Sequence record: PP989838.1 | Length of the DNA stretch: 64,000 bases | From: Escherichia phage VTCCBPA_211 | Direction: 5' to 3' (one strand) | Part shown: positions 1 to 64,000 of the stretch, piece by piece | Position numbering within the stretch: position 1 is the stretch's first letter | How the letters are laid out: each line of letters starts with the position of its first letter | Notes under the pieces: model-generated | Databases searched by the model: none | Told to the model about the DNA's origin: nothing | What the model saw: the letters and a program-made list of their open reading frames with translations, nothing else | Made by a program: the position numbers and the translations under genes

Positions 1-243
1 GCGCTCGCCGCGTGTTTCTCAAAAAGGGGGAGTCCTCATTTAAAAAAAGGGTTATTGGCAATGCCTTTACCTTCCCTTTCAACGTTCCACCTTTCCCCGT
101 GCCTACTCCCCGTAATTATTCCCCCGTGTATACTACCCAATACATTACCTACCCGTTTATTTAGTTCCCCTTTACTGAGTGAGAGAAAGGCCAGCACTGT
201 ACAGGCCAACTGATTAGTCTGCTAATAATGCCATTAATGATGG

Positions 244-272
244 TTGACAGCTACAGAGTAGCGTCGTATTCC
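244..272 (+). promoter_or_regulatory. promoter-like element TTGACA-17-TATTCC; copy 1 of a ~29-bp direct repeat
   Basis: TTGACAGCTACAGAGTAGCGTCGTATTCC; near-identical copy at 467-493; perfect -35 but poor -10. Confidence 0.3.
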
Positions 273-466
273 CCCATAGTTACGTTGATAATAGTTTCAA
301 TAGTAATGATTATGAGTGCAATAATGATATATGTATTAATTAAGTGTATGATTGTATTTCTTTTAATTATTCTTTTAAGAATGATTGTTTTTATTTCTTT
401 TAATCTTTTCCTTTTTCAGCGTGCCTTTGTGAGCGTAGCGAACGTCTTTGATGTTTGAGTTAACGA

Positions 467-493
467 TTGATAGCTACGAAGTAGCGTTATACT
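467..493 (+). promoter_or_regulatory. promoter-like element TTGATA-15-TATACT; copy 2 of the direct repeat; candidate promoter for the 668-2040 operon
   Basis: TTGATAGCTACGAAGTAGCGTTATACT; good -10, short spacer; 175 bp upstream of the first RBS-preceded ORF. Confidence 0.35.
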
Positions 494-667
494 AATTATT
501 TAAGTGGTATATTATTACCGCACTATCTGGCTATGTTCCCCCGTGGTCTGTTCTGCGGTTGTATGCCCCGTCCTATATAGTAGAAATAGTTTACCCGTGG
601 TCGCTTGTCTTCCTTGTTAAGTAATAGTAAATTGAAGCCTATCAATTGAGTGATTGGAGTGATAGAA

Positions 668-841
668 ATGATTATTCTAGTAATGATGGCAATGGCTGTA
701 GTGTTTCCTTTACTTGTTCTGATCGTTTGTGAAGTAGTGGAATTGTTCACTGATAGCAAGTTAAGCCCAAGAAACAAACCTAGTAAGTTTGATGGCGCTA
801 CTTTTAGTAGAAAGAAAGTTAGAAAGATGGTTGCAATGTAA
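668..841 (+). CDS. small membrane protein (57 aa)
   Basis: ATG 8 nt after GGAG; hydrophobic N-terminus MIILVMMAMAVVFPLLVLIV then basic tail; inside track ORF 650-841. Confidence 0.4.
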   Translation: MIILVMMAMAVVFPLLVLIVCEVVELFTDSKLSPRNKPSKFDGATFSRKKVRKMVAM

Positions 842-894
842 GAAAGCGTGTCCTATTATATCCCTATCTGATACATATCAAAGAGGCTTCACAA

Positions 895-1386
895 ATGACT
901 AAACCAATGCAGATGATTAATCTGGCAAGTTATGCGCTAGTCGCCGCGATCGGTGTTAGCGCGCTGGTAACATCTCTTTCTGATAAGGCTATTGCTGGCC
1001 CTATTTCTGCAAATGATGCCGCTAGTGTTTTCGCTAGTTCCATCAATAAAGGTTGGATGATTTGCAATGGTGCGGATAGTGATGGAAGTGCCATTGTGTT
1101 AAAAGTGAAATTTAGCAACGTTACTAATGAGGGCGTTCTCTTTCAGTCTAAGACGTTGGACAATCAGCCGAACAATGATCTGGTACTCAAGCGCACTGAT
1201 AACGATGCGGATATGGTGACGTATGGCACTGTAAAACGTTATAAAGACGTTAAAGCTGTAACCAATCTAGTGAGTTATGGCCCGGTTAATCAGTCGATGA
1301 TTGCCACCACGGTTTACAATAACGCTGATAATGCTGTTTATACTGTTCACATTAATCTAGCCAACTGCATCAAGGCCAGTAAGTAA
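895..1386 (+). CDS. secreted/periplasmic protein with signal peptide (163 aa), function unknown
   Basis: RBS AGAGG upstream; signal-like N-terminus ..LASYALVAAIGVSALVTSLSDKAIA-GP; track ORF. Confidence 0.7.
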   Translation: MTKPMQMINLASYALVAAIGVSALVTSLSDKAIAGPISANDAASVFASSINKGWMICNGADSDGSAIVLKVKFSNVTNEGVLFQSKTLDNQPNNDLVLKRTDNDADMVTYGTVKRYKDVKAVTNLVSYGPVNQSMIATTVYNNADNAVYTVHINLANCIKASK

Positions 1387-1413
1387 ATAACCAATTTTCA
1401 GGAGTAACAAAAA

Positions 1414-1665
1414 ATGAGTAACGAAGCGATTAAATTATCCAGCGGTGTTTCTTGTTTTGTGTGTGATACTTTTATCTCGTTCGGCTTGGAAGAAGGTTGC
1501 GTTATAATCCCTACCGTTGCCTTTTGTTCCATGAGTTTTAGCGAGGCTAAAAGATGGCTCCAATTGGTGCGCATTGATATAAATCGCGATGACTTCCGTT
1601 CAATTTACAATGACGGTGGTTTGTCGCTTGCTGGTCTTCTGGATTGTGATTTGCCAAAATGGTGA
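1414..1665 (+). CDS. hypothetical protein (83 aa)
   Basis: RBS CAGGAG 9 nt upstream; tight spacing after previous gene; track ORF. Confidence 0.6.
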   Translation: MSNEAIKLSSGVSCFVCDTFISFGLEEGCVIIPTVAFCSMSFSEAKRWLQLVRIDINRDDFRSIYNDGGLSLAGLLDCDLPKW

Positions 1666-1670
1666 TAAAA

Positions 1671-1757
1671 ATGATTCATGATTATCTTTGGCGTTGCTTG
1701 TTCGTTGTTACAGTGGCGTTGTTCGTCGCTGATATGCTTTATTCTTACATCCTTTGA
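1671..1757 (+). CDS. micro-ORF, single-TM peptide (28 aa) MIHDYLWRCLFVVTVALFVADMLYSYIL
   Basis: Hand translation; GGTGA 5 nt upstream; first of four back-to-back hydrophobic mini-ORFs ending at a terminator. Confidence 0.35.
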   Translation: MIHDYLWRCLFVVTVALFVADMLYSYIL

Positions 1758-1766
1758 GGTCCGGTT

Positions 1767-1865
1767 GTGTTGTTTCTGTTTTTGTTTGCCATTGGCTTCA
1801 TTTCTTTAAATTATTTACTGATTGTTGCCGCTCTCGATGTTATTAATCTCACCATTAAAGGTTGA
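1767..1865 (+). CDS. micro-ORF, single-TM peptide (32 aa), GTG start
   Basis: GTG 5 nt after GAGG; ..LFLFLFAIGFISLNYLLIVAALDVINLTIKG. Confidence 0.35.
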   Translation: MLFLFLFAIGFISLNYLLIVAALDVINLTIKG

Positions 1866-1871
1866 TTGGCT

Positions 1872-1967
1872 ATGTGGTTTATTAGATTCGTCGTTAAAAC
1901 GGTTGTAGGCTTCTTTCTGGTCATTCTTCTGTTAGGTGTCCTTCTATCGGCTATGGGTAATGCTTAA
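1872..1967 (+). CDS. micro-ORF, single-TM peptide (31 aa) MWFIRFVVKTVVGFFLVILLLGVLLSAMGNA
   Basis: Hand translation; AAAGG ~10 nt upstream; stop overlaps the next start (ATGCTTAA). Confidence 0.35.
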   Translation: MWFIRFVVKTVVGFFLVILLLGVLLSAMGNA

Positions 1968-2040
1968 ATCCATAGGCTTAATCTTTCTCCTGTATTGTGC
2001 CGTGGTCATGCCTATGGTCATAATCTATCTGATGCTCTAA
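1960..2040 (+). CDS. micro-ORF, single-TM peptide (26 aa) MLKSIGLIFLLYCAVVMPMVIIYLML
   Basis: Hand translation; start overlaps the previous stop; terminator follows 10 nt later. Confidence 0.35.
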   Translation: MLKSIGLIFLLYCAVVMPMVIIYLML

Positions 2041-2050
2041 TCCTTCCTAT

Positions 2051-2079
2051 AAGCGCCGCTATGGCGCTTTTCTGTTTTC
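2051..2079 (+). terminator. rho-independent terminator
   Basis: AAGCGCC-GCTAT-GGCGCTT (7-bp stem) followed by TTCTGTTTTC. Confidence 0.7.
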
Positions 2080-2252
2080 TAAGGTGATTGTATTCCTTAC
2101 TCCCTTTTAGTTCGCTGTAGTGCGTTTTAGGCCGTTAAATATCGATTTACAAGCCGTTTCCTATGATGTACCGCGTGCGTGCGCTCTTTTACTCTCCCAC
2201 TATGAAAAAAGTTTAAAATATTTTGCTTTACCCTATTGCATCCCTCACTGAT

Positions 2253-2261
2253 TAATGTATA
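2253..2261 (+). promoter_or_regulatory. TAATGTATA element (putative phage-sigma promoter -10-like element)
   Basis: Exact 9-mer; one of five exact copies, all intergenic; followed by hairpin + boxA. Confidence 0.5.
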
Positions 2262-2295
2262 CTTCATTTCATCGGGTACGATGTAAAACATACAA

Positions 2296-2322
2296 GGCAA
2301 GAAATTGCCCCGCTCTTTAAAA
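2296..2322 (+). promoter_or_regulatory. boxB-like hairpin + boxA antitermination element (unit 0)
   Basis: GGCAA-GAAA-TTGCC directly followed by CCGCTCTTTAAAAA. Confidence 0.6.
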
Positions 2323-2359
2323 ATCAGGCTAGAAAGTGAAAATATTCTTAAAAAGAGTA

Positions 2360-2388
2360 TTGACACCAGAAAAAGCCTGATACATAAT
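2360..2388 (+). promoter_or_regulatory. strong sigma70 early promoter P1
   Basis: TTGACA-17 nt-CATAAT; A-rich UP-like tract upstream; start region CATAATTAGCACAC shared with P3. Confidence 0.75.
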
Positions 2389-2396
2389 TAGCACAC

Positions 2397-2432
2397 AGTC
2401 AGCGATGACTTGAAAAATCCCGCTCTTTAAAA
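2397..2432 (+). promoter_or_regulatory. boxB-like hairpin + boxA (unit 1)
   Basis: AGTCA-GCGA-TGACT hairpin, then CCGCTCTTTAAAAA at 2420. Confidence 0.6.
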
Positions 2433-2509
2433 ACTTATCATCTTGCCCTTTCGCACAGAATCACGCGAGAAAGAGGGATAGAAAAGAAAAGAAGATGATA
2501 AAAAAGAGA

Positions 2510-2538
2510 TTGCAAACGTGGTTAAAGTAGTTCATACT
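2510..2538 (+). promoter_or_regulatory. sigma70 early promoter P2
   Basis: TTGCAA-17 nt-CATACT; A-rich upstream tract (AAAAAGAGA) as in P1. Confidence 0.7.
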
Positions 2539-2652
2539 AACCACAAGTTAGCAAAACATCGCTAACTAGTTCCCAAATCAACGTATCGCGGGAAAGGTGG
2601 CACATAGTGCAGCGAGTAGTTCGGGATTAGGCGCCCCGTTAATGAATAAGTA

Positions 2653-2712
2653 AGCCTTTAATGATGCAGTGATTAGCAGACACTATAAAAGGCTAAAAAC
2701 GCTCTTTAACAA
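2653..2712 (+). promoter_or_regulatory. hairpin + consensus boxA (unit 2)
   Basis: AGCCTTT..AAAGGCT stem, then CGCTCTTTAACAA at 2700-2712 (rrn boxA is TGCTCTTTAACAA). Confidence 0.65.
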
Positions 2713-2814
2713 AATGAATCATGAGTTAAGCCTTATCGCTTAATCTTCAACCCAACAAAGCGGGTTGATATATCCTCCCAATAGAGGGAACGACGAAAAA
2801 GATTAAAAAAGTGG

Positions 2815-2843
2815 TTGACGGCGAAAACATCATGGTCCATAAT
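2815..2843 (+). promoter_or_regulatory. strong sigma70 early promoter P3
   Basis: TTGACG-17 nt-CATAAT; A-rich UP-like tract; CATAATGAGCACAC start region. Confidence 0.75.
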
Positions 2844-2904
2844 GAGCACACTCAAGCAAAACACCGCTTCAGTGAAAAGCGAAACAACGGCTTACAGTTG
2901 CGTA

Positions 2905-2944
2905 GTGTGAGAAAGCACACTGACAGATTTACCGCTCTTTAATA
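2905..2944 (+). promoter_or_regulatory. boxB-like hairpin + boxA (unit 3)
   Basis: GTGTG-AGAAAG-CACAC hairpin, then CCGCTCTTTAATAA at 2932. Confidence 0.6.
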
Positions 2945-3752
2945 ATTTAAACATTCTCCTATATCGGTTGCATATGCTGGAAGATAATAACCATCGGAAA
3001 GCATACCAGATAAAACGGTGTAAGGCCCCTAAACTATCAGGGTAAACAGTCTTACAATCCCTTAACTGGAAACGTCACCACTGTTAAACGGATTCATTGA
3101 GTACACGCAACGGCTTAAACTAATCGCCCACGGTTAAAGGGTAGCGGCGGCCATCGCTAACAAGGTGCTACAATGAAAGAAGTTTATCAGGGTAGGCAAG
3201 TCCGACAAATTAACGCCCAATTGAGGGCGGCGGGGGATGGTTAAAAAGTGGCAAATTGCTATTTAACAATAAGGTTTAATGCGAACGTTTACGATGTGAA
3301 CGGCTTGAGATTCGTCTTATGACGGAAGTACATAGTCGGGTTATGTAGTAAACCCGCCGAAAGATATAAAACGCCGGAATATTAGGCGGTCAATGATCTC
3401 TTTCCGCAATAACCTCCCGTAGTGGGCGATGGTTAGCGGTTAGGAGTTGGCACAAAGGATAAGCGGGAGCGAAAACAAAGTAGACGATATTGCCGACGGT
3501 TACAGCAATGTAATTAAATAGAGTCGGACGCATAGCCTTATTGTGATGATTGATCATCGCTATCAGGTCGGCTTCGTTTATAGCGACTAATTAAAGATAC
3601 CAGATGAAACATCACGGATAAGGGGGCGGCAAGGTTAACTCCTGATAAGACCGCCCCGCTTATCAATAATTACTTAACAATGAGTGGTTATCGATAAGTC
3701 AACAGTGACTTAAAAAGCTCATAGAGAGCGGGGCATAGTGCCCTTACAATTG
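2945..3752 (+). other. ~0.8 kb ORF-free transcribed leader / candidate structured non-coding RNA
   Basis: No ORF above 23 codons with an RBS; GC-richer than flanks; many hairpins and short repeats (TATCAGGGTA x2, AACGGCTT x3, GATAAG x5); downstream of 4 promoters with boxA. Confidence 0.3.
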
Positions 3753-3765
3753 AAAGGTGAATATC

Positions 3766-4665
3766 ATGGCTAAAATCTTTACTCTGGTTAACGAATCTGG
3801 TTTTAATGCTCTGGCTAACAATATCCGTAGCAATAATGCAGCGATCAAACAGGATGTTTCTAATTTTCTGTTAGGGCACTTACAGCACTTCCGTAGCAAC
3901 GGTAAAAAGTTAGACGTATTGCAGTCGGCGGTTGATTTTCTGTTAACCGAACGTTTCCGCGATATGGATGTTATTGCTACCGCAATCACTTTCTTAACTC
4001 CTATCAAGTTTAACACTGATGCGGCGAATGGTCGTAAGAAGTGGATTAATCTGGAAGGTGAAGCGAAAGCGAAAGAAGATGCGAAAGAAGCGCAAATTAA
4101 AACCAAAATGGAGCAAAACCGCGCTCGCTGGTCAAACGCTTTCGAAAACTTCGCGTTAGGTCGTGAAATTGAAGTCGATAACCCTAACTTCTTCAAAGGT
4201 TGCAATGACAACGTAGCGGCACACCTGCAAATTCCGGCAAAGAATAAAGAAGACTTTAACCAAGATATTTACGCTTTGGTTGAACGCTTGAATGCAATCC
4301 GTATTGAAGCCAAATTACTGGCTGATGAGCGCAACGGCGCAACCAGTGATAATACTATCGCCTTAAGTGAAGAAGTGGGCAAGGTTAAAAAGTCCTTTGA
4401 TTCACTCATCAAGAAAGTCACGGCATCGACGGTAGCGATCTCAGATGATTATCTGATGAACGCATCAAGCAAGGAGCTGGAATCACTCGATTCATACGCT
4501 GATGAAATGGAAAAGACTGTTGCAGCTATGCAGGAGAAGTTAGAAAGTCTGCGCGGTCGTATCTCTTCAACGGTTGCTACCCGTACCGAACAAGCTGCGA
4601 AAGAAGAAGAGGAAGAAGTATTGCGTAAAGCTGCTGAAATTATGGCGGCACGTCAGGCGGCATAA
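3766..4665 (+). CDS. hypothetical early protein (299 aa), C-terminal acidic coiled coil
   Basis: ATG 8 nt after AAAGG; first ORF after the boxA leader; strong terminator follows. Confidence 0.75.
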   Translation: MAKIFTLVNESGFNALANNIRSNNAAIKQDVSNFLLGHLQHFRSNGKKLDVLQSAVDFLLTERFRDMDVIATAITFLTPIKFNTDAANGRKKWINLEGEAKAKEDAKEAQIKTKMEQNRARWSNAFENFALGREIEVDNPNFFKGCNDNVAAHLQIPAKNKEDFNQDIYALVERLNAIRIEAKLLADERNGATSDNTIALSEEVGKVKKSFDSLIKKVTASTVAISDDYLMNASSKELESLDSYADEMEKTVAAMQEKLESLRGRISSTVATRTEQAAKEEEEEVLRKAAEIMAARQAA

Positions 4666-4687
4666 GTAAGACAATCTAAATAAACAT

Positions 4688-4722
4688 AAGGCGCTATCTT
4701 AACGGGTAGCGCCTTTTCTTTA
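4688..4722 (+). terminator. rho-independent terminator
   Basis: AAGGCGCTA-10 nt loop-TAGCGCCTT (9-bp stem) followed by TTCTTTAT. Confidence 0.75.
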
Positions 4723-4775
4723 TCAGTGCATTGATTCAGTGCATTAATCAAAGAATCTAATCAAAGGTGACGATC

Positions 4776-4994
4776 ATGTTAATTACACATACCACGATTT
4801 ATCGGAATCTTGTCAACGGTCAACATTACCGCCTATCTAAAAAGTATGGCGTTGAATGTAAATGCGTTATTACCGGTGAATGGTATCCGTCACCAATGAA
4901 GATTGAAACGTTGGAACGTGAAGCGATCAGCTATATTATCACGCAAGAAACAACGTTAGGCCGTATCTTAAGAAAGCTGGGATTGAGAAAATGA
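4776..4994 (+). CDS. hypothetical protein (72 aa)
   Basis: ATG 5 nt after AAAGGTGA; inside track ORF 4767-4994. Confidence 0.6.
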   Translation: MLITHTTIYRNLVNGQHYRLSKKYGVECKCVITGEWYPSPMKIETLEREAISYIITQETTLGRILRKLGLRK

Positions 4995-5215
4995 TATTCA
5001 GTAATAATTTTGGCAAGTGTCCTATTTGTGAGAAGCATCGCAGCACGGGAAACCATCGCAAGTGTAGTAAGATATTACAGCGCCAACGTGATAACAACCA
5101 TTGGGATACTGTGCACACTAACCAGCGTAAAGAAGAAGTTAGGAAAATGGCTGTTAAAGCGTCGTTTGCTCAATCAACCCGTATCGAACATATTCAAAGG
5201 TATCAAGCATTATGA
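4991..5215 (+). CDS. small basic protein with CPIC..H..H zinc-knuckle-like N-terminus (74 aa)
   Basis: ATGA start/stop overlap with the upstream gene; preferred over alternative frame 5010-5222. Confidence 0.55.
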   Translation: MIFSNNFGKCPICEKHRSTGNHRKCSKILQRQRDNNHWDTVHTNQRKEEVRKMAVKASFAQSTRIEHIQRYQAL

Positions 5216-5421
5216 TCACTAATATTTCAGAGTTTAAGAAAGCGCCATCTCGTTTGTTAGGTCGTCGTGTTATATATCTTTACAGCAATAAAGGTAAATG
5301 TACAACCGGACAAATTACAACGGTGAGTAGTACCAACAAAACATTACTAAAATTATGCGTAACTATGGATGATGGTACAATCCTGCTACGTAGTTGGAAG
5401 TCATTTAGTTTACTCGATTAA
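5212..5421 (+). CDS. hypothetical protein (69 aa)
   Basis: ATGA overlap with the upstream gene; track ORF. Confidence 0.55.
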   Translation: MITNISEFKKAPSRLLGRRVIYLYSNKGKCTTGQITTVSSTNKTLLKLCVTMDDGTILLRSWKSFSLLD

Positions 5422-5490
5422 GTTATTTGTTCAAGCCTATCGCCTTGGTGGGCTTGCCCGATATAACTTATCACTGAAAGGAGTGAGATT

Positions 5491-5934
5491 ATGGCTAAAT
5501 CTAAAATCAGTATGAAGGGCGGGCGTTGTTTTTCTATCTCTGAACTGGAGAAAGAGAAGCCGAAGGCAACCAATTACATTAGTAAGCGCAGTTTAAAACG
5601 TCGTGCTGCAAAGGCTGAAGCTGAATCCTATATCCCTTCTAGTGTGGCAAAACGTGTAGGTCATCGCGTCCATCGTGCTGATGCGTTGTTGTTAGCTGAT
5701 CATAAACGTTCTTTGTTAAAGAGCGGGGGAGCTAAAACAGAAGAAGAGAAGAAATTAGAAATATTCTGTAATGGTCGCACCCGTGGTAAACAGAAGTTTA
5801 AGGGTAGCACGAAAGACCCTCAGGCTTTCCCTAAGACAAGCCAGTGTGCACCTGATGTTTTCTACGCAGACAGTAAACACAAGTGGGGCGTTGAAAAATA
5901 CATTGACCCTATCAAAGAGGCGAGGGTTAAGTAG
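5491..5934 (+). CDS. highly basic protein (147 aa), function unknown
   Basis: RBS AAAGGAG 8 nt upstream; K/R-rich; track ORF. Confidence 0.7.
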   Translation: MAKSKISMKGGRCFSISELEKEKPKATNYISKRSLKRRAAKAEAESYIPSSVAKRVGHRVHRADALLLADHKRSLLKSGGAKTEEEKKLEIFCNGRTRGKQKFKGSTKDPQAFPKTSQCAPDVFYADSKHKWGVEKYIDPIKEARVK

Positions 5935-5950
5935 TAGGAATATATCCCCT

Positions 5951-5968
5951 CTTTTAGTACTATGACGC
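5951..5968 (+). repeat. conserved 18-mer CTTTTAGTACTATGACGC, copy 1
   Basis: Exact second copy at 11712-11729; both lie just after a stop codon, preceded by a pyrimidine tract; here followed by CGCTCTTT (boxA-like core). Confidence 0.6.
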
Positions 5969-6013
5969 TCTTTCTGTAGCGTCGTGCCCTCTCCCCATTT
6001 GAAGCTTCCGCAT

Positions 6014-6036
6014 AGCCGCCTTTGAGCGGCTTTTTG
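6014..6036 (+). terminator. rho-independent terminator
   Basis: AGCCGC-CTTTGA-GCGGCT followed by TTTTT. Confidence 0.65.
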
Positions 6037-6098
6037 CGTTGCTGTAAGTGCATTTGCGAGTGTATTTATAGCAACGGTCATGTGTTGCTTTCAGGTTT

Positions 6099-6126
6099 GC
6101 CCCGGCTACGGCTGGGGCTTTTTTAT
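6099..6126 (+). terminator. rho-independent terminator (UACG tetraloop)
   Basis: GCCCCGGC-TACG-GCTGGGGC (8 bp, one G-U) followed by TTTTTTA. Confidence 0.8.
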
Positions 6127-6173
6127 GCCCGTAAAACAGGAGGTAGCAAGTTCTGATAACAACGGCACAGCTA

Positions 6174-6563
6174 ATGTTGACATTGACTATTTATTATGAG
6201 GCAGGGAATCAGCCAACCGCATGTAAAGCTATGGTTGCGGATACCGTGATAAATAGAATGGCCCAACGAAAACTGACCGCTGAACAGGTGATAAGACAAA
6301 AGAACCAGTTTGAGTGGATTCCGGTACTATTAAAACAGGAGAAACCTTATAAACGTTATGTAAAGCTGATTCGTGATAAAAATCCGATGACTAAGCAAGC
6401 CATTGGAGAAAGCGAGCGACTTGCTAAACGTGCCCTTAAGAAGAATTATGTTCCGCTGTACAGTGGGACTTACTTTCAGAGTAAGAGCGAAGGGGTGCCA
6501 AAATGGTATGCCAATCCCATGTATTGTGGTGATTTAGTGTTCGATAATAGCTCTAGGGAATAA
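6174..6563 (+). CDS. SleB-like cell-wall hydrolase domain protein (Hydrolase_2-like, 129 aa)
   Basis: LTLTIYYEAGNQP..AMVADTVINRM..NQFEW resembles the SleB-family N-terminal motif; start uncertain (strong AGGAGG at 6138 has no canonical start nearby). Confidence 0.6.
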   Translation: MLTLTIYYEAGNQPTACKAMVADTVINRMAQRKLTAEQVIRQKNQFEWIPVLLKQEKPYKRYVKLIRDKNPMTKQAIGESERLAKRALKKNYVPLYSGTYFQSKSEGVPKWYANPMYCGDLVFDNSSRE

Positions 6564-6762
6564 TCACTAGTGCCAGATTTGACAAACTAAATTCCTTTAT
6601 AAACCAACCACTTAGTAAATTTATTGAAAAAGATGGTAGTATTCTGGGACTATGAGTAATGCTCTGTATATAGACCCTTTGAAAATTTCTTAGAAAATAA
6701 GTTTACTAAATATAACTTACTTAAATAATATTACTTTTAATCTCTGATAAAGGGTAAATAAT

Positions 6763-7059
6763 ATGACTTTAGAAGTATATAAATTCCTTTTTGTAAGCTG
6801 TTTAACTATCAGCGTTATAGGATTTATTATCCTTAGAAACAAAGCAGCAAGCTGGGAGAGAATGTATAAATCCCTAGTCCGAGTGGATGAGATGTATAAT
6901 GAGAAAGTTAAAGTGACTCTTAACGATCTTATTATGCAAGTTGAAGACAGAAACAAACGTCTTCAGAACCTCAATCATGAAGTATTGCGCCTTGCTCGTG
7001 CTAATGAAGACTTGCGAGTGGCTATTGCTAAGCAGCAGGAGATTAACAGTGATAATTGA
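6763..7059 (+). CDS. membrane-anchored coiled-coil protein (98 aa)
   Basis: RBS AAAGGG upstream; N-terminal TM then heptad-like region; track ORF. Confidence 0.6.
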   Translation: MTLEVYKFLFVSCLTISVIGFIILRNKAASWERMYKSLVRVDEMYNEKVKVTLNDLIMQVEDRNKRLQNLNHEVLRLARANEDLRVAIAKQQEINSDN

Positions 7060-7060
7060 T

Positions 7061-7285
7061 ATGAACCATCCACCAAAGAAGTTAACTCTTGGGGATCTAG
7101 ATTCAGGTGATGTGTTCCAATTCTTTGTGAACTCTGATGATTTTTATATGGCTTCCTGTAGATTTAACAAATCGGATGGTTGTAGAAATTATATGAACCT
7201 TTCGAACGGTGTGATCTCAGCAGATCGTAATACTGTGGTTGTTAAGAAGATTAACAATGCTCGACTTACAGATAAGGTGGATTAA
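7061..7285 (+). CDS. GDVF-family small protein, paralog 1 (74 aa)
   Basis: KKLTLGDLDSGDVFQF motif shared with 6 other ORFs; internal ATG of track ORF 6941-7285, abutting the upstream stop. Confidence 0.6.
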   Translation: MNHPPKKLTLGDLDSGDVFQFFVNSDDFYMASCRFNKSDGCRNYMNLSNGVISADRNTVVVKKINNARLTDKVD

Positions 7286-7287
7286 CA

Positions 7288-7524
7288 GTGAAAGTTAATA
7301 TTAAATCTGATCGTACAATGCTTCGATTAAATAACATGAAGCCGGGCGTTCTGTTTGAGCGTAAAGAGTCCCTTTATATTAGAACTGACACATTGTACGC
7401 AGATAACTATGTGAACTGTGTTGATGTGGTAACTGGAAAGCTAATGCCTATTAAACGAGATGAAGTCTGCCAAGTACGCAGTGATCTCCACATAACAAAC
7501 ATAGAGGCTAAAGATGAAGATTGA
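7288..7524 (+). CDS. GDVF-family small protein, paralog 2 (78 aa), GTG start
   Basis: RBS AAGGTGG upstream; LRLNNMKPGVLFE variant of the family motif. Confidence 0.6.
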   Translation: MKVNIKSDRTMLRLNNMKPGVLFERKESLYIRTDTLYADNYVNCVDVVTGKLMPIKRDEVCQVRSDLHITNIEAKDED

Positions 7525-7768
7525 TCTGAACCTTAAAGCTAAAGAATTGCGTGTGGGTGATTTGAAACTTGGTGATGTGTTCCAAGTTAAGGCAACATGT
7601 ATTGATTATTACATGATTGTTCAGCTATACACACCACATGTGTCAGAGACTGATCTTCGGAATGGTTGTGTAGTTCTTAGTTTAAGCACCAATCAAGTAA
7701 TGAAGCTAGATTCAAACTTACCTGTTTCAGTCATCCATGATGTAGTAATTACTAATAAAGAAAAGTAA
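7514..7768 (+). CDS. GDVF-family small protein, paralog 3 (84 aa)
   Basis: RBS AGAGG; KELRVGDLKLGDVFQV motif; overlaps the upstream gene by 11 nt. Confidence 0.65.
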   Translation: MKIDLNLKAKELRVGDLKLGDVFQVKATCIDYYMIVQLYTPHVSETDLRNGCVVLSLSTNQVMKLDSNLPVSVIHDVVITNKEK

Positions 7769-7777
7769 CATCGACTT

Positions 7778-7810
7778 ATAGCCCTTGTGTTTATCAGAGG
7801 GCTATGTGAG
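7778..7810 (+). repeat. conserved intergenic hairpin + GGGCTATGTGAG, copy A
   Basis: ATAGCCCT-12 nt-AGGGCTAT then GTGAG; homologous element at 12041-12067; no U-tract. Confidence 0.5.
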
Positions 7811-8126
7811 GGTGTTCCTCATTAACTTATTAATTCAGGCATATGCCACACCGCTAGGGAGAGCTTGCTCGAACATCCGGTGTTAGACTAAAACCTGTTA
7901 ATTTTCGAAAGACTTTCTGATATGTAGGGGTACATATTGGTTTGGGATTCAGGAGACTTCCTAGGGGTAGGGAGTCTTCACCAGTTGGGATAAGAGATAG
8001 CTCTAGAACCTGAACTCTTAGGCAGAGAAGGTCGGCAATGAGTACGCGGTCAGAATTAGTCTACTGACTAGGGCTATCCCTTATATCAACTGGCAATAAT
8101 GCCTCCACTAACAAAGAGAGATAGAT

Positions 8127-8267
8127 ATGAAAGTATCAACCAAACGTATGAACCGCCCTGAACGTATGGATGCAGTAGCTAATGGTGCTCTGAAACTGGA
8201 AGGCTTCTGGATTCATGCGATGTCAGCCATCCGTAACAAGCAAGGCAATTGGACCTATGGTAACTAA
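8127..8267 (+). CDS. hypothetical small protein (46 aa)
   Basis: Hand translation MKVSTKRMNRPERMDAVANGALKLEGFWIHAMSAIRNKQGNWTYGN; GAGAG upstream. Confidence 0.4.
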   Translation: MKVSTKRMNRPERMDAVANGALKLEGFWIHAMSAIRNKQGNWTYGN

Positions 8268-8457
8268 CAAAGAACAAAAAGCTATCTGTCGTTGTGCTCC
8301 TTTCTTCTTTGCAGAAGACGGGGATGTGTTCAGTAAGCTTGCACAAGAGTTAGGTTGTTCTCGAACTGGTGCTAAGGTAGTCTTTCATAAGTGGCTTATC
8401 TATTCTGACTCTTACGTGGCTATCAAATTAAGAGAACTGCAAATACACACGCTTTGA
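8257..8457 (+). CDS. small HTH-like protein (66 aa)
   Basis: Internal ATG of track ORF 8215-8457 overlapping the upstream stop; SKLAQELGCSRTGAKVVFHKW looks helix-turn-helix-like. Confidence 0.5.
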   Translation: MVTNKEQKAICRCAPFFFAEDGDVFSKLAQELGCSRTGAKVVFHKWLIYSDSYVAIKLRELQIHTL

Positions 8458-8461
8458 ATAA

Positions 8462-8494
8462 AAGGCTGCCCAATCGGGTGGCCTTTGTTGTTTT
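8462..8494 (+). terminator. rho-independent terminator
   Basis: AAGGCTGCCC-AATC-GGGTGGCCTT (10 bp, 2 wobbles) followed by TGTTGTTTT. Confidence 0.7.
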
Positions 8495-8538
8495 AATTAA
8501 GGGTCAGCTCTTACTTAAACTAACAAGAGGAAGCTCAA

Positions 8539-8715
8539 ATGTCTAAGCAAACAATCAAACATACGCAAGCTGGTTACTCTTATGTTAACTCTCCTTGTTG
8601 TGGCGCTCGTGTCAATATGGTTAAGGAAGAGGTTCGTATCGTTCAGCGTGGCGCTACTGTTGTTCGTTCATGCTGTGTCTGTGGTAATGATATTTTTATC
8701 AAAGGTAAAGTATGA
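8539..8715 (+). CDS. zinc-ribbon protein (58 aa)
   Basis: RBS AGAGGAAG upstream; CC at residues 20-21 and CCVC near the C-terminus; hand translation. Confidence 0.5.
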   Translation: MSKQTIKHTQAGYSYVNSPCCGARVNMVKEEVRIVQRGATVVRSCCVCGNDIFIKGKV

Positions 8716-8963
8716 AAAACTTTCAAGCTGCACCAATTACTAAAGTGATTGCAGTTAATGATGTGATGATGGCTGTTCCTCTGAACACTCGTTACATTGC
8801 AATTGACAAGATGGGTTATGTATGGGCTTGGAAGATTAAGCCTAGCTATAACGCACTGTTTGATGAGTTTGTTTGTACTGGTACTTACAGTCCTACATTC
8901 TTGGGTTTGTTTAGTGAGTTTGATGGTCAGTATAAAATCATCACACTCCCTGCTTGTGCTTGA
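8712..8963 (+). CDS. hypothetical protein (83 aa), paralog of 8971-9204
   Basis: ATGA overlap; RYIAIDKMGYVWAWKIKP matches RYLATDSNGEVYGFTHKP in the next ORF. Confidence 0.6.
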   Translation: MKNFQAAPITKVIAVNDVMMAVPLNTRYIAIDKMGYVWAWKIKPSYNALFDEFVCTGTYSPTFLGLFSEFDGQYKIITLPACA

Positions 8964-8970
8964 GGTTCTG

Positions 8971-9204
8971 ATGGAGACTAAAGAGGTTAAATATTTTGGT
9001 GAAGTTGTTAAAGTAGGTAACTCTATAAGATATTTAGCAACTGATAGCAACGGCGAAGTGTATGGCTTTACCCATAAGCCAGAAATTCGTGGATATGCTT
9101 GGGCACTCCCTTATGGAACTCCATTCGAGACTGGAGGAGCTGTTTATCTTAATGATAATGGACCTATGTTTGCATGGAAAACATCTCTCGTTGAGGTAGT
9201 GTAA
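8971..9204 (+). CDS. hypothetical protein (77 aa), paralog of 8712-8963
   Basis: ATG 5 nt after GAGG; internal start of track ORF 8797-9204. Confidence 0.6.
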   Translation: METKEVKYFGEVVKVGNSIRYLATDSNGEVYGFTHKPEIRGYAWALPYGTPFETGGAVYLNDNGPMFAWKTSLVEVV

Positions 9205-9206
9205 TT

Positions 9207-9371
9207 ATGTTCAAGTGGTTTAAACGTCTATTCCATCTGCACGATTGGGTAATCCTTGAAAAGTATACACTAAAGATCACTGATGATTATGGCGATACGA
9301 AACATAAAGGTTTACGCTACATCATGCAGTGTAAAACGTGTGGTCATATCACCAAGCGAGATATGATCTAA
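9207..9371 (+). CDS. hypothetical small protein (54 aa) with C-terminal CxxC
   Basis: Hand translation MFKWFKRLFHLHDW..QCKTCGHITKRDMI; GAGG 9 nt upstream. Confidence 0.45.
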   Translation: MFKWFKRLFHLHDWVILEKYTLKITDDYGDTKHKGLRYIMQCKTCGHITKRDMI

Positions 9372-9379
9372 ATAATTCT

Positions 9380-9456
9380 GCGCCCTTAGTTCAATTGGAC
9401 AGAACATCGGATTTCTAATCCGTCGGTTACAGGTTCGAATCCTGTAGGGTGCGCCA
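9380..9456 (+). tRNA. tRNA-Arg (anticodon UCU, reads AGA), CCA encoded
   Basis: Manual cloverleaf: acceptor GCGCCCT/AGGGTGC, D arm GTTC/GAAC, anticodon loop TTTCTAA, T arm ACAGG-TTCGAAT-CCTGT, 3' GCCA. Confidence 0.9.
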
Positions 9457-9475
9457 AATCGAATAGGAGGTAGCC

Positions 9476-9775
9476 ATGAGTTGGGGTGGTGTAATATCCT
9501 TAATCTGTATCTTCCTTGTCTGCATAGCCCTTACAGGCTGCGTACAGAGCCGTCCTGATGGATGGTGTGCAGTAGCAGTGGATGGTATTTGTGTATCTCG
9601 CTGGCATAAGGGTGAGAAGATTCCTTCTGGTGAGATTAATATGCGCTGGAACGGAGCAACCTGTTCTAATGCTAACCCTTCTATCAACGAAGAGAAGTCT
9701 ACACCGGATAATGTTGTTATTGATACAGCATTGTGGTGTGGTGGCTCTACGATTACAACCGGTAAGGAGTGGTGA
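9476..9775 (+). CDS. Cys-rich lipoprotein (99 aa)
   Basis: Strong RBS TAGGAGG; signal peptide with lipobox LTG-C (..FLVCIALTGCVQS). Confidence 0.7.
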   Translation: MSWGGVISLICIFLVCIALTGCVQSRPDGWCAVAVDGICVSRWHKGEKIPSGEINMRWNGATCSNANPSINEEKSTPDNVVIDTALWCGGSTITTGKEW

Positions 9776-9776
9776 T

Positions 9777-9974
9777 ATGAATTACACATCTACAAAGGTG
9801 TTAATTGATTCAATTAATAGCTCCTCAGAAGCTGTACAGGAGCGTTTAATACAAGATGTTAGCAATGACATTAAGTTCTTTGTTAAACGACGCCTGTTAG
9901 GTTCTAAGGCTTATTACAGAGCTAAAGCAGAGCTTACAAAGAGGGTGTTTCTCTTACACGGATTAGTGTATTAA
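9777..9974 (+). CDS. hypothetical protein (65 aa)
   Basis: ATG after AAGGAGTGG, abutting the lipoprotein stop; internal start of track ORF 9582-9974. Confidence 0.5.
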   Translation: MNYTSTKVLIDSINSSSEAVQERLIQDVSNDIKFFVKRRLLGSKAYYRAKAELTKRVFLLHGLVY

Positions 9975-10218
9975 GAGCTTATCGTGAAGGATTCTTACGA
10001 GAGTCCTTTGAGATAGGACTTCAGATCTCCTATCAAACTAACATTCATGTAACTAGCCCATAAGGGCGTTACCCTTTAATAACCCAGCCCACTAAGGGGG
10101 CGGGAGTTTAGTGCTGGATTGGCTTTACGCTTATCCCTACAAAGGCAACCGATTGTTAGATCTTACATGCAATATTAACTAATAGGATAAGGGAGGATTC
10201 GTCCCCTCCCCCTATTTA

Positions 10219-10248
10219 TTGAATCTTTATCTAAGCAAGTCTTATATA
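10219..10248 (+). promoter_or_regulatory. possible sigma70 promoter
   Basis: TTGAAT-18 nt-TATATA, ~20 nt upstream of the 10269 start. Confidence 0.3.
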
Positions 10249-10268
10249 AATGTTTAATTGGAGGGTAT

Positions 10269-10580
10269 ATGAAACCTGAAAGAATTAGATGGACTCCTGA
10301 AGTTATAAAACAGCTAGAAGTCTTGGTTAATAATTATTCTTTAGAAACAGTTGCAGATATTATGGAAACAAACAAATCAGTTATTAGCAGAGCCTGCTCT
10401 AGTTTCCAGATAAAACGTAAACGTCAAAGAAAAGTCTGGTCTGAAGAAGAAGATCAGTTCCTTATCCGTAATGCTGGGTTCATGCCCATTCAGAGAATGG
10501 CTGACATGCTCGGTAGAAGTTATGCTGCTGTACAGAACAGGGCATGTATGCACCTTAACATTAGCCTAAAACTTAAATAG
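10269..10580 (+). CDS. DNA-binding protein with two Myb/SANT-like repeats (103 aa)
   Basis: RBS GGAGGG; repeats RWTPEVIKQLEVLV.. and VWSEEEDQFLIRNAG..MADMLGRSYAAVQNR. Confidence 0.6.
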   Translation: MKPERIRWTPEVIKQLEVLVNNYSLETVADIMETNKSVISRACSSFQIKRKRQRKVWSEEEDQFLIRNAGFMPIQRMADMLGRSYAAVQNRACMHLNISLKLK

Positions 10581-10588
10581 GAGTCAAG

Positions 10589-10819
10589 ATGAATTTTGAA
10601 CTAGTACCAAAAAGCAAAACACCCTCCAAGACTTTCTCTGACTTGGAGAATGGAGATGTTTTTCGTTTTATTGGTGACGATGTAGTCCCTAAATTCTGGA
10701 TAAAAACAGGGGAACATTCTGCAATGTGTGTTCGGAACCCTAAAGATATTTTCTTTCCGGTCCCTTTGTCCAATACTGTTGATCTGTTCGAATCTAAACT
10801 TATTATTCAGGGTAAATAG
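10589..10819 (+). CDS. GDVF-family small protein, paralog 4 (76 aa)
   Basis: RBS TAGGAG; KTFSDLENGDVFRF motif. Confidence 0.65.
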   Translation: MNFELVPKSKTPSKTFSDLENGDVFRFIGDDVVPKFWIKTGEHSAMCVRNPKDIFFPVPLSNTVDLFESKLIIQGK

Positions 10820-10820
10820 T

Positions 10821-11069
10821 ATGAAGATTACTCACAAGAAAGAAGAAGTGACTACGGTTGATCTCAACTCCCTTCCCAGCGGAGCAGTATTTAAATTCCC
10901 TGAGAGTGCTACTCTCTATGTTAAAGGGTCTGTGTCTGAAAGTCCTCATGTAACCGTTAACTCTGATCGAGCAATTACCCTTCGTTTATCCGATGGTAAC
11001 GTAACAGCACCTTCTATCTGGTGCCGAGTTGTTCCTGTGTCGGCAGAACTTTTGGTGGATAACACATAA
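10821..11069 (+). CDS. GDVF-family small protein, paralog 5 (82 aa)
   Basis: Internal ATG of track ORF 10728-11069, 2 nt after the upstream stop; VDLNSLPSGAVFKF motif. Confidence 0.6.
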   Translation: MKITHKKEEVTTVDLNSLPSGAVFKFPESATLYVKGSVSESPHVTVNSDRAITLRLSDGNVTAPSIWCRVVPVSAELLVDNT

Positions 11070-11314
11070 TGAAAATCATCCCAAAGAAAAAGGATAATAC
11101 GGTACGATTGGAAACAATCATTCCTGGAAATCCTTTCGTGGTTCAGAACGGAAGTGCTTCTCCTCAATATTACATGAGGGTTGAAAATGCTTCTTGTAAC
11201 ATCCGTATAGCCAGTGGTTGGGTTCCTGTGGTAAACCTTTTCACAGGTGTACTATCTGTTAAAGGTCTTGACGATCAGGTAGAAATGATTCGTATGTCTG
11301 TGGTTCAGGAGTAA
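11069..11314 (+). CDS. GDVF-family small protein, paralog 6 (81 aa)
   Basis: TAATG overlap with the upstream gene; VRLETIIPGNPFVV variant motif. Confidence 0.6.
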   Translation: MKIIPKKKDNTVRLETIIPGNPFVVQNGSASPQYYMRVENASCNIRIASGWVPVVNLFTGVLSVKGLDDQVEMIRMSVVQE

Positions 11315-11321
11315 CAAGTAG

Positions 11322-11570
11322 ATGAGCACCATTAGTATTAAAGTTAAGCATAAGAAAGAGAACATCCTCAGGGTTATGGATTTATTCAGAGCCGACGTCT
11401 TTACTTTAAAACAGTGTCCAACTTCCCATACCTACATGCTAACGAACCCGAGCAATGGTCTTAAGCCCGCTGGGGCGGTTAATCTGGGAACTGGAGAACT
11501 TCGGACAATTGCTGGTGATATGGTTGTTGATGAGAAGTTTAGTAAAGTCGAAATGATCTTAACTCCTTAG
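11322..11570 (+). CDS. GDVF-family small protein, paralog 7 (82 aa)
   Basis: LRVMDLFRADVFTL variant motif; same size class; track ORF. Confidence 0.6.
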   Translation: MSTISIKVKHKKENILRVMDLFRADVFTLKQCPTSHTYMLTNPSNGLKPAGAVNLGTGELRTIAGDMVVDEKFSKVEMILTP

Positions 11571-11578
11571 GAAAACAA

Positions 11579-11695
11579 ATGAGACTTAAAGCATATTCTT
11601 ATGACGATATGATTAACCAAAAAGGCTTCGGTCAACGACAGCCTGATGGTTCAATTATCTGGTTCGTAAACGGACAGAAAAAGGTAGCTAAATAA
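11579..11695 (+). CDS. hypothetical small protein (38 aa)
   Basis: Hand translation MRLKAYSYDDMINQKGFGQRQPDGSIIWFVNGQKKVAK; AGGA upstream. Confidence 0.35.
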   Translation: MRLKAYSYDDMINQKGFGQRQPDGSIIWFVNGQKKVAK

Positions 11696-11711
11696 GCCCT
11701 CTTCTCTCCTC

Positions 11712-11729
11712 CTTTTAGTACTATGACGC
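11712..11729 (+). repeat. conserved 18-mer CTTTTAGTACTATGACGC, copy 2
   Basis: Exact repeat of 5951-5968; follows a stop codon and a pyrimidine tract; a hairpin follows at 11742-11763. Confidence 0.6.
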
Positions 11730-11801
11730 CTCTCTGTGGGCGGCCCAATTTGCGTAGGGAATTCCCTCTACGCAGCCATGACTTTTTAAGGAATTTCCCC
11801 T

Positions 11802-12035
11802 ATGTCTAAAGTAAGCGCAATTGATGCAATCCGTCAACCATTCCAGTTCCAATCTAAATCAACCCAAACCTTCAGTGAGCCTAAGCAAATTCGCTTGGGC
11901 GGCACAGAAAAAACTGTGTTTGATCTGGCTAAAAATAAGAGCGTTACCGTAGTTGATGGTGGCACTCTGGTTAACGTTTCCCATCGAATCCGAACTGGCA
12001 AAACTGCCAAAGATCGTGCTAAGAAAGGCGAGTAA
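11802..12035 (+). CDS. hypothetical protein (77 aa)
   Basis: AAGGA upstream; track ORF. Confidence 0.6.
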   Translation: MSKVSAIDAIRQPFQFQSKSTQTFSEPKQIRLGGTEKTVFDLAKNKSVTVVDGGTLVNVSHRIRTGKTAKDRAKKGE

Positions 12036-12040
12036 CGCCT

Positions 12041-12067
12041 ATAGCCTTCTTCGGAGGGCTATGTGAG
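12041..12067 (+). repeat. conserved intergenic hairpin + GGGCTATGTGAG, copy B
   Basis: ATAGCCT-TCTTCGG-AGGGCTAT then GTGAG; homolog of 7778-7810; further shared blocks downstream. Confidence 0.5.
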
Positions 12068-12261
12068 TTATTCTGACTCAACTAACCTAATCTTAATATA
12101 TTTCCCGTATGGGGCCGATGCTAGGGCGAGGAGTGTTCCTCAAACATCCGTCGGATAGATATTTTAAGAGCAGGTTATCCACAGATATTGGGTAATATCT
12201 TTTTGTATTTAAAGCTTGACTCTTTTCGGAGAGTCCTTTTTTAAATTCAACGAGAGGAAAT

Positions 12262-12414
12262 ATGTCTAAATTAGATTTAAAACTGCTAGCAGCAGCGGTA
12301 GTGATTTGTGCACTAGCACTGGTAACGCAGAGAACATCTGGATTTATTCAGTGTTTCTTTTCTGGGCAATCCACTTATCAGTGGGTTATTGACGAGTGTA
12401 AACAACAGGAGTAA
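12262..12414 (+). CDS. small membrane protein (50 aa)
   Basis: RBS GAGAGGAAA; TM LLAAAVVICALALV; hand translation. Confidence 0.5.
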   Translation: MSKLDLKLLAAAVVICALALVTQRTSGFIQCFFSGQSTYQWVIDECKQQE

Positions 12415-12416
12415 GT

Positions 12417-12779
12417 ATGAATACACGTCCCATCAAGGGCAACGTTAATATTGAAACTCTGAACAAGGTTGCATCAAACCTCGGTGGAATGTCCAACGAT
12501 GAGCTTGAGCAAGAACTTGCTTGGATTGCAAATGGTATCAAAGTTGCTAAAGGTAAGATTGCTCGTGAGCAAAGCAACATGAAAGCTCACAAGTATATCA
12601 TCCGTCGTGCAAATGTGTTACCAGAGCGGGTTGTACATCTTGCCCGTAAAAACTACGCAGAAGCAAAGAAAGCTCTGGAAGAAGCTACTTTCCAGAAGCA
12701 CCAATTTATGAACAACTATCGAAACTTCCGAGATATTCTTTATATCCGTAAGTCGATTGAGTTGATTAAAAACCAATAG
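12417..12779 (+). CDS. hypothetical coiled-coil protein (120 aa)
   Basis: RBS CAGGAG; track ORF. Confidence 0.65.
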   Translation: MNTRPIKGNVNIETLNKVASNLGGMSNDELEQELAWIANGIKVAKGKIAREQSNMKAHKYIIRRANVLPERVVHLARKNYAEAKKALEEATFQKHQFMNNYRNFRDILYIRKSIELIKNQ

Positions 12780-12790
12780 AGGTTGGTATA

Positions 12791-22360: not shown

Positions 22361-22386
22361 GCTCAAGGATTCCAAGGAGGAAGAGC

Positions 22387-23634
22387 ATGTCAAAGATCAT
22401 TTTGGGAGACACAGGTTGTAAGGAATGTATCTCTCATGGTCGTGATAAAACCCACAACCACATGATTCTCTTCCGTAACGAAGAGACTGGTGAGGAGTGG
22501 GGAAGTTGTAACCGTTGTGGGAATTACGAAGTGTTCGAAAAGGGCACTACACCTACTCCAAACGAGAAGAAAGAGTTATCCCCTGAAGAGTTGAGAGAAG
22601 TCTTAGATGATTGCTTAGAGCTTCCTCAGGGTGAACTTACTCGCCGTTTAATCCCTAAAGCTGTATCAGAGCGGTTTGAGTGTCGTATTGGCCTCAGTCA
22701 AACTGATGGTCAGACACCAGACAGTTACTTCTTTCCTCGTGAACGTGATGGAAACATTGTCGGATACGAGGTTAAGCTGCTAGATAGTAAGAAGTTCTAT
22801 TACGTCGGCAGTGTGAAAGAAGCAGATTTGTTCGGTATGGCACAAGCTCAACGTGGAGATGTGTACAACAAGAAGCTGTTCATTTTTGAAGACCCGCTAT
22901 CCTGTATGTCAGGTTTCCATGTCCTTACAGCTTTTACAAATGCAACAAATATTAAACCAGCATGTGTTTCTTTACCGTTCGGTGCAGGTTCAATCTCTTC
23001 TGTGTTGTCTCGTAACCGAGACTTCGTAAATGGTTTTGAGGAGGTTGTGCTCTGCATGGACAACGATGATGCAGGTGAGATAGCTTTAACAAAAGGTCGT
23101 TCTTTATTCCCTCATGTTAAGTTTGCTCGTATTCCTAAAGGAACTTTCCCATACAACGGTGTGGAGAAAGAGATTAAGGATGCGAATGACATGCTTCTGT
23201 CTGGTCGTGGTCAAGAGTTATTCAACATTCTCAAGTACTCAGCAAAGCGGGAATCTCCTGCTGGAGCTGTAACAATCTTTGATTGTCTTGATGATGCTCT
23301 GAAGAAAGCGGAGTGGGGTATCCCATATCCGTGGAAGACTCTGAATGAGATGACCTTCGGTATTCGATGGGGAGAGGTGGTAGCAATTGGTGGTGGAGTA
23401 GGGAGTGGTAAAACACTCATTGCTCACGAGCTGGTTGCTCATCTGTGCTTAGAGCATGGTTTTAATGGAGGTGGCTTCTTCTTGGAAGAGAAGGTAGGCA
23501 TGTCTGTTAAGAACATTGCTGGTAAGTCAGCATCAATTCCTTTCCACCGACCTGATGTTGAATATGATGAGGAGGATTTGCGTAATGAAGCACTTCGTTA
23601 TGCAGACAAATTCTTCTTGTATGACAACTTCGGT
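22387..23634 (+). CDS. DNA primase/helicase (T7 gp4-like), exon 1
   Basis: Zn finger CKEC..CNRC, TOPRIM VLCMDNDDAGE, Walker A GGGVGSGKT; ends ..LYDNFG at a U-G splice-site pairing. Confidence 0.85.
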
Positions 23635-24355
23635 TAACACAATGGCCGAAGTAAAACTAGGTGAATTCAGGGAAAGCTAAGTCGAAAGATATGCCAATCC
23701 TGAGCGAAGCCCTTCTCCTCCTATAGCACAAGGAGGTAATTCATGAAACGAATCACAGGATACGAAAACTACACCATTTCTGAAAACGGTGAGGTTTTTA
23801 ATAACAGAGGTGCTCAATTAAAACCTTTTGTGAATAAAGGCAGAAATGAGTACTTGAGAGTGACACTAAGCTGTAGAGGGAAATCTAAACATTTTCTTGT
23901 TCACAGATTGGTTGCTCAAGAATACCTTAAAGATTTTAACCCGAATCTCCAAGTAGACCACATGGATGGTGACAGTAGAAACAACCACCACTCAAACCTC
24001 CAAATGGTTACTTGCAAAGAAAATAACTCACTTGCTTCACAAAGAGAGTGGGAAAAGGGTGGTAATCAAAAACATTCTGATGATACAGTAAGGGAGGCCA
24101 TAAGGCTTTCTCTAGATATGTCAACAGATAAGGTTGGGGAATTACTAGGTATCTCAGGGAGACAAGTCAGACGATACAGAAGTTTGACAAGTCGAAGATT
24201 TGTTGGAGAAGGGAACGTGCAGAGACTATCCGAAAGGAGTACACTGGAAGCTAATGACAGTGGAAGCGCCTAGCCCCTTAACAGGGTGATGATATAGTCC
24301 AATCCCGTGGGAAACTGCGGGCAGTAGCCATGATGCTACGGGTAAAGGAGTTGCG
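23635..24355 (+). mobile_element. group I intron in the primase/helicase gene
   Basis: P1: exon CTTCGGT pairs with GCCGAAG (U-G at the splice site); starts TAACACAATGG like the polymerase intron; GATATAGTC core; carries an HNH ORF; 3' boundary is a best guess (alternative 24340). Confidence 0.7.
23743..24273 (+). CDS. intron-encoded HNH homing endonuclease (NUMOD4-like N-terminus + HNH, 176 aa)
   Basis: GYENYTISENGEVFN; VHRLVAQEYL..VDHMDGDSRNNHHSNLQ..TCKENN; RBS AAGGAGG. Confidence 0.85.
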   Translation: MKRITGYENYTISENGEVFNNRGAQLKPFVNKGRNEYLRVTLSCRGKSKHFLVHRLVAQEYLKDFNPNLQVDHMDGDSRNNHHSNLQMVTCKENNSLASQREWEKGGNQKHSDDTVREAIRLSLDMSTDKVGELLGISGRQVRRYRSLTSRRFVGEGNVQRLSERSTLEANDSGSA

Positions 24356-24916
24356 TCCTTTATTGAATTATTGCAAAATGAATGGGAAGACATTAAACAG
24401 TGTATCCGTTTCTGGGTAGTTGAAAACCAGTGTAAGTTCATCATCCTTGATAACATTACCGCTCTGGTGTCTCATTTAACACCTTCAGAGATTAACACTG
24501 AAATCAGTAAGATTGCTTCCGAGCTTGCTGGTATGTGTAAAGAGTTAGACTTTACCGCTTTCGTGCTATCTCACCTTAATGCTCCGGCAGGTGGTGCTCC
24601 TCATGAAGAAGGTGGACAGGTACGTGAAGTACAGTTCACTGGCTCTCGTTCTCTTATGCGTTGGTGTCAGTGTATCATTGGCTTTGAGCGTGACAAGCAA
24701 GCTGACGGCTTAGCTAAGAACCTCTCAGTCATTCGATTACTGAAAGAACGTAACTACGGTCAGACAGGTGTATGTTATACTAAGTATATCAGTGAAACCG
24801 GTAGACTTGTAGAAAGGGAAGACTTTGAAGTTGATGAAGATAATCCATTCGTTTTAACTAACGGAGAGGATGCAGCTTCTCTCGTCAACCAAGCAGATGG
24901 AGCTTCACCGTGGTAA
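24356..24916 (+). CDS. DNA primase/helicase, exon 2
   Basis: Frame open from 24293; junction gives [26 protein letters not shown], aligning with T7 gp4 LYDSF..DVIILDHIS. Confidence 0.75.
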
Positions 24917-25467
24917 AGAAAAAGAAGAAAGTGTTTGCATTCGATATCGAGAGTAATGCACTGTACGATGACATAACTAAAGTATGGTGTATTTATATCT
25001 TCGATGTTGAAACTGGTGAAAGGTGGGGCTATCGGCCTCACCAAATTGAAGATGGGATTCGTAAACTTACAGAAGCAGATGTACTGGTGGGTCACAATAT
25101 TATTGACTTCGACCTTTGTGCTCTGAAGAAGATGTATCCCAATCTGATTAACTATCGTTTTAACGTCTTCGACACTTTATGTCTTAGTCGATATCTTAAA
25201 CCTGACCGTATTGGTGACAGTCCTGAGTATCCGAAAGGCGACCCTAGACGTGGCCCAAGAGGTCATGGTTTGAAGCAGTGGGGTGAGTTCTTAGGAGAGC
25301 TTAAGGGCGATTATGGTGAGCAAGAGGAAGCATGGGATGCTTTCACTGAAGATATGTTTACTTATTGTGAACAGGACGTTAACTTAACTGTTAAGGTTTA
25401 TCTTTTCTTGTGTGAGCTCACGGGATTTGACCCTTACGACCCACCTTCATTATATTGGAAAATGTAA
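24910..25467 (+). CDS. stand-alone 3'-5' exonuclease domain of family-A DNA polymerase (185 aa)
   Basis: [10 protein letters not shown] (ExoI), [10 protein letters not shown] (ExoII), YCEQDV (ExoIII), similar to the T7 gp5 N-terminus. Confidence 0.8.
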
Positions 25468-25468
25468 A

Positions 25469-26839
25469 ATGATTGTTATCCCGATTAACCAAATTGAAGA
25501 TAAGGTTGCTCAACAACCTGATATCACTGTTGGTCGTCACTTCATTGAACAGTTGATTAACAACAATTTAGTTCCAGACGGTATCTGTCCCATCATTACT
25601 GGTGGGGCTGTTCGTGATGCTGTTCTTAACAATATAGCACCACATGACATTGATATCTTTATTGTCAGAGGGCAGCTTCCTGCTGGTAGAAACACTTTCA
25701 CATCAACTGACCGTTGGCAAGCTCTTGGAAGAGAGATTGAAAGTAATGTGAAGGAATGGCTAGAGTCGCAAGATATTGAGTATTCATCACTTCTTGCTGA
25801 AGCTACAAACGAATCCTATGCGGGGGGTTCTCAATTAACATTCACTGATATTATTGAGTTTCAGTGGAATGGGGTTCGTATCCAATTCATGTTTAATTAT
25901 CCTACTTCTATTGAAGAGATATTGGATAATTTTCCTATGATGTGCCGTGGTGCGATGACTCTTGACAACCTATTCATGACTCCTCATGGATATTTGGCTA
26001 TGACCGCTCCTTGCCCGGTGGTTGTTTCTAGTCGTGAAATCAGATACGTTCACAAAAAGTGGCCTAATTCACAAGTGTTAAGATTCTCAGCTCCATCTGT
26101 TGCATATCAATATATGGCCCAAACTCGATACCTTCCTACACCTCAGCCAGTTAGTCATCTGGTTAGTGGATTAGGTCAGGTTTCTCTTATTGAGGATACA
26201 ACAAGTGCTCAATATTGTGTTAACCGAGACATGAGTCTATTCTTTGGAATCCCTTATGAAGAGATTCTATTAATGTCAAGCGTTCACGGGTCTGGTCAGA
26301 TTAGTGCGTATTGGTCTGAAGGGTTGACAAATTTAACGACTAACACGGGTGGTGATCTGCTTGGTCGAGAAGATGAACCTAACCGACACAATGCAATTGA
26401 AGGGGTTTTTGTAGCCCCTGCAATGCGTAGAGCACAAGAGTCACGAAGAGTAAGCCCTACTCGTAGAGCATCTTTTGAAGAAGCTCTCGGTGTTACAAGT
26501 GATTCTATGGAGCGATGGATGGCTAGACCCTCTCGTGGTCGACCAAATGGTTTAACTGTTAGCGCACGTCAGTTCTCTGGTCAGGGTTTTGCTGTCGGTG
26601 ATATCAACGCACCTGTTAGGGCTGTGTGGACTGATGAAGGTGTGGCCCAAGATGTGGTAGGCAGTCTCTCCGATCTTGATACTCCTTCTCATGAGGAACT
26701 CGCTGAGGCTGTCAGCCGCAATCTCGCTGATCGCTTTATTACTAACAACCCTGAAGTATTAGAACCTCAAACCCGTACAGTTCGGTTTGCTGATGAAGCG
26801 GGTCGTGGAATCTCTTTTGACGTAGAAACAAATAACTAA
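25469..26839 (+). CDS. nucleotidyltransferase with CCA-adding/poly(A)-polymerase-like head motif (456 aa)
   Basis: ITGGAVRDAVLNNIAPHDIDIFIV (GGxVRD..DxD); internal ATG of track ORF 25412-26839, 1 nt after the upstream stop. Confidence 0.65.
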   Translation: MIVIPINQIEDKVAQQPDITVGRHFIEQLINNNLVPDGICPIITGGAVRDAVLNNIAPHDIDIFIVRGQLPAGRNTFTSTDRWQALGREIESNVKEWLESQDIEYSSLLAEATNESYAGGSQLTFTDIIEFQWNGVRIQFMFNYPTSIEEILDNFPMMCRGAMTLDNLFMTPHGYLAMTAPCPVVVSSREIRYVHKKWPNSQVLRFSAPSVAYQYMAQTRYLPTPQPVSHLVSGLGQVSLIEDTTSAQYCVNRDMSLFFGIPYEEILLMSSVHGSGQISAYWSEGLTNLTTNTGGDLLGREDEPNRHNAIEGVFVAPAMRRAQESRRVSPTRRASFEEALGVTSDSMERWMARPSRGRPNGLTVSARQFSGQGFAVGDINAPVRAVWTDEGVAQDVVGSLSDLDTPSHEELAEAVSRNLADRFITNNPEVLEPQTRTVRFADEAGRGISFDVETNN

Positions 26840-26848
26840 GGAATAAGA

Positions 26849-27382
26849 ATGAGTTTACTAGGAAGTATTGAACTGCACGATGTAATTGACAATGGCTATC
26901 TGAATGCGGAGCATAAATATGTTAACGCTGCTAGTGTGGATATCCGTATTGGTGATACTATCCTTGTTGAAGAACAGGCTGATGGCATCGTTGATATTGA
27001 TGCGAAAGAGAATCTTCAGTGGAAGGAAGTAAAGATTCCTGAAGAGGGTTTGGTTATCACTCCGGGTCAGTTCTTCTTGGCTCACTCCATGGAGGAGTTT
27101 AATCTTCCAGATAACATCTCAAGTCTGTTTGTCCTACGTTCATCTATGGCTCGTTGTGGTTTGAACCACCTCCACGCCGGGTGGGCAGACGCAGGGTTTA
27201 ACAGCAGTAAGCTGACATTTGAGTTCCATAACGTAACCAAGCATCATAGCTTACGAGTTCGTGCTGGTATGCGTGTTGGTCAGATGGTGATGTTTGAGCA
27301 CTCTCATGCAGGGGAACATTCCTATGCAGTGAAGGGTCGTTATAATAACTCTGAAGGTGTAGTTGCATCTAAAGGTGTGTAA
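26849..27382 (+). CDS. dcd: dCTP deaminase
   Basis: SVDIRIGD, RSSMARCGL, GWADAGF..LTFEFHN, RAGMRVGQ, aligns by eye with E. coli Dcd. Confidence 0.85.
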   Translation: MSLLGSIELHDVIDNGYLNAEHKYVNAASVDIRIGDTILVEEQADGIVDIDAKENLQWKEVKIPEEGLVITPGQFFLAHSMEEFNLPDNISSLFVLRSSMARCGLNHLHAGWADAGFNSSKLTFEFHNVTKHHSLRVRAGMRVGQMVMFEHSHAGEHSYAVKGRYNNSEGVVASKGV

Positions 27383-27589
27383 ATGACTGAAGAAGAGTTC
27401 CAAGAACTGAAAGGTTTGACTACCGAGGTTCAATTAAAAGCTATGACATTTGGTCGAGCATGTCATCGATTTGATACTTGTGATGAAAGCAGTAAAGAAG
27501 CTTGTAAGAGTTATATGGATAAGAAGCACCTTGAATGGGGTAAAGCTTCTAATGATCTTTATGACTACATGAAGGGTTTAGTAAAATGA
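27383..27589 (+). CDS. hypothetical protein (68 aa)
   Basis: Start abuts the dcd stop; track ORF. Confidence 0.6.
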   Translation: MTEEEFQELKGLTTEVQLKAMTFGRACHRFDTCDESSKEACKSYMDKKHLEWGKASNDLYDYMKGLVK

Positions 27590-27783
27590 AAAAGTGGATT
27601 GTTCGTGTACATGATAACACGACTGGAGAGTTAGTAGCTGTAGATTTTGTTAATACTCGAGACCACGCCCGTAGGGTCAAAAACCAATACAAGTCTACTT
27701 TTAGACTCAATAAGGTTACAATAGGAAAAGCTTTCGTAAACAGTGAAGGTGCTTTTCTTTCCAATAGTAAGGTTTATTATTAA
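27586..27783 (+). CDS. MKKxW/TRxxAR-family small protein, paralog 1 (65 aa)
   Basis: MKKWIV..NTRDHARRVKNQ..KVYY; ATGA coupling. Confidence 0.6.
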   Translation: MKKWIVRVHDNTTGELVAVDFVNTRDHARRVKNQYKSTFRLNKVTIGKAFVNSEGAFLSNSKVYY

Positions 27784-27992
27784 TGAGACCAATCACTATG
27801 AGAAAATTTTGGTTAGCAAAGATTGAGTGGGCATCAGGTGGCATGACTATGACTGCACTACCCACTCGCCAACAAGCTCGAGATTTTAAAAAGACTATGC
27901 TTACTGGTGACGTGGTCAATAGTATCAGTATCCATAAGGCCAAGGAGTATTCTTCTGGTCGTGTTTATATCAGCGGAAAGGTGCATTACTAA
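27783..27992 (+). CDS. MKKxW/TRxxAR-family small protein, paralog 2 (69 aa; may start at 27798)
   Basis: ..MRKFWLA..PTRQQARDFKKT..KVHY; TAATGA coupling. Confidence 0.55.
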   Translation: MRPITMRKFWLAKIEWASGGMTMTALPTRQQARDFKKTMLTGDVVNSISIHKAKEYSSGRVYISGKVHY

Positions 27993-28201
27993 TGAAAAAG
28001 ATGTGGGCTATTCATGTTGTTTGGGATCTTGAGCAACACATGAGAAAAGATAGCATCAAATTGTTTGACACTCGCAAAGAGGCTCGTATTGCTAAGAAAC
28101 AGTTGAAGACTCTGGGCACAATAGTAAAAAGCGCTGACATACATCGCTGGTATGAAGGCCCTAACACTGGTTCTTTTATGTCTAAAGTAATTTACTACTG
28201 A
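27992..28201 (+). CDS. MKKxW/TRxxAR-family small protein, paralog 3 (69 aa)
   Basis: MKKMWAI..DTRKEARIAKKQ..KVIYY; TAATGA coupling. Confidence 0.6.
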   Translation: MKKMWAIHVVWDLEQHMRKDSIKLFDTRKEARIAKKQLKTLGTIVKSADIHRWYEGPNTGSFMSKVIYY

Positions 28202-28225
28202 TTGGTAGTAGATATGATAACTCTC

Positions 28226-28234
28226 AAATGTATA
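28226..28234 (+). promoter_or_regulatory. AAATGTATA, 8/9 match to the TAATGTATA phage-promoter element
   Basis: Intergenic, 40 nt upstream of the 28274 start. Confidence 0.4.
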
Positions 28235-28273
28235 TAGAGTACAATAAGAATTTGTATTTTACAGGAGAGAGTT

Positions 28274-28603
28274 ATGTTAGATTTGAGTAAAGTGGCCCCG
28301 CCCACTGAAGAGATTACAAAATCCAAGGTGATGCAACAGTTTTATCATCGTGATATGCTTGGTCGCTTTATCAAGAATCGTGATGTTGTTGCTTGGTCTA
28401 TTGGTAATCAGGGGTATCTGTTGAAGGTTCTTCAGGTTACAGGTTCAACTGCTAAGCGAGTTAAGGTGTATGACCCTGAAATGGGGCGTTCTAAGTCAGT
28501 AGACCCACAGAACTGCATCGTAATTACCCAGCAGGTAATGGATAATATTGCACGTAACGTTGCTAACTCAGTTGAACTTGATGGAGAAAACCCAAATGCA
28601 TAA
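28274..28603 (+). CDS. hypothetical protein (109 aa)
   Basis: RBS CAGGAGAG; track ORF. Confidence 0.65.
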   Translation: MLDLSKVAPPTEEITKSKVMQQFYHRDMLGRFIKNRDVVAWSIGNQGYLLKVLQVTGSTAKRVKVYDPEMGRSKSVDPQNCIVITQQVMDNIARNVANSVELDGENPNA

Positions 28604-29159
28604 GAATGTCTTTGATTTACCTGAGATTGGTCGTGACAGTTATAGCATGTTAGACCGGTCCGACCTATCAATCTCTCGCCTTGAAACGATGCAAGGTATG
28701 ATTAGTGGAAACAGCCTAGAACACATCCTGAGCTGCTTACAAGCTAACATGGAACTCTTGCATATCAAAGCTAAAAACTACCACTGGAACGTCTCTGGTG
28801 CAGGATTTCAGGGTGTTCATGGTATGTTTGACGAGCTGGAAGATTACGCACGACAGGTAGGAGATCGTATTGCTGAACGTATGCGTTACCACTGTGTTAA
28901 AGTGGATGCTACAGCAGCTAACTACCTCTCTCATGCTTGGTTCTCAGAGGGTAATGCTGATCTAGACATGGACGGTATGCTCTCTGATATGTGCATGACC
29001 TTGATGTGTATTATTGAGAAGATGGATGAGTTTGATGGCGATTTAGCCACCTACCCTGTCGATCAGAGTATGCTTCAAGAAATTAATGAAGGTCTTGGCA
29101 AGTATTGCTACTTCGTCAAGAGCAACATGTCCCACTCAAGTGGTGATGTGTCTTACTAA
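28596..29159 (+). CDS. Dps/ferritin-like protein (187 aa)
   Basis: LHIKAKNYHWNVSGAGFQGVHGMFDE..DRIAERMR matches the Dps helix A/B signature; internal ATG of track ORF 28548-29159. Confidence 0.7.
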   Translation: MHKNVFDLPEIGRDSYSMLDRSDLSISRLETMQGMISGNSLEHILSCLQANMELLHIKAKNYHWNVSGAGFQGVHGMFDELEDYARQVGDRIAERMRYHCVKVDATAANYLSHAWFSEGNADLDMDGMLSDMCMTLMCIIEKMDEFDGDLATYPVDQSMLQEINEGLGKYCYFVKSNMSHSSGDVSY

Positions 29160-29219
29160 AACCTCCGCCCTGTCTCCTAACCCGAGGTGGGGCGAACTTA
29201 TTTATAAGGATATAGATAT

Positions 29220-29399
29220 ATGTTATCAGCAATCGTATGGGGTATTTGGGCTATCTTTATTGGTGGTGGTATTTATTGGGCTTCTGGTAAGCTTATTGAA
29301 GAAACCCCTGATAAGAAAGGTGAGATTCAAACAGCATCAACTATCATGGTTATCGTAGCTGTTGTTATCCCATTCCTGCTTCACCTCCTGACTGCATAA
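29220..29399 (+). CDS. two-TM small membrane protein (59 aa)
   Basis: Hand translation MLSAIVWGIWAIFIGGGIYWASGK..IMVIVAVVIPFLLHLLTA; AAGGA 9 nt upstream; preferred over track ORF 29086-29358. Confidence 0.5.
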   Translation: MLSAIVWGIWAIFIGGGIYWASGKLIEETPDKKGEIQTASTIMVIVAVVIPFLLHLLTA

Positions 29400-29407
29400 G
29401 GATTTAC

Positions 29408-29680
29408 ATGACTAAAGTAATTAAGTTTTATAGTGATCAGTGTGCTCCATGTAAAGCAATGGCTCCTACCTTTGAGAAGGTTGTTAAGGAGTTTGATGTA
29501 GAAGTGGAAGAGATTAACATCCTTGAAGGTGATGGTCGTGAACAAGCTGTTAAGTATGGTGTACGAAGTATCCCTGCTTTCGTTGTACCTGACCGTAACA
29601 GTGGTGCACACTACAGCCTCTCTGGTATGCAGACCGAAGCAAACCTGAAAGCATTCTTAACTACTGCCCTAGGTGTTTGA
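29408..29680 (+). CDS. thioredoxin (90 aa)
   Basis: Active site CAPC in FYSDQCAPCKAMAP; thioredoxin-size ORF. Confidence 0.85.
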   Translation: MTKVIKFYSDQCAPCKAMAPTFEKVVKEFDVEVEEINILEGDGREQAVKYGVRSIPAFVVPDRNSGAHYSLSGMQTEANLKAFLTTALGV

Positions 29681-29682
29681 TT

Positions 29683-29886
29683 ATGAAAAAATATTGGACG
29701 GTGGTATATTACCTCTACCAAGACCCGGCTATACCTGTTACAGAGCACTTTGCTACTCGTAAAGATGCTCGCCGTTTTAAGAAGGCTCTTAAGATGGCCC
29801 CAAAGATTTATAGTAAAGTAAGCTTACATAAATCAACATTGTCAGAGATGGGAACCTTAGTGGTTTATTATGTAAAAGAATATTAA
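29683..29886 (+). CDS. MKKxW/TRxxAR-family small protein, paralog 4 (67 aa)
   Basis: MKKYWTV..ATRKDARRFKKA..; ATG 7 nt after AGGTG. Confidence 0.6.
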   Translation: MKKYWTVVYYLYQDPAIPVTEHFATRKDARRFKKALKMAPKIYSKVSLHKSTLSEMGTLVVYYVKEY

Positions 29887-29901
29887 TAAGGAAATTCACG
29901 G

Positions 29902-30558
29902 ATGAATGAACAATTACAAGCAACATTAATCGAAGCTATGGGAAGTGATCGTAGCGTAGTAAACGCAGCTCGAGTTTCCTTTGGCGTAACCCGTGAAGGT
30001 GATTTAAATGAACGTGATGAACGTCTCATCAACTTCCTCGCAAGAGAGAAGCATGTTACTCCATTCCGACACCCACAAGTCAGTTTCCGATGCAAAGCAC
30101 CTATCGCAATTGCGAGACAGTTGGGCAAGCATCAGGTTGGATTCTCGTGGAACGAAATGTCCCGGCGGTATAAAGATGGAGCAGTTGAAGTCTTCATCCC
30201 TAAAGAGATTTTTGCGAGACCTTCGGACCTCCATGCAGGTTCAGGGGTTCAACTCATCGATGGAGAACGAGCTGAAGCGTTAATGTTGATTAATGATGCA
30301 TATGAAGCTTCTCTAGCAGCATATGACAAGTTGATTGAATTCATTGCACCAGAGCAAGCTCGATTTGTTCTTCCTCAGGGGATGATCACTGAGTGGGTAT
30401 GGACTGGTTCTTTGTATGGCTGGTTTGAGTTATGTCGTCAGCGACTCTCCTCTCACGCTCAATATGAAGTTCGAGTGTTTGCTAAATCTCTGGATGAAGA
30501 GATGGCTAAACTTTACCCAATCTCATGGGCAGCTCTGAAGAAAACTTTGGAGAATTAA
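29902..30558 (+). CDS. thyX: flavin-dependent thymidylate synthase
   Basis: TPFRHPQVSF.., KHQVGFSWNEMSRRY (ThyX RHRxxSxxxxSxRY-type motif). Confidence 0.85.
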   Translation: MNEQLQATLIEAMGSDRSVVNAARVSFGVTREGDLNERDERLINFLAREKHVTPFRHPQVSFRCKAPIAIARQLGKHQVGFSWNEMSRRYKDGAVEVFIPKEIFARPSDLHAGSGVQLIDGERAEALMLINDAYEASLAAYDKLIEFIAPEQARFVLPQGMITEWVWTGSLYGWFELCRQRLSSHAQYEVRVFAKSLDEEMAKLYPISWAALKKTLEN

Positions 30559-30692
30559 TGTTGGAAGAAGATGACGATGTGTTCTGCACCAAGTGTGGGA
30601 TGACAGTTGATGATGCATATGACCCAAGTGTAGAAATCTGCCCTTGTTGTGGAGTATGTGAATATTGCTGTTCCCACAACTCAGAGGATTAG
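30558..30692 (+). CDS. acidic zinc-ribbon mini-protein (44 aa)
   Basis: TAATG overlap with thyX; CTKC..CPCC..C..CC; hand translation. Confidence 0.45.
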   Translation: MLEEDDDVFCTKCGMTVDDAYDPSVEICPCCGVCEYCCSHNSED

Positions 30693-30704
30693 CAGGAATT
30701 TCTG

Positions 30705-30938
30705 ATGAAAATCAAACATATTACAGATATTCAGGAGGCATTTAGGATGCTTCCTCGAAGAGAGAAGGATAAGATTAAAAAGCTTATTCAAGTTTATGGT
30801 CATACATCTAAAGATGATGTAGACTATATGCCTTCTACTTTCGTAGAGTGTGGGATTGCTCGCGGTTTCACATTCGACCATAAAGTGTTTCAGCAATTCG
30901 TTGACCACTGGAGAAAAGATGGAAAAGAAAGTCTGTAG
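30705..30938 (+). CDS. hypothetical protein (77 aa)
   Basis: AGGA upstream; track ORF. Confidence 0.6.
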   Translation: MKIKHITDIQEAFRMLPRREKDKIKKLIQVYGHTSKDDVDYMPSTFVECGIARGFTFDHKVFQQFVDHWRKDGKESL

Positions 30939-31104
30939 CTTCTGTAAGAAAGAAAAGCCGATCATCAATTTTAAGCCCAATCCTGTGACTGGTTTGTCTC
31001 ATGTTATGTGCCACTCCTGTAGGACATACCTTGAAACAAAGCACACTATCAATAGGTTGCACTATTATCACCCAACAACATTCAAATTTAAGGTTGTGAA
31101 ATGA
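30919..31104 (+). CDS. stand-alone zinc-finger protein resembling the N-terminus of the intron HNH endonuclease (61 aa)
   Basis: CSFCKKEKPIINF..VTGLSHVMCHSCR versus CRICKEDKSEDNF..VTGLDYRCKACR at 36144; RBS GGAG. Confidence 0.5.
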   Translation: MEKKVCSFCKKEKPIINFKPNPVTGLSHVMCHSCRTYLETKHTINRLHYYHPTTFKFKVVK

Positions 31105-31304
31105 AAACTTTGTGGACTCTTGACTGCCAAGACGAGGACGGAGAGCGTTGGACTTGGAAATATTTCCTAGGGAAACCGACACCTGATAATCCTGCTTTGG
31201 ATTGTGCTTCATATGAAGACGCCAAGAAATTGGTAAACGGAGAGAAAGTTCGGTCTCCGGATAATGAAGTTATGTACTTTTTAACAGAACGGAAATTTTC
31301 ATAA
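31101..31304 (+). CDS. hypothetical protein (67 aa)
   Basis: ATGA coupling; track ORF. Confidence 0.6.
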   Translation: MKTLWTLDCQDEDGERWTWKYFLGKPTPDNPALDCASYEDAKKLVNGEKVRSPDNEVMYFLTERKFS

Positions 31305-31627
31305 TGATCGATGGTAATACATTTAGGACTTCAAATGGAAGTGAAATAAGTCCCGCTGAAGTAATCAATCGGCATAGAAGGCAATTGATCATCCATTCCT
31401 ATTTGTATTACTGGTTGGATGACCCTATCTGGTCTGATGATAAATGGCAACAAGTTGCTAATGATCTAGTGGAGCTACAAGCCCTGTATCCAGAACCTAC
31501 CGGAGTCTTTGACAACGAGTTTAAAGATTGGGATGGTTCTACAGGTATGCATCTCCCACATAACGAAGCTGTTGCTTGTATGGCGACAGCTGTTTACAGA
31601 CTTCATAAAGAGGTTAACGTCGCATGA
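31304..31627 (+). CDS. protein resembling domain Ia of NAD-dependent DNA ligase (107 aa)
   Basis: RRQLIIHSYLYYWLDDPIWSDDKWQQVANDLVELQALYPE versus the LigA N-terminus L..H.YLYHV.D.P.I.D.EYD.L..EL..LE..HPE. Confidence 0.55.
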   Translation: MIDGNTFRTSNGSEISPAEVINRHRRQLIIHSYLYYWLDDPIWSDDKWQQVANDLVELQALYPEPTGVFDNEFKDWDGSTGMHLPHNEAVACMATAVYRLHKEVNVA

Positions 31628-31716
31628 GCGTAGTTTATGTTCTAGAAAGATACGCTGAAGATCGCAACAGTATTGTTGCCATATTTAAATATGCCCGGAT
31701 GTTGAGGACATTTTGA
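31624..31716 (+). CDS. small ORF (30 aa), possibly the 5' part of a frameshifted gene
   Basis: ATGA coupling; MSVVYVLERYAEDRNSIVAIFKYARMLRTF; the downstream -1 frame continues sensibly. Confidence 0.3.
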   Translation: MSVVYVLERYAEDRNSIVAIFKYARMLRTF

Positions 31717-31718
31717 AT

Positions 31719-31823
31719 GTGACTCACTTAACTGATGTTGATAAAATCAAAGACCTCATCAGGAATGACAATGCCCACATAGGTGACTCTCTGTGGTCTC
31801 TTACTGAATGGACATTGTGGTGA
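31719..31823 (+). CDS. small ORF (34 aa, GTG start), possibly the 3' part of a frameshifted gene
   Basis: VTHLTDVDKIKDLIRNDNAHIGDSLWSLTEWTLW; frame open back to 31692. Confidence 0.3.
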   Translation: MTHLTDVDKIKDLIRNDNAHIGDSLWSLTEWTLW

Positions 31824-32005
31824 AGTGCTCTAAATGTGAAGGAACAAACCTTCATTTAAGTAACAAGGTTATCAGAGAGCTTGCCAAAGGCTCTCCAACC
31901 AAAGGGAAGAACAAACGATTTACTAACGTCAGGGTTTACACAGCAATCTGTAAAGATTGTTTAACTACTGAGTGTCATTACGAAGAAATTGGAGAGCGTA
32001 AATGA
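31808..32005 (+). CDS. zinc-ribbon protein (65 aa)
   Basis: CSKCEG..CKDC; track ORF; ATGA coupling to phoH. Confidence 0.55.
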   Translation: MDIVVKCSKCEGTNLHLSNKVIRELAKGSPTKGKNKRFTNVRVYTAICKDCLTTECHYEEIGERK

Positions 32006-32745
32006 GTCGTCGTCAATCACGGAAAGAATCACGGAAAGACCTTCGTCGGGAAGCACTTGTCACTCGTAAGGGTAAGCGAGAGTTTGAAGAGGTGGTTTTA
32101 GCAAAGCCTGTAGTCCCTCAGAACCAGTTTCAGTCTGAGCTACTCAATGCTATTAAGACTAAACAAGTTGTGTTCACAGACGCTCCTGCGGGCTGTGGTA
32201 AGACCTTTGTAATCACTTCCACAGTTATTGATGCACTGAAGAGCGGTAAGATTCAGAAGATCATTCTGAGTCGACCTTCGGTTGGCATGGGCAATTCTCT
32301 TGGGCTACTTCCGGGAGGAATGCGTGAGAAGTTTGAACCATACCTGATGCCTATCATTGATGTTATCACTCAGCGATATGGTAAGGGGTTCTATGAATGC
32401 CAACTTGGTAACAGTAACATTGAGTTCGTACCTCTGGAATATCTCCGTGGTCGTTCTTTCAATGATGCTATTGTTATTGTTGATGAGTTCCAGAATACCA
32501 CTAAAGATGAAGCCTTCTCAATCATGACTCGATTGGGAGAAACCTCTCAGCTGTTCTGCATGGGTGATACAAACCAGCATGATATGCGTGGTCGTGAGAG
32601 TGGTCTTACTTGGGCTACTAATTTTATTGATGAACACGATCTGTATGAGTTCGCTGAGATTGTAGACGGCGAATCAGATGACATTGTTCGTTCTGGTTTC
32701 TGTAAAGCCATTGTTAAAGCTATGGAAAAGGAACAAGATAAATGA
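32002..32745 (+). CDS. phoH: PhoH-like ATPase
   Basis: Walker A DAPAGCGKT, IVIVDEFQN, typical PhoH length. Confidence 0.9.
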   Translation: MSRRQSRKESRKDLRREALVTRKGKREFEEVVLAKPVVPQNQFQSELLNAIKTKQVVFTDAPAGCGKTFVITSTVIDALKSGKIQKIILSRPSVGMGNSLGLLPGGMREKFEPYLMPIIDVITQRYGKGFYECQLGNSNIEFVPLEYLRGRSFNDAIVIVDEFQNTTKDEAFSIMTRLGETSQLFCMGDTNQHDMRGRESGLTWATNFIDEHDLYEFAEIVDGESDDIVRSGFCKAIVKAMEKEQDK

Positions 32746-32927
32746 AAGTCGCTTTAGTTATCCGAGATTGTGGTGATGGTTCAGCAACCATCGACTTCTA
32801 CAAAAATATCGAACGAGCGTGTTTTGAGTGTGAAGAGTTCAATGAAGACACCTGCATGAATGATGGAGAACCTACTATCATTGACGTTCCTGATGATTTT
32901 GTACCACCGGGAGGGTGGAGTGAATAG
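32742..32927 (+). CDS. hypothetical acidic protein (61 aa)
   Basis: ATGA coupling; track ORF. Confidence 0.6.
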   Translation: MKVALVIRDCGDGSATIDFYKNIERACFECEEFNEDTCMNDGEPTIIDVPDDFVPPGGWSE

Positions 32928-33108
32928 CACTCAAGAGTTAGTGATAGAAGAGATTAAAGCTCAGATAGTTGATAAACTCTCTATCAGGGTTGATTCTAAA
33001 GACACCAAATGCTCTGGTATATTGAAGATAGAACTTCTTTACAATGGAGAAGTTATTTCCTTTGATGAGGTATATGCCTCTGATATTAAATACTTAGCAG
33101 AGTTTTAA
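32920..33108 (+). CDS. hypothetical protein (62 aa), GTG start
   Basis: GTG after GGGAGGG; internal start of track ORF 32860-33108. Confidence 0.45.
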   Translation: MNSTQELVIEEIKAQIVDKLSIRVDSKDTKCSGILKIELLYNGEVISFDEVYASDIKYLAEF

Positions 33109-33117
33109 TAGCATCCA

Positions 33118-33126
33118 TAATGTATA
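33118..33126 (+). promoter_or_regulatory. TAATGTATA element (putative phage-sigma promoter)
   Basis: Exact 9-mer, intergenic, 37 nt upstream of the 33163 start. Confidence 0.6.
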
Positions 33127-33162
33127 CTCCTTAGTGTACACTGATATATTAAGGAGTTTTAA

Positions 33163-33486
33163 ATGGCAGATCATGTAGGAAAGAGAGATTATGCACAAGA
33201 AAGACGTACCGCAATTGCCCGTGGTGAAACAGGCGTTGGGAGCAAGAGCGGAGATGCTCAGCGCCACCGTGCACGTCGCATCGTTGAAAAGCGCGATGGA
33301 AAAGCTGCTGTCAGAGGTAAAGATGTTGGACACAAACGAGCCATCAAGTCAGGAGGCTCTAATGCGTCAAGCAACTTACGTGTTGAAACAGTCAGCGGAA
33401 ATCGTTCAGCTGGCGGCAAAAGTGGAGATCGAGCTGGGAAGGCAGCTGGTGCTGCTAAGCGAAAAGGAGCTTTAAGCTCATCGTAA
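33163..33486 (+). CDS. highly basic protein with HNH-like core motif (107 aa)
   Basis: RBS TAAGGAG; GHKRAIKSGGSNASSNLRVETVSGNRS; flanked by a phage promoter and a strong terminator. Confidence 0.6.
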   Translation: MADHVGKRDYAQERRTAIARGETGVGSKSGDAQRHRARRIVEKRDGKAAVRGKDVGHKRAIKSGGSNASSNLRVETVSGNRSAGGKSGDRAGKAAGAAKRKGALSSS

Positions 33487-33489
33487 TAT

Positions 33490-33520
33490 AAGGCTACCCA
33501 AATGGGTGGCCTTTTCTTTT
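33490..33520 (+). terminator. rho-independent terminator
   Basis: AAGGCTACCC-AAAT-GGGTGGCCTT followed by TTCTTTT. Confidence 0.8.
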
Positions 33521-33554
33521 ATATAAACCAAATTAAACTTCTTAGGTAATAAAT

Positions 33555-33806
33555 ATGTCTATTGTAAAATCTGTAAATATCATTGATGTAATGTCTAACA
33601 ATCGTATGGTTAAATGGAAGTTCACCAATAATCACGGCATTGCTAATATCATTGCAAACCAGATTAGTCATAACCCAAAAACAGCTCGTACTAACGTAAT
33701 CCTACGTGGTGCTGATGGTAAATTCATTTCTTATAAGAATAAAGGTGTAGAGAAAGAATTCCGTGTTGCAGTAGAAAACCTCATCCCATTCCCTAAAGGA
33801 TTTTAA
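33555..33806 (+). CDS. hypothetical protein (83 aa), paralog of 33808-34092
   Basis: NPKTARTNVILRGADGKFISYKN..ENLIPFPKGF versus PHKTARTHVMLRDSKGKFISYRD..ESLMPFPKG. Confidence 0.65.
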   Translation: MSIVKSVNIIDVMSNNRMVKWKFTNNHGIANIIANQISHNPKTARTNVILRGADGKFISYKNKGVEKEFRVAVENLIPFPKGF

Positions 33807-33807
33807 T

Positions 33808-34092
33808 ATGAATAAATTAGCTATGGTTCAAATTCGAGACACTTTCCCTCTGCGTGAGAATATGAAACCACGCACTTGGTCTTACCTGCTAGCTGAGAGT
33901 AAGACTATCAACAAATATTTTGTAGAGATTGGTTGTATCCCAACCAGTATTACTTTGCTTCCTCATAAAACAGCTAGAACTCATGTGATGCTACGTGACA
34001 GCAAAGGTAAGTTTATCTCTTACCGTGATGAACGAATCAATAGCGATATCAAAAATGCTATGGAATCTTTAATGCCGTTCCCAAAAGGTTAA
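33808..34092 (+). CDS. hypothetical protein (94 aa), paralog of 33555-33806
   Basis: See the paralog motif; start 2 nt after the upstream stop. Confidence 0.65.
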   Translation: MNKLAMVQIRDTFPLRENMKPRTWSYLLAESKTINKYFVEIGCIPTSITLLPHKTARTHVMLRDSKGKFISYRDERINSDIKNAMESLMPFPKG

Positions 34093-34095
34093 GTT

Positions 34096-34254
34096 ATGAA
34101 AGAGTACATCTATGTAGGACAGCGCTGGTTTGGTGATGAATGGGAAGGTGGTTACAGCGTTGTGAAAGCTTTTAAGTCTGAAGAAGATGCCAAGGCATGG
34201 GTCTTAAAAGATGACGTTGGCGAGAGAACTTACATTGAAGTAGAGGTGGAGTAA
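34096..34254 (+). CDS. hypothetical small protein (52 aa)
   Basis: Hand translation MKEYIYVGQRWFGDEWEGGYSVVKAFKSEEDAKAWVLKDD.. Confidence 0.45.
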   Translation: MKEYIYVGQRWFGDEWEGGYSVVKAFKSEEDAKAWVLKDDVGERTYIEVEVE

Positions 34255-34255
34255 A

Positions 34256-34678
34256 ATGCCATTACCAACTAGACACCAAAACCGTTTCCTAGTTCTTAAG
34301 TGGGATGATATCGAAATGAATCTCACTGAACATGAACTGGATTTGTTCCATGAGCTTTTGTCAGAGATTCGCTCTGGTATTCCTGAACGTCAGTATGTAG
34401 TTATCAGTGATAAACATCCTCAAGAGTTTGAAGAAGCTTGGGGTATGAAGTTAGCTTACATTCAGAGAGCTATCCGAGAAAGAGAAGAAGTCGCTAACCA
34501 AAGGGTTGTGGCTCATTTAGTACGAGAGCAACCTCGTGAAGCTAGGGCTAACCATGCACCACCTCCACCTACTCCTCGGATAGTTGTTAACGGGGCGGTT
34601 AGGGCTTACAGTTATGAAGCTACCATATCAGATATGATAGAAGATAACCAAGCATTTACAGATTTACTTTACCAATAA
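34256..34678 (+). CDS. hypothetical protein (140 aa)
   Basis: Start 2 nt after the upstream stop; track ORF. Confidence 0.65.
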   Translation: MPLPTRHQNRFLVLKWDDIEMNLTEHELDLFHELLSEIRSGIPERQYVVISDKHPQEFEEAWGMKLAYIQRAIREREEVANQRVVAHLVREQPREARANHAPPPPTPRIVVNGAVRAYSYEATISDMIEDNQAFTDLLYQ

Positions 34679-34694
34679 TTTAAAGGAGTATAAA

Positions 34695-36040
34695 GTGAGC
34701 AACCCGGACGCTCTTCCATTTTTGACAGAGATGACTGTCGCTGATATAATCTCTAAGCAAGCAAAGCACGGAGTGAGTTTCAACCGAAGAAATGCTCGGT
34801 GGTATGTTCACCTCCTTAAAGAGATTATTGTTAATATTGACAGAGAGTTGATTCCTCTCTTACCTAAGATGAGATTAGACGGCTCTACTTATATGAAGCC
34901 GTTTAAGAAGTCTGGAGCTTTACAGAAGTGGCCTCAAGCTTATTGTGATAGGGTTGGGCTGAAGAGAGAAGATATTGGTGGAGCTTTCACCTGTGTCGAA
35001 TATGTAGACTTTGACCCATCGAAAGATGCACGAGTTAAAGAAGCTCTTATGGATGAGGGCTTTCTTCCTCCAGAGTTTAATGTATCTAAGAAGCCTTGGA
35101 ATACTTTCGAAATTAAGAAAGATATGAGAAAGTATGGAACATACCAAGCATGGTATACTGCTTGGATGCGAGGCAATGCTAAGCAGAAGCAGACAGCCGA
35201 GATGGTTGACGCTGATATTAAGAAGTTCTTAGAAAAGCATTTCAGGTTTAAAACTAAGAACTATATGAAGGCTTACGTATTTGGTTTGGGATTAAACCCT
35301 AATCGTCGTAATCCTGTAACGTTTGATGAGATTAAGAAAGCGCTAGCCACATCAAACAAGTGGCCTACAGCTCCTACAAACCTCGAGGAGACTCTTGAAG
35401 AAGGGTTAGGGGGTGAGCTAGGGAGTGTCGGAAGTTTGCTTAAGAGACGCGTTGTAGCGGCTCACAGGCTAGGTCTTATCAGTGGACTTATAGCAAAGGA
35501 ACGCGAAGATGGTAAACTTTCGGCAGAAGCTAACAGCTGCGCTACGCCGACTTTTCGATTCAAACATCGTATCGTGGTTAATATTCCCTCCCGTGGTCTG
35601 TTTGGTCACGAGTGTCGCAGTTTGTTTGAGTCTGACTATAACTCAGACAGTGATCACTCTCGTCCTTTCGTTATTACTAACGCTGTTCCTGATGGTTGTT
35701 ATATACGAAAAGGTACTAACGTAATTTACGAGAAAGGTAAGCCGGGGAAGAAAGACAAACCTGTAGGCGCTTACAAATATTACATACCCGCTGGTAAAGA
35801 AGTATTCTTAGGGTATGATGGTTCTGGACTTGAACTTCGTATGTTAGTGCATTATCTTGTGAAAGAGTGCCTTGACATGATGGAAGAAGCCAAAGCAGAG
35901 AACGATAAAATTAAGTATCTAAGGGCTGAGAAAGGTTTAGAGGCTGCTTATACTTATCGAGAGGTTCTTCTCTCAGGTGATATCCATTCCCACAACCAGA
36001 AACTAGCTGGCCTACCAACTAGAGATAATGCAAAGACGTT
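34695..36040 (+). CDS. family-A DNA polymerase (polymerase domain), exon 1, GTG start
   Basis: RBS AAAGGAG; ends ..LPTRDNAKT(F), the first half of motif B (RxxAKxxxYGxxYG). Confidence 0.85.
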
Positions 36041-36728
36041 TAACACAATGGGCGTCTATAAATTCCTTTAATTCGGTGGACATCTAGAACAGATAATACC
36101 GAGCCAAGCCATCCAATCTGCCTTGAAGACAAGGAGGTGGATTATGATTTGCAGGATTTGTAAAGAAGATAAAAGCGAAGACAATTTCCACAGAAACAGA
36201 ACAAACGTGACTGGACTAGACTACAGGTGTAAAGCTTGTAGGAGAGAAGAAGCACGAATTGGAAGAGAGAGCAATTACTTCCAACACTACTGTAGAGGAA
36301 AGAAATCTGAATGTAAGATAAAGGGTTATGATTTTGACTTAACTCCAGAGTTCTTAGAAGAGATTTGGACAGGATATTGTCCAATATTTGGTGTAGAAAT
36401 CTCAAGAGCTTCGGAAGGAAGAGGATCTCACAACTCAGCACATTTGGACAGAATAGATTCAAGTAAGGGTTACCTAATAGGTAACGTATCTTGGATTAGC
36501 GGCAGAGCAAACCGTATAAAATATGATGCTACTGCTAAAGAGCTTAGATCTATTGCAGATTGGATGGAAGGTGTAACGACTAGTCGTGATGAGTTTAGCG
36601 ACGTAGGGCCAAGCGGCTCGAAACAAGGAACCTCTTAAAAGAGGAAGAGATAGTCTGCTCTGCATGGGGACATGCAGCAGTTCATAAGAGAACGGGGGGA
36701 GTGGTAGCGTACTCCCTTGAACATCAGG
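36041..36728 (+). mobile_element. group I intron in DNA polymerase motif B (T4 td-like core)
   Basis: P1: exon AGACGTT pairs with GGCGTCT; starts TAACACAATGG; ATAGTCTGCTCTGCATGGGGACATGCAGC nearly identical to the T4 td intron core as I recall it; ends ..GAACATCAGG. Confidence 0.8.
36144..36638 (+). CDS. intron-encoded HNH homing endonuclease (164 aa)
   Basis: RBS AAGGAGGTGG; N-terminal CxxC..CxxC; HNSAHLDRIDSSKGYLIGNVSWISGRANRIK. Confidence 0.85.
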   Translation: MICRICKEDKSEDNFHRNRTNVTGLDYRCKACRREEARIGRESNYFQHYCRGKKSECKIKGYDFDLTPEFLEEIWTGYCPIFGVEISRASEGRGSHNSAHLDRIDSSKGYLIGNVSWISGRANRIKYDATAKELRSIADWMEGVTTSRDEFSDVGPSGSKQGTS

Positions 36729-37227
36729 TATCTATGGATTTCTATATGGGGCAGGCGCAGCTAAGATTGGAGAGATTGTTGGAGGAGGCGCTCAAGAGGG
36801 TGAAATTCTCAGAGAACGTTTCTTAGCAGAATGCCCTTGTATCCCAATTGTCTTGGAGAGAGTACAAGCTCGTGCAGAAACAGGCACTCTTGAAGGTGTG
36901 GATGGTCGTAAGTTGACCATGAGACGGGATGCCACTGGTAAAGTTATGGTTCATAAAGCACTAAACACTTTACTTCAGAGTGCGGGTGCTATTGTCATGA
37001 AATATTCTATTCTCTTCACAAACAAGTGGGTAGATCAGCAGAACATTAGGGGTAACAAAGTAATTGACTACCATGATGAAGCTCAGTGGTCTGTTAACCG
37101 TAACGATGTTGATAAGATGAAAAAGATAGCTGAGACTTGTGTCAAGAAGGCGGGTGAGTACCTAAACATGCACTGTGAGCTAGCTTCTGATTGTAAAATC
37201 GGACTGAATTGGATGCAAACTCACTAA
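36729..37227 (+). CDS. family-A DNA polymerase, exon 2
   Basis: Splice restores RDNAKTF-IYGFLYGAGAAKIG (motif B); then motif C region VIDYHDEAQW; total 614 aa in frame. Confidence 0.85.
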
Positions 37228-37296
37228 ACACAGAACTGAAAGAATAGAATACAAATGAACTAGTCTTATTGATTAGTTCATAATAAGGAGATTGAA

Positions 37297-37425
37297 GTGG
37301 AAGAGATGCCATCGGATTGGTGTTATCGTCAGAGCGCCATCTGTAATGAACAAGGACGTCCTGATGAAGCTGAGTTTTATTTAGAACTAGCTGAACTGTG
37401 GAAAGAACGAGAGGAGAAAGAGTGA
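37297..37425 (+). CDS. hypothetical small protein (42 aa), GTG start
   Basis: RBS TAAGGAG 5 nt upstream; hand translation. Confidence 0.4.
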   Translation: MEEMPSDWCYRQSAICNEQGRPDEAEFYLELAELWKEREEKE

Positions 37426-37592
37426 TGGAAGGTATCTACCGTAAGCCACCTCCGAAGTATAACATCCTTTACACTGACGCAACAGGTGAGTTTAGAAGTG
37501 TGTTAGTTTACACGGATGAAGAACGAAACCAAATGGTTGCTGCTATTGAAGCCAATGGTGGTACAATCATGCGAATTTATAACATAACATAA
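37425..37592 (+). CDS. hypothetical small protein (55 aa)
   Basis: TGATG overlap; internal ATG of track ORF 37398-37592. Confidence 0.5.
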   Translation: MEGIYRKPPPKYNILYTDATGEFRSVLVYTDEERNQMVAAIEANGGTIMRIYNIT

Positions 37593-37601
37593 GGAATATC
37601 A

Positions 37602-37778
37602 ATGACTGCTTCTGAATTAAAAGAAACCCTATCCACCGAAGAAGGTAAAGCTTTCTTCTTATCTCAAGTACACTCTATGGGTAAAGATGCCCTTCGCCAA
37701 GCAGTCGTTGAGCTTACTGGTGTAGTGATTGACTTGAGTATTGAAAACGAAACACTTGAAGCTAAAGTGAACAGTTAA
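37602..37778 (+). CDS. hypothetical small protein (58 aa)
   Basis: RBS AAGGAA; hand translation MTASELKETLSTEEGKAFF.. Confidence 0.5.
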   Translation: MTASELKETLSTEEGKAFFLSQVHSMGKDALRQAVVELTGVVIDLSIENETLEAKVNS

Positions 37779-37783
37779 ATAAG

Positions 37784-37808
37784 AAGCTGCCTTCGGGCGG
37801 CTTTTCTT
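37784..37808 (+). terminator. rho-independent terminator (UUCG tetraloop)
   Basis: AAGCTGCC-TTCG-GGCGGCTT followed by TTCTT. Confidence 0.85.
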
Positions 37809-37824
37809 GTCTAAAGGATTTGAC

Positions 37825-38217
37825 ATGAATATTGGTTTAGATTACGATGACACTTACACCTCAGATAAAAAGCTGTGGCGCTCTGTGGTGGCATTAATGC
37901 AAGAAAAGGGCTACGATGTACGCTTTGTAACTTATCGCTTTGCAGAGCCTAATGGGTATGATAATTATGACATTAAGATTGATGCAGAGTGTTTGCAGAT
38001 TCCTATCATCTTTTGTAATGGTGTGCAGAAGGATGAGGTGTGTCGACAGTTAGGTTTCTTCGTCGATATCTGGATTGATGACTTCCCTGTTGGAATCCCC
38101 AAAAAGGACCACCTAGACGGTATGCTGAAGGGCGTAAGACTTAATGACCTTAGGGCAGCACCTCCTGTAGAAATAGCCGCTCCTGTGTACTCTGAAGAGC
38201 CTCTGGTTATACGTTAA
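37825..38217 (+). CDS. HAD-superfamily phosphatase-like protein (possible deoxynucleotidase, 130 aa)
   Basis: N-terminal IGLDYDDT (DxDxT) and late IWIDDFP motif; RBS AAAGGA. Confidence 0.55.
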   Translation: MNIGLDYDDTYTSDKKLWRSVVALMQEKGYDVRFVTYRFAEPNGYDNYDIKIDAECLQIPIIFCNGVQKDEVCRQLGFFVDIWIDDFPVGIPKKDHLDGMLKGVRLNDLRAAPPVEIAAPVYSEEPLVIR

Positions 38218-38229
38218 TAAGGAAATTAA

Positions 38230-38451
38230 ATGATTTGGATTCACACTTATAGAATTGGGAAGAAAGGGCTTACTACTATTCACACATCTGAAGATAGTGC
38301 TAAAGCATCTCAGGCTGTACTGAAAGGAAAAATCACACCTTATGTAGTCGCTGAAGAAAAGAAGAGTCCTCCAGTTCTGGAATACTTAGGAACAGGTAAA
38401 GCTTATACAGCACTGGATGTTATTAACAATAAACAAGGAGATGTGGCATAA
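38230..38451 (+). CDS. hypothetical protein (73 aa)
   Basis: RBS AAGGAA; track ORF. Confidence 0.6.
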   Translation: MIWIHTYRIGKKGLTTIHTSEDSAKASQAVLKGKITPYVVAEEKKSPPVLEYLGTGKAYTALDVINNKQGDVA

Positions 38452-38453
38452 AA

Positions 38454-38669
38454 ATGGAATACATTGATAAATACTCAAGTGAAGATTCAACAGACGCTGA
38501 AGTTTTGTTCATACTAAAAACTGACTGTCTTGAACATGGTCAACTTATCAATTTCATTGAGTTGGCAAAACTTAAAGAAGAGATAGATCAACTATACAGT
38601 GATGAGCAATCCAGATTACTTTCTCTATCCCTTCTAGGTGATTTAACTTGCGACGGGTGCACTATCTAA
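38454..38669 (+). CDS. hypothetical acidic protein (71 aa)
   Basis: Start 2 nt after the upstream stop; track ORF. Confidence 0.6.
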   Translation: MEYIDKYSSEDSTDAEVLFILKTDCLEHGQLINFIELAKLKEEIDQLYSDEQSRLLSLSLLGDLTCDGCTI

Positions 38670-38678
38670 GAGGTCTTT

Positions 38679-39182
38679 ATGGCTGAAGTTTATTTTGCAG
38701 GGGATGGTCACTTAGGCCATCGCAACATCTGTAGTTTTCGTAAGCAATTTAAAACCATCGAAGAACACGACAAAGCAATCCTAGCTGCATTTGATCATGT
38801 AACTAAGCGTGATAAAATCTTCTTTACCGGTGATTGGGTGTTTGAAAAGTATGCCCTTGATATCATCGCTGAAGTAAGAGGAGAGAAGCATCTAGTCTTA
38901 GGGAACCATGACAGGTTAGAACTTCTCCCTGATATGATGAAAGTCTTCCGTAGAATCTCTGGTGATTATAAATATAAAGAGTTTTGGGTAACTCATATTC
39001 CTATTCACACTGATGAGATGAGAGGGAAGTTTAATATTTATGCTCATACTCATAACCACGTAATTGATGATTGGAGATATTTCTGTACATCAATGGAGCA
39101 AATTAACTATAAAGCTGTTTCTCTGCAAGAGATTAGGAAGGTCTTTGATGAAAGAAGAAAAGAACAAGATCTCATTATTTAA
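38679..39182 (+). CDS. metallophosphoesterase (calcineurin-like, 167 aa)
   Basis: GDGHLGH, FFTGDW, LGNHD, HTH motifs. Confidence 0.75.
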   Translation: MAEVYFAGDGHLGHRNICSFRKQFKTIEEHDKAILAAFDHVTKRDKIFFTGDWVFEKYALDIIAEVRGEKHLVLGNHDRLELLPDMMKVFRRISGDYKYKEFWVTHIPIHTDEMRGKFNIYAHTHNHVIDDWRYFCTSMEQINYKAVSLQEIRKVFDERRKEQDLII

Positions 39183-39312
39183 AGAACCTGTAGTTTATAA
39201 AGACTCTATCAGAGATCAGTATAATGAGATGTTAAAGAAACAATCTGATTCTAATCTTCGTTATCAGAGGATAGTAGAACAAACTAACTTTAAAGGTTTA
39301 CTTGAATGGTAA
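39148..39312 (+). CDS. hypothetical small protein (54 aa)
   Basis: ATG 7 nt after AGGAAGG; internal start of track ORF 39064-39312. Confidence 0.45.
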   Translation: MKEEKNKISLFKEPVVYKDSIRDQYNEMLKKQSDSNLRYQRIVEQTNFKGLLEW

Positions 39313-39413
39313 CTTATATCCTTTACTTTTTAGCTTTCTTAGGAATAATCTTTTTATCTATTATTCTTGAATTTGGTTTAAGTAAGTTAGTTAATTATTT
39401 AGGTAATAAGTAA
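39306..39413 (+). CDS. micro-ORF, single-TM peptide (35 aa)
   Basis: ATGGTAA start/stop overlap; MVTYILYFLAFLGIIFLSIILEFGLSKLVNYLGNK. Confidence 0.35.
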   Translation: MVTYILYFLAFLGIIFLSIILEFGLSKLVNYLGNK

Positions 39414-39588
39414 TTATTATTCTTTTAAATAGAGAATCAAAGTCCCTAGGAGTCCCTACAACCTAAATCAAGGATTCCTTAATTCTCTATTTTTATCTCG
39501 CAGGTGGCTCCTGCCCTTCGGTACTTGCAAGGGATTCTGTGAATTGCCCAATATACAAGCCTGCAATAACTTTATCAGCTATACAATA

Positions 39589-39597
39589 TATACATTA
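39589..39597 (-). promoter_or_regulatory. TAATGTATA element on the minus strand (antisense-facing putative phage promoter)
   Basis: Exact 9-mer (TATACATTA on plus); inverted relative to the 39661 copy 64 bp away; no minus-strand gene downstream. Confidence 0.4.
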
Positions 39598-39660
39598 CTA
39601 GTGTGATATATCTACTACCAAAGATACTTATATTATATAGTACTCTTATCGGTATAAGCG

Positions 39661-39669
39661 TAATGTATA
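39661..39669 (+). promoter_or_regulatory. TAATGTATA element (putative phage-sigma promoter) upstream of the SSB operon
   Basis: Exact 9-mer, 60 nt upstream of the 39729 start. Confidence 0.6.
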
Positions 39670-39728
39670 CTATACATAACCGCTCAAAGAGAGCAACAAT
39701 CTTTCAAATTAAATAAGGAAATTAAAAT

Positions 39729-40475
39729 ATGTCTATGATTCCAACTATCGCAACTGCTTCCCGTAAATCCAACTACGATGTAATCCCTGATGGTGAGTAC
39801 GAAGCACGTATCGTTCGTGTAGTAGGTTTGGGTGTTCACAATCGTGACCCTTGGATTGACCCGAAGACCAAAGCAGTAACTCCTAAGAATCCGGCTTTCC
39901 GTATGGATTTAGCTTTCGAGCTGATTGGTGTTGATGCTACTGGTAAAGATTCCGATGGTAAGGCATTAGAACCACGTCCGGCTTGCCAGTTCAAGAGCTA
40001 TGATGTAAACCCACGAGCTAAGAACTCTGGTATTCTTGATCTTTGCAAGATGATTGACCCAAGTATTCAAGCACTGAAAGGTGATCTGTCTTGGTTCAAG
40101 GATGTTCTGTTAGGTCAGCCTGTTAACATTCTGGTTAACTCTTACACTAACAAAGCTGGTGAAGTTAAAAACTCCATCAAGACCATTTCTCCAATCCCAA
40201 CCAAATATCGTGCAGCAGTTGGTGAAGCTCGTAGTCCTCTGGTATTCTTCGAACCATATGCTGAAACCGACGAGAACGTAGCATCCTATCAACTGATGTT
40301 CCCGTTCCAGCGCAACCTGCTTACTCAAGCTAATGACGCTAAGAACATGCCTCTGGCTGGTCGTGAAATTACTCGTGCTTCTGAAACAGAGCAGAAAGAA
40401 GCTACTCCTTCAATCCCTACGATTGATAAAGAGCCTGCTTCTACTTACGAAGACGACAACGATAGCCCATTCTAA
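39729..40475 (+). CDS. single-stranded DNA-binding protein, T7 gp2.5-like (248 aa)
   Basis: Acidic C-terminal tail ending ..YEDDNDSPF (aromatic terminal residue as in gp2.5/SSB tails); RBS TAAGGAA. Confidence 0.65.
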   Translation: MSMIPTIATASRKSNYDVIPDGEYEARIVRVVGLGVHNRDPWIDPKTKAVTPKNPAFRMDLAFELIGVDATGKDSDGKALEPRPACQFKSYDVNPRAKNSGILDLCKMIDPSIQALKGDLSWFKDVLLGQPVNILVNSYTNKAGEVKNSIKTISPIPTKYRAAVGEARSPLVFFEPYAETDENVASYQLMFPFQRNLLTQANDAKNMPLAGREITRASETEQKEATPSIPTIDKEPASTYEDDNDSPF

Positions 40476-40497
40476 GTAACTCTCCTTGTTATAGCTT

Positions 40498-40520
40498 AGC
40501 CACCTTCGGGTGGCTTTTTT
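40498..40520 (+). terminator. rho-independent terminator (UUCG tetraloop)
   Basis: AGCCACC-TTCG-GGTGGCT followed by TTTTT. Confidence 0.9.
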
Positions 40521-40768
40521 CGTTGGAGACAATATGCAAAGTACATTAAGTGATAATGTAGGGTTTATCATTTTCTCAGCTCTTGTATTCTTTGGTGGTA
40601 TGAAGTTTAACGAGTACCAAACAGACAGCAGTAATCTGGACAAAGAGAAGCACCAGCAAGAGTTAGAGATTGAAAGAAGTAGGGCAGCTGATGAAGTTGC
40701 TCAGAGGGTTCTTACCGGTTTGTCTAACTGGAAGAAGAACACGGAAACTATTTATAAAGAGATGCATT

Positions 40769-42058
<1,290 letters not shown>

Positions 42059-42062
<4 letters not shown>

Positions 42063-42952
42063 ATGAAGAAGTAAAAGCTTTAAAGAAAGCTCTTGCAATT
42101 AAAATCAAACATTTAAATTTCATCAGAGATGAGTTGGAGGAGCTATCCAACTTATCAGGGTATGAGTTACAGAATGAGCTTGTAGAGTTTCAAATCAATA
42201 TTGATGGCGGTAAATACGTAGAAACAACTAGAGCGATTTTACCTAAAGTTACTGGTAACAAAACTTCTCCAGTAGACTACTCACATGACCACACGGAGCA
42301 ATTAGAAATGGAATCTCAAGGCAATTCAGCACTGACTAATATGGTGGAATGCTCCCAATATAAACCTTTAGTGGTAATTCTTAATGGGCCTCCGGGTTGT
42401 GGTAAAGATACGATAGCTAGTGCTTGGGTAAATGCACACTCACACCATCATGGATATTCAACCAAGTCTTTCAAGGAGCCGATGTATAATGTAGCTGCTG
42501 CTGCATTGGGTATGCCTATAGAAAACTTTCTAGCACTCTATGAAGATCGTGAATGGAAAGAAAAGCCTAGACCAGAATGGGGAGGGAAGTCTGTAAGAGA
42601 TTTGATGATCTCCACAAGTGAAGACTTCTTAAAACCTATGTTTGGCAACAACCATATGGGGAATCTTGCTGTAGAGAGCATCAAACAAGAAGGGCTGGGT
42701 CAGGACGACATTATTGTTTTCACTGACGGAGGCTTTGATGCAGAGGTACGAGAACTAGAAAAGAATTTCAATGTCCAAGTTGTCCAAGTGTTGAGGGATG
42801 GTTGTTCTTTCGATGGAGACTCTCGCTCGTACATTGAAGGAGAGCAGAGAAAAACATATCTGCTATTTAATGACTCAACTGTTGAATCAGCAGTGTCAGA
42901 TTTAGATTGGATTGTCGCTCAAGCTCAGGATGATATTTATGGAAGAAGTTAA
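42059..42952 (+). CDS. deoxynucleoside monophosphate kinase (T4 gp1-like) with ~110-aa N-terminal coiled-coil extension
   Basis: P-loop LNGPPGCGKDT, K.P motif, VRDLM, FTDGGF; ATG 5 nt after GGAGAG. Confidence 0.65.
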
Positions 42953-43757
42953 GCTCCCTGAAATTGCTCTAGTGGATGCTGACGTTCTTCGATATGAAGT
43001 AGGTGCTCTTACTCAGGAGCATCCCTTTCTTGACACAGGACGTGTTCCAGTTGATTACAATTTCATGATTGAACGGCTTCAGTATAAGATTGATACAATC
43101 ATAGCTCGGTCAGGTTGTAGTAAGGTTGTGTTCTACTTCAGCGAAGGTGGTAACTTCCGTTTCGATGTTGCTAAGCAACAAGACTACAAGGCAAACAGAC
43201 CTCCCGGAGAAAGACCTTTTCACTGGCAAAACGTTGGTGATTACATTAAAGGTAAATATGAATACATAGACGTATTTGGGAGAGAGGCTGATGATGCACT
43301 AGCTGAAAGGCAACGCAGAGATAAGAACACTATCATCTGTACTAGAGACAAGGATTTGTTGATAACTCCCGGATGGCACTACCGTTGGGCTTGTGGAGAA
43401 AGACAGAAAGAAGTTCCTCCTCACTATGTATCTGATTTAGTTTCATGGCAAAACTTCTTCTATCAAATGTTGATTGGAGATGGTACAGATAATATCCCCG
43501 GATGTGGAGAACGTAAAGAAGTTATGTGGGGTGGTAAGCTCCAGCTTCGACGTCAAGGAATAGGGAAGAAAGCAGCAGCTAAACTGTTGGCTGGTGTTAC
43601 AGATAAGTGGACCATGTATCATATAGTACGAATGGAATATTATAAGAAGTTCGATACTGAAGATGAAGAGAAGATGCTTGAGAATGCTCGGCTGCTCTTT
43701 GTTGGTCAGACTCCGGAAGACCTATTTGATTGGTCGTGGTTAAATAAATCTTGGTAA
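42939..43757 (+). CDS. 5'-3' exonuclease / flap endonuclease (FEN family, 272 aa)
   Basis: VDADVLRY, EADDALA, TRDKDL, GDGTDNIPG motifs. Confidence 0.8.
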   Translation: MEEVKLPEIALVDADVLRYEVGALTQEHPFLDTGRVPVDYNFMIERLQYKIDTIIARSGCSKVVFYFSEGGNFRFDVAKQQDYKANRPPGERPFHWQNVGDYIKGKYEYIDVFGREADDALAERQRRDKNTIICTRDKDLLITPGWHYRWACGERQKEVPPHYVSDLVSWQNFFYQMLIGDGTDNIPGCGERKEVMWGGKLQLRRQGIGKKAAAKLLAGVTDKWTMYHIVRMEYYKKFDTEDEEKMLENARLLFVGQTPEDLFDWSWLNKSW

Positions 43758-43770
43758 TAAGGATATTATA

Positions 43771-43950
43771 ATGGGTAAATTTGATTATCGTTCATATGAT
43801 GAAAACTCCTCCAATCGTGAATCTCGTAAAGACCAAAAAATCAAGCATCAACTGTTTGATCAGCGTACTGGTCGTATCCCTCGTGAGGGGAAAGTGAGTC
43901 ATCGTGTAAACAAACGAGTTTGGGAAGAAGCTGATTATGGCGAAGTCTGA
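43771..43950 (+). CDS. hypothetical basic small protein (59 aa)
   Basis: RBS TAAGGA; hand translation MGKFDYRSYDENSSNRESRK.. Confidence 0.5.
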   Translation: MGKFDYRSYDENSSNRESRKDQKIKHQLFDQRTGRIPREGKVSHRVNKRVWEEADYGEV

Positions 43951-44335
43951 GAAGACTCGTTGTAGTGGAATGTGGACTGAAGCTCGTTACAACTCTTTCA
44001 TCAAGTCAGGGATTCGCTCTCTGACTAGAAAGTGGAAGCCCATGTTCGATGCACTAGCAGACGCCAAGACAGAGCAGAAGGTTAATCCAAAGACAGGCAG
44101 ACTGGCAATGCACTTTAAGTGTGCCATGTGTGGTTCTGACCACCCTGTAAAGGATATGGCTATTGACCACATAGAGCCTATAGTTCCTCTTGACCATGAA
44201 GCAACTTGGGATGAAATCATCTCTCGTGCTCTGTGTGAGAAAGAAGGTTTTCAGGTTCTGTGTAAAGACCCTTGTCATAAGATTAAAACTAAGATGGAAA
44301 ATGATGCAAGAAAACAATTCAAAAAAGGAAATTAG
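43937..44335 (+). CDS. HNH-type nuclease (132 aa)
   Basis: CAMCG..MAIDHIEPIVPL..LCKDPCHKIKT. Confidence 0.7.
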   Translation: MAKSEKTRCSGMWTEARYNSFIKSGIRSLTRKWKPMFDALADAKTEQKVNPKTGRLAMHFKCAMCGSDHPVKDMAIDHIEPIVPLDHEATWDEIISRALCEKEGFQVLCKDPCHKIKTKMENDARKQFKKGN

Positions 44336-44558
44336 TGATGATCAAAAATCTACGCAACAAGTGCTTCGCTTTCGCTATCGCAATTGGAGAGGCGAGGTTG
44401 CTGACCGGTCCGTTATTCCACTCCGAACCTCCGTTGCTAGCTCCCGTTTTCATAACGGTGGCAAACCTTGTTGGATTATGACAGCAATAGATGTAGAGAA
44501 AGATGAGATTCGAGAGTTCAAGCTCTCAGATATTATTCAATATTATGATTTAATTTAG
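44301..44558 (+). CDS. small WYL-like domain protein (85 aa)
   Basis: LRFRYRNWRGEVADRSVIPL..WIMTAIDVEKDEIREFKLSDI resembles the WYL-domain pattern. Confidence 0.5.
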   Translation: MMQENNSKKEISDDQKSTQQVLRFRYRNWRGEVADRSVIPLRTSVASSRFHNGGKPCWIMTAIDVEKDEIREFKLSDIIQYYDLI

Positions 44559-44627
44559 GAGGGTATATGATTGAAGAATGCTGGGATGTATGACGAATTT
44601 GATGGTTTTTAAAACTTAGAAACAATA

Positions 44628-44665
44628 AAGCCCTCTTGGATTTCTCCTTGAGGGCTTTTCTTTTA
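44628..44665. terminator. bidirectional rho-independent terminator between the convergent gene blocks
   Basis: AAGCCCTC-14 nt-GAGGGCTT with T-rich runs on both sides. Confidence 0.8.
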
Positions 44666-47600
44666 TCACTCCTTAGGTCGAACTCTTACACGGAGTCTCG
44701 ATTGACGCTTACTGCGTTCAAGCTTCTCTGACAATGAGCCACGTTTAATCTTCGGCTTCCCTTCGTCATTAAACTTCTCCAAGAACTTCAAGTACTCAGT
44801 ACGATTCGTTGTCTTGTAAGAAGGAATCTTAACATCAGGGTTCTCTTCGATTACACGTCTCATCTTCGCTACATCATCCCTACCAAGCAACTTACTCTTA
44901 GCCTGTTCAGCTGTAGAACCAAAGATCTTCTCCAGTGCCCTAGATTTGTTACCACCTGCGGAAGAAGCACCAAGTTTAGCAATGGCAGAGTAATCATCAG
45001 CACTAAACCAAGCTACTGGATTATCACCATACTTCTTCTTGTTTTCAGCAGCAGTCTGCAATGCACGCACAAAGCGACGGTTGTTACCAGCCTTATCTGC
45101 ACCATGAACCCTGTCTAAAACTTCAGCCACACTAGCCAACTCATCCAAGCTCTTCCCACTCAAGAAAGCTTTCTCTACTTTATCAGCAAAGACCTCTTCT
45201 TGTTGTTTAATGCTTTCCAAGATATCAGAATTTGCTTGAGATTTTTCATCATCAGGCAGAGCAGAACGAATCTTCTCCATCTCCAACTCTTCCTCTTGCA
45301 GTTTCTTAATATCAGAGTCAACCTTCTGAGCCTCCTCAACAGCCTTCCTAGTATCCGAATCCAAGTTATCAAGCTTACCTTCAGTATTTCCAGTAACCTT
45401 AACAATCTCTTTCTCGATAGGAGTCATTGATTCGTACTTCTTAGCGAACTTCTCAACATCAGCTTCGATACGAGAGCGAGCATTCTGATGTTCAGTCGGA
45501 GTCATAGGCTTCTCAAGAAGTGCATAACGGTTATCCATATAGGAACCAGCAAACGCTTCAGCATCCTCTCTAGATATGCCCTTATCTTCCATAGTACGCA
45601 TCAGGCGGCGATGAATGTCATCACGTTGACGTTGTACTGCCATAAGGTCATTCTCACGCTCTTGGGCCGCTTTAAGCTCTTCACTGCGCTTAACTCTCTT
45701 GTCCACATCAAACTTACGGTTCATCTCTTCCGCTTGCTCATACATCTTGTTCCACTTAGCCTGACGAGCATCTTCCTCTGCATCAGTTAAACGACGCTGA
45801 CGATCAAGGTAATCTGACTCGGCGTTGTGGATACGTTCAATATAACTACGGAACTTCTCTGGAGGAACTGGAGAGTTCTTATCGTGGTGAGCAGCCAACT
45901 GTTTCAGTGTACGAGATTCCTGAGCCTTACGAACAGGTTTAGGTAAACCTTCCATCATCTTCTCAATCTCACTCTTCTGAGCTGCAATAGCCTCTAGAGT
46001 TTTACGTTCATTCTCAACAGCAGCTTTAGCATCCGAACGAGCCTGAGCCTTTTTCCTGAGTGTAGCAAGACGTTCTTCACGAGCCTGTAAATGCTTAGCA
46101 GCAGCTTCGTACTGAGAGTTCTTGTTAGCTTTGTTGAAGGCATTCACTTCTCTGTTATAGGTGTTAATAAACCCATCCCAAATATCCTTCATCTGACCAA
46201 CTTCCAAAGCCTCTTCCCTACCAGCCTTCTCTGAAGATTTAAACTTTCCATCTACAAAGTCATTCATCAATTTACGCATAGCGTCTTTCTGAGCAGGACG
46301 TAAAGGTTCTGCATCAATCAAAGTATCAATCTCAGACTGAAGCTCTTTCTTCTGGTCAACCAGCTTAGGAGCATTCTTGTTATCGAAAGCTTTATTCTCT
46401 TCTAGAGCTTGTTGGTACAGTCTATCAAACTCATCTTCACGCTGCTTCTGATACAACCTTTCAGCACGACGTTTCAGACTATCCAAGTTAGTTACGTTCC
46501 CACCTAAACCTTTCTCTTCAGCACGTAATGCCTTAGTAGCAATGTCTTCTGGCAGACCACGTTCTTTAACCCATTCAGCAAAGTTAGTTCGTACAGTGTT
46601 GTTCTTAGCAGTAGCAATACCTTGCTGAGAAGCCAGCTGGTTACGAGCCATCTCTTCATGACGTTCAGTGTTGATAGCATTATCTTCCCGACGAATACGC
46701 CGCATCAACTCCAAAGGGTCTCCCTTGTAAGCCAAGAAGTTTTCAGCAGTAGCTTTAGCTTTAGCAGCCTTAGAGTATAAAGATTTAGCAAAACGTGTTG
46801 CACGATCTTTAGCAACTTGACGAGCAGTGCTTGACATAGCAGCTAGGAATTCTACACCACTTTCCGGTTTAACATCCTGTACAGCTTCCTGAGGAGCTTT
46901 AGGGGAACGGGTAGGTAATGGATCAGCTTGTCTTAGAGAACTAGCTTTGACCATATCATTTGAGTCAACCAAATTATGGTTACGCAAAAACTGTTGCTCA
47001 GCCGGGGTGAACTGATTTAGGCGAAGGGCAATGTTGCCATTTAAATCTTGAGAAAGTATCCCATCTTCAGCATAGTGAGAGAGAGATTCTTTAGTAACAG
47101 AAGATGCATCCTCTGATGAAGCCTTTTGGCCCTCTTCTTGAGCACGTTGCTGCTCTGTTGCACGGCGCTCCTCTAAAGGATTACGAGCAGGAAGAGGTTC
47201 AGCCTGTGGAGCTTGTTCAACAGGAGCTTCTTGAGCAGCCAATGCCTCTTCTTCAGCGCGACGCTGTTCAGCCTGACGGATAGCACGTCTTTGAGCAACT
47301 AAATCACGAGCCGTAAGAGGGGCTTCTTGAGGAGCAGAAGAAGGAAGATTTTCTTCCGTCACAGTACTAGAAGAAGGCTCCCGAACCGGTTCGGTTTCCA
47401 CGTCATTTTGCGTCTTAAAATTAATGTCATCAACAGCTGGTTCTTCTTCCATCTTAGTGCGAGCTTCATCAGCAGCGGATTTAGCACGAGCAACTTCCAA
47501 ATCACCACGAGCTAGAGAGCGGATAGCTTCACTGTTAGATTCTTGTTGCTTAACACGTTGAGAGCGAGCACGCTGAGAAGAGAAGCGATTCAGAGCATAT

Positions 47601-49246
47601 TTAGCAGCACCAAGAGTGTTCATTACCAGACTAGGTGAAGAAGCCTCACGGAAGCCATCATCAGTCAGGGAAGTCCAGCCACGATCTTGGTTGCTCATGA
47701 ATTTAGCTGTATTGTTCAGAGTGTAAGCATCTTGGATAGGATTAAAACCTTCAGGCATACCTTTCAGTTTCTTCAACCCACCAATAGCTTTCTTCATCTC
47801 TGGAGAAACATTATCAGCCATCTTCTGTAGTTCAGCAGCTTTCTCTACAAAGTTATTAAAGTCTTCACCATCACGAGCTTTGAATCGATTTGCTTCATTA
47901 TAGAAAGTCTTGTAAGCATCAATGAAATCACGGTCAGCTTGTGTGCGATTCTTAACGTCAAGTGGACTACCGGTGAAGTGCCCAGATGCTCTAAGAGAAG
48001 TTAATTCACGATCTAGGTTGTCTAGAACATCTGTAAGGGCTTTCGTGTTGTCTTTGGTGTAATCAGCCATTGCATCCTTCATAGCAACAGCCTGCTTCTG
48101 GTTGTGCTCGTTATCAGCGAATGCTTTACCACGAGTCTTAGCAGGAGAAGCTAAAGGGTTGAGGCCCGGAATGTTGGAATGTTCTTTCTGAACGGAAGCA
48201 GCTTTCTCAGCACGAGCTTGGTCAGTATTAAGAATACGCTGAGCAGCAGGAGAATCTACAGCAACAGCATCTGTAATACGGAATCCATTCTCATCTAGAA
48301 GGTTCAGAGCAGAAGCAGCGTTAGCAGTTTCAGCTTTAGAGTAAGCCTCTTTCAGCTCATCAATATTCTTAGCACTACGAATCAGTTCATCATCAGCAGC
48401 AATATCAGTCTTCGCATACTCTGGAGTGTTCCTGAAGACAGCAGAATCCGGACGGCTAATCAAACCATGAACCCCACCAACTGCACCACCAAATGCAGCA
48501 CCCATAGCTCCTTCTTCGATAACACCTTCCAATGTCTTAGCTAGATCATTGTCATCACCATACTTGTTCTGCGCTTCAGCAGCACCTATAAGAGCTCCGC
48601 CCTTAGCACCAGCCACTGCGTTAGTAGCAACGTTCTGACCAATACGTCCAAGTGTGGACTCAGCTGTACCAACAGCACCCGGAAGGATTCTCATAGCCGC
48701 GTAGTTAGCACCACCAACTAAAGCTGCATCTAGAATAGACTTATCTTCTCCCTCTTCAGGGGTTTGGTCTGCATACGCACGACCTGTCTCACGACCTGCG
48801 ATGATAGCAGCAGCCGCCAATGGGTTAGCAACAGTCATGCCGATATCACCAGCAACGCCAGCATACTGACCAACAGTTTTACCAATCCCATCCTCAATCT
48901 TATCCATACGTTCTTTCAGAAGGTTCTGAGAGTTCTCTTGGATACGCTTACCATAACTAGTTTGTGCTCCAGCTAGATTCTCACCAATCTCAACTAAACC
49001 ACCAATACCTTTAGCAGCACTAGCTGCGATGTTTGCACCACCAGATTGAAGAGCATTTGACACACCTTGAGCAAACTCACCTATAGCACCACGTTCTTCT
49101 TGTTGTGGTTGTGCTGCTGGTTGTTCCTCAGGAATAGAGCCACCTGCTGCCTTATATTGTTCTCTCATTTGAGCCTGCTGCTCTGGAGAGGCATTCAGAT
49201 ACGCAGGAGCTTTGGAAGCTTCTTCCCACGGTTTAATGTTAGCCAT
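44666..49246 (-). CDS. giant internal-virion/ejection protein candidate (1526 aa)
   Basis: RBS AAAGGAG before MANIKPW (internal ATG of the track ORF); Gly/Ala-rich hydrophobic N-terminal third, then very long E/K/R/A coiled coils. Confidence 0.75.
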   Translation of the reverse strand: MANIKPWEEASKAPAYLNASPEQQAQMREQYKAAGGSIPEEQPAAQPQQEERGAIGEFAQGVSNALQSGGANIAASAAKGIGGLVEIGENLAGAQTSYGKRIQENSQNLLKERMDKIEDGIGKTVGQYAGVAGDIGMTVANPLAAAAIIAGRETGRAYADQTPEEGEDKSILDAALVGGANYAAMRILPGAVGTAESTLGRIGQNVATNAVAGAKGGALIGAAEAQNKYGDDNDLAKTLEGVIEEGAMGAAFGGAVGGVHGLISRPDSAVFRNTPEYAKTDIAADDELIRSAKNIDELKEAYSKAETANAASALNLLDENGFRITDAVAVDSPAAQRILNTDQARAEKAASVQKEHSNIPGLNPLASPAKTRGKAFADNEHNQKQAVAMKDAMADYTKDNTKALTDVLDNLDRELTSLRASGHFTGSPLDVKNRTQADRDFIDAYKTFYNEANRFKARDGEDFNNFVEKAAELQKMADNVSPEMKKAIGGLKKLKGMPEGFNPIQDAYTLNNTAKFMSNQDRGWTSLTDDGFREASSPSLVMNTLGAAKYALNRFSSQRARSQRVKQQESNSEAIRSLARGDLEVARAKSAADEARTKMEEEPAVDDINFKTQNDVETEPVREPSSSTVTEENLPSSAPQEAPLTARDLVAQRRAIRQAEQRRAEEEALAAQEAPVEQAPQAEPLPARNPLEERRATEQQRAQEEGQKASSEDASSVTKESLSHYAEDGILSQDLNGNIALRLNQFTPAEQQFLRNHNLVDSNDMVKASSLRQADPLPTRSPKAPQEAVQDVKPESGVEFLAAMSSTARQVAKDRATRFAKSLYSKAAKAKATAENFLAYKGDPLELMRRIRREDNAINTERHEEMARNQLASQQGIATAKNNTVRTNFAEWVKERGLPEDIATKALRAEEKGLGGNVTNLDSLKRRAERLYQKQREDEFDRLYQQALEENKAFDNKNAPKLVDQKKELQSEIDTLIDAEPLRPAQKDAMRKLMNDFVDGKFKSSEKAGREEALEVGQMKDIWDGFINTYNREVNAFNKANKNSQYEAAAKHLQAREERLATLRKKAQARSDAKAAVENERKTLEAIAAQKSEIEKMMEGLPKPVRKAQESRTLKQLAAHHDKNSPVPPEKFRSYIERIHNAESDYLDRQRRLTDAEEDARQAKWNKMYEQAEEMNRKFDVDKRVKRSEELKAAQERENDLMAVQRQRDDIHRRLMRTMEDKGISREDAEAFAGSYMDNRYALLEKPMTPTEHQNARSRIEADVEKFAKKYESMTPIEKEIVKVTGNTEGKLDNLDSDTRKAVEEAQKVDSDIKKLQEEELEMEKIRSALPDDEKSQANSDILESIKQQEEVFADKVEKAFLSGKSLDELASVAEVLDRVHGADKAGNNRRFVRALQTAAENKKKYGDNPVAWFSADDYSAIAKLGASSAGGNKSRALEKIFGSTAEQAKSKLLGRDDVAKMRRVIEENPDVKIPSYKTTNRTEYLKFLEKFNDEGKPKIKRGSLSEKLERSKRQSRLRVRVRPKE

Positions 49247-49284
49247 AACGTCTCCTTTTATAAATAAAAATGTCCTACCCCCTA

Positions 49285-49293
49285 TATACATTA
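49285..49293 (-). promoter_or_regulatory. TAATGTATA element (putative phage-sigma late promoter)
   Basis: Exact 9-mer on the minus strand, 39 nt upstream of the 49246 start, intergenic. Confidence 0.6.
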
Positions 49294-49313
49294 TAGAAGG
49301 CAGGACTTAGGTC

Positions 49314-50993
49314 TTATTGAGTGAACCAGCTAGTATCTGAAGAATCGGATAAAGCACCACCCTTCAATTTAGGAGGCTTGTCATCAGGGAATGTTTTATC
49401 ATGAACTTTACTGTGTCCACGAGACCATTCTTTAAACTCTTCAGTAGTGAGTCGAACAGAGCCAGGAGCAAAAATAGAGTTAGCAGCTCTGATAGCATTT
49501 TCAGGAGCCAAACCACTGTCAAGAATCAAAGATTCCACTAGAGGGGCTACTTGGTATTTAGTTGCCTCTTTATCAATTTCTTGAATCTCTGTACCAAGTG
49601 CTTTAAGCCACTTAATGTTTGCTTCGGTTGGGCCTTGACCTGCCATCATCTGAATCTTGTTCAACTTGTTGTTAACCCAATCTGGATCACCTGTAAGCTC
49701 ATTCATAACTTCTCCGTTAATAGAAGCTAAACCACCCTGAATAAGTTTAGTCAAGTTCTCAATAGCAGCACGTTGCTGAGCTGAGTTCTCTTGAGAGTTT
49801 GCACCAGTTCCTAGTTTAGAAATAGCAGCTTCTGTAGGAGCCATCCACTTGTTTCGAGAAGCTAGGACATTAATAACAGGACGATAAGATTGCTGTAGCT
49901 TATCTCGTAAGTTAGGGGTAATACCACCAAGCTCCTCTGTTTTTTCCCACTTGGGAGATGTTCTACGAACATTGTGTTCCTTCTTGAACAAAAGGTTGTC
50001 ACGAACAATCTCACCACGAGCTTCTGCCAGAGCTAATTGGTTTTCCAAAGTAGCCTTACGATTTCTCTCAGCAGATTCTTCACTGATAGCTTGACGTCTA
50101 TCCCACTCAGCATTCTGACGTCTTTCACGCTCAGCGTATAAAGCTTCCTGTTGAAGAGGGTCTTTAGCTCTCATCTTCAGAAGAGAAGGGTCTCCGCTTG
50201 CGATAGCAGCAGCAATGGAGTCTTGAGAGAAACCTTGTTCAACCAATGCATCACGGTTAGCTTCTAGTTGTTTCTTAGTCTCATCTTGGTTAGCCATACC
50301 TTGACCAATTTGGAAAGCTTCAATTGGAGACTTACCTGACATGATTGAAAGACCTACACCCATTAAGCCTGTGTAGAAACTAGAGTTCTGATAGAACGGC
50401 TCTTTCTGTAACTTATTCCAAGCCTCTGAAGGGTCTTTAGCTTTTGCAATCTGCATGATATCAGAGTTAACACGTTCTTGATCTTTTGCACGAGTAGCCC
50501 CAGCCATGCCTTCACTAGTGTCCTGACTTTGAGCAAGAGTGGTAACAACACCTTGTGCCTGCTCTACTTGAGAAGGAGTAAACTCTGTAGGACCATCTTC
50601 GAGAGGCTTAGTCGGAGGCGTCACCGGAAGAGGGTCGCTAGGCATAAGTCCCGCATCTTGTAAACCTTGATCAGTGGATAGGTTAGGATTAGCTGCTACA
50701 GGAGCTGGTTCCCCAACATCAATGCCCTGAAGGCTTGTTGGAGTTCCTCGATTCTGTTGTTCCATAAGACGTTGCTGGAATCCCGGATTCACCATAGCAT
50801 TCTGATCTTCTTCTGCCTGAGAGACAAGGCCAGCAAGAGATGAAGGTACAGCAGGACGTTGGTACATAGAAACATCTGATGTCTGAATAGGTCTAGCCAT
50901 ATAAGGAGAGGCCGAAGCCGCTCCCGGATTAACACCATAGAAAGTATTTCTCGGGTCACGACTCCTGACCTGAGCGTAAGTTGTCTGTTGCAT
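49314..50993 (-). CDS. virion protein, function unknown (559 aa)
   Basis: RBS GGAGATAAAT; long ORF in the structural block. Confidence 0.75.
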   Translation of the reverse strand: MQQTTYAQVRSRDPRNTFYGVNPGAASASPYMARPIQTSDVSMYQRPAVPSSLAGLVSQAEEDQNAMVNPGFQQRLMEQQNRGTPTSLQGIDVGEPAPVAANPNLSTDQGLQDAGLMPSDPLPVTPPTKPLEDGPTEFTPSQVEQAQGVVTTLAQSQDTSEGMAGATRAKDQERVNSDIMQIAKAKDPSEAWNKLQKEPFYQNSSFYTGLMGVGLSIMSGKSPIEAFQIGQGMANQDETKKQLEANRDALVEQGFSQDSIAAAIASGDPSLLKMRAKDPLQQEALYAERERRQNAEWDRRQAISEESAERNRKATLENQLALAEARGEIVRDNLLFKKEHNVRRTSPKWEKTEELGGITPNLRDKLQQSYRPVINVLASRNKWMAPTEAAISKLGTGANSQENSAQQRAAIENLTKLIQGGLASINGEVMNELTGDPDWVNNKLNKIQMMAGQGPTEANIKWLKALGTEIQEIDKEATKYQVAPLVESLILDSGLAPENAIRAANSIFAPGSVRLTTEEFKEWSRGHSKVHDKTFPDDKPPKLKGGALSDSSDTSWFTQ

Positions 50994-51006
50994 ATTTATC
51001 TCCTAA

Positions 51007-51975
51007 TTAAGAACTAGCCATCCCGCCAATCACCCCTCCAGCCAAAGCACCCCAAGGACCAAAGGAAGAGCCAGCTGCTGCACCACTCATAGCTCCACCA
51101 AGGAAACCACCACTCCCACCAGATGTTTTAGTAGTTGTAGTTTGTCCGAGAGCACCGTTAAGTACACCTGCTGCACCGAGTTGGTTGTTGATATCTTGCC
51201 ATCCCCAATTAGCTGCGTTCTGAGCATTCTGGTAGGCATTATCATATTCATTCTGTTGTTGCTGTTGTTGCTGCAACCCAGCCTTCCATTGGTTTAATAT
51301 TTGCTGTTGAGATAAATCAGCACCTTGTTGACCTAAGTTGGAAAGGTTAGAACCGATAGTAGAAAGACCTGATAGAGCAGCTGCCTGATTCTGTCTATTA
51401 CCAGATAGGATGCTTTCAGCTTGACTGATAGCTGAGTTATAGGCACTGTTGGTAATATCTGTTGCTTGACTTTGCATCTGATTCAGAGCATCGCCTTGGG
51501 CAAAAGATTTAGCCATACGAGCACCTGAACCTTGTTGACCGGCAAACTGTTGAGCCAACTGAGGAAGAGCATTACGTGCCAAGTTCTGTTGAACCTGTTC
51601 ATTATTAGCTGTAATGGCTGCTTGCACAGCGTCATCATCATACAGTTGACCAGCGAGAGCACCAATCTGTTCTCCAGTAATCCCACCTTGTCCAGAGAGG
51701 CTCTGATAGCCTTTATAGGCATTATCTAGATAACCCAAGCCTTGACCTGCTGCATCCATGTATTGCTGTGAGAGAGTGCCTAGAGCGCCAGATTGTGCTA
51801 GGTTATTAAGTGCCTCTGTCTGATTGTTATTAAACCCTACATTATCTCGATAAACATAATCCCCTGAACTAGTATTGCCAATTTGCTTGTTAAGCTGGTC
51901 GATATACTGTTGAATGTATTCAGGGCGAATCATTTGGGAAGTAGTTTTACTACCTCCGCCTCCGAATAAAGCCAT
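51007..51975 (-). CDS. Q/N/G-rich virion protein with C-terminal glycine-zipper segment (322 aa)
   Basis: RBS GGAGA; MALFGGGGSKTTSQ..; C-terminus GGFLGGAMSGAAAGSSFGPWGALAGGVIGGMASS; paralog of the next gene. Confidence 0.75.
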   Translation of the reverse strand: MALFGGGGSKTTSQMIRPEYIQQYIDQLNKQIGNTSSGDYVYRDNVGFNNNQTEALNNLAQSGALGTLSQQYMDAAGQGLGYLDNAYKGYQSLSGQGGITGEQIGALAGQLYDDDAVQAAITANNEQVQQNLARNALPQLAQQFAGQQGSGARMAKSFAQGDALNQMQSQATDITNSAYNSAISQAESILSGNRQNQAAALSGLSTIGSNLSNLGQQGADLSQQQILNQWKAGLQQQQQQQNEYDNAYQNAQNAANWGWQDINNQLGAAGVLNGALGQTTTTKTSGGSGGFLGGAMSGAAAGSSFGPWGALAGGVIGGMASS

Positions 51976-51987
51976 ATTAAATCTCCT

Positions 51988-53040
51988 TTAGTTTGCTCCG
52001 AATGCCCCTAAGACACCGCCTAAGATATTATTACCCGTTGTGGATAACCAGTTAGACTGACCTCTCTGTTGAGAAAGATTAGAACCTCCAATCATAGGTC
52101 CAGCCATTCCAGATTGCCCACCTGAGTTGTTATAGGAACTCCAAGCATTCTGAGTCTGTTGATTAGGAGAGAAAGCACCCATACGACCTGCAATACCTAA
52201 CCCAGTGATACCAGCACCGAGAATCTGCTGCCCTGTGTTAATGCCCGGAGCGGCATTCTTAATTGTGTACCCAGCCATCGGGCTTACACTGTTTAATACA
52301 TTAAGTTGGTTGTTAAGCTGATTCCACCCATACTGTTGAGAGCCAATAGCGTTCTGCCAATTAATATCAGCTTGAGCCTGAGCTTGTTGCTGTTGTAGAT
52401 TACCAGCCATGAGTTGATTCTGGATAGCTTGTTGAGTTGCCTGAACACCTTGAGCACCAAGATTGAGATTCTGTCCAGCCAATCCTGACTGAGCACCAAG
52501 TAACCCTCTCTGGAAGTTTTGGTCTTGTTGAAGAGCGTTGATTCCCATATTCTTGCCGCTAATAGTACGAGCTAAGTTTGTATTAGCACTATTCAGAGCA
52601 GCACCTTGAGCAGCAGCTCTACGGAGAGAACCTGAATCAGAACCATTTCCGAGAGACACGTTGGAAGCTGCCTTACTAGTAGCTTGGGCAAGAGCTGAGC
52701 TATTCAAACCTTTACTAAAGTTATTAACCCCTTCAGCCGTTACTCCACCACCATTGACAATATTTTGATACTGCTGTGCAAGAGAGTTTAATTGGTCCAA
52801 CCCTTGCTGTGTACGTGGTGTATACATATCAGCCAATTGCTTTTGAGTAGTAGAAGCTGCTAAGTTGTTCAGAGCACCTTGTTGGTTGCCATTAAACCCA
52901 GCCAGCTGTTGGGAGATGAATCCCGGATCGTTGTTCTGCATATTCTGAGCATTAGCAACAATCTGCTTCAGCAGGGCATCAACCTGAGAGGAAGGAGCCA
53001 CTGTGGTTTTGCTAGAAGCCGATTTTCCAAATAAAGACAT
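51988..53040 (-). CDS. Q/N/G-rich virion protein (350 aa), paralog of 51007-51975
   Basis: RBS GGAGGA; MSLFGKSASSKTT..; similar composition and termini. Confidence 0.75.
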   Translation of the reverse strand: MSLFGKSASSKTTVAPSSQVDALLKQIVANAQNMQNNDPGFISQQLAGFNGNQQGALNNLAASTTQKQLADMYTPRTQQGLDQLNSLAQQYQNIVNGGGVTAEGVNNFSKGLNSSALAQATSKAASNVSLGNGSDSGSLRRAAAQGAALNSANTNLARTISGKNMGINALQQDQNFQRGLLGAQSGLAGQNLNLGAQGVQATQQAIQNQLMAGNLQQQQAQAQADINWQNAIGSQQYGWNQLNNQLNVLNSVSPMAGYTIKNAAPGINTGQQILGAGITGLGIAGRMGAFSPNQQTQNAWSSYNNSGGQSGMAGPMIGGSNLSQQRGQSNWLSTTGNNILGGVLGAFGAN

Positions 53041-53059
53041 AAGTCCTCCTTAATGACTA

Positions 53060-53842
53060 TTACTTAACACCAATGCTAGCCAAACGTCTAAGCACTGCTT
53101 GTGTTTGTGGACTGTACTGAGAACCTGCCGCATGTGGTGCACTTGCTCTCTGAACTGTTTGAGAAGTAGGAGGTTTACCAGCAAGCATAGCAGCTACTCC
53201 TAATACTGCATTACCAAAGTTCTGTTGGGGCTTCTGGTCTTCACCTTCCTGCACTTCATCAGAGTAAAATTCTACTGGATTTCCACCTAAAGCGCCTGTC
53301 TTAGAAGCAGCAATCTCTGCCTGAGTTGGAGCTTGTGCGGCCTTCTCTCTATCTAGCAAGTCAGGGCTAAATTGATTGGCTGGTTGAACAGCTTGTAAAG
53401 CCCCTACAGGGTTAGCAATCTGAGAAGCTGCATCACCATAGAAAGGAAGAAAGTGTTTATTGTTCATGGAGTCAAGAGCCTGAGGGGTAAACCCTTTCTT
53501 ACCAGCGAACATCTGCTTAGCACCACCAGTTCCCTCTGAGTAGCCAACCATTGCCTTCTTAACATCGCCATTAAAAGCTTTCAGGTTGTCTCTGATGTAA
53601 CGAGCACCCATATCGATATTCTTGGCTGGGTCAAGCCTATCTTCTAACTTGTAACCATAATCTTTAGCTAACCCTTTACTGATCTGCATCAAACCAACAG
53701 GACCAGTTCCGGAAGCCACCTTAGGACGACCACTAGACTCCCTTTGAATTACAGCATGAATCAAAGCAGCTGGAATACCATACTTCTTTGAAGCCTGTTG
53801 AACCATCGGGTCTAGTTCTTCTATACCCATTCTAATTGCCAT
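53060..53842 (-). CDS. virion-associated lytic transglycosylase (SLT domain, 260 aa)
   Basis: ALIHAVIQRESSGRP..GPVGLMQI SLT catalytic motif. Confidence 0.85.
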   Translation of the reverse strand: MAIRMGIEELDPMVQQASKKYGIPAALIHAVIQRESSGRPKVASGTGPVGLMQISKGLAKDYGYKLEDRLDPAKNIDMGARYIRDNLKAFNGDVKKAMVGYSEGTGGAKQMFAGKKGFTPQALDSMNNKHFLPFYGDAASQIANPVGALQAVQPANQFSPDLLDREKAAQAPTQAEIAASKTGALGGNPVEFYSDEVQEGEDQKPQQNFGNAVLGVAAMLAGKPPTSQTVQRASAPHAAGSQYSPQTQAVLRRLASIGVK

Positions 53843-53851
53843 AAGTTCTCC

Positions 53852-54886
53852 TTATTGTATGCTTCTAAAAATTTTCCTAGCATCTAGGACTGGAACCTGA
53901 AGGGAGATAGCCCCACCACCACCCATATCGTAGTTTCTATCCCACTGGAACATATATCGACCATACCCTGTACCAAAAGAAGAGCCGTTCATCGTATGAG
54001 ATCTAGCATGTTGGAAATACCAACTCCCCGCCTGACCTCTAATAGAACCTGCTCCGTTTGTCAGAGGTATCATAGGATATGTAAGTCCAGTATTCCCTCC
54101 ACTCATAGCCATAAAACGATCAACCATAAAAGGTGTTCTGTAAGTAGAAAATACACACTGAGAACCATTAGGTGAATATATGTTTAATCCACCATTGTGA
54201 GTAGGAACACCAGCCCCATTACAGAACACTGCAACTCTCACATTATTGATTGTTCCTGTTTGGTTGTTGTTTCCGTTATTGTAGGTTCTGTTTTGGTAAA
54301 CCCTGATATTACGACTCCCAGCATCATAGAGTAAACCTTGTCCTCCAGACCAGTTAGCAAATACGGAAGCTCTAGACATATCAAAACCACTGATTGCTGG
54401 TATTTTCATAGAGCCATTAATATTTCCTTCCCAAGCCCAAATACATTGACCAACAACTCCAGCATCTGATATAGAGAAGTAATCAGCTGTGTTTGAAAAT
54501 GTTATCCCGTAGTTTCTATTAGCTCTGGGCCATATTTGATATACATTGAAAGCCACGTCAAACAATGGGTTACTTCCCGGATTCATATTTAAACTAACCC
54601 TGAAAGTCGAGTTATTAATGATGCTGATGTTATTCACAACATACACATCAGGGACAAGGTTAGGAGGAACCTCCCATTGCCAACACAGAGAGCCAGTAGG
54701 GACTACAACTATTTGACCTGAGCCATTCCATCCAGAAATAGGGAAATCCCTACTTCCTCCGTTAAAGTTATAATTACCGCTTACTCTGTTCTTAAATTGA
54801 GGGAAAGTAGAACCACTGTCAATAAAAAGCTCAGCCGGAGAAGCTGGTCCCGGCCCGGCTGGCGTTGTCCATATTCCATATGCCAT
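53852..54886 (-). CDS. tail/virion protein, function unknown (344 aa)
   Basis: Long ORF, start abuts the upstream stop; N/G-rich. Confidence 0.7.
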   Translation of the reverse strand: MAYGIWTTPAGPGPASPAELFIDSGSTFPQFKNRVSGNYNFNGGSRDFPISGWNGSGQIVVVPTGSLCWQWEVPPNLVPDVYVVNNISIINNSTFRVSLNMNPGSNPLFDVAFNVYQIWPRANRNYGITFSNTADYFSISDAGVVGQCIWAWEGNINGSMKIPAISGFDMSRASVFANWSGGQGLLYDAGSRNIRVYQNRTYNNGNNNQTGTINNVRVAVFCNGAGVPTHNGGLNIYSPNGSQCVFSTYRTPFMVDRFMAMSGGNTGLTYPMIPLTNGAGSIRGQAGSWYFQHARSHTMNGSSFGTGYGRYMFQWDRNYDMGGGGAISLQVPVLDARKIFRSIQ

Positions 54887-54887
54887 A

Positions 54888-55859
54888 TTACCAAGTCCCT
54901 ATTCTAATACGAAGCGTACCACTTCCATCATAGAAGTCTATACGGCTACCATTCATCCACAACCGGTTACTACCAGAACCAGCCCCTAATTGGAAATCAC
55001 CACCAACAGTCAGTCTCCAGTTTGTACCACTCATGGCCCCTGCTGTAATCTTATTAGCTGATAGGCTTACAATCTGAGCATTCTGTATTGATACATTATC
55101 AATCTGTGCCCATTGAATCCTAGCATTAGCAATCATAGCAGTTGTGATATTGACATTCTTTATGTCAGCGAACTCCATTCTAGCTCTTCCATTCTCAAAT
55201 ACAAAAGGGGTATTCCCTGTCGTACCATTACCTACGATGAACTTGTTAGCTGTTACTTGGAATTGGCTGTTTGTTCCATTGTTAGTTAACTTGACCCCAG
55301 CATATCTTCCGTTGACTGTAGAGTTAACACCCCACGTAGCTTCATACTCAGAAAGCTTCATATATTGAGAGAGGCTTCCATTAATATTTTGAATCTCTGT
55401 CTGAACTAAAGCAATCTCTTGACCTTGGTCGTTGACAATACCTTCTACCGTTTGAATCTTAGTTGTGTTACCTTCAATACTTGTTTTAAAGCCAGATACA
55501 GTGCTTTCTAATTTTACAGGAGGTTGAACAGAATTATCCCAAATATCTTCAGTGGAGAGATTCCCCATCTGTGTTATAATATCTGCGATAGCTGTTTCAA
55601 TCTCTGTGGTAATTCTGTTCTCAAGCTCATCAAATTGTAGATTCATCGCATGAAGAGCTTTGATACGAACATCAATCTCATCGTGAATCTCATCAATAGC
55701 TTGGAACATTTGGTTAGTAGCTGTACTGACTTTCTGTAGCTCGTCATATACGGCTACGTTATATGTTTCTGTGTCCTGTACATTATTGAGAAACCCAACG
55801 TTGTACGGGAGTGTGGTGTTATTACGACCAGTGTTCTTACGAAAACCACCTGCACCCAT
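54888..55859 (-). CDS. tail fibre-like protein (323 aa)
   Basis: Start moved to MGAGGFRK (GGAGGA RBS); the track start at 55925 lies inside a terminator hairpin; C-terminal IANARIQWAQIDNVSIQNAQIVSLSANKITAG fibre-type repeats. Confidence 0.7.
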   Translation of the reverse strand: MGAGGFRKNTGRNNTTLPYNVGFLNNVQDTETYNVAVYDELQKVSTATNQMFQAIDEIHDEIDVRIKALHAMNLQFDELENRITTEIETAIADIITQMGNLSTEDIWDNSVQPPVKLESTVSGFKTSIEGNTTKIQTVEGIVNDQGQEIALVQTEIQNINGSLSQYMKLSEYEATWGVNSTVNGRYAGVKLTNNGTNSQFQVTANKFIVGNGTTGNTPFVFENGRARMEFADIKNVNITTAMIANARIQWAQIDNVSIQNAQIVSLSANKITAGAMSGTNWRLTVGGDFQLGAGSGSNRLWMNGSRIDFYDGSGTLRIRIGTW

Positions 55860-55870
55860 AAGTTCCTCCA

Positions 55871-55897
55871 AAACAATAAAAGGGGCACGAAGCCCCT
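55871..55897 (-). terminator. intra-operon rho-independent terminator/attenuator
   Basis: Minus strand AGGGGC-TTCGT-GCCCCT followed by TTTATTGTTTT, between the 55903 stop and the 55859 start. Confidence 0.65.
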
Positions 55898-55902
55898 TGT
55901 TG

Positions 55903-58900
55903 TTATCTCCGTCCGCCAACAGCAAACTCTATCGTTAACCCATTGATAGCAGCATTACTGTTAACATCATTATCTATAACATTATAGAAAAGGTATGGAT
56001 GGTTCAGTCTCACTGAGACATGCCTGTCAACACCGATTGTATAAGTCTTAGATATGTGTGGGTGTCCATATTCATTTGAGAATTGACTACCTCCAGCTTC
56101 AAAGGTATAAGTGCCTGAGCCGGTTGTCTGAGGACGGAATCTGTTAATATGCTTCTGATTCCACTCATTTGTCACATTATCAAAATCTAGACCAGTTCTC
56201 TCCAACCTCATCTCCAGAGGCTTCTCTATAACAACATCATTTAACCTGTCATAGAAATAATCAAGAGCACCTACATCCACTTGGTAGAATCCCCTCAAGA
56301 ACGAACCTACTACCGTAACCCTCTGTCTAAAGTTTGTTGCATCCTTTCTCCAAACAAGCTCTTTGATGGATTGGTCATCCCAAGTGATTTCTTGGAAGTC
56401 AGACCAGATTGGACCTCTTTCTAAAACAGGAGGATCAACCAGACCAATACACTGAGCATATGGGATAGTACGGAAAGACCAGGTATCAAACTCATAATTC
56501 CATACAGCAGCTTTGGTGCAAGCGAAGCTTTCTTTTGGTTCTCCCGGACCTACATACAGAACCCAAACTTCTTTTTTATCCTGATGCAAGTGTACTCGAG
56601 TTGCTAGAGGGTTAACCAGACACACCTCGTTAATCAGCATGTTCTTGACACGATTAGATGCAATTGACTTCTTGGTTGCACCATTGTGTAAGATTACATC
56701 GTTCTGAGTAACTACGAAGTGGCTACCTTCTACTTCAACCACACACTCAGGAGCAAGGATACCAGAATCGTTAAAGAGCTTCTTGAACATTAGAGGCTGG
56801 TACGTGTTATTAGTCGGAGAACCAATATACGTTTCAAACTCTGTATAAACGAACAAGTAGTCTTTAAGAGGTAAGATATCAATCAAGCTGCCGTTAGAGT
56901 CAGCTAAGTCAATGTAACCAGCATATCCATTTTCTAAAGCCTGAGTCTGTCCTACGATGTTAGAAGCTAAGTCTGAAGACACAACTCGATCATAGGCAAA
57001 GTCATCCCACAGTGTAGGGGCTTTGTTCTCGTTGGCAAAGTTAGACCAACGAAGACGAAGCGGGTAGTTAGTGGTAACACCAGAAGCATTAGCCTCTCTC
57101 ATATTCAGAGCAAAAAGACGGTTGTTAAAAGATCTTACTCTCTCACATTTCCAGTTAAACTTCTTGACTGAAGGGTTTCCATCATTATCAACAACTGTTT
57201 GCTCACCCCACCCCGGAAGGTCTACAAAGTATTCTGATTCGAATTCTTTTACCTGAGGAGTTTCATAGTGAGTTGTAGCAACTGCACAGTTAGAGATAAC
57301 AGCGTGATACCAAGGATAGTCATCAAAAGCATCGTAATCCTTCTGAGTCATCTGACTGACAGTACATGTTACGTTAATCTCTCCTTTACGAAGAGCAACC
57401 AGTTTGATAGATTTACCAGTAACTGAGGTTGTAGAAACATAACCAGTTTTATCAACAGACCACTGATAAGAGTAATCACCTTCTGGAGAAGCCGTAGCTG
57501 TAATGACAATCTCTTCACCAACGTCAAGAGAAGCGCTGACAATATCTAAGGTTACAGATGACAGAGGGGTTGCCAGTAAAGAAGCTCTTGCAAAACCTTC
57601 AATGTCATTCACGTTAGAGTAATCATAGAAGTTGTTACCTTCATACATCCCTGACGTATCTATACCAGATGTAGGCTCAGCAAAATAGGTTACTTCCTCG
57701 CTTTCAGGAGGAGTTACTACTTCCTCGTCTTGAGTTTCTACTGACTCTGGCACAGGAGCAGCAAATGCCATAGCACTTGTTCTCATTGCCCTTCCAGCTA
57801 AATCCACACGTACAGTACAGACAGCAACTCTGTTACCTTCTTCAGTGGTAGCTGTAATCTCAGTAAAGCCAGCAAGTAAAGCATTTATTGTCCCTTGTGT
57901 GCTAGTCCCCGATACTGTTGCAATATTTGGATTAGAAGAGGTCCAAGTAATATTTTGATTAGGGGCGTTAGCAGGAGAAAGGGTAGCAGTTAAGATGTAC
58001 TGAGAACCTCTACTCACAGTAACATCTGACTGGCTTAAAGAGATACTATCAATCTGAGGGATAGAAACAATCTCACAAGAAGCAGTCTTAGTCCCGTTAT
58101 CAGCAGTGATTGTTACATTACCTTCTCCATTCGCTGTAATGACAGCAGTTAAAGAGTTGGCGTTAGGAGTTACAGATACAATAGAAGCGTTATTGCTGGA
58201 CCAAGTTACAGGAGTTTTGCCAGTAACAGCCGTGAGAGTAGTAGTCCCTCCTTTACGAATTGTAACAGTGTCTTGACTCAAGAAGATGCCTGAATCACCA
58301 TCGATGATATTAACAGCAATCTGAGCCACTACAGAGTCATCAGCAGTAGAGATAGTTACTACAAGATTACCTTCTCTCTCAAAAGATGTTAGAGTAGCAA
58401 GTTTAGAATCGTTAGGGTCTACTGTAATACTTCCATAAGATGAGTTACTAACTTCCCAAACAAGATCGATATTATTAGCATCAGCAGGAAGAAGAGAAAC
58501 CTCTAGATTCTTGGTCTGATTGAAGTTCATTGAGATAGTTGATTCTTTAGGAACGATCTGAGAAACAACTGGATAAATCTTAATTGAGGCAGAAGCCTTC
58601 TTAGTGACTGTAGCAACCTTACGGCTAATATCAGTCAAGCTTTCATCTGTCAGTTTGTATAACTTCTTATCCGTACCTACAACAAGAAAGCTATTACCTG
58701 CGCTATAATAATCGAAAGGCATAGAAACGAAAGACAGAGGGGTTAAATCCTTATCTTCATCTACATAAGAAAGAGGGGCATTGCCCCCCGTCTTAAATAC
58801 TCTCTGCTCAACAAATCGAGCATTTATAGCATTAGTGAAAGCATTAGGAGCTAAGTCTGTCGGAGCCTGATCAGCGATAACGCCTACAGCACCTAGTGAC

Positions 58901-58920
58901 TTTATTGGATACAGCGCCAT
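55903..58920 (-). CDS. large tail protein with four Big_2-type Ig-like repeats (1005 aa); possibly tail-tubular-B/nozzle-like
   Basis: RBS TAAGGAGG; four ~85-aa repeats with the Big_2 pattern (..LTATLSPANAPNQNITWTSSNPNIATV..); N-terminus GVIADQAPTDL recalls T7 gp12 GGISQQPD. Confidence 0.7.
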   Translation of the reverse strand: MALYPIKSLGAVGVIADQAPTDLAPNAFTNAINARFVEQRVFKTGGNAPLSYVDEDKDLTPLSFVSMPFDYYSAGNSFLVVGTDKKLYKLTDESLTDISRKVATVTKKASASIKIYPVVSQIVPKESTISMNFNQTKNLEVSLLPADANNIDLVWEVSNSSYGSITVDPNDSKLATLTSFEREGNLVVTISTADDSVVAQIAVNIIDGDSGIFLSQDTVTIRKGGTTTLTAVTGKTPVTWSSNNASIVSVTPNANSLTAVITANGEGNVTITADNGTKTASCEIVSIPQIDSISLSQSDVTVSRGSQYILTATLSPANAPNQNITWTSSNPNIATVSGTSTQGTINALLAGFTEITATTEEGNRVAVCTVRVDLAGRAMRTSAMAFAAPVPESVETQDEEVVTPPESEEVTYFAEPTSGIDTSGMYEGNNFYDYSNVNDIEGFARASLLATPLSSVTLDIVSASLDVGEEIVITATASPEGDYSYQWSVDKTGYVSTTSVTGKSIKLVALRKGEINVTCTVSQMTQKDYDAFDDYPWYHAVISNCAVATTHYETPQVKEFESEYFVDLPGWGEQTVVDNDGNPSVKKFNWKCERVRSFNNRLFALNMREANASGVTTNYPLRLRWSNFANENKAPTLWDDFAYDRVVSSDLASNIVGQTQALENGYAGYIDLADSNGSLIDILPLKDYLFVYTEFETYIGSPTNNTYQPLMFKKLFNDSGILAPECVVEVEGSHFVVTQNDVILHNGATKKSIASNRVKNMLINEVCLVNPLATRVHLHQDKKEVWVLYVGPGEPKESFACTKAAVWNYEFDTWSFRTIPYAQCIGLVDPPVLERGPIWSDFQEITWDDQSIKELVWRKDATNFRQRVTVVGSFLRGFYQVDVGALDYFYDRLNDVVIEKPLEMRLERTGLDFDNVTNEWNQKHINRFRPQTTGSGTYTFEAGGSQFSNEYGHPHISKTYTIGVDRHVSVRLNHPYLFYNVIDNDVNSNAAINGLTIEFAVGGRR

Positions 58921-58929
58921 AATTCCTCC

Positions 58930-59733
58930 TTAGCTAATACGTCTCCAAATGTGAGCTGCTCTGAATGGTGGCAAAGTGTTAATAGGTTGACGAGAGATAT
59001 CATCACGACCAAGACTTACACTACCAGAGATTGTATGAGTGTGAGTATCATTATCAGTTCTCTGACTATATCCACCACCCGGACTATACCAGTTTGGCGA
59101 GCTGTTATGACCACTAGCATCTCCACGACCAAATACCATATTGTGACTGTGAGTATTACTGGATAGAGAGAAGCTGGAGCCATTAACTGTCATCAAAGGT
59201 ACGTTCTCAGTTCGAATGGTATTGAAGACACGACCACCAGTACCACCTGCTTGGAACTCAACTCTCTGAGCATTAGGAACAGAGCCATCAGGGTTTACTA
59301 CACCAGTACCCATAATGACACCAGTCACTTTAGCCCAAGAACCAAACCCTAAGGAGATTGAGTCACCGGGGTTAATATCTTCTTCAGTGATGTAGTAAGA
59401 ACCAATTCGATAGAGCTTATTCTCCATCCAGTTCTTCATGAACGCTTCCATCTGACCTTTAGTAACAACGTCCTTGTCACCAGTTCCCGGAGTAACGTTC
59501 TTGATCATAAGACCACCAACATCCATTGCATCACCAGTAAACTTGAGCTTCTCTGACATAATCTTAAAGGTGTCAGAATCTATATCAACCGGTTCTGTAA
59601 CATTGGGGAATGTGTTCTGTAACGTTTGTTTAATGAGGCGGATTTGAGCCGCCCCTTCGTAGATGTAATCCCTGTCTCTAGGATAGAGTGGGTTTAAGTC
59701 GGTAATAACTACCGCATTAGTTTCGATAGCCAA
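58930..59733 (-). CDS. tail-associated protein (267 aa), TTG start
   Basis: TTG 4 nt after GGAGGTG; track ORF. Confidence 0.65.
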   Translation of the reverse strand: MAIETNAVVITDLNPLYPRDRDYIYEGAAQIRLIKQTLQNTFPNVTEPVDIDSDTFKIMSEKLKFTGDAMDVGGLMIKNVTPGTGDKDVVTKGQMEAFMKNWMENKLYRIGSYYITEEDINPGDSISLGFGSWAKVTGVIMGTGVVNPDGSVPNAQRVEFQAGGTGGRVFNTIRTENVPLMTVNGSSFSLSSNTHSHNMVFGRGDASGHNSSPNWYSPGGGYSQRTDNDTHTHTISGSVSLGRDDISRQPINTLPPFRAAHIWRRIS

Positions 59734-59745
59734 AAGGCACCTCCA

Positions 59746-60237
59746 TTAATATTTACCTTCGGTGTAAAGATTAGCTTCTGCAACTCTTCTATTATGAAGA
59801 CCCTGACTTCTCTGCTTCTCTCCCTTGACCGTTATTTTATCCCAACGAAGAAATTCGGAATAAACATCCCCCTTAACATCTCCATTGATTACCTTCCTTA
59901 ACTTAGATGTGCTCAAAGCCCCACTGCCAACATTGAAGTTGAAAGAAGTGAGTGCATCAAACTCATGAACTAGTAAAGGAACCTTTATGTTCTTCTGAGT
60001 AGCACGAACAGAGTCTTGTGTGTCTCTATCTAGCAGAGCTAGACAATCCTCTATAGAATACGTTAATCCTTGTCTAACCGGATAACCATTCATATCGCGC
60101 GTAGCCCCTACACATATAGTCCAGATACCTGCGGAATCTTTATAAGCCTTGGTTCTCATACCCTCATGCTTCATGATGAATTCCATTCCAGCTGGGCTTA
60201 AGTTTAGTTGTACAGGTGGCAATGCGACGTTATCCAT
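59746..60237 (-). CDS. endolysin, GH24 T4-lysozyme family (163 aa)
   Basis: FIMKHEGMRTKAYKDSAGIWTICVGAT (E..D..T catalytic pattern); RBS GGAGG. Confidence 0.85.
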   Translation of the reverse strand: MDNVALPPVQLNLSPAGMEFIMKHEGMRTKAYKDSAGIWTICVGATRDMNGYPVRQGLTYSIEDCLALLDRDTQDSVRATQKNIKVPLLVHEFDALTSFNFNVGSGALSTSKLRKVINGDVKGDVYSEFLRWDKITVKGEKQRSQGLHNRRVAEANLYTEGKY

Positions 60238-60266
60238 TTCTAACCTCCTTTTGTAGTCCCTTTAAA

Positions 60267-60485
60267 TTAAGGTAGTATCTTTCTCAGAGCGTTAGATTCA
60301 GCATCAGGGCAAATAACAACCAAGTTGTTTTGAATAGTTCTCTGCTTACATTGAGAACTAAGCTTCTCAACAGGAGCTGGTGCTGTGACTAATGGATGGA
60401 CTGCGTTAACAGGAACTGCTGTAGAAACCACAACCCCTGCACCTAAACAGACTAAACCGTAAACAGCTTGTTTCATCATTTTCAT
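60267..60485 (-). CDS. small secreted or membrane-anchored protein next to the endolysin (72 aa); lysis-accessory/holin candidate
   Basis: RBS GGAGA; one N-terminal hydrophobic segment AVYGLVCLGAGVVVSTAVPVNA. Confidence 0.5.
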   Translation of the reverse strand: MKMMKQAVYGLVCLGAGVVVSTAVPVNAVHPLVTAPAPVEKLSSQCKQRTIQNNLVVICPDAESNALRKILP

Positions 60486-60552
60486 TTACGTATCTCCTAT
60501 GTATTAACCTCTTGGGATATATTAGTTTCATTACCTACTAGCTCTAGTTACT

Positions 60553-60572
60553 ACTAAAGCCCCCGAAGGGGC
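60553..60572 (-). terminator. terminator-like hairpin (UUCG loop) after the tail-fibre gene
   Basis: Minus strand GCCCC-TTCG-GGGGC followed by TTTAGTAG (short U-tract). Confidence 0.5.
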
Positions 60573-60578
60573 AATAGA

Positions 60579-62759
60579 TTATTTACCAGATTTTAACTCT
60601 GATACCTCTTTCTTAAGATCTTCGATCTGTTTCATAAGTTCGAGGATAGCTTCGTGATGGAGGGCGGCAGCAACACCATAAGTATCAACTGCTTTAGTGT
60701 CTTCTACAACTGTACCATCAACAAGTTCTGTCTCCCCAATATTCTTAACTGCATCAGGGAATACAGTTTCAACATCCTGAGCAACAAAGCCAAAACCAGT
60801 AGGGTTGCCAGTAGTTTTGAGGTTCCAAGAAACACCTTTAATCTGCTTCATCTTATCCAGAGGGTTATCTATCCGTTGGATGTTCTCTTTAATTCGAATA
60901 TCAGAAGAAGGGTTTACTGTAGCGTACACAGCACCAGCAAAACGAGTCTGGTACGTACCATCGCTCATCAGCTGAGAGTAATAAGCATAGCTGCTACCAA
61001 TCTTCAATTCTACAACTGAGACTCGAGTTTTGTCAGCACCTGTACCAAAACTATTACCCCAATGTTCAAACCAAGCTTGATCTCTAGCTCTGCTCCCTCC
61101 AGGTATTACTGACATACCTAAAGTCTGGGTTCCGGGTTCCGTACTCGTAATTCTCAGTCTCCCTGTGCCTACATAAATCTCATTGGTACTATTAGAGAAG
61201 TCAAACTTCATATTACCACTTCGAATAGAACCACCACTTGGGAGTACGAAAACTCCACCATCGGTAAAATCATAAACCTGAGTAACATTCTTGGTTTTAT
61301 TAAAGACGTTCATACGTCCTACGTAAGTACCGCCAACCTCACCATTAGCTCTTAAAGAAACCTGAGCTTCAGTGTCCCCACCTACTAGGTACTGAGAACG
61401 CAGTTCTCCACCATTTACAGTTGTTCCAGAATTAGGAAGGGTAGTATCTTGATTAATAACAGCCCAAGACGTATTAGCAGCAGTAAATCCACCGTGTGCA
61501 CGGATAGTCCAAACACCAACAACGTGACTTGGGTAAACTTCGGTTGTAGAATCACGCCCGTATACGGAGTTGCCGTCGGATAGCTTGAATGTAACGGAAC
61601 CTGTGGCGATCGTCCCTCCGCTGGTTATATGTGCGGTGTTAAGCAGTCCTGGTTTGAATGCCCCGCTGGCTGCCGATGGACCCATGGTTTGGAATAGCCC
61701 TGCTACATTGGGAGCAGCGTTCTCCCTAATCATACCATTGTTATTCGACACACCACCGTCACCACGAGCAAACAGGCCAGAGACAGAATCAGCCCCCGTG
61801 AACCCGTTAACGCCGTTCTTCTGAACACCGTTCCTGTCAGGTACACGGAACGTTGTTTCTCCGTCACCAAGTGAATACTTGCCGCGATTGGCTGGGTCTG
61901 CAAGCCACTCCGCATCACTGACAGGAGTTAGAAGCTGTGCATAAGCCCACAAGTCAGGGTAATCAGCACGATTAAGAAGTTGTCCATCAGACAGCACTTC
62001 AAAAGCTGGGATAAAAGCTCGACTATCTCGTAAGTGGAAATCACCAATACCAAAGTTAGAGATACCACTCATCGTAGGACCACCAGAGCCACCACCACTG
62101 TTTCGAAGCTGTCTCAAAGTAACCGCATCACAATCACCAACTGCATCAGGGACGGTTACTGGTTGAGTGAAAGTAACTTTCTGTGTGAGCTGTTTGATAT
62201 CAGAGTTAATTCCTGTACGAGTAACACCAATAGTCCGACCTTTGGAGTCTTTAACGTAAGAACCAATCGCAGCGAAAGGTAAATCCTCAATCTCAGGGCG
62301 GTATCGTTTAGAATAAACAGGGTACTTAGTTTCTACCCCAGAGTCATTCTGGTCAACAACCTGAAGACGACCAGCGGAATGAATCTCTACACCTTGAACT
62401 GAAGAGGCATAACTACCAATCTTGATTGAGTTATCAGTAGTCACTTTCATCATATCCACAGACTCTACACCATTAGCACCAGTAGAGCGGAATGGAGTAT
62501 CATTAACAACCCAAGGGTCTTCTCGGAACAAAGCACCGGACATGATAGGTTGAATTGAATCCAGCACAAAATCTTTAGATGCACCTTCTGCTTTAGTTTG
62601 GTAAGTAGCAGCTGCGTCAGTTTTCTGTAAATATTTTCCGGTGAGATCAACAGCACCAGCCTGTCCATCTACAGTAGAAACACCAACAACAGCCGCATCT
62701 CTGGTTACAACTACATGAGGCATCATTATGCCAGATTTGGGCATTAATTCTCTAGACAT
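60579..62759 (-). CDS. tail fibre/spike with C-terminal S74 intramolecular-chaperone peptidase domain (726 aa)
   Basis: SSDIRIKENIQRIDNPLDKMKQIKGVSWN..GFVAQDVETVFPDAV plus terminal coiled coil. Confidence 0.85.
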   Translation of the reverse strand: MSRELMPKSGIMMPHVVVTRDAAVVGVSTVDGQAGAVDLTGKYLQKTDAAATYQTKAEGASKDFVLDSIQPIMSGALFREDPWVVNDTPFRSTGANGVESVDMMKVTTDNSIKIGSYASSVQGVEIHSAGRLQVVDQNDSGVETKYPVYSKRYRPEIEDLPFAAIGSYVKDSKGRTIGVTRTGINSDIKQLTQKVTFTQPVTVPDAVGDCDAVTLRQLRNSGGGSGGPTMSGISNFGIGDFHLRDSRAFIPAFEVLSDGQLLNRADYPDLWAYAQLLTPVSDAEWLADPANRGKYSLGDGETTFRVPDRNGVQKNGVNGFTGADSVSGLFARGDGGVSNNNGMIRENAAPNVAGLFQTMGPSAASGAFKPGLLNTAHITSGGTIATGSVTFKLSDGNSVYGRDSTTEVYPSHVVGVWTIRAHGGFTAANTSWAVINQDTTLPNSGTTVNGGELRSQYLVGGDTEAQVSLRANGEVGGTYVGRMNVFNKTKNVTQVYDFTDGGVFVLPSGGSIRSGNMKFDFSNSTNEIYVGTGRLRITSTEPGTQTLGMSVIPGGSRARDQAWFEHWGNSFGTGADKTRVSVVELKIGSSYAYYSQLMSDGTYQTRFAGAVYATVNPSSDIRIKENIQRIDNPLDKMKQIKGVSWNLKTTGNPTGFGFVAQDVETVFPDAVKNIGETELVDGTVVEDTKAVDTYGVAAALHHEAILELMKQIEDLKKEVSELKSGK

Positions 62760-62770
62760 TTAAATCTCCT

Positions 62771-62790
62771 TAAAGCTCCCCGAAGGGAGC
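62771..62790 (-). terminator. intergenic hairpin (UUCG loop), possible attenuator
   Basis: Minus strand GCTCCC-TTCG-GGGAGC then TTTAAGGAG (RBS of the next gene). Confidence 0.45.
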
Positions 62791-62799
62791 GTTGTTAGT

Positions 62800-64000
62800 T
62801 TACTCAGAAGGCATTTCAACACGAACTGAGATAAAAGCATCACTCGGGATATCAATAGGATCACCGTCAGAGAAACCTTCTATCTCATTTCTAGCAAAAA
62901 CCGGAGAGGTTGGATGGGTTCTGTGATAGGTTTTAACTAAAATAGAACCATCTTCTTTAATCCCATAATCCAGCCAAACCCTAGGTTGTTTGTTGCGATC
63001 AGTAGGAATTTCAAAGCCGCCGTCGATGCCTCCCCATTTTGCATCTGCGTTTAAGCCAAGGCAGCCGGTAATCAAGTACTCACCAACACCTTGCCGAATG
63101 ACATTAACCCCCTCAGATTCCTCGTTCGTCTCATATCGACCGTTTGAGTAAATATTAACTATCGGAGATGCCGCTTTGATAAATCCGTTTACATCAGTAG
63201 TGGTGTTTTTGTTTGTAAGACAATGGACATATTTTATTGTTCCGTCTGCAATCTTTATTGCGTAAGATATACGACCATATCCTGAGGCTTCGCCACCAGA
63301 TCCTGCATAGGACACACCGTGGGCAATCCAGAAGTTAGTATCCTCTGGCTGCATATACCAGTAGCAGTTAAACATATCTAAAGTAAACAGGCCATTCCCG
63401 GAGGCATGTTGGACACGATCACCAGCACCACCTACGCCTGAATTTGCTGGAGTGTTACTTAGCGCTCCAATATTGAACCTTGCACCAGCAGCATCTCCAG
63501 CCCCTGTCCCACCATTAGCAACAGGTACATTATCCAGAGTAGAAACACTTCCCAACCCTAAATTAGATCGGGCACTAGCAGTATTATTCGCTCCAGTACC
63601 ACCATTGGCAATTGGTATGATATCTAGAGTAGCTGTTGGACCTAAACCAAGGTTAGCAAGTGCCTCACTGGCTGTAGATGCTCCAGTACCACCCGCTTCT
63701 ATAGATACTGGATTAGGTGTCCAGCTCTCAGAGGAGAGATCACTTCTCTCTTGTACAATAAAGTACCCATCATCCCTTAATACAATCCTGTTTAACAGGT
63801 TCGGGGAGAAGATAAATGCATGATTGTTTTGACTGGTAAATGGGTTTATTTTTAAAACATCACGAATCCCATCTACGGTTGTAGATCCAGTCCCTCCTTG
63901 AGAGATGGATAACGGCGTTGTGAGTCCAGATAAAGATGTAATGTCAGAGTTTGCACCAGAAGCGGCAGCACCTAAGATAGATCTGGAGATGTTTACGTTT
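62800..64000 (-). CDS. tail fibre protein, 5'-truncated by the window edge (at least 400 aa)
   Basis: My translation shows the frame stays open from 63555 to 64000 with no start codon in between; repeats LD..P.ANGGTGA....AR.NLGLG x3; the track start at 63555 (TTG) is an artefact. Confidence 0.8.
   Translation of the reverse strand, partial: NVNISRSILGAAASGANSDITSLSGLTTPLSISQGGTGSTTVDGIRDVLKINPFTSQNNHAFIFSPNLLNRIVLRDDGYFIVQERSDLSSESWTPNPVSIEAGGTGASTASEALANLGLGPTATLDIIPIANGGTGANNTASARSNLGLGSVSTLDNVPVANGGTGAGDAAGARFNIGALSNTPANSGVGGAGDRVQHASGNGLFTLDMFNCYWYMQPEDTNFWIAHGVSYAGSGGEASGYGRISYAIKIADGTIKYVHCLTNKNTTTDVNGFIKAASPIVNIYSNGRYETNEESEGVNVIRQGVGEYLITGCLGLNADAKWGGIDGGFEIPTDRNKQPRVWLDYGIKEDGSILVKTYHRTHPTSPVFARNEIEGFSDGDPIDIPSDAFISVRVEMPSE

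What the first reader, a model, noticed from the sequence alone, without database searches (positions are those of the whole stretch)
2253..2944. Four hairpin + boxA cassettes behind three tandem sigma70 promoters and one phage-type promoter suggest rrn-style Nus antitermination
CGCTCTTTAA(A/C/T)AA occurs at 2310, 2420, 2700 and 2932. The copy at 2700-2712 is CGCTCTTTAACAA. This matches boxA of Nus-factor antitermination: E. coli rrn boxA is TGCTCTTTAACAA and lambda nut boxA is CGCTCTTA.

Each copy sits 0-12 nt downstream of a short hairpin: GGCAA-GAAA-TTGCC, AGTCA-GCGA-TGACT, AGCCTTT..AAAGGCT and GTGTG-AGAAAG-CACAC. That is the rrn-like boxB-then-boxA order.

Each cassette has its own promoter. 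There are three near-consensus sigma70 promoters:
- TTGACA-17-CATAAT at 2360.
- TTGCAA-17-CATACT at 2510.
- TTGACG-17-CATAAT at 2815.

These carry A-rich UP-like tracts, and P1 and P3 share a conserved CATAATnAGCACAC start region (P2 has the related CATACTAACCACA). The fourth promoter is a TAATGTATA element at 2253.

I saw no N- or Q-like antiterminator gene. The likely model is that the phage recruits host NusB/S10/NusA/NusG, as rRNA operons do. That would carry RNA polymerase through 0.8 kb of untranslated RNA, where Rho would otherwise act, and through downstream terminators. I am not aware of this having been described for this phage group.
Basis: partly seen in the sequence, partly recalled or inferred. 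Interest (0 to 1): 0.75.

Follow-up and report, generated by a model that had tools for sequence, protein, structure and literature searches.

The report
Phage early leader carries rrn-type boxA
A phiEco32-like E. coli phage places four copies of the host's ribosomal-RNA 'boxA' anti-termination signal behind its tandem early promoters, most likely so that hijacked host RNA polymerase runs unstopped through an 800-base structured RNA and a long early operon; phage T7 is already known to do this with one copy.

Summary
CGCTCTTTAA occurs at 2311, 2421, 2700 and 2933 on the + strand. All four copies match the published functional boxA consensus GYTCTTTAANA (5 matches in 64 kb, 0.59 expected). The window is a Kuravirus (phiEco32-like).

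All 18 GenBank relatives from the three genera of the subfamily, and the five metagenomic contigs with enough upstream sequence, carry 3-5 copies alternating with sigma70-like promoters. The motif survives where its upstream context has been replaced by unrelated sequence. Two preceding hairpin types covary. Flanks extend the match to E. coli rrn boxA to 16-19 nt.

Rrn-style, N-independent Nus antitermination is therefore the best reading. It is not a new principle. T7 has CGCTCTTTAACAA 62 nt after promoter A3, and the literature calls it a boxA anti-termination element with a genetic phenotype. T7-like, T5-like and probably SP6/K1E-like phages carry it too.

What is distinctive here is one boxA per promoter. 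The 800 nt between the last boxA and the first gene is also a conserved structured RNA with strong covariation (227 pairs, 78 with compensatory changes) and no Rfam match.

Corrections: P2 matches only 8/12, hairpin 3 is unsupported, and the leader is G-rich, so a poor Rho substrate by composition.

The parts
2051..2078 (+). Intrinsic terminator that closes the short upstream early operon. It marks the start of the ORF-free spacer.
   Evidence: One search finds an 8-bp stem followed by TTCTGTTTTC. The homologous site is annotated as a terminator in SU10 and 4E8.
2236..2263 (+). Promoter slot 0. TAATGTATA (2253-2261) matches the gp36 phage-sigma promoter consensus and overlaps a sigma70-like TTGCAT-16-TATACT (9/12 by my count).
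   Evidence: 5 exact copies against 0.65 expected. The consensus is given. The exact nonamer is found only in this window, ECBP2 and KBNP1711. phiEco32 instead has TTGACA-16-TAATAT upstream of its first boxA.
2296..2309 (+). Hairpin 1, GGCAA-GAAA-TTGCC (GNRA loop), ending 1 nt before boxA1.
   Evidence: The stem is lengthened by paired insertions in relatives: GGGCAA/TTGCCC, GGCAAG/CTTGCC, GGCAAT/ATTGCC.
2311..2323 (+). boxA1, CGCTCTTTAAAAA. With its 3' flank (…AAAAATCAGG) it resembles the rrnB 16S-23S spacer boxA (TGCTCTTTAAAAATCTGG).
   Evidence: In one search the local alignment scored 33 against a shuffle maximum of 28.
2350..2388 (+). P1: A-tract, then -35 TTGACA (2360-2365) and -10 CATAAT (2383-2388), 11/12. 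AAAAAGAGTATTGAC (2350-2364) is identical to the upstream/-35 region of T7 promoter A1.
   Evidence: The homologous promoter is listed for SU10.
2398..2411 (+). Hairpin 2, AGTCA-GCGA-TGACT, at the very 5' end of the P1 transcript and 9 nt before boxA2.
   Evidence: Covariation: AGT/ACT, ATT/AAT, GGT/ACC.
2421..2433 (+). boxA2, CGCTCTTTAAAAA, followed by CTTATCA (the rrnB leader has …AACAATTTATCA).
   Evidence: One search aligns 17 of 19 positions with the rrnB leader.
2510..2538 (+). P2, TTGCAA-17-CATACT (8/12), preceded by an A-rich tract. Probably a weaker promoter.
   Evidence: It falls below the 9/12 cut-off. A related cassette in Bas93 has TTGACA-17-CATACT.
2547..2566 (+). Hairpin GTTAGC-AAAACATC-GCTAAC, just after the predicted P2 start. 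In metagenomic relative L036 the same hairpin lies 9 nt before a boxA.
2700..2712 (+). boxA3, CGCTCTTTAACAA, with 12 of 13 positions identical to rrn leader boxA TGCTCTTTAACAA. It is positionally conserved at -1056 to -1074 from the first ATG in all 18 relatives.
2795..2843 (+). P3: conserved A-tract (AAAAAGATTAAAAAAGTGG), then -35 TTGACG (2815-2820) and -10 CATAAT (2838-2843), 10/12.
   Evidence: The A-tract has mean column conservation 0.92. The homologous promoter is listed for SU10.
2904..2921 (+). Hairpin 4, AGTGTG-AGAAAG-CACACT, 11 nt before boxA4. A second small hairpin, CGCTT-CAGTGAA-AAGCG, lies at 2865-2881.
   Evidence: Six covarying stem variants share a near-constant loop. It is helix 1 of the counted structure: 3 of 7 pairs have compensatory changes and 97.6% of cells are paired.
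2933..2945 (+). boxA4, CGCTCTTTAATAA (…TTTA). It is invariant in 18 phages except at the N position of the consensus, and sits at -826 to -837 from the ATG in all of them.
   Evidence: One search aligns 17 of 19 positions with the rrnB leader ACTGCTCTTTAACAATTTA.
2946..3747 (+). About 800 nt of conserved, length-conserved, ORF-free structured leader RNA. It has two large domains, each closed by a long-range helix, plus 3' hairpins. The 5' strand of the first long-range helix starts directly after boxA4.
   Evidence: In one search the counted structure has 227 pairs with 99.0% of cells paired, and 78 pairs show compensatory changes against 33.7 +/- 3.3 in shuffles and 6-12 with slid partners. 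MFE z-score is -6.0. There are 430 G-U cells against 19 A-C cells, so the + strand is the folded strand. No Rfam match, no E. coli homologue, no conserved ORF.
3766..4665 (+). First protein gene of the unit (homologue of phiEco32 gp124, 299 aa, function unknown).
   Evidence: PHROG 13018, unknown function. No Pfam family reaches its cut-off.
4688..4715 (+). First of several terminator-like hairpins that transcripts from P1-P3 must pass. The others are at 6014-6031, 6099-6118 and 8461-8486.
   Evidence: Terminators are annotated at the equivalent places in phage 4E8. No sigma70-like site above 10/12 appears on the + strand between 2.9 and 34.7 kb.

Best explanation
The four CGCUCUUUAA(A/C/U)AA elements are rrn-type BoxA RNA signals in the untranslated leader of the phage's main early transcription unit. 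Host sigma70 RNA polymerase starts at the tandem promoters P1, P2 and P3. In this lineage it may also start at a gp36-type or weak sigma70 promoter at 2253.

Within roughly 25-190 nt of each predicted start a BoxA emerges, usually just after a small hairpin. It binds host NusB-S10. Together with NusA, NusG and SuhB this converts the polymerase into an rrn-like termination-resistant complex. No phage N or Q protein is needed.

The modified polymerase then:
- transcribes the 800-nt untranslated, highly structured leader RNA without being released by Rho;
- reads through the terminator-like hairpins after the first genes;
- carries on, probably faster, through an early region that has no other strong sigma70 promoter for about 30 kb.

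BoxA is repeated so that every promoter's transcript loads the factors early and can reload them, as the leader and spacer BoxAs do in rrn operons. Later the phage protein gp79 shuts off the sigma70 promoters.

Shown here: the motif, its conservation, its orientation, its resemblance to rrn, the hairpin covariation, and the structured RNA. Inferred: Nus binding, antitermination, the effect on speed, and reloading.
For: 1. All four copies match the functional consensus GYTCTTTAANA. Enrichment is about eightfold and the copies cluster on one strand.

2. All 18 GenBank relatives, plus the five metagenomic contigs with enough upstream sequence (L036-L038, L040, L041), have 3-5 copies. In the loci every + strand hit lies in the promoter spacer. 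The copies alternate with sigma70-like promoters. All three genera of Gordonclarkvirinae are covered.

3. The copies at -830 and -1066 are intact in 36 of 36 positional homologues, while the leader alignment averages 89% column identity. The only variable base in boxA4 is the N of the consensus.

4. The motif is kept where the upstream context is unrelated sequence: 51 contexts among 71 instances.

5. Flanks extend the rrn match. Three relatives have GCTCTTTAACAATTTATCA, which is 19 of 19 identical to the rrnB leader. Copy 1 resembles the rrnB spacer boxA.

6. The hairpin-then-boxA order is the rrn order. Hairpins 1, 2 and 4 covary.

7. What lies downstream resembles what Nus complexes are known to serve: untranslated structured RNA and terminators. 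The rrn complex with SuhB suppresses both Rho-dependent and intrinsic termination in vitro. BoxA also protects untranslated CRISPR arrays from Rho.

8. Precedent: T7 carries CGCTCTTTAACAA at 812-824, after tandem promoters A1-A3. It is described as a boxA anti-termination element whose mutation makes Gp2 dispensable.

9. The same promoter-then-boxA layout is seen in Klebsiella and Pseudomonas T7-like phages and in a T5-like phage. BLAST also hits unannotated regions of SP6/K1E-like phages, which I did not inspect.

10. No N- or Q-like family was found among the 18 early ORFs scanned. The one ORF with an arginine-rich N-terminus is a PhoH-like ATPase.
Against: - There are no transcript or binding data for this phage group in what I could read. 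The two primary phiEco32 papers were not available.
- The leader RNA is G-rich (C/G below 1 over most of 3100-3600) and almost fully paired, so it is not a good rut substrate by composition.
- Predicted accessibility of boxA1, boxA3 and boxA4 in nascent transcripts is only 0.4-0.5.
- The more distant phage 7-11 has a non-coding leader of about 1 kb with no boxA, so the device is not obligatory for this genome architecture.
- About 47 small early ORFs were not scanned, so a novel phage cofactor cannot be excluded.
- The terminator and promoter scans are consensus matches only, and promoter-like hits were no more frequent than in shuffles.
Confidence: 0.7

Rival explanations
1. BoxA recruits the Nus/SuhB complex mainly as an RNA-folding chaperone, not for termination control. 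BoxA stays tethered to the polymerase, so the 5' strand of a long-range helix is held near the exit channel until its 3' partner is made. This is the role proposed for the leader-trailer helix of 16S rRNA.
For: The 5' strand of the helix closing domain 1 (A1 columns 69-81 pairing with 359-372, about 290 nt apart) begins directly after boxA4. The RNA is heavily structured and G-rich, so the need for anti-Rho action is less obvious. A chaperone role for the rrn complex is mentioned in the abstracts listed and is otherwise from my own knowledge.
Against: This does not explain boxA1-3, which lie upstream of other promoters and are not adjacent to long-range helices. T7, T7-like and T5-like phages have boxA without such an RNA. 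It is compatible with the main explanation rather than exclusive of it.
Confidence: 0.1
2. Decoy or titration. An abundant early RNA carrying 3-5 strong BoxA sites soaks up NusB, S10 and SuhB. This starves host rrn operons of antitermination factors and helps shut off ribosome synthesis.
For: There are several consensus BoxA copies per transcript, behind strong promoters with A-rich upstream tracts. Host shut-off is part of this phage group's biology.
Against: A decoy does not need one boxA per promoter, nor placement immediately after transcription starts. T7 and the T5-like phage manage with a single copy in the regions examined. The phage already encodes a direct sigma70-holoenzyme inhibitor, gp79. 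There is no evidence on RNA abundance.
Confidence: 0.07
3. The 10-mer acts at the DNA level, or binds something other than Nus factors. It could be a site for a phage or host DNA-binding protein, or part of an initial-transcribed-region signal.
For: The motif always lies close to promoters. No binding data exist.
Against: All 71 instances have the same orientation as transcription. The distance from the promoter varies from about 8 to about 190 nt. The match extends into rrn boxA flanks, which only matter at the RNA level. The identical element in T7 is reported as an antitermination element.
Confidence: 0.04
4. Repressive BoxA, as at suhB. The Nus complex on BoxA lowers expression of what follows (translation block followed by Rho termination), which would throttle early expression.
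For: BoxA can repress (Baniulyte 2017).
Against: The search for such targets in that paper looked within 50 nt of a start codon. Here the nearest boxA is 833 nt upstream of the first ATG.
Confidence: 0.03
5. The copies are passive products of cassette duplication and have no function of their own.
For: The promoter-hairpin-boxA units look modular and their number varies from 3 to 5.
Against: The motif is the only part shared by otherwise unrelated cassettes, and it is invariant across three genera while neighbouring positions diverge.
Confidence: 0.02

Closest known systems
Phage T7 early-leader boxA (downstream of promoters A1-A3; Savalia et al. 2010, as cited in PMC3709561)
   Same: Both are virulent podophages that use host RNA polymerase for early genes. 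Both have tandem strong sigma70 promoters with A-rich upstream tracts, and P1 here shares AAAAAGAGTATTGAC with T7 A1. Both carry an rrn-type CGCTCTTTAACAA in the untranslated leader, in the sense orientation, with no N protein. In both, a phage-encoded inhibitor later switches host polymerase off (Gp2 in T7, gp79 here)..
   Different: T7 has one boxA, 62 nt after the last promoter. Here there is one per promoter, 3-5 in total, mostly preceded by a covarying hairpin. The T7 leader is about 175 nt from the A3 start to gene 0.3. Here an 800-nt structured RNA follows. From my own knowledge, the T7 early unit is about 7 kb and T7 then uses its own RNA polymerase; here the unit seems to run about 30 kb and the phage uses its own sigma factor.
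E. coli rrn operon antitermination (boxB-boxA-boxC leader and spacer boxA; NusA/B/E/G + SuhB + S4 complex)
   Same: Tandem promoters, hairpin-then-boxA order, boxA repeated along the transcript, and a large untranslated structured RNA downstream. The boxA sequence and its flanks are 16-19 nt identical.
   Different: I saw no boxC-like sequence (rrnB has tgtgtggg about 15 nt after boxA). Similarity to rrn leaders is confined to boxA plus about 6 nt on either side. The downstream RNA is unrelated to rRNA and is followed by protein genes.
Lambdoid N/nut antitermination
   Same: The CGCUCUU core of boxA and the use of host Nus factors.
   Different: From my own knowledge, lambda nut has boxA before boxB, a shorter and weaker boxA (CGCUCUUA), and an absolute need for N binding to a specific boxB loop. 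Here the hairpin comes first and the loops differ between cassettes (GAAA, GCGA, AGAAAG, GAG, UUA …). No N-like protein was found.
BoxA upstream of CRISPR arrays (Stringer 2020) and in the suhB 5' UTR (Baniulyte 2017)
   Same: The same consensus is used outside rRNA operons. For CRISPR arrays it protects a long untranslated transcript from Rho.
   Different: Those are chromosomal, single-copy elements. The suhB case is repressive.

Membership tests
rrn-type BoxA / Nus-factor (NusB-S10-NusA-NusG-SuhB) antitermination site | RNA element matching the functional consensus GYUCUUUAANA, in the sense orientation of the transcript | tested here: met
   All four copies match. All are on the + strand, like the promoters and genes.
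rrn-type BoxA / Nus-factor (NusB-S10-NusA-NusG-SuhB) antitermination site | Located in the transcribed region downstream of a promoter and upstream of the RNA to be protected | tested here: met
   Each copy lies downstream of a predicted co-directional promoter in every relative. Three promoters in this spacer are reported for phiEco32 and SU10. Transcription starts were not mapped here.
rrn-type BoxA / Nus-factor (NusB-S10-NusA-NusG-SuhB) antitermination site | Sequence under selection as such (conserved independently of its context) | tested here: met
   36 of 36 positional homologues are intact. There are 51 distinct upstream contexts. Variation is confined to the N position.
rrn-type BoxA / Nus-factor (NusB-S10-NusA-NusG-SuhB) antitermination site | Binding of the NusB-S10 heterodimer to the RNA, with SuhB/NusA/NusG recruitment | not testable with these tools
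   Needs gel shift, ITC or ChIP.
rrn-type BoxA / Nus-factor (NusB-S10-NusA-NusG-SuhB) antitermination site | boxA-dependent readthrough of Rho-dependent and/or intrinsic terminators | not testable with these tools
   Terminator-like sites exist downstream, but readthrough cannot be measured here.
rrn leader architecture (boxB-boxA-boxC) | Stem-loop immediately upstream of boxA | tested here: met
   A hairpin ends 0-12 nt before boxA in most cassette types, and types 1, 2 and 4 covary. It is absent or weak in some cassettes, for example window copy 3 and the phiEco32 P2 cassette.
rrn leader architecture (boxB-boxA-boxC) | boxC (UGUGUGGG-like) downstream of boxA | tested here: not met
   I saw no such sequence after any of the four copies when reading against the rrnB leader. 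This was a visual comparison, not a formal search.
Lambdoid N/nut site | boxA followed by boxB with a conserved N-binding loop, plus an N protein with an arginine-rich motif | tested here: not met
   The order is hairpin then boxA. The loops are heterogeneous. The only arginine-rich N-terminus among the early ORFs belongs to a PhoH-like ATPase. Only 18 of 65 ORFs were scanned against family libraries.
phiEco32 gp36-dependent (middle/late) promoter | Single element tAATGTAtA about 6-8 nt upstream of the start | tested here: inconclusive
   There is an exact TAATGTATA at 2253. It is found only in this lineage, it overlaps a sigma70-like promoter, and no gp36 promoter is reported at this place in phiEco32 (one search lists genes 6, 13, 26, 40, 58 and 68).
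Rfam RNA families (for the 800-nt leader) | Covariance-model match | tested here: not met
   No hit at E<=1 in 1-8000 other than an unrelated MicX match at 5997-6126 (E=0.11, far below its gathering score). Only chance-level hits at E<=10 in 2200-3800.

The most novel reading that the evidence does not exclude
The early leader of phiEco32-like phages may be a mimic of an rRNA operon. On this reading the phage borrows the host rrn antitermination and chaperone complex to make and fold a previously undescribed 800-nt structured non-coding RNA. boxA4 abuts the long-range helix that closes the first domain of that RNA. The RNA would have a function of its own in takeover, for example binding ribosomal or transcription proteins, or countering a defence system. 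Its multi-copy boxA leader would at the same time drain NusB, S10 and SuhB from host rrn operons.
Probability: 0.15. Interest if true: 0.8.

Novelty: new member of a known kind. Interest (0 to 1): 0.45.

Why it matters
It explains how a phage with no RNA polymerase of its own, and no N or Q protein detected, could get host polymerase through an untranslated kilobase and a very long early operon. It gives a concrete answer to the 'antitermination strategy that remains to be defined' raised for this wider phage group, although phage 7-11 itself lacks boxA.

Together with T7-like and T5-like phages (and probably SP6/K1E-like ones), it suggests that N-independent, rrn-type boxA is a common and under-annotated feature of the host-polymerase early units of virulent enterobacterial phages. 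That has three practical consequences:
- phage annotation pipelines could mark it;
- promoter-boxA cassettes are ready-made parts for phage engineering;
- it predicts which phages should be sensitive to Nus or SuhB perturbation.

The by-product may matter more: a large, strongly covarying phage RNA with no known family.

Tried and rejected
- **Rfam.** Scans of 1-8000 and, more permissively, of 2200-3800 found no family for the leader RNA or the cassettes.
- **Capture of a host rrn leader.** Local alignments with shuffle controls show similarity only in boxA plus about 6 nt on either side, so no long homology. The 800-nt RNA has no match in 5,426 E. coli genomes.
- **IMG/VR scan.** The invariant 18-mer AGATTTACCGCTCTTTAA returned 14 contigs. 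The nine that were not copies of known isolates showed no further boxA, and the four I inspected were chance hits in unrelated sequence. The protein-based scan returned only the isolates and one near-identical contig.
- **Phage 7-11 as a distant comparator.** It has no boxA in its early leader, and its first early protein is not homologous to gp124.
- **N-like protein.** An arginine-rich N-terminus scan flagged ORF 32002-32745, which is a PhoH-like ATPase.
- **Rho-substrate composition.** The leader is G-rich, so this does not support a strong rut region.
- **boxA accessibility.** Partition-function folding of nascent transcripts was inconclusive: 0.4-0.5 for three copies and 0.9 for boxA2.
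- **Small conserved ORF in the leader.** None found.
- **Literature.** Savalia 2008, Pavlova 2012 and Savalia 2010 are not held. No held paper links phiEco32 or Kuravirus with boxA or antitermination of its own early unit. One broad search was uninformative.
Full report
**What the window is.** The region is about 91% identical to Escherichia phages ECBP2, FH3, ES17 and others. In all, 97 GenBank records match, all phiEco32-like podophages (Kuravirus and allies, subfamily Gordonclarkvirinae). The window is the reverse complement of the usual GenBank orientation, so the early genes lie on the + strand. In phiEco32 the flagged region is the 1.9-kb unannotated gap between genes 125 and 124. The literature I could read says this spacer holds three sigma70 promoters in phiEco32 and SU10. 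It also says that middle and late promoters use the phage sigma gp36 with the consensus tAATGTAtA.

**The observation.** CGCTCTTTAA is at 2311, 2421, 2700 and 2933, all on the + strand.
- Each copy is a perfect match to the functional gamma-proteobacterial boxA consensus GYTCTTTAANA derived by Baniulyte et al..
- The window has 5 matches against 0.59 expected. The fifth is antisense inside an ORF at 5714-5724.
- P1 (11/12) and P3 (10/12) are the two best sigma70-like sites in the first 9 kb.
- P2 is only 8/12, but a related promoter cassette in Bas93 has a consensus -35.
- TAATGTATA at 2253 is one of five exact copies in the window against 0.65 expected. It overlaps a TTGCAT-16-TATACT sigma70-like site.
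- Hairpins 1, 2 and 4 are as described. Hairpin 3 is weak.

**Conservation.** I fetched the spacer from 18 GenBank relatives covering all three genera (Kuravirus, Suseptimavirus EK010, Nieuwekanaalvirus EP335) and from metagenomic contigs.
- Every phage has 3-5 copies of [C/T]GCTCTTTAA-N-A. All are on the + strand and inside the promoter spacer, and they alternate with sigma70-like promoters.
- Two copies sit at fixed distances from the first ATG (-826 to -837 and -1056 to -1074) in all 18.
- In the alignment the last boxA and its flanks are invariant except at the N of the consensus, while the alignment as a whole averages 89% column identity.
- The spacer is mosaic. The 71 instances have 51 distinct 32-nt upstream contexts, which fall into about ten unrelated families by my reading, and the boxA is the only element they share.
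- The promoter type in the first slot also varies: TAATGTATA in this lineage, TTGACA-16-TAATAT in phiEco32. The boxA that follows stays.

Passive duplication does not account for these features.

**Resemblance to rrn.** I took the rrnB leader and 16S-23S spacer from E. coli K-12.
- The rrn order is hairpin then boxA, as here.
- Copy 3 is 12 of 13 identical to the leader boxA.
- Copy 4 (ACCGCTCTTTAATAATTTA) and copy 2 each match 17 of 19 positions of the leader element with its flanks.
- Copy 1 (GCTCTTTAAAAATCAGG) matches the spacer boxA and scores above every shuffle.
- Three relatives carry GCTCTTTAACAATTTATCA, identical over 19 nt to the rrnB leader.
- Beyond about 6 nt on either side there is no similarity. 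I saw no boxC-like sequence.

**The hairpins.** Type 4 has six covarying stem variants with a near-constant AGAAAG loop. Type 2 (loop GCGA) and type 1 (loop GAAA) also show compensatory changes or paired insertions. Loops differ between cassettes and some cassettes have no hairpin. A single N-like protein reading them all is therefore unlikely. They may equally serve as 5'-end stabilisers or keep boxA unpaired (inference).

**What lies downstream.** The 800 nt between boxA4 and the first ATG is not junk.
- Its length is conserved to within about 10 nt across three genera.
- RNAalifold predicts 241 pairs.
- After I removed the unsupported long-range pairs that involve boxA, 227 pairs remain and form standard pairs in 99.0% of cells.
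- 78 pairs show compensatory double changes, against 33.7 +/- 3.3 in column shuffles and 6-12 when partners are slid by 1-3 columns.
- The + strand folds 32 kcal/mol better than the - strand, with z = -6.0.
- There are 430 G-U cells against 19 A-C cells, so it is the + strand transcript that is folded.
- It has no conserved ORF, no Rfam match and no E. coli homologue.

After the first gene (gp124 homologue, function unknown) come terminator-like hairpins at 4688, 6014, 6099 and 8461 (annotated in phage 4E8). No sigma70-like site above 10/12 appears on the + strand until 34.7 kb. The first other TAATGTATA is at 33.1 kb. The cassettes therefore appear to feed a transcription unit of roughly 30 kb that begins with about 0.9-1.5 kb of untranslated RNA.

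**Mechanism.** Nascent BoxA binds NusB-S10 and nucleates an rrn-type complex with NusA, NusG and SuhB. The polymerase becomes resistant to Rho and less prone to intrinsic termination, as shown in vitro for the rrn complex. From established knowledge it also becomes faster. BoxA also protects untranslated CRISPR arrays from Rho.

Points against:
- The leader is G-rich and fully structured, so it is a poor rut candidate by composition.
- Predicted boxA accessibility is middling.
- Phage 7-11 manages without boxA.
- Nothing has been measured.

An attractive addition is that boxA4 abuts the 5' strand of the long-range helix closing domain 1. That is the geometry in which a boxA-tethered polymerase could help the RNA fold, as proposed for 16S rRNA (inference).

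**Comparison with what is known.** The principle is not new. Blasting the rrnB boxA region against the phage collection gave hits in unannotated early regions of many virulent phages.
- T7 itself has CGCTCTTTAACAA at 812-824, which is 62 nt after the A3 start and follows the tandem promoters A1-A3.
- A held paper, citing Savalia et al. [quoted passage not shown] - The same layout occurs in Klebsiella phage K5-4 and Pseudomonas phage PFP1, where boxA follows the early promoter region.
- It also occurs in a T5-like phage, where an A-tract, TTGACA-17-TAAGAT and then ACTGCTCTTTAACAATTT sit inside the pre-early operon.
- P1 of the window even shares AAAAAGAGTATTGAC with T7 A1.

I found no paper in the library that mentions boxA or antitermination for the phiEco32 early unit. 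The 2022 paper on 7-11 from the same laboratory says an antitermination strategy 'remains to be defined' and cites no phiEco32 precedent. However, the primary phiEco32 papers and Savalia 2010 could not be read, so I cannot exclude an earlier mention.

**Verdict.** Its distinctive features are one boxA per promoter (3-5 per genome), mostly with a covarying hairpin, and an rRNA-operon-like arrangement in which the boxA leader feeds a large structured RNA. The structured RNA is the most novel thing in the neighbourhood and deserves its own follow-up.

Noticed in passing
window 2946-3747 (+): An RNA of about 800 nt, conserved and strongly covarying, lies between the last boxA and the first early gene. 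It has 227 pairs, 78 with compensatory changes. It has no Rfam family, no E. coli homologue and no conserved ORF. Short motifs recur in the sequence (ACCAGAU[A/G]AAAC, UAUCAGG, GGUUAA). Its function is unknown.
   Followed up: partly
L046 (T7) 812-824; L043 (Klebsiella K5-4) 747-759; L044 (Pseudomonas PFP1) 766-778; L047 (T5-like saus132) 1501-1518: rrn-type boxA sits downstream of the host-polymerase early promoters in T7, T7-like and T5-like phages. BLAST also hits unannotated regions of SP6/K1E-like phages and positions around 1400 of jumbo Erwinia and Serratia phages. It is unannotated in these records. A systematic census looks worthwhile.
   Followed up: partly
window 2350-2364 and L046 (T7) 452-466: P1 shares a 15-nt identity, AAAAAGAGTATTGAC (A-tract plus -35), with T7 promoter A1.
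   Followed up: no
window 5714-5724 (-): A fifth perfect match to the boxA consensus lies on the - strand, antisense inside the ORF 5491-5934. It is probably chance (0.59 expected per window). Its conservation was not checked.
   Followed up: no
window 2182-2191 (+): A one-mismatch boxA-like sequence, CGCTCTTTTA, lies between the upstream terminator and the TAATGTATA element. It does not fit the functional consensus.
   Followed up: no
L021 (Salmonella phage 7-11), right end, - strand, about 1050 nt upstream of gp151: 7-11 also has a non-coding leader of about 1 kb before its first early gene, but no boxA. Its gp151 is not homologous to gp124. I did not test whether that leader is structured.
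   Followed up: partly
window 34722-34750 (+): A perfect 12/12 sigma70 promoter (TTGACA-17-TATAAT) with an upstream TG. It may be the host-type promoter reported to drive the phage sigma gene, but I did not check the position.
   Followed up: no
window 27992-28201 and 29677-29886 (+): Two small paralogous ORFs (both PHROG 4939, 69 aa) have basic N-terminal regions. Function unknown.
   Followed up: no
window 9380-9456 (+): A tRNA-Arg(TCT) gene lies within the early region.
   Followed up: no
window 32002-32745 (+): A PhoH-like ATPase has a strikingly arginine/lysine-rich N-terminus (MSRRQSRKESRKDLRRE…). It lies at the end of the early region, just before the first middle promoter.
   Followed up: partly

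What the first reader, a model, noticed from the sequence alone, without database searches (positions are those of the whole stretch)
2945..3756. A 0.8-kb ORF-free, GC-enriched, hairpin-rich leader downstream of the boxA promoters may be a long non-coding RNA
In a genome where genes otherwise abut or overlap, about 1.7 kb (2080-3756) lacks any convincing ORF. The longest RBS-preceded ORF in 2945-3756 is 23 codons, starting at 3172.

The last 0.8 kb is visibly GC-richer than its flanks and contains many stable hairpins. Examples are CGGGTT-8-AACCCG, CGCCC-6-GGGCG, GGGGCGG-22-CCGCCCC and CTTATC..GATAAG. It also contains short direct repeats: TATCAGGGTA(A/G)(A/G)CA(G/A)GTC twice, AACGGCTT three times, and GATAAG five times.

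rrn-type boxA antitermination is the mechanism cells use to protect untranslated RNA from Rho. That fits this stretch being transcribed at a high level as RNA with its own function, such as a decoy, scaffold, processing substrate or regulator of the first early protein at 3766. I could not match it to any RNA family from memory.
Basis: inference. Interest (0 to 1): 0.6.

Follow-up and report, generated by a model that had tools for sequence, protein, structure and literature searches.

The report
Large structured RNA in phage leader
The gene-free 0.8 kb at the start of this coliphage's main early transcript encodes a large, intricately folded RNA that is kept in all 97 related phage genome records found, matches no known RNA family, and sits behind ribosomal-RNA-style antitermination signals.

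Summary
The window is a Kuravirus (phiEco32-like) coliphage genome. The ORF-free stretch is real. 2367-3743 is the longest run without a 60-codon ORF on either strand (1377 nt; next longest 461).

All 97 related phage records keep the 812-nt segment at full length. It is far better conserved (mean pairwise identity 0.84) than wobble positions of the adjacent gene (0.66). It shows no codon periodicity and no conserved ORF.

The consensus fold has 220 base pairs in 39 helices, and 76 pairs show compensatory double changes. 99.2% of cells are paired. G.U cells outnumber A.C cells 789 to 20, so the fold belongs to + strand RNA. The adjacent CDS in the same genomes gives only 5 compensatory pairs. 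No Rfam family, E. coli sequence or paper matches it.

Upstream lie tandem near-consensus sigma-70 promoters and 3-5 rrn-type boxA copies. The last boxA is 16/16 identical to rrn boxA plus spacer in 18 of 32 sequences.

Best reading: a new large structured RNA made early by boxA/Nus-modified host RNA polymerase. Whether it acts in trans (RNP or decoy) or as a cis-acting leader is unresolved. The claimed GC enrichment and short repeats do not exceed background.

The parts
2051..2069 (+). Intrinsic terminator that closes the upstream small-gene operon and marks the start of the spacer.
   Evidence: 8-bp stem with 5 G-C pairs followed by a T-run. Terminators are annotated at the equivalent place in SU10, SU7 and 4E8.
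2236..2322 (+). Promoter-boxA module 1. It contains TTGCAT-16-TATACT (2236-2263), hairpin GGCAAgaaaTTGCC (2296-2309) and boxA CGCTCTTTAAAA (2311-2322).
   Evidence: Sequence reading. This part of the spacer is mosaic among relatives.
2360..2432 (+). Promoter-boxA module 2. It contains TTGACA-17-CATAAT (11/12 match), hairpin AGTCAgcgaTGACT (2397-2410) and boxA at 2421.
   Evidence: Its upstream/-35 sequence AAAAAGAGTATTGAC is identical over 15 nt to the T7 A1 promoter region (PMC11863960 Table 1).
2510..2711 (+). Promoter-boxA module 3. It contains TTGCAA-17-CATACT (2510-2538) and boxA CGCTCTTTAACAA (2700-2712). The block conserved in all relatives starts at about 2697.
2815..2944 (+). Promoter-boxA module 4, positionally conserved in every relative examined. 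It contains TTGACG-17-CATAAT (2815-2843), hairpin 2885-2900, boxB-like hairpin AGTGTGagaaagCACACT (2904-2921) and boxA at 2933-2944.
   Evidence: The last promoter lies 941-956 nt before the ATG and the last boxA 826-835 nt before it in all 16 genomes. The boxB-like stem has five compensatory versions.
2946..3245 (+). RNA domain I. It is closed by the long-range helix 2946-2958/3233-3245, which starts 2 nt after boxA. It contains hairpin 2973-3005, sub-domain 3006-3069, a long arm 3074-3197 and hairpin 3215-3228.
   Evidence: Helices 2-15 of the consensus fold. 26 pairs show compensatory double changes.
3246..3269 (+). Inter-domain hairpin AAGUGGCAaauUGCUAUUU. It carries an invariant boxA-like word, UUGCUAUUUAACAA, which differs from rrn boxA at one position.
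   Evidence: (helix 16). Whether it binds NusB/E is unknown.
3266..3544 (+). RNA domain II. It is closed by a 10-bp helix 3266-3275/3535-3544 plus 3279-3283/3529-3533. It contains helix 3286-3292/3480-3486, hairpin 3301-3338, sub-domain 3353-3467 and arm 3493-3527.
   Evidence: Helices 17-30. 36 pairs show compensatory double changes, including all 6 pairs of 3353-3358/3462-3467.
3545..3744 (+). 3' array of eight hairpins: 3545-3558, 3566-3588 (enclosed by an extra 3-bp helix), 3603-3613, 3623-3657, 3664-3693, 3695-3712, 3717-3729 and 3730-3744. The last two have similar AUAGA and AUAGU loops.
   Evidence: Helices 31-39. The extra helix at alignment columns 648-650/686-688 has three compensatory versions.
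3628..3651 (+). Almost invariant apical element GCAAGGUUAACUCCUGAUAAGAC inside hairpin 3623-3657. It is a candidate binding site.
   Evidence: The stem below it exists in three compensatory versions.
3754..3768 (+). Shine-Dalgarno sequence AAGGUG and the ATG of the first gene. They are unpaired in the consensus fold apart from a weak, invariant and therefore unsupported 4-bp pairing with boxA.
   Evidence: helix 1 never shows a compensatory change.
3766..4665 (+). First gene of the early unit. It encodes a 299-aa protein of unknown function (phrog_13018) that is found in the same 97 phage records as the RNA.
   Evidence: It has reassorted with the RNA by recombination.
4688..4715 (+). Strong intrinsic terminator directly after the first gene. 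The promoters, RNA, ORF and terminator therefore form one module.
   Evidence: 12-bp stem plus a T-run. Terminators are annotated at the same place in 4E8 and SU7.

Best explanation
SHOWN. The + strand of 2946-3744 encodes an RNA of about 0.8 kb with an elaborate, evolutionarily maintained fold. The fold has two closed multi-helix domains (2946-3245 and 3266-3544) followed by an array of eight hairpins. The RNA is present at constant length in every phiEco32-like (Gordonclarkvirinae) coliphage examined. It is not protein-coding and belongs to no described RNA family.

SHOWN AT SEQUENCE LEVEL. It lies directly downstream of tandem near-consensus sigma-70 promoters and 3-5 copies of an rrn-type boxA. 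In the window each of the four promoters has its own boxA, and three of the four (1, 2 and 4) are preceded by a hairpin (rrn order, boxB then boxA).

INFERRED MECHANISM.
- At the start of infection, host RNA polymerase fires from these promoters.
- NusB/NusE and the other Nus factors assemble on boxA, as they do on rRNA operons.
- The modified polymerase is fast and Rho-resistant, so it can complete this long untranslated RNA.
- Because boxA stays clamped at the RNA exit, the 5' strand of the domain-I closing helix, which begins 2 nt after boxA, is handed to its partner about 275 nt later. The rrn complex delivers the rRNA leader strand in the same way.

INFERRED, LEAST CERTAIN. The folded RNA is itself the product. 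It would be an abundant immediate-early RNA that binds host or phage factors (RNP scaffold or decoy used in host take-over or counter-defence), possibly after being cut from the mRNA. It would be more than a passive leader. The reason is that its unpaired nucleotides are as conserved as its helices and its complexity far exceeds that of known stabilising or translational leaders.

MY CONFIDENCE BY LAYER.
- Selected RNA structure on the + strand: 0.95.
- New RNA family: 0.85.
- boxA/Nus-coupled synthesis: 0.7.
- Function of its own beyond cis control: about 0.55.
For: Identity and distribution. The window is a Kuravirus genome. 97 of 97 matching phage records carry the 812-nt segment at full length, at 74-97% identity. 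In 32 distinct sequences the boxA-to-ATG distance is 836-847 nt.

Selection without coding.
- Mean pairwise identity is 0.84, against 0.66 at wobble positions of the adjacent gene.
- Three-base phase contrast is at most 0.14, against 0.20-0.37 in the gene.
- No ORF is conserved. The 23-codon ORF has lost its start in four divergent phages (the NC-B/TH42 group) and is cut short in one metagenome sequence.

Structure.
- The consensus fold has 220 pairs in 39 helices at -227 kcal/mol. The reverse-complement alignment reaches only -131.
- 76 pairs carry double compensatory changes, and 99.2% of 7038 cells are paired.
- 0 of 500 shuffles reach this, and slid structures give 6-11 such pairs and 35-48% pairing.
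- A control with the same genomes, length and divergence, the adjacent CDS, gives -70 kcal/mol and 5 compensatory pairs.
- An energy-free test agrees. The top 7 of 37,898 column pairs by APC-corrected mutual information are all predicted pairs.
- There are 789 G.U cells against 20 A.C cells.
- z = -6.8 for the single sequence.
- Unpaired columns vary as little as paired ones (0.086 versus 0.093), with invariant single-stranded runs of 9-13 nt.

Not a known family.
- No credible Rfam 15 match at E up to 10 in the window or four divergent homologs.
- No match in 5,426 E. coli genomes.
- No annotation in phiEco32 or other records.
- No paper found.

Transcription signals.
- Four exact boxA cores lie within 630 nt on one strand.
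- Each follows a promoter.
- 3-5 boxA copies are present in all 16 genomes scanned.
- The form CCGCUCUUUAACAAUUUA, found in 18 of the 32 sequences, is 16/16 identical to the rrn boxA-spacer ugcucuuuaacaauuua (PMC2724277). The window's own copy has U for C at one position (15/16).
- The boxB-like hairpin before boxA 4 covaries.

Established knowledge.
- Rho terminates untranslated RNA, and boxA protects long untranslated transcripts (PMC7665894).
- phiEco32 early genes are transcribed by sigma-70 holoenzyme (PMC12276001).
Against: No expression, end-mapping or stability data for this region could be found or generated. Promoter activity, RNA abundance and any processing are therefore predictions.

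The RNA is physically the 5' leader of an mRNA. No terminator separates it from the ORF at 3766, so a purely cis-acting role is not excluded.

All homologs come from one phage subfamily (at least 74% identity) with a mosaic, recombining history. Many compensatory cells are therefore inherited, not independent events.

There is no GU-rich boxC after boxA, and NusB/E binding is untested.

No partner protein is identified. The adjacent protein is of unknown function, and its structure model was unusable.

No complementarity to other phage transcripts beyond chance was found.
Confidence: 0.55

Rival explanations
1. It is a cis-acting leader only. The folded 5' region serves the downstream mRNA. 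It could protect the mRNA from 5'-end-dependent RNase E decay, provide RNase III or RNase E processing sites (as the R0.3 site does in T7 early RNA), or tune translation of the first gene, for instance through the twin AUAG-loop hairpins just before the ribosome-binding site.
For: The RNA is contiguous with the ORF, with no terminator in between. The promoters, RNA, ORF and terminator form one module. T7 has the same layout of tandem promoters, then boxA, then a processing hairpin, then the first gene (PMC11863960 Table 1, and my knowledge of T7). Two conserved hairpins lie 10-40 nt before the Shine-Dalgarno sequence.
Against: About 40 helices, closed domains with long-range pairings, and invariant single-stranded runs over 800 nt are far more than any known stabiliser or translational operator needs. 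The Shine-Dalgarno sequence and ATG are not sequestered by any supported helix. The RNA and the downstream gene have been reassorted by recombination without loss of either.
Confidence: 0.25
2. It is a cis-acting processive antitermination RNA, like HK022 put or B. subtilis EAR but much larger. Together with boxA/Nus factors it would make RNA polymerase resistant to the strong intrinsic terminators inside the long early unit.
For: Strong + strand intrinsic terminators at 4688-4715, 6014-6031 and 6099-6118 lie downstream, and no good sigma-70 promoter lies between the first terminator and the next gene. rrn-type complexes are poor at intrinsic terminators (my knowledge). The need for an undefined antitermination strategy in this phage group has been noted for phage 7-11 (PMC8948821).
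Against: Known RNA antiterminators are 70-120 nt. There is no Rfam match to them. Phage 7-11, for which the need was noted, lacks the element and lacks boxA.
Confidence: 0.1
3. It has a role in replication. The transcript would form a persistent R-loop or primer at an origin, as ColE1 RNA II does. Alternatively, the displaced + strand DNA would fold into a priming signal.
For: The region is G-rich over C (GC skew +0.115), strongly transcribed according to the promoter predictions, and the origin of these phages is unknown. Covariation cannot by itself tell + strand RNA from + strand single-stranded DNA.
Against: The same G over C skew is seen in the flanking genes. An 800-nt two-domain fold with 11% G.U pairs is unlike known primer RNAs or single-strand initiation signals. 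No DnaA-box or iteron pattern was seen on reading the sequence.
Confidence: 0.05
4. It contains hidden coding sequence, that is, one or more micropeptides such as the 23-codon ORF at 3172.
For: The 23-codon ORF has a plausible ribosome-binding site and is intact in 27 of 32 sequences.
Against: Its start codon varies between ATG, GTG and ATA, and is lost in four divergent phages (the NC-B/TH42 group). No wobble-position periodicity is seen. Substitutions inside the ORF are the compensatory pairs of helices. The larger ORFs in Bas88 and TH43 are lineage-specific.
Confidence: 0.02
5. It is a neutral spacer whose hairpins are chance events.
For: The GC content and the short repeats are unremarkable.
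Against: Conservation is far above the synonymous rate. Length is held within 11 nt. z = -6.8. There are 76 compensatory pairs against 5 in the CDS control.
Confidence: 0.01

Closest known systems
E. coli rRNA operon leader (tandem P1/P2 promoters, boxB-boxA-boxC, rrn antitermination complex)
   Same: Both have tandem strong sigma-70 promoters with A-rich upstream regions. Both have a hairpin followed by boxA in the rrn order. The boxA plus spacer is identical over 16 nt in 18 of 32 homologs. In both, a long untranslated, highly structured RNA follows immediately, and a long-range helix strand sits right after boxA. A second boxA-like word lies between the two RNA domains, much as rrn has a second boxA in the 16S-23S spacer.
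   Different: The RNA has no similarity to rRNA. There is no GU-rich boxC. The promoter-boxA module is repeated 3-5 times. A protein gene follows in the same transcript. Nus-factor dependence is untested.
Phage T7 early control region (promoters A1-A3, boxA, RNase III site R0.3, gene 0.3)
   Same: Both have tandem host-polymerase promoters at the early end of a lytic podovirus genome. T7 has CGCTCTTTAACAA downstream of them and a structured untranslated segment before the first gene. P2 shares a 15-nt upstream/-35 sequence with A1 (PMC11863960 Table 1).
   Different: In T7, boxA is followed by about 90 nt carrying a single processing hairpin. Here it is followed by an 800-nt two-domain fold. 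Each promoter here has its own boxA.
Large structured non-coding RNAs of bacteria and phages (GOLLD, ROOL, OLE, HEARO)
   Same: Size (0.6-0.8 kb), many helices with multi-way junctions, strong covariation, conserved unpaired nucleotides, unknown biochemical function and (for GOLLD and ROOL) association with phages are all shared.
   Different: There is no covariance-model match to any of them. This RNA lies in a virulent coliphage, at a fixed promoter-proximal place in an mRNA leader, and has boxA signals. It is not next to tRNA genes; the only tRNA is 5.6 kb away.
boxA-protected CRISPR array transcripts
   Same: In both, a long untranslated RNA is shielded from Rho by a boxA placed just upstream (PMC7665894).
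   Different: This is not a repeat-spacer array. The RNA here is a single complex fold.
HK022 put RNA and B. subtilis EAR (RNA-based processive antiterminators)
   Same: All are promoter-proximal structured RNAs in the leader of a long operon that contains terminators.
   Different: The known ones are 70-120 nt and act without boxA. There is no model match.
ColE1 RNA II (replication primer)
   Same: Both are untranslated, structured RNAs several hundred nt long whose fold is selected.
   Different: There is no evidence of an origin here. This RNA is much more complex and is followed by a translated gene.

Membership tests
rrn-type boxA antitermination site | RNA-strand match to the NusB/NusE site GCUCUUUAACAA | tested here: met
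   Four exact GCTCTTTAA cores lie on the + strand. In 18 of 32 homologs boxA 4 plus spacer is 16/16 identical to rrn ugcucuuuaacaauuua; the window's own copy is 15/16 (PMC2724277).
rrn-type boxA antitermination site | Located in the transcribed leader just downstream of a promoter | tested here: met
   Each boxA lies 48-162 nt after the end of a -10 hexamer of a sigma-70-like promoter. The promoters are predicted, not mapped.
rrn-type boxA antitermination site | boxB-like hairpin 5' of boxA (the rrn order) | tested here: met
   Hairpins end 1-12 nt before boxA 1, 2 and 4. The one before boxA 4 has five compensatory versions. No clear hairpin precedes boxA 3.
rrn-type boxA antitermination site | GU-rich boxC 3' of boxA | tested here: not met
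   The sequence after boxA 4 is AAUUUAAACAUUCUCC, which is not GU-rich. boxC is dispensable for complex formation according to PMC10250234.
rrn-type boxA antitermination site | NusB/E binding and Rho resistance | not testable with these tools
   This needs binding assays, nus mutant hosts or bicyclomycin.
Any described RNA family (Rfam 15, including GOLLD, ROOL, OLE, HEARO, group I/II introns, RNase P, tmRNA, 6S, put, EAR) | Covariance-model score at or near the family threshold | tested here: not met
   Only chance-level hits were found in 2690-3790 (at most 20.5 bits, against gathering scores of 34 or more, E above 1). No hit fell inside the RNA in four divergent homologs.
Structured non-coding RNA (general class) | Base pairs maintained by compensatory substitutions beyond controls | tested here: met
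   76 of 220 pairs are compensatory. Slid structures give 6-11, shuffles give 40, and the CDS control gives 5. The mutual-information ranking agrees.
Structured non-coding RNA (general class) | Strand-specific fold (G.U tolerated, A.C not) | tested here: met
   There are 789 G.U cells against 20 A.C cells. The consensus energy is -227 on the + strand against -131 on the reverse complement.
Structured non-coding RNA (general class) | Detected as a transcript | not testable with these tools
   No transcriptome of a Kuravirus was found in the paper library.
Protein-coding gene or micropeptide | Conserved reading frame with wobble-position variation | tested here: not met
T7-type early leader with RNase III site | Irregular double-stranded stem of about 20 bp between boxA and the first gene, cleaved by RNase III | tested here: inconclusive
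   The longest continuous stems are about 15 bp (3266-3283/3529-3544) and about 14 bp (3616-3629/3651-3663). Cleavage cannot be predicted reliably from sequence.

The most novel reading that the evidence does not exclude
A virulent coliphage carries a 'pseudo-rRNA operon'. Tandem rrn-like promoters and boxB/boxA modules would hijack the host's ribosomal-RNA antitermination and chaperone machinery. This machinery would mass-produce and fold a phage-specific two-domain RNA of about 0.8 kb. The RNA would then act in trans as an RNP or self-assembling particle, or as a decoy for host RNA-binding, ribosome-assembly or defence factors, during the first minutes of infection. That would make it a new class of large functional RNA in a genetically tractable E. 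coli system.
Probability: 0.3. Interest if true: 0.9.

Novelty: new variant of a known kind. Interest (0 to 1): 0.74.

Why it matters
Only about a dozen classes of large (over 400 nt), intricately folded non-coding RNAs are known in bacteria and their viruses. Most of them (OLE, GOLLD, ROOL) still lack a clear function, and they occur in organisms that are hard to manipulate.

This one sits in a common group of virulent E. coli phages. Members of the group are used in therapy studies, and several (Bas86-94) now grow on engineered E. coli K-12 (PMC11990801). Deletion, compensatory mutagenesis, pull-downs, structure probing and cryo-EM are therefore all immediately feasible.

The element would also be the clearest viral example of boxA/Nus antitermination used to make a large structured RNA. 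Known viral uses serve to read through into genes. It would thus give a compact model for the RNA-chaperone role of the rrn transcription complex.

The same phages are reported to be unusually resistant to known defence systems (PMC11990801). This makes an abundant immediate-early RNA a candidate worth testing as a counter-defence factor.

In practical terms, 97 genome records currently leave this region unannotated or place spurious small CDSs in it.

Tried and rejected
- **Metagenome scan.** The 16-nt conserved word was too short, and nearly all 120 stretches returned were chance matches. Only three (L018, L034, L097) were real, and all three are close relatives.
- **Other collection scans.** Scans of viral and genome collections with longer invariant words found only the known phages plus chance hits, including a red-deer Muribaculaceae MAG contig with no wider similarity.
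- **Search through the neighbouring protein.** The 299-aa protein was used to look for more distant carriers. It occurs in the same 97 records only.
- **Phage 7-11.** This Salmonella phage, a more distant relative with the same morphotype, has ORF-free gaps. It has no CGCTCTTTAA-type boxA cluster (two isolated partial matches only) and no profile match.
- **Host origin.** No match was found in E. coli genomes.
- **Antisense targets.** The window holds 19 complementary 11-mers against 12.5 expected, so this was rejected.
- **Short repeats as protein-binding sites.** GGUUA and GAUAAG are individually frequent, but not beyond the commonest word in shuffles.
- **CsrA-type GGA sponge.** By eye, the GGA count is about what composition predicts. 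This was not pursued.
- **The 299-aa protein.** Pfam, PHROGs and PDB sequence searches gave no function. The single-sequence AlphaFold model had pLDDT 49 and was not used.
- **Literature.** The two primary phiEco32 papers (Savalia 2008, Pavlova 2012) are not held in the library. I cannot rule out that they comment on this spacer.
Full report
**What the window is.** Nucleotide searches place the window in the phiEco32-like coliphages (genus Kuravirus, subfamily Gordonclarkvirinae). Its orientation is the reverse complement of the phiEco32 reference, so the window starts at the genome end that carries the early genes. The finding lies in the spacer between a small first operon and the first gene of the long early unit. 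The operon ends at about 2040 with a terminator at 2051-2069. The first gene has its ATG at 3766, encodes 299 aa, and is the homolog of phi32_124. The SU10 genome paper mentions three sigma-70 promoters in this spacer and nothing else (PMC4281155). Of the 60 records listed, most, phiEco32 included, annotate no feature across the 812 nt; a few place small hypothetical CDSs there.

**Checking the observation.**
- The ORF-free claim holds. 2367-3743 is the longest stretch of the 64-kb window without a 60-codon ORF on either strand (1377 nt), and the next longest is 461 nt.
- The region folds much better than chance. z = -6.8 for 2944-3765, against -0.3 for an equal length of the adjacent gene.
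- Four exact CGCTCTTTAA words lie on the + strand within 630 nt, each behind a sigma-70-type promoter.
- Two descriptive points fail. GC content (0.437) equals that of the next gene and barely exceeds the window mean. The short direct repeats are no more frequent than the commonest word of that length in dinucleotide shuffles.

**Conservation without coding.** All 97 phage records that match carry the 812-nt segment at full length, at 74-97% identity. In 32 distinct sequences (28 phage genome records, one uncultured viral genome and three metagenome contigs) the distance from the last boxA to the ATG is 836-847 nt. Mean pairwise identity is 0.84. Third codon positions of the adjacent gene in the same genomes give 0.66, and first and second positions give 0.89 and 0.93. 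The gene shows a three-base phase contrast of 0.20-0.37, and the spacer at most 0.14. No ORF is conserved. The 23-codon ORF at 3172 changes its start between ATG, GTG and ATA and is lost in four divergent phages (the NC-B/TH42 group). Longer ORFs in Bas88 and TH43 are lineage-specific.

**Structure.**
- On a sequence-only MAFFT alignment, RNAalifold predicts 220 pairs in 39 helices (-227 kcal/mol, covariation term -25). 76 pairs show a change on both sides with pairing kept.
- 99.2% of 7038 cells are standard pairs. No shuffle of 500 reaches the observed values. Sliding the 3' partners by 1-3 columns drops pairing to 35-48% and compensatory pairs to 6-11.
- As a control I applied the same procedure to the first 843 nt of the adjacent gene in the same genomes (mean column identity 0.89 against 0.91). 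It gave -70 kcal/mol and 5 compensatory pairs.
- An energy-free test agrees. Of 37,898 column pairs ranked by APC-corrected mutual information, the top seven are all predicted pairs. The ranking also revealed a further 3-bp helix with three compensatory versions.
- G.U cells outnumber A.C cells 789 to 20, and the reverse-complement alignment reaches only -131 kcal/mol. The fold therefore belongs to the + strand, the strand the promoters transcribe.
- Unpaired columns are as conserved as paired ones, with invariant single-stranded runs of 9-13 nt.

**Anatomy in window coordinates.**
- After the last promoter (2815-2843) come two hairpins. The second (2904-2921) covaries and sits 11 nt before boxA (2933-2944).
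- Two nucleotides after boxA begins the 5' strand of an 11-bp long-range helix, 2946-2958/3233-3245, which closes domain I. Domain I holds a hairpin with an almost invariant AUAAUAACC loop (two sequences have AUAAUGACC), a sub-domain at 3006-3069, a 26-bp interrupted arm at 3074-3197, and hairpin 3215-3228.
- Hairpin 3246-3264 carries an invariant word that differs from rrn boxA at one position.
- Domain II (3266-3544) is closed by a 10-bp helix and contains four further branches. One is 3353-3358/3462-3467, in which all six pairs covary.
- Eight hairpins follow (3545-3744). One of them has an almost invariant apical element, GCAAGGUUAACUCCUGAUAAGAC.
- The Shine-Dalgarno sequence and the ATG are left unpaired.

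**Transcription signals.** The 16 relatives scanned, each with sequence reaching 2.6 kb or more upstream of the gene, all have 3-5 boxA copies and strong sigma-70-type promoters. The last promoter and the last boxA sit at fixed distances from the gene, while the upstream modules are mosaic. In 18 of the 32 homologs the last boxA with its spacer reads CCGCUCUUUAACAAUUUA. That is identical over 16 nt to the rrn boxA-spacer oligonucleotide used in NusA binding studies (PMC2724277). The order of hairpin then boxA is the rrn order, not the lambda order (PMC8632103). T7 offers a viral precedent: its early leader has CGCTCTTTAACAA after promoters A1-A3 (PMC11863960 Table 1). P2 of this window also shares 15 nt with the A1 upstream/-35 region.

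**What it is not.**
- Rfam 15 gives only chance-level hits in the window and none inside the RNA in four divergent homologs.
- Nothing similar occurs in 5,426 complete E. coli genomes.
- Nothing similar was found in IMG/VR, in the species-representative genomes or in a metagenome scan beyond close relatives.
- Phage 7-11 lacks it.
- The paper library held no description of it. The two primary phiEco32 papers were not available.

**How it most likely works.**
- Shown: a selected, complex + strand RNA fold behind promoter-boxA modules.
- Inferred from established knowledge: Rho terminates untranslated RNA, and boxA-nucleated Nus complexes prevent this on rRNA and CRISPR transcripts (PMC7665894). 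The same complex holds the 5' nut-like element at the RNA exit and can deliver it to a distant complement (PMC8632103). The closing-helix strand sits 2 nt after boxA, which fits that chaperone logic.
- Because early transcription is by sigma-70 holoenzyme and is later shut off by gp79 (PMC12276001), the RNA would be made only in the first minutes of infection.
- I judge it more likely than not (about 0.55) that the RNA has a function of its own, such as an RNP, a decoy or a processed species. Its complexity and its conserved single-stranded nucleotides resemble those of RNPs and ribozymes more than those of stabilising leaders.
- The main rival (0.25) is a purely cis-acting leader. The RNA is contiguous with the first ORF, and the promoters, RNA, ORF and a strong terminator (4688-4715) form one module.
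- A put/EAR-like antiterminator role (0.1) is suggested by the intrinsic terminators downstream. A replication role is unlikely (0.05). Coding and chance are effectively excluded.

**Caveats.** All sequences come from one recombining phage subfamily, so compensatory cells are not independent events. The CDS control addresses this only in part. Promoters, abundance, transcript ends and Nus dependence are predictions.

**Novelty.** The transcription logic is a known kind (rrn/T7-type promoter-boxA leader, and boxA-protected untranslated RNA). The RNA fold is a new family with no detectable relatives. If it proves to act in trans it would count as a new class of large non-coding RNA.

Noticed in passing
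window 3256-3269: UUGCUAUUUAACAA is rrn boxA with one C-to-A change, at the position of the lambda boxA16 mutation. It is invariant in 32 homologs and lies between the two RNA domains, much as rrn has a second boxA in the 16S-23S spacer. However, it is predicted to be paired in a hairpin.
   Followed up: partly
window 4688-4715, 6014-6031, 6099-6118: Strong intrinsic terminators lie inside the early unit, and there is no good sigma-70 promoter between the first of them and the next gene (4776). Downstream early genes therefore seem to depend on terminator read-through.
   Followed up: no
window 2345-2374, compared with the T7 A1 promoter: The P2 upstream/-35 sequence AAAAAGAGTATTGAC is identical over 15 nt to the T7 A1 promoter region. 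The T7 leader also contains GGATAAG and CCTGATAAGTC words that resemble the conserved CCUGAUAAGAC of this RNA.
   Followed up: no
window 2944-3765: GGUUA occurs 8 times (1.3 expected), and three invariant copies read GGUUAA. The excess is suggestive only, because it is not significant after allowing for all words of that length.
   Followed up: partly
window 2945-4665, compared with loci L010, L011, L014 and L015: The RNA and the downstream gene have different histories. EK010, Bas88, TH43 and SU7 are 83-88% identical to the window in the RNA but only 74-76% in the gene. This indicates recombination near the RNA/gene boundary.
   Followed up: partly
window 7769-8214, 17493-17910, 39313-39728: These are the next-largest stretches without a 60-codon ORF on either strand (416-446 nt). 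They were not examined for RNA structure.
   Followed up: no
window 9380-9456: This is the only tRNA gene in the window, tRNA-Arg(UCU). It lies 5.6 kb downstream of the RNA and is not adjacent to it.
   Followed up: no
window 2080-2945 and the equivalent spacer in loci L008, L015, L150 and L152: Different records annotate mutually inconsistent small CDSs on either strand in the promoter part of the spacer. The window's 79-codon minus-strand ORF (2127-2366) overlaps promoters P1 and P2. These calls are probably spurious.
   Followed up: no
window 1414-1665 and loci L001, L011, L013: Small upstream early ORFs of 83-120 aa carry implausible names in some records, such as 'terminase', 'DNA polymerase B region' and 'polymerase'. 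These look like annotation artefacts.
   Followed up: no
window 1-206: According to the 4E8 annotation, this stretch corresponds to the direct terminal repeat of the phage genome. The early promoters and the RNA therefore lie 2.2-3.7 kb from a physical genome end.
   Followed up: no

What the first reader, a model, noticed from the sequence alone, without database searches (positions are those of the whole stretch)
7061..11570. A seven-member family of ~80-aa 'GDVF' proteins in two tandem arrays
Three consecutive ORFs (7061, 7288, 7514) and four consecutive ORFs (10589, 10821, 11069, 11322) are all 74-84 aa. They share an N-terminal pattern: basic residues, then L.(L/V).DL..GDVF, then a beta-strand-like segment, then a second conserved G.

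Examples are KKLTLGDLDSGDVFQF, KELRVGDLKLGDVFQV, KTFSDLENGDVFRF, VDLNSLPSGAVFKF, VRLETIIPGNPFVV, LRVMDLFRADVFTL and LRLNNMKPGVLFE.

Seven diverged copies account for about 3% of the window's coding capacity. That suggests an expanding, diversifying early-gene family, of the kind often linked to host takeover or counter-defence. I cannot assign a fold from sequence alone. A small SH3-like beta barrel is a guess.
Basis: seen in the sequence. Interest (0 to 1): 0.5.

Follow-up and report, generated by a model that had tools for sequence, protein, structure and literature searches.

The report
Multi-copy small beta-barrel phage protein family
Seven small early genes of this phiEco32-like coliphage are true relatives of one another. 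They belong to a large, unnamed, function-unknown family of about 77-residue SH3-like beta-barrel proteins that many unrelated phages carry in several tandem copies.

Summary
The window is a phiEco32-like Kuravirus, and all seven ORFs exist in its early-gene region. One correction: the first starts at GTG 7049, not ATG 7061.

- **Homology.** A profile built only from 128 non-Kuravirus relatives hits all seven (E 1e-16 to 1.7e-7). The next best of 785 window ORFs scores 0.32.
- **Family size.** There are 316 clusters at 50% identity, almost all 65-95 aa. Members include N4 gp21 and four Salmonella phage 7-11 genes. There is no Pfam, NCBIfam, PADLOC or PDB match, only PHROGs of unknown function.
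- **Copy number.** Window 7, phiEco32 9, EcoN5 8, YF01 7, SU7 4, 7-11 4. One metagenomic phage has 16 in tandem, and fused two- to six-domain proteins exist.
- **Selection.** Orthologues evolve under purifying selection (dN/dS 0.02-0.32). Conserved residues are mainly hydrophobic or turn glycines, and one loop is hypervariable.

Function is unknown. My best guess, held with low confidence, is non-enzymatic binding modules used in host takeover or counter-defence.

The parts
7049..7285 (+). Family member 1. It has no orthologue in phiEco32, a 56%-identical one in YF01, and is most similar to member 3.
   Evidence: (E 2.3e-14)
7288..7524 (+). Family member 2. It is 78 aa with a GTG start and an AAGGTGG Shine-Dalgarno sequence. 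It is the orthologue of phi32_115 and belongs to phrog_16423.
   Evidence: (E 9.3e-13)
7514..7768 (+). Family member 3. It is 84 aa, the orthologue of phi32_114, and belongs to phrog_9955. This member was modelled: pLDDT 79.6, five-stranded barrel.
   Evidence: (E 1.2e-16)
10589..10819 (+). Family member 4. It is 76 aa, the orthologue of phi32_98, and belongs to phrog_10911. It is the most divergent member: it lacks the second conserved Gly, and the HMM covers only positions 6-50. It still models as the same barrel.
   Evidence: (E 1.7e-7)
10821..11069 (+). Family member 5. It is 82 aa, the orthologue of phi32_97, and belongs to phrog_7832.
   Evidence: (E 4.2e-15)
11069..11314 (+). Family member 6. 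It is 81 aa, the orthologue of phi32_96, and belongs to phrog_7431.
   Evidence: (E 1.1e-16)
11322..11570 (+). Family member 7. It is 82 aa, the orthologue of phi32_95 (65% identity), and belongs to phrog_12612.
   Evidence: (E 1.8e-9)
7041..7065 (+). Translation-initiation region of member 1. It recurs at 84% identity at 7280-7304 in front of member 2 (GATTAACAGTGA.A.TT.ATAT). This is the only nucleotide-level trace of the duplications.

Best explanation
The seven genes are paralogues of one widespread phage-borne protein family with no name in Pfam or NCBIfam.

**What each protein is.** Each encodes a stand-alone domain of about 77 residues that folds as a five-stranded SH3-like beta-barrel. 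The conserved positions are mainly hydrophobic residues and turn glycines, with a few moderately conserved polar positions (K2, D/E21, K/R35):
- MKI at the N-terminus
- L-x2-G-[DE]-V-F
- Y-[MI]-[KR]
- V-x-L-x2-G
- V-x-P-V
- a hydrophobic C-terminal strand

There is no catalytic-looking constellation of residues. The loop between strands 2 and 3 is hypervariable in sequence and length.

**What I infer they do.** I infer that they are non-enzymatic binding modules made early in infection. Each paralogue would use its variable surface to bind a different partner, most likely a host protein or a defence component. On this view the set is part of the phage's host-takeover or counter-defence equipment, and members are gained and lost between related phages.

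**Shown versus inferred.**
- Shown: homology, fold class, family breadth, multi-copy tandem organisation in unrelated phages, copy-number turnover, and purifying selection.
- Shown only by synteny and literature: early expression.
- Inferred and untested: protein-binding activity and the takeover or counter-defence role.
For: **Family and homology**
- establish homology. The non-Kuravirus HMM hits all seven at E 1e-16 to 2e-7.
- One search finds 316 clusters at 50% identity with E<=1e-3, nearly all 65-95 aa and matched end to end.

**Fold**
- The two models have pLDDT 79.6 and 83.1 and pTM 0.68 and 0.72.
- Both models hit overlapping sets of uncharacterised small phage proteins in BFVD.

**Scaffold with a variable loop**
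- High conservation falls mainly on hydrophobic and glycine positions.
- The loop between strands 2 and 3 varies from 3 to 31 residues, while the other turns are fixed.

**Charge**
- The median pI of 130 distant members is 5.55, and only 8% are above 8. This argues against general nucleic-acid binding.

**Multi-copy and turnover**
- Copies per genome: window 7, phiEco32 9, YF01 7 (a different set), EcoN5 8, SU7 4, phage 7-11 4, N4 at least 1 (gp21; only the first 30 kb scanned).
- A 61-kb metagenomic phage contig has 16 copies in two tandem arrays. A 98-kb contig has 4 and a 183-kb contig has 2.
- Fused forms exist with 2 domains and with about 6 domains.

**Real genes**
- Orthologue dN/dS is 0.02-0.32, and most members have Shine-Dalgarno sequences.

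**Early class**
- The genes are syntenic with phiEco32 genes 95-98 and 114-115, inside the cluster described as early and as likely involved in host takeover (PMC8948821, PMC9965538).
- In phage 7-11 the members lie between the right-end early promoters (upstream of gene 151) and the first late promoter (upstream of gene 69) (PMC8948821).

**Circumstantial**
- Gordonclarkvirinae are reported to be highly resistant to the tested defence systems (PMC11990801).
Against: - No member of the family has any experimental or annotated function. Pfam, NCBIfam, PADLOC, PDB sequence search and the literature gave nothing.
- Whole-gene dN/dS shows no arms-race signature.
- Six of the seven paralogues sit at conserved positions in the related Kuravirus phiEco32. 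That would also fit housekeeping roles in the phage's own development.
- SH3-like barrels such as KOW, L2, HspQ and Sm-like domains often bind nucleic acids, and the N-terminus is lysine-rich.
- Expression timing was not measured for this phage.
Confidence: 0.4

Rival explanations
1. The proteins are small nucleic-acid-binding regulators. On this view the barrels behave like KOW, Sm or HspQ domains and bind phage or host RNA or DNA, or the ribosome or RNA polymerase through nucleic acid. They would tune phage transcription or translation rather than target host proteins or defences.
For: - The N-terminal tail is lysine-rich: MKIxxKxKK, with 2-5 K/R in the first 15 residues.
- K/R at position 35 is 78% conserved.
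- Members 6 and 7 are basic, with pI 8.9 and 9.3.
Against: - The family is acidic overall: median pI 5.55, and 59% of members are below 6.
- There is no conserved aromatic or basic surface patch, and no KOW or Sm sequence motif.
- There is no Pfam hit to any nucleic-acid-binding SH3-clan family.
Confidence: 0.15
2. The paralogues work together as subunits of one hetero-oligomeric assembly. On this view the arrays encode parts of a single machine or scaffold rather than independent binders. This would explain why several copies are kept side by side and why they are sometimes fused.
For: - Fused proteins exist with two copies (P0132, P0205, P0209) and with about six copies (P0137). These are 'Rosetta-stone' style fusions.
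- Tandem, often overlapping, co-oriented genes suggest co-translation.
- Small barrels of this fold class commonly oligomerise (general knowledge).
Against: - Copy number and paralogue identity differ between close relatives, ranging from 4 to 9 with different sets present. That is hard to reconcile with a fixed stoichiometric complex.
- Only one copy (gp21) was found in the 30 kb of N4 that was scanned.
- Fusions can also arise trivially through loss of a stop codon in a tandem array.
Confidence: 0.12
3. The proteins act as sponges or decoys for small-molecule immune signals or metabolites, by analogy with the small phage proteins that sequester cyclic nucleotides. Multiple paralogues would cover different ligands.
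For: - The proteins are small, non-enzymatic, abundant in copy number and early.
- In one metagenomic phage, four copies are interleaved with NAD-salvage genes (NAPRTase, PRPP synthetase) and TerC/TerD genes.
- In phage 7-11, members lie 1.5-2.4 kb from the NAMPT/PRPP-synthetase genes.
Against: - No conserved pocket-forming polar residues are evident in the family profile.
- There is no similarity to known sponge families by sequence.
- The context association rests on a few loci and may simply reflect a shared accessory region.
Confidence: 0.08
4. The resemblance is coincidental. On this view, short beta-rich ORFs of similar size share a GDVF-like motif by chance or through composition.
For: - Some pairwise and leave-one-out statistics are weak: o10589 and o11069 fail the within-window leave-one-out test, and several hhalign pairs score above 0.01.
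- Large repeat proteins (P0121, P0126) match the N-terminal motif spuriously.
Against: - The independent non-Kuravirus HMM separates the seven (E<=1.7e-7) from all other 778 ORFs (E>=0.32).
- PHROG cross-matches are collinear from position 1 to position 1.
- Both structural models give the same fold and hit overlapping sets of structural neighbours.
Confidence: 0.01

Closest known systems
PHROG families 9955, 16423, 10911, 7832, 7431 and 12612, together with 6570, 8365 and 34455 (all labelled 'unknown function')
   Same: Each window protein matches one of these end to end (E 5e-20 to 2e-49). Distant relatives match several of them at once, so together they form one superfamily.
   Different: PHROGs keeps them as separate, unannotated families. 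No name, function or structure is attached to any of them.
Bacteriophage N4 gp21 and Salmonella phage 7-11 gp110, gp112, gp131 and gp133
   Same: They are sequence members of the same family (N4 gp21 E 6e-15; 7-11 members E 1.5e-14 to 2e-5). They are the same length and carry the same motifs.
   Different: They come from other phage families (Schitoviridae, Grimontviridae). Only one copy was found in the 30 kb of N4 that was scanned. They too are uncharacterised.
SH3-like small beta-barrels: ribosomal L2 C-terminal domain, FeoA, DtxR/IdeR SH3 domain, KOW, Tudor, PWWP, UvrD C-terminal domain
   Different: Sequence identity is only 5-22%. No Pfam match to any of these families was found, and their signature motifs are absent. 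The N-terminal extra strand and the conserved GDVF / YMK / VxLxxG motifs are specific to this family. The resemblance is at fold level only.
Tandem multi-copy families of small early ORFs in virulent phages (for example the host-takeover modules of T4, T5 and SPO1; from general knowledge)
   Same: They share the small size, early position, tandem co-oriented arrangement, variable gene content between relatives and mostly unknown functions.
   Different: No sequence relationship was tested or is known. Here a single domain family recurs across very different phage lineages and reaches 16 copies in one genome.

Membership tests
Unnamed 'GDVF' small-barrel phage family (PHROG superfamily 7832/6570/7431/8365/9955/16423/12612/10911) | A significant match to a profile built from family members outside Kuravirus | tested here: met
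   All seven score E 1.1e-16 to 1.7e-7, against 0.32 for the best other ORF.
Unnamed 'GDVF' small-barrel phage family (PHROG superfamily 7832/6570/7431/8365/9955/16423/12612/10911) | A stand-alone protein of 65-95 aa carrying the motifs L-x2-G-[DE]-V-F, Y-[MI]-[KR], V-x-L-x2-G and V-x-P-V in that order | tested here: met
   The alignment and column statistics show it. F23 is invariant in all seven. G20 is present in six and is Ala in o11322. The second Gly is missing in o10589 and is Asn in o7514.
SH3-like small beta-barrel fold class | A five-stranded, tightly wound antiparallel barrel with structural similarity to solved SH3-like domains | tested here: met
KOW / Tudor / FeoA / bacterial SH3 sequence families (Pfam SH3 clan) | A match to the family HMM at or near the gathering threshold | tested here: not met
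   No such Pfam hit was found for any of the 137 aligned family members, seven window proteins included, at E<=0.01, nor for the seven at E<=1. NCBIfam also gave none.
Known anti-defence protein families | Homology to an experimentally shown defence inhibitor | not testable with these tools
   No anti-defence library is available here. PADLOC, which holds defence proteins, gave only isolated chance-level hits. Literature searches found nothing.
Early (host-RNAP-transcribed) gene class of phiEco32-like phages | Transcription in the early period of infection | not testable with these tools
   Position is syntenic with phiEco32 genes 95-98 and 114-115 in the cluster reported as early (PMC8948821, PMC9965538). 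No expression data exist for this phage.

The most novel reading that the evidence does not exclude
The family is a general phage scaffold for evolving binders. A conserved SH3-like barrel would carry one hypervariable loop, and the gene would be amplified in tandem (from 4 copies to at least 16 per genome) and shuffled between phages. That would generate a repertoire of inhibitors of host defence or host housekeeping proteins. If so, it would be a new, widespread class of counter-defence or takeover proteins spanning Kuravirus, N4-like, 7-11-like and large uncultured phages.
Probability: 0.2. Interest if true: 0.7.

Novelty: new member of a known kind. Interest (0 to 1): 0.4.

Why it matters
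The genes themselves have been annotated as 'hypothetical' since phiEco32 was sequenced. The new points are these:
- They form a single superfamily with a predicted fold.
- The family is large (316 clusters at 50% identity).
- It reaches model phage N4.
- It repeatedly forms tandem arrays in unrelated phages.

This gives a concrete, tractable target for several lines of work: a Pfam-type family definition, structural work, and functional screens in the easily handled coliphages N4 and the Kuravirus members of the BASEL collection. If the members prove to be inhibitors of host or defence proteins, one family would explain a noticeable share of the 'dark' early genes in several phage groups.

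Tried and rejected
**Tried without result**
- Pfam, NCBIfam, PADLOC and PDB sequence searches on the seven proteins and on the 137-sequence family alignment gave only scattered chance hits.
- The search for related loci on IMG/VR failed because the alignment has no stretch of 7-10 conserved columns.
- Foldseek against AFDB50 was unavailable.
- tblastn of a distant member (P0154) against cultured phages found only weak Kuravirus hits.
- Literature searches for phiEco32 or Kuravirus paralogues, N4 gp21, and small barrel anti-defence families found no description of the family.

**Rejected**
- Chance similarity is rejected.
- Matches to the large proteins P0121, P0124, P0126 and P0144 came from one short stretch of the profile's N-terminal third. 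For P0121 and P0126, re-scanned, they are sums of many matches of about 2-5 bits to a 91-residue repeat and are spurious; P0124 and P0144 gave no domain match in that re-scan.
- Recent duplication is rejected because there is no nucleotide similarity apart from one initiation region.
- The annotations 'DNA helicase', 'endolysin' and 'endonuclease' on members in the EcoN5 record are unsupported by any profile search here.
- A cell-wall-binding SH3b role is considered unlikely. I saw no signal-peptide-like hydrophobic stretch in the sequences, and no SH3b family match was found.


Full report
**Identity of the window.** Region 6500-12500 is 91-94% identical to phiEco32-like coliphages (Kuravirus, Gordonclarkvirinae). 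GC skew and ORF orientation put the + strand early and middle genes in the first 44 kb or so. The region of interest is collinear with phiEco32 genes 116-88.

**The observation.**
- All seven ORFs exist on the + strand.
- Six have recognisable Shine-Dalgarno sequences. The start of 10821 has only a weak one.
- The first member should start at GTG 7049, giving 78 aa, rather than ATG 7061. An AGGAG lies 8 nt upstream, and the database orthologue P0003 begins MIIDMNHPPKK.
- The 25-nt initiation region 7041-7065 recurs at 7280-7304 in front of the GTG start of the second member. With this start the protein also fits the family's conserved M-[KI]-I N-terminus.

**Is the similarity real?**

Within the window alone the signal is uneven:
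- BLASTP links 7061 and 7514 at 6e-7, but most pairs score 1e-2 to 1.
- Leave-one-out HMMs are significant for four members, borderline for 7288, and fail for 10589 and 11069.
- hhalign between orthologue-only profiles gives 6e-8 to 0.3.

External evidence settles it:
- (i) Each protein has its own PHROG and cross-hits the others' PHROGs collinearly from residue 1.
- (ii) A profile search of 1.84 billion representative proteins found 316 clusters with E<=1e-3. Almost all are 65-95 aa and matched end to end. The consensus is MKIxxKKKxxTVxLxDLKPGDVFKF...YYMKT...NAVNLsTGkL...VIPVeAELVI.
- (iii) Of the 137 aligned family members (130 distant relatives plus the seven window proteins), 115, 104, 60, 49, 28 and 13 match the six PHROGs that belong to the window proteins.
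- (iv) An HMM built only from 128 non-Kuravirus members hits the seven window ORFs at E 1.1e-16 to 1.7e-7, against 0.32 for the best of the other 778 ORFs.

ORF 10589 is the outlier. The HMM covers only its N-terminal two-thirds and it lacks the second conserved glycine. A family alignment nevertheless places its C-terminus (TVDLFESKLII) on the family's last strands. No further member is present in the window.

**Fold.**
- AlphaFold2 on 7514 gave pLDDT 79.6 and pTM 0.68, with five strands.
- AlphaFold2 on 10589 gave pLDDT 83.1 and pTM 0.72, with an extra N-terminal strand.
- Foldseek against BFVD returns, for both models, overlapping lists of uncharacterised phage proteins of 60-90 aa from Escherichia, Serratia, Proteus, Morganella, Erwinia, Dickeya, Pseudomonas, Vibrio and Yersinia phages, including N4 Gp21.

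**No known family.** Pfam, NCBIfam, PADLOC and PDB sequence searches gave nothing consistent. Literature searches found no description of the family.

**Conservation pattern.**
- High-information columns are M1, K2, I3, L17, G20, V22, F23, Y33, M34, K/R35, V55, L57, G60, V71 and V74, plus the C-terminal hydrophobic strand. These are mainly hydrophobic positions and turn glycines, with K2 and K/R35 the polar exceptions.
- No catalytic-type polar constellation is conserved.
- The loop between strands 2 and 3 ranges from 3 to 31 residues (SD 4.0) and has near-zero information content. The turns between strands 3-4 and 4-5 are fixed in length.
- The family is mostly acidic, with median pI 5.55. 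The seven window proteins range from pI 6.0 to 9.3.

**Distribution and copy number.** The family HMM gives the following counts.

| Genome | Members |
|---|---|
| Window | 7 |
| phiEco32 | 9 (genes 115, 114, 113, 109, 104, 98, 97, 96, 95) |
| YF01 | 7 (a different set: lacks the gene-98 type, has the gene-104 type and a 56%-identical copy of member 1) |
| EcoN5 | 8 |
| SU7 (Suseptimavirus) | 4 |
| Salmonella phage 7-11 (Grimontviridae) | 4 (gp110, 112, 131, 133) |
| N4 (first 30 kb scanned) | 1 (gp21, E 6e-15) |
| 183-kb metagenomic contig | 2 adjacent |
| 98-kb metagenomic contig | 4, interleaved with PRPP-synthetase, NAPRTase, TerC and TerD genes |
| 61-kb contig at 32% GC | 16, in two tandem arrays within 6 kb |

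- Fused versions exist: three two-domain proteins and one 515-aa protein with about six copies.
- Tandem multiplicity is thus a recurrent property of the family, not a peculiarity of this phage.
- In Kuravirus the paralogues are old. They share 15-30% identity, six keep positional orthologues in phiEco32 (the seventh in YF01), and they have no nucleotide similarity except the one initiation region.
- Orthologues evolve under purifying selection, with dN/dS 0.02-0.32.
- Orthologue divergence is very uneven. For example, 7514 is 70% identical to its phiEco32 counterpart but 99% to YF01's. This fits mosaic exchange.

**Timing.** The phiEco32 cluster containing genes 95-98 and 113-115 is described as the early class, transcribed by host sigma-70 RNA polymerase, most variable between relatives, and 'likely' involved in host takeover (PMC8948821, PMC9965538). 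In 7-11, the family members lie between the right-end early promoters (upstream of gene 151) and the first late promoter (upstream of gene 69) (PMC8948821). I did not verify timing for this phage. The consensus promoter scan was not informative (26 promoter-like sites against 33 expected).

**Interpretation.**
- Firmly shown: this is a real, large, phage-borne family of stand-alone SH3-like barrels that tends to occur in tandem multi-copy arrays with turnover between relatives.
- Inferred: the proteins are non-enzymatic binders whose specificity lies in the variable loop and surface, acting early on host or defence targets.
- In favour: small size, absence of catalytic residues, acidic character, early position, gene turnover, and the reported broad resistance of Gordonclarkvirinae to tested defence systems (PMC11990801).
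- Against, or neutral: no functional datum for any member, a generic fold, no positive-selection signal, and retention of most paralogues between Kuravirus genomes.
- Rivals: nucleic-acid-binding regulators, subunits of a hetero-oligomer (suggested by the fused forms), and small-molecule sponges (weak context with NAD-salvage genes).
- Chance similarity is excluded.

**Verdict.** The functional reading is plausible but unproven. The finding is a new, so far unnamed, member of a familiar kind: multi-copy small early phage proteins. It is of moderate interest, mainly because of its breadth, its presence in model phage N4, and its striking tandem expansions elsewhere.

Noticed in passing
window 7768-10589, compared with L001 4034-8075: The stretch between the two arrays differs from phiEco32. 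The window lacks equivalents of phi32_113, phi32_109 and phi32_104, which are three further family members in phiEco32, along with several neighbouring small genes. It keeps tRNA-Arg(TCT) at 9380-9456 and the lipoprotein-like ORF at 9476-9775.
   Followed up: partly
window 27938-28198 / 29599-29883; 30008-30280 / 32860-33105; 33546-33803 / 33775-34089: Three other pairs of small + strand ORFs in the middle region are paralogous by BLASTP (E 3e-5, 3e-5 and 8e-14). They are unrelated to the GDVF family.
   Followed up: no
L013 8832-14816 (ENA ERZ16268292 scaffold_2832, 61 kb, 32% GC): Sixteen family members sit in two tandem arrays within 6 kb of an uncultured phage contig. This is the largest expansion seen.
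   Followed up: partly
L012 8001-9548 (protein P0137, 515 aa): A single protein is made of about six fused copies of the domain. It sits on a phage-like contig next to PARP-like, glycosyltransferase, MT-A70, sigma-factor and T4 RNA-ligase genes. Two-domain proteins (P0132, P0205, P0209) also exist.
   Followed up: partly
L008 (phage EcoN5) 4550-4807, 4810-5043 and 9194-9424; L001 3264-3560: Public records label small proteins here as 'DNA helicase', 'endolysin' or 'endonuclease'. The three EcoN5 CDSs fall in ORFs that the family HMM hits, and no profile search here supports those names. The 98-aa phiEco32 gene 116 ('DNA helicase') is not a member and was not searched here; its name looks doubtful from its size alone.
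   Followed up: partly
window 1-14000, + strand: Terminator-like hairpins are about twice as frequent as in shuffled sequence (23 against 10.6 +/- 3.1). Strong examples lie at 6099-6118, 4688-4715 and 8461-8486, which suggests the early region is cut into several transcription units. The best sigma-70-like promoters are at 2360-2388 and 2815-2843.
   Followed up: no
proteins P0121, P0124, P0126 and P0144: Very large proteins rank high in the profile search only through one short stretch of the profile's N-terminal third. P0121 and P0126, re-scanned, sum many 2-5-bit matches of a 91-residue repeat to that stretch; P0124 and P0144 gave no domain match there. They are false positives and worth excluding from any family seed.
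   Followed up: yes
L005 10001-14791 and L006 2629-8223: In a roughly 98-kb uncultured phage, four family members are interleaved with PRPP-synthetase, NAPRTase (NAD salvage), TerC and TerD genes, downstream of a ProQ-domain gene. Whether this context is meaningful was not tested.
   Followed up: no

What the first reader, a model, noticed from the sequence alone, without database searches (positions are those of the whole stretch)
23635..24355. A group I intron carrying an HNH homing endonuclease splits the primase-helicase gene
The gp4-like ORF stops at 23637 just after ..LYDNFG. The helicase frame reopens at 24293 and continues with ..[37 protein letters not shown], which corresponds to T7 gp4 LYDSF..DVIILDHIS.

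The insert has group I hallmarks:
- Exon 3' end CTTCGGT pairs with GCCGAAG 10 nt downstream, forming P1 with the obligatory U-G pair at the splice site (T at 23634).
- It contains GAAA/GNRA-type loops (CAGGGAAAGC, TCGAAAGA).
- It has a GATATAGTC core element and further hairpins before the 3' end.
- A free-standing ORF with its own AAGGAGG RBS encodes a NUMOD4 + HNH endonuclease.

The 3' splice site must follow a G and restore the frame. The best candidate is G at 24355, giving LYDNFG-SFIELL. The alternative is 24340.

The first 11 nt (TAACACAATGG) and the RBS context of the ORF are shared with the polymerase intron. The two introns therefore look like relatives that have colonised two essential replication genes.
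Basis: partly seen in the sequence, partly recalled or inferred. Interest (0 to 1): 0.55.

Follow-up and report, generated by a model that had tools for sequence, protein, structure and literature searches.

The report
Self-splicing intron in phage primase-helicase gene
The primase-helicase gene of this phiEco32-like coliphage is interrupted by a 739-base mobile group I intron that carries its own HNH homing endonuclease; this is a classic kind of phage element, here in a gene and phage group where none of the sequenced phage isolates searched has it.

Summary
One error matters: the 3' splice site.

**Boundaries.** The window is a phiEco32-like (Kuravirus) phage. Its primase-helicase gene (22387..24916) carries an insertion of exactly 739 nt compared with intron-less relatives. 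The intron is 23635..24373. The 5' splice site follows U23634, which forms a U•G pair with G23645 in P1. The 3' splice site follows G24373, not 24355 or 24340. Removing 23635..24373 gives a 596-aa protein identical to phage EC.W2-6 primase/helicase (LYDNFG|QNEWED).

**Ribozyme.** Rfam's group I model hits both halves below threshold (32.1 and 27.7 bits, cutoff 50), because a 531-nt ORF sits between them. Ten homologous introns at the same site, from metagenome contigs, support P2-P9.2 by covariation: 97.9% of cells paired and 39 of 86 pairs compensatory. This includes a long-range P6 that spans the ORF.

**Endonuclease.** The ORF (23743..24273) is an I-HmuI-like NUMOD4/HNH/HTH endonuclease. 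Its last 69 nt double as ribozyme core.

**Novelty.** No record in a 50,697-record phage collection carries this intron or a close homologue of the endonuclease. It is a new member of a known kind. A second intron, in the polymerase gene (36041..36728), is confirmed but only loosely related.

The parts
22387..23634 (+). Exon 1 of the primase-helicase gene (416 codons: zinc-finger, Toprim, Walker A GGGVGSGKT). Ends ..TTC GGT.
   Evidence: The last base, T23634, is A in intron-less alleles (a synonymous GGA to GGT change).
23635..24373 (+). Group I intron, 739 nt, subgroup IA-like (has P7.1/P7.2, no P2). Begins with an in-frame UAA and ends with the terminal G at 24373.
   Evidence: Exact 739-nt insertion relative to phiEco32 and EC.W2-6. 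Spliced CDS is 1791 nt and in frame. RF00028 partial hits. Covariation.
23627..23652 (+). P1 hairpin: exon ACUUCGGU (23627-23634) pairs with the internal guide GCCGAAGU (23645-23652). U23634•G23645 sits at the 5' splice site. Loop is UAACACAAUG.
   Evidence: The three pairs next to the splice site (GGU/GCC) are present in all 10 homologues (helix 1).
23657..23663 (+). P3 5' strand CUAGGUG. Pairs with 24267-24273.
   Evidence: 4 of 7 pairs compensatory across homologues, already aligned correctly by unaided MAFFT.
23667..23703 (+). P4 (23667-72 / 23698-703), P5 (23676-77 / 23693-94) and P5a (23681-83 / 23688-90) with a GAAA tetraloop at 23684-87.
   Evidence: Rfam alignment, MFE fold. P5a has 3 of 4 pairs compensatory. 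P4 is invariant in the family but compensated in the LAMP polymerase intron.
23710..23718 (+). P6 5' strand CCCUUCUCC. Pairs across the ORF with GGAGAAGGG at 24205-24213.
   Evidence: 5 of 9 pairs compensatory, 98.9% of cells paired.
23717..23736 (+). Hairpin that pairs the endonuclease's Shine-Dalgarno GGAGG (23732-36) with CCUCC (23717-21). Overlaps the P6 strand by 2 nt.
   Evidence: Read from sequence. A similar pairing is possible in all homologues, but it cannot covary because the Shine-Dalgarno sequence is fixed. Its role is inferred.
23743..24273 (+). Intron-encoded homing endonuclease, 176 aa: NUMOD4 + HNH_3 + C-terminal HTH. I-HmuI-like.
   Evidence: Pfam HNH_3 36.3 bits (cutoff 24.8), NUMOD4 26.1 (cutoff 23.4), HTH_23 20.6 (below its cutoff of 24.6). 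PDB 1U3E I-HmuI E=3.7e-12 over residues 2-94. Only 13 homologues in 5.8 billion proteins.
24205..24273 (+). Dual-use segment. The last 23 codons of the ORF are also P6' (24205-13), J6/7 (24214-23), P7 5' (24224-28), P7.1 (24229-31 / 24236-38), P7.2 (24242-46 / 24258-62) and P3' (24267-73). The stop codon UAG is the end of P3'.
24274..24299 (+). P8 hairpin (24275-78 / 24283-86), J8/7 AUGAUA (24289-94) and P7 3' strand UAGUC (24295-99).
   Evidence: Rfam alignment of the 3' half. P8 has 5 of 7 pairs compensatory. P7 and J8/7 are invariant.
24304..24373 (+). P9 (24304-10 / 24315-21, GAAA loop), P9.1 (24324-28 / 24335-39), P9.2 (24343-49 / 24356-62, loop GUUGCG 24350-55), and tail UGAAUUAUUG ending in the terminal G at 24373.
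24374..24916 (+). Exon 2 of the primase-helicase gene (180 codons plus stop). Begins CAA AAT GAA TGG (QNEW) and contains Walker B IILDNIT.
   Evidence: No Shine-Dalgarno sequence and no in-frame ATG lie ahead of Walker B, so independent translation is unlikely (reading).

Best explanation
A mobile group I intron (23635..24373, subgroup IA-like) interrupts the essential gp4-type primase-helicase gene between the Walker A and Walker B motifs.

**Splicing (inferred).** After transcription the RNA folds into the P1-P9.2 ribozyme. An external guanosine attacks after U23634. The freed exon 1 then attacks after G24373 and joins GGU|CAA. This yields an mRNA for a 596-aa protein identical to that of intron-less relatives.

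**Mobility (inferred).** The loop of P6 holds a 176-aa I-HmuI-like HNH endonuclease gene with its own Shine-Dalgarno sequence. By analogy with I-HmuI, the enzyme would nick or cut the intron-less allele (..TTCGGA|CAGAAC..) of a co-infecting phage. Recombinational repair would then copy the intron in (homing).

**What is shown and what is inferred.** Shown here:
- the exact boundaries of the intron;
- in-frame restoration of the host protein;
- the conserved, covarying ribozyme fold;
- the endonuclease family;
- the sporadic distribution.

Inferred: catalysis, endonuclease specificity and homing.
For: **1. Boundaries.**
- 98 related phage records match the gene. In the 30 best records listed, the match spans an uninterrupted 1791 bp.
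- Base-by-base comparison with phiEco32 and EC.W2-6 places a single 739-nt insertion between 23634 and 24374.
- The spliced CDS is in frame, 100% identical in protein to EC.W2-6, and differs from phiEco32 by 1 aa.

**2. Group I rules.** U•G closes P1 at the 5' splice site and the intron ends in G.

**3. Rfam.**
- RF00028 aligns the 5' half (P1-P6; 32.1 bits, E=3e-6 in the local scan) and the 3' half (P7-P9; 27.7 bits, E=7e-5).
- These are the only non-tRNA hits with E<0.01 in the whole window.
- ORF-less introns with 73-74% identical cores score 84-94 bits.

**4. Covariation over 10 introns at the same site** (host exon proteins down to 54-56% identity).
- 97.9% of cells are paired, against 37-43% when partners are slid.
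- 39 of 86 pairs have changes on both sides, against 5-8 when slid.
- P3, long-range P6 and P7.2 already covary in the unaided MAFFT alignment.

**5. Folding.** An unconstrained fold of the ORF-deleted intron reproduces P1, P3-P6, P7.1, P7.2, P8 and P9-P9.2, with z=-5.1.

**6. Endonuclease family.** The ORF hits HNH_3 and NUMOD4 above their cutoffs, and I-HmuI (1U3E) at E=3.7e-12.

**7. Sporadic, mobile-like distribution.**
- None of the 50,697 phage records has the intron (no place covers 80% or more of the query) or an endonuclease above 60% identity.
- The same intron plus endonuclease sits at the same site in metagenomic relatives.

**8. Changes at the junction.** Three synonymous substitutions lie at -1, +3 and +6 of the junction. 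The nearest other differences are at -196 and at +65 (EC.W2-6) or +98 (phiEco32). The -1 change (A to U) creates the required U•G pair.
Against: - No RNA or biochemical data exist, so splicing and endonuclease activity are untested.
- The Rfam score is below the gathering threshold for each half.
- The alignment used for the full pair count (A2) was fitted by hand to the structure, which inflates the percentage paired.
- P4, P7 and P7.1 never vary within the family, so they are uninformative there.
- P10 is weak: only 2 bp (CA/UG).
- The intron lacks P2, unlike the related P2-bearing subtype.
Confidence: 0.93

Rival explanations
1. A free-standing HNH endonuclease gene has inserted into the gene and split it into two separately translated polypeptides that work together. 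The flanking RNA is not a ribozyme and no splicing occurs.
For: Gene callers on the metagenome contigs annotate three separate ORFs (416, 176 and 181 aa). Phage genes split by free-standing homing endonuclease genes are a known arrangement (own knowledge). Rfam does not reach its gathering score.
Against: - About 250 nt of non-coding flank fold into a complete group I core with 39 compensatory pairs.
- The insert is removed exactly by U•G / terminal-G boundaries to give the intron-less protein.
- Exon 2 has no Shine-Dalgarno sequence. Its only in-frame start upstream of Walker B is a TTG that overlaps the 3' splice site.
Confidence: 0.03
2. It is a group I intron, but it cannot splice by itself (it is decaying, or depends on a protein cofactor or maturase). 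Primase-helicase expression would then depend on a helper or be impaired.
For: P1 is only 3-4 bp in the P2-bearing subtype, and P10 is weak. Some group I introns need protein cofactors to fold (PMC3984707).
Against: - The host gene belongs to the phage's replication module and is presumably essential (inference).
- The host exons show almost only synonymous differences from relatives.
- All core helices are maintained by compensatory change across hosts that share only about 55% exon identity, which indicates selection for a working fold.
- The window's P1 is a strong 8-bp helix.
Confidence: 0.04
3. One reading: the 3' splice site lies after G24355 (or 24340), giving [16 protein letters not shown].
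For: G24355 is followed by an open frame and would keep the reading frame.
Against: - It would add six residues that are absent from both intron-less proteins compared, phiEco32 and EC.W2-6.
- G24355 lies in the P9.2 loop, whose stem covaries.
- All homologues conserve ..UUG|CAAAA at 24371-24378.
Confidence: 0.01

Closest known systems
SPO1/SP82 DNA-polymerase group I introns encoding I-HmuI / I-HmuII (Bacillus phages)
   Same: A phage group I intron in an essential replication gene. It carries an HNH endonuclease with the same NUMOD4/HNH/C-terminal HTH layout. I-HmuI (PDB 1U3E) is the only solved structure matched (E=3.7e-12). SPO1-group records are among the best tblastn hits.
   Different: - A different host gene (primase-helicase, not polymerase) and a different host (E. 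coli podovirus).
- The protein is only about 35% identical.
- Here the ORF sits in P6 and overlaps the core by 69 nt.
- Nicking activity is shown for I-HmuI (own knowledge; PMC3984707 discusses nicking HNH enzymes) but is untested here.
Group I introns in Kuravirus and T7-like phage DNA polymerase genes (for example phage LAMP and Bas93, annotated as joined CDS; Vi06, Klebsiella and Aeromonas phages)
   Same: The same broad ribozyme family. The LAMP polymerase intron core is 78% identical to this one, with compensatory changes in P4. The shared J6/7-P7 core GTGCAGAGACTATCC occurs in 62 IMG/VR contigs, 36 of them with ATATAGTC downstream. ORF-less members score 84-94 bits on RF00028.
   Different: Those introns are in the polymerase gene, and where they carry endonucleases these are of other kinds (for example an annotated endonuclease VII). 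None of the phage records has an intron in the primase-helicase gene.
T4 td / nrdB / nrdD (sunY) group IA2 introns
   Same: Phage IA-type architecture with P7.1/P7.2. An ORF is looped out of a peripheral helix. An in-frame stop follows the 5' splice site directly. The endonuclease's Shine-Dalgarno sequence can be base-paired, as described for I-TevI (own knowledge).
   Different: - The T4 enzymes are GIY-YIG or other families that make double-strand cuts.
- This intron lacks P2.
- Its ORF runs into the catalytic core (P6' to P3').

Membership tests
Group I intron (Rfam RF00028) | P1 helix formed by the 5' exon end and an internal guide sequence, with a U•G pair at the 5' splice site | tested here: met
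   ACUUCGGU (23627-34) pairs with GCCGAAGU (23645-52), with U23634•G23645. The U•G pair and two adjacent G-C pairs are present in 10 of 10 homologues (helix 1).
Group I intron (Rfam RF00028) | The intron's last nucleotide is G, and excision restores the host reading frame exactly | tested here: met
   G24373. Removing 23635..24373 gives a 1791-nt CDS whose protein is identical to the EC.W2-6 primase/helicase.
Group I intron (Rfam RF00028) | Conserved core: P3-P8 and P4-P6 domains, the P3/P7 pseudoknot, and the J8/7-P7 consensus (..GAUAUAGUC) | tested here: met
   All helices are located. Numbers of compensatory pairs: P3 4 of 7, P5a 3 of 4, P6 5 of 9, P8 5 of 7. P4 and P7 are invariant, and P4 is compensated in the LAMP intron.
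Group I intron (Rfam RF00028) | Score at or above the Rfam gathering threshold (50 bits) | tested here: not met
   32.1 and 27.7 bits for the two halves. The 531-nt ORF in P6 splits the match. ORF-less introns with 73-74% identical cores score 84-94 bits. The ORF-deleted sequence could not be submitted to the Rfam tool.
Group I intron (Rfam RF00028) | Guanosine-dependent self-splicing | not testable with these tools
   Needs in-vitro transcription and GTP labelling, or cDNA from infected cells.
Subgroup IA (Michel-Westhof classification; own knowledge of the criteria) | Extra P7.1 and P7.2 hairpins between P7 and P3' | tested here: met
   P7.1 at 24229-31 / 24236-38 (GAAA loop). P7.2 at 24242-46 / 24258-62, with 5 of 6 pairs compensatory.
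I-HmuI-like HNH homing endonuclease | HNH (beta-beta-alpha-metal) nuclease domain with the catalytic His and Asn residues, preceded by a NUMOD4-type DNA-binding region | tested here: met
   HNH_3 36.3 bits (cutoff 24.8) and NUMOD4 26.1 bits (cutoff 23.4). The alignment to I-HmuI 1U3E conserves VDH.DG...NN..NL..VT.K.N.
I-HmuI-like HNH homing endonuclease | Site-specific nicking or cleavage of the intron-less allele, and intron homing in mixed infection | not testable with these tools
   Indirect evidence only: the sporadic distribution and three synonymous changes at -1, +3 and +6 of the junction.

The most novel reading that the evidence does not exclude
The endonuclease gene and the ribozyme may be physically interlocked so that translation and splicing exclude each other on one RNA molecule.

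- The last 23 codons of the ORF are themselves P6', J6/7, P7, P7.1, P7.2 and P3' of the catalytic core.
- The ORF's Shine-Dalgarno sequence pairs with the distal end of the P6 5' strand.

A ribosome reading the ORF would therefore unfold the core, and a folded core would hide the Shine-Dalgarno sequence. This would act as a built-in switch between making primase-helicase and making the endonuclease. The arrangement is kept in hosts whose exons are only about 55% identical.

A second, independent possibility is that the P2-less 5' end (UAACACAAUGG) was acquired by recombination with the polymerase intron in the same genome.
Probability: 0.3. Interest if true: 0.45.

Novelty: new member of a known kind. 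Interest (0 to 1): 0.3.

Why it matters
**Annotation.** Gene callers split this essential replication gene into three ORFs, as seen on the metagenome contigs. The correct product is one 596-aa primase-helicase, and the junction is now defined to the base.

**Biology.** The finding adds the gp4-type primase-helicase gene of phiEco32-like coliphages to the list of phage replication genes colonised by group I introns. The same genome carries a second intron in its polymerase gene. A small family of introns occupying one site provides a clean natural covariation set.

**Practical use.** Intron-less relatives such as phiEco32 differ at only three synonymous positions around the site. The pair is therefore a ready system for testing homing and marker exclusion by a nicking-type HNH enzyme in E. 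coli.

It does not change any concept.

Tried and rejected
- **Rfam at gathering threshold on the whole window.** It found only a tRNA. The E-value mode was needed to see the two half-matches.
- **First MAFFT alignment of ORF-deleted introns (A1).** It misaligned P1/P2, P8, P9 and P9.2. I rebuilt a structure-aware alignment with N padding. Its pair counts lean towards the structure, so I also rely on P3, P6 and P7.2 from the unaided alignment.
- **Other occurrences of TAACACAATGG** (1091 on the minus strand; one-mismatch hits including 63216). The two I read, 1091- and 63216+, have no intron features, so they are chance matches.
- **RATAGTC motif scan.** Uninformative: 13 found against 19 expected.
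- **Promoter and terminator scan of 22200-25100.** Nothing above the shuffle expectation and no internal promoter for the ORF.
- **Literature searches** for introns in phiEco32 or Kuravirus, or in phage primase or helicase genes. No report of this intron was found in the library searched. The primary I-HmuI and T7-like intron papers were not held.
- **3' splice sites at 24355 and 24340.** Rejected.
- **Intein, group II intron and split-gene readings.** Rejected on anatomy.

Full report
**What the window is.** A megablast of the split gene (22387..24916) against 50,697 phage records finds 98 records, mostly Escherichia phages of the phiEco32 group (Kuravirus, Gordonclarkvirinae), at 95-99% identity. 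In every one of the 30 best records listed, the query aligns in two pieces covering 71% of its length, and the match spans exactly 1791 bp annotated as one "DNA primase/helicase". No record covers 80% or more. The window therefore holds an insertion that no matching record contains.

**Checking the observation.**
- the gp4-like ORF ends ..LYDNFG, followed by TAA at 23635-23637;
- the helicase frame is open again from 24293, preceded by TGA at 24290-92;
- CTTCGGT (23628-34) is complementary to GCCGAAG (23645-51), with U23634•G23645;
- GATATAGTC lies at 24291-99;
- AAGGAGG (23730-36) lies 6 nt before the ATG at 23743.

Pfam gives weak Toprim_2 and DnaB_C hits, both below their cutoffs, for the two gene halves. 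For the inner ORF it gives HNH_3 (36.3 bits, cutoff 24.8), NUMOD4 (26.1, cutoff 23.4) and HTH_23 (20.6, below its cutoff).

**Exact boundaries.** Base-by-base comparison with phiEco32 (L001) and EC.W2-6 (L002) places one insertion of 739 nt. The last exon-1 base is 23633 or 23634, and the first exon-2 base is 24373 or 24374. Group I rules require U before the 5' splice site and G as the last intron base. These resolve the one-base ambiguity to an intron of 23635..24373.

Joining 22387-23634 to 24374-24916 gives a 1791-nt in-frame CDS. Its 596-aa product is identical to the EC.W2-6 protein and differs from phiEco32 gp75 at one residue. The junction reads LYDNFG|[10 protein letters not shown].

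Structurally, 24355 is the last base of the P9.2 loop and 24340 flanks P9.1.

**Is it a ribozyme?**
- *Rfam.* At gathering threshold Rfam sees only a tRNA. At E-value threshold RF00028 (Intron_gpI) matches twice. The first match is 23625-23910 (32.1 bits, E=3e-6 locally), which aligns P1, P3, P4-P5 and P6. The second is 24099-24321 (27.7 bits, E=7e-5), which aligns P7, P3', P8, J8/7-P7' and P9. These two are the only non-tRNA hits below E=0.01 in the full 64-kb scan. The model is split by the 531-nt ORF, so neither half reaches 50 bits.
- *Folding.* The intron with the ORF replaced by a GAAA loop folds without constraints into P1, P3, P4, P5/P5a, P6, P7.1, P7.2, P8, P9, P9.1 and P9.2. The energy is -94.8 kcal/mol, z=-5.1, with 0 of 200 shuffles as stable.

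**Comparative evidence.** The endonuclease has only 13 homologues among 5.8 billion proteins, the best at 94% identity. Their contigs come from Logan, ENA and IMG/VR. They show the same three-ORF layout, with the insert after ..NFG and before QN(E/D)W, in hosts whose exon-1 proteins range from 100% down to 54-56% identity to the window's.

There are two subtypes:
- a P2-less type starting UAACACAAUGG (window, L003, L079; L077 has UAAGACAAUGG);
- a type starting CAAUUGGCC with an 8-bp P2 hairpin (L005-L011, L076, L078).

All end ..UUG|CAAAA.

In the unaided MAFFT alignment of ORF-deleted sequences, three helices already show compensatory change:

| Helix | Variants seen |
|---|---|
| P3 | CUAGGUG/CGCCUAG; UUGUGUG/CGCACAA; UCAUGUG/UGCAUGA |
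| P6 (long-range) | CCCUUCUCC/GGAGAAGGG; UCCACUACC/GGUAGUGGA; CCCGUUGCC/GGCAACGGG |
| P7.2 | compensatory changes also present |

On a hand-made structural alignment (A2), the pair-counting tool gives these results:

| Measure | Observed | Control |
|---|---|---|
| Cells paired (of 778) | 97.9% | shuffled 83.0 ± 0.8%; slid 37-43% |
| Pairs changed on both sides | 39 of 86 | slid 5-8 |
| Covariation score | 0.436 | slid 0.04-0.08 |

Compensatory pairs occur in P2, P3, P5a, P6, P7.2, P8, P9, P9.1 and P9.2. A2 was fitted to the structure, so the percentage paired is optimistic. The long-range helices from the unaided alignment are the cleanest evidence. P4, P7 and P7.1 are invariant within the family. 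P4 is compensated in the related LAMP polymerase intron (UGCUGG/UCAGCA against UCAGGG/UCCUGA).

**Wider family.** The J6/7-P7 motif GTGCAGAGACTATCC occurs in 62 IMG/VR contigs, 36 of them with ATATAGTC downstream. ORF-less members score 84-94 bits on RF00028. They are 73-74% identical to the window's ORF-deleted intron, and the LAMP polymerase intron is 78% identical. The P7.1 and P7.2 hairpins place the intron in subgroup IA (criteria from my own knowledge).

**The ORF.**
- Its only match among solved structures is I-HmuI (1U3E, E=3.7e-12, residues 2-94), the HNH homing endonuclease of the SPO1 polymerase intron. The alignment conserves the VDH..G...NN..NL motif.
- In phage genomes the best tblastn matches are only 30-37% identical and include SPO1/SP82-group records.
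- The ORF starts in the loop of P6. Its last 69 nt (24205-24273) are P6', J6/7, P7, P7.1, P7.2 and P3', and the UAG stop is the end of P3'. In relatives the ORF runs on into P8 or J8/7.
- The Shine-Dalgarno GGAGG (23732-36) can pair with CCUCC (23717-21), which overlaps the P6 strand by 2 nt. An equivalent pairing exists in all homologues but cannot covary. Any regulatory role is inference.

**Signs of mobility.**
- The intron is absent from the phage collection searched but present in metagenomic relatives.
- Against intron-less alleles, three synonymous changes sit at -1 (A to U, creating the U•G pair), +3 and +6. The next differences are at -196 and at +65 or +98.
- Exon 2 has no Shine-Dalgarno sequence and no ATG ahead of Walker B. 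A functional helicase therefore needs splicing.

**The polymerase intron.** Comparison with intron-less phage SDYTW1-F1-2-2_3 confirms a 688-nt insertion at 36041..36728, with junction AKTF|IYGFLYGAG. Its ORF (36144..36638) has no Pfam hit. It shares the first 11 nt with the helicase intron, but its ribozyme is only 68% identical. The 11-mer is absent from the LAMP, Bas93 and PE006 polymerase introns. The two introns are thus members of one broad family, perhaps with a local exchange at the 5' end, and are not close copies.

**Verdict.** This is a genuine, well-supported mobile group I intron with an I-HmuI-like HNH endonuclease. Its coordinates are corrected to 23635..24373. It is a new member of a well-known kind: a new host gene and phage group, and a new endonuclease lineage. 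I found no report of it in the literature library searched. General background on phage group I introns and nicking HNH enzymes is from PMC3984707. Splicing and homing remain to be shown experimentally.

Noticed in passing
window 36041..36728: [quoted passage not shown] It is confirmed against an intron-less relative. Rfam does not detect it even at E<0.01. Synonymous exon changes next to the site (AAA ACT to AAG ACG) create its P1 helix.
   Followed up: partly
window 36144..36638: The polymerase-intron ORF (164 aa) has a Cys-rich N-terminus and an H..N..N-like motif but no Pfam hit. A DNA search of the surrounding polymerase region also matched many Pectobacterium and Yersinia phage records, but which part of the query they match was not examined.
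   Followed up: partly
window 23635-23645 and 36041-36051: An identical 11-mer, TAACACAATGG, forms the first 11 nt (P1 loop) of both introns. It is absent from the polymerase introns of LAMP, Bas93 and PE006. This may reflect exchange between introns in the same genome. The exact copy at 1091 on the minus strand has no intron features.
   Followed up: partly
L046 1612-1926 and 2204-2457 (minus strand): The IMG/VR contig that carries an L007-type helicase intron also holds two more group I introns that pass the Rfam threshold (62 and 86 bits), so this is a multi-intron phage.
   Followed up: no
L003 5170-5613: The closest intron-containing relative (Logan ERR1302956) has an Endonuclease_7 gene between the helicase and exonuclease genes. 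The window lacks it.
   Followed up: no
L080 (phage LAMP) about 1565-1856; L082 (Bas93): Other Kuraviruses carry polymerase introns at neighbouring but different sites within the same polymerase motif. Their CDS are annotated as joins. The LAMP intron appears to lack an ORF.
   Followed up: partly
window 9380..9453: A tRNA gene (67.6 bits).
   Followed up: no
L012 468-989: The most distant endonuclease homologues (P0013, 41% identity) are free-standing genes next to a resolvase-family gene, not inside an intron.
   Followed up: no
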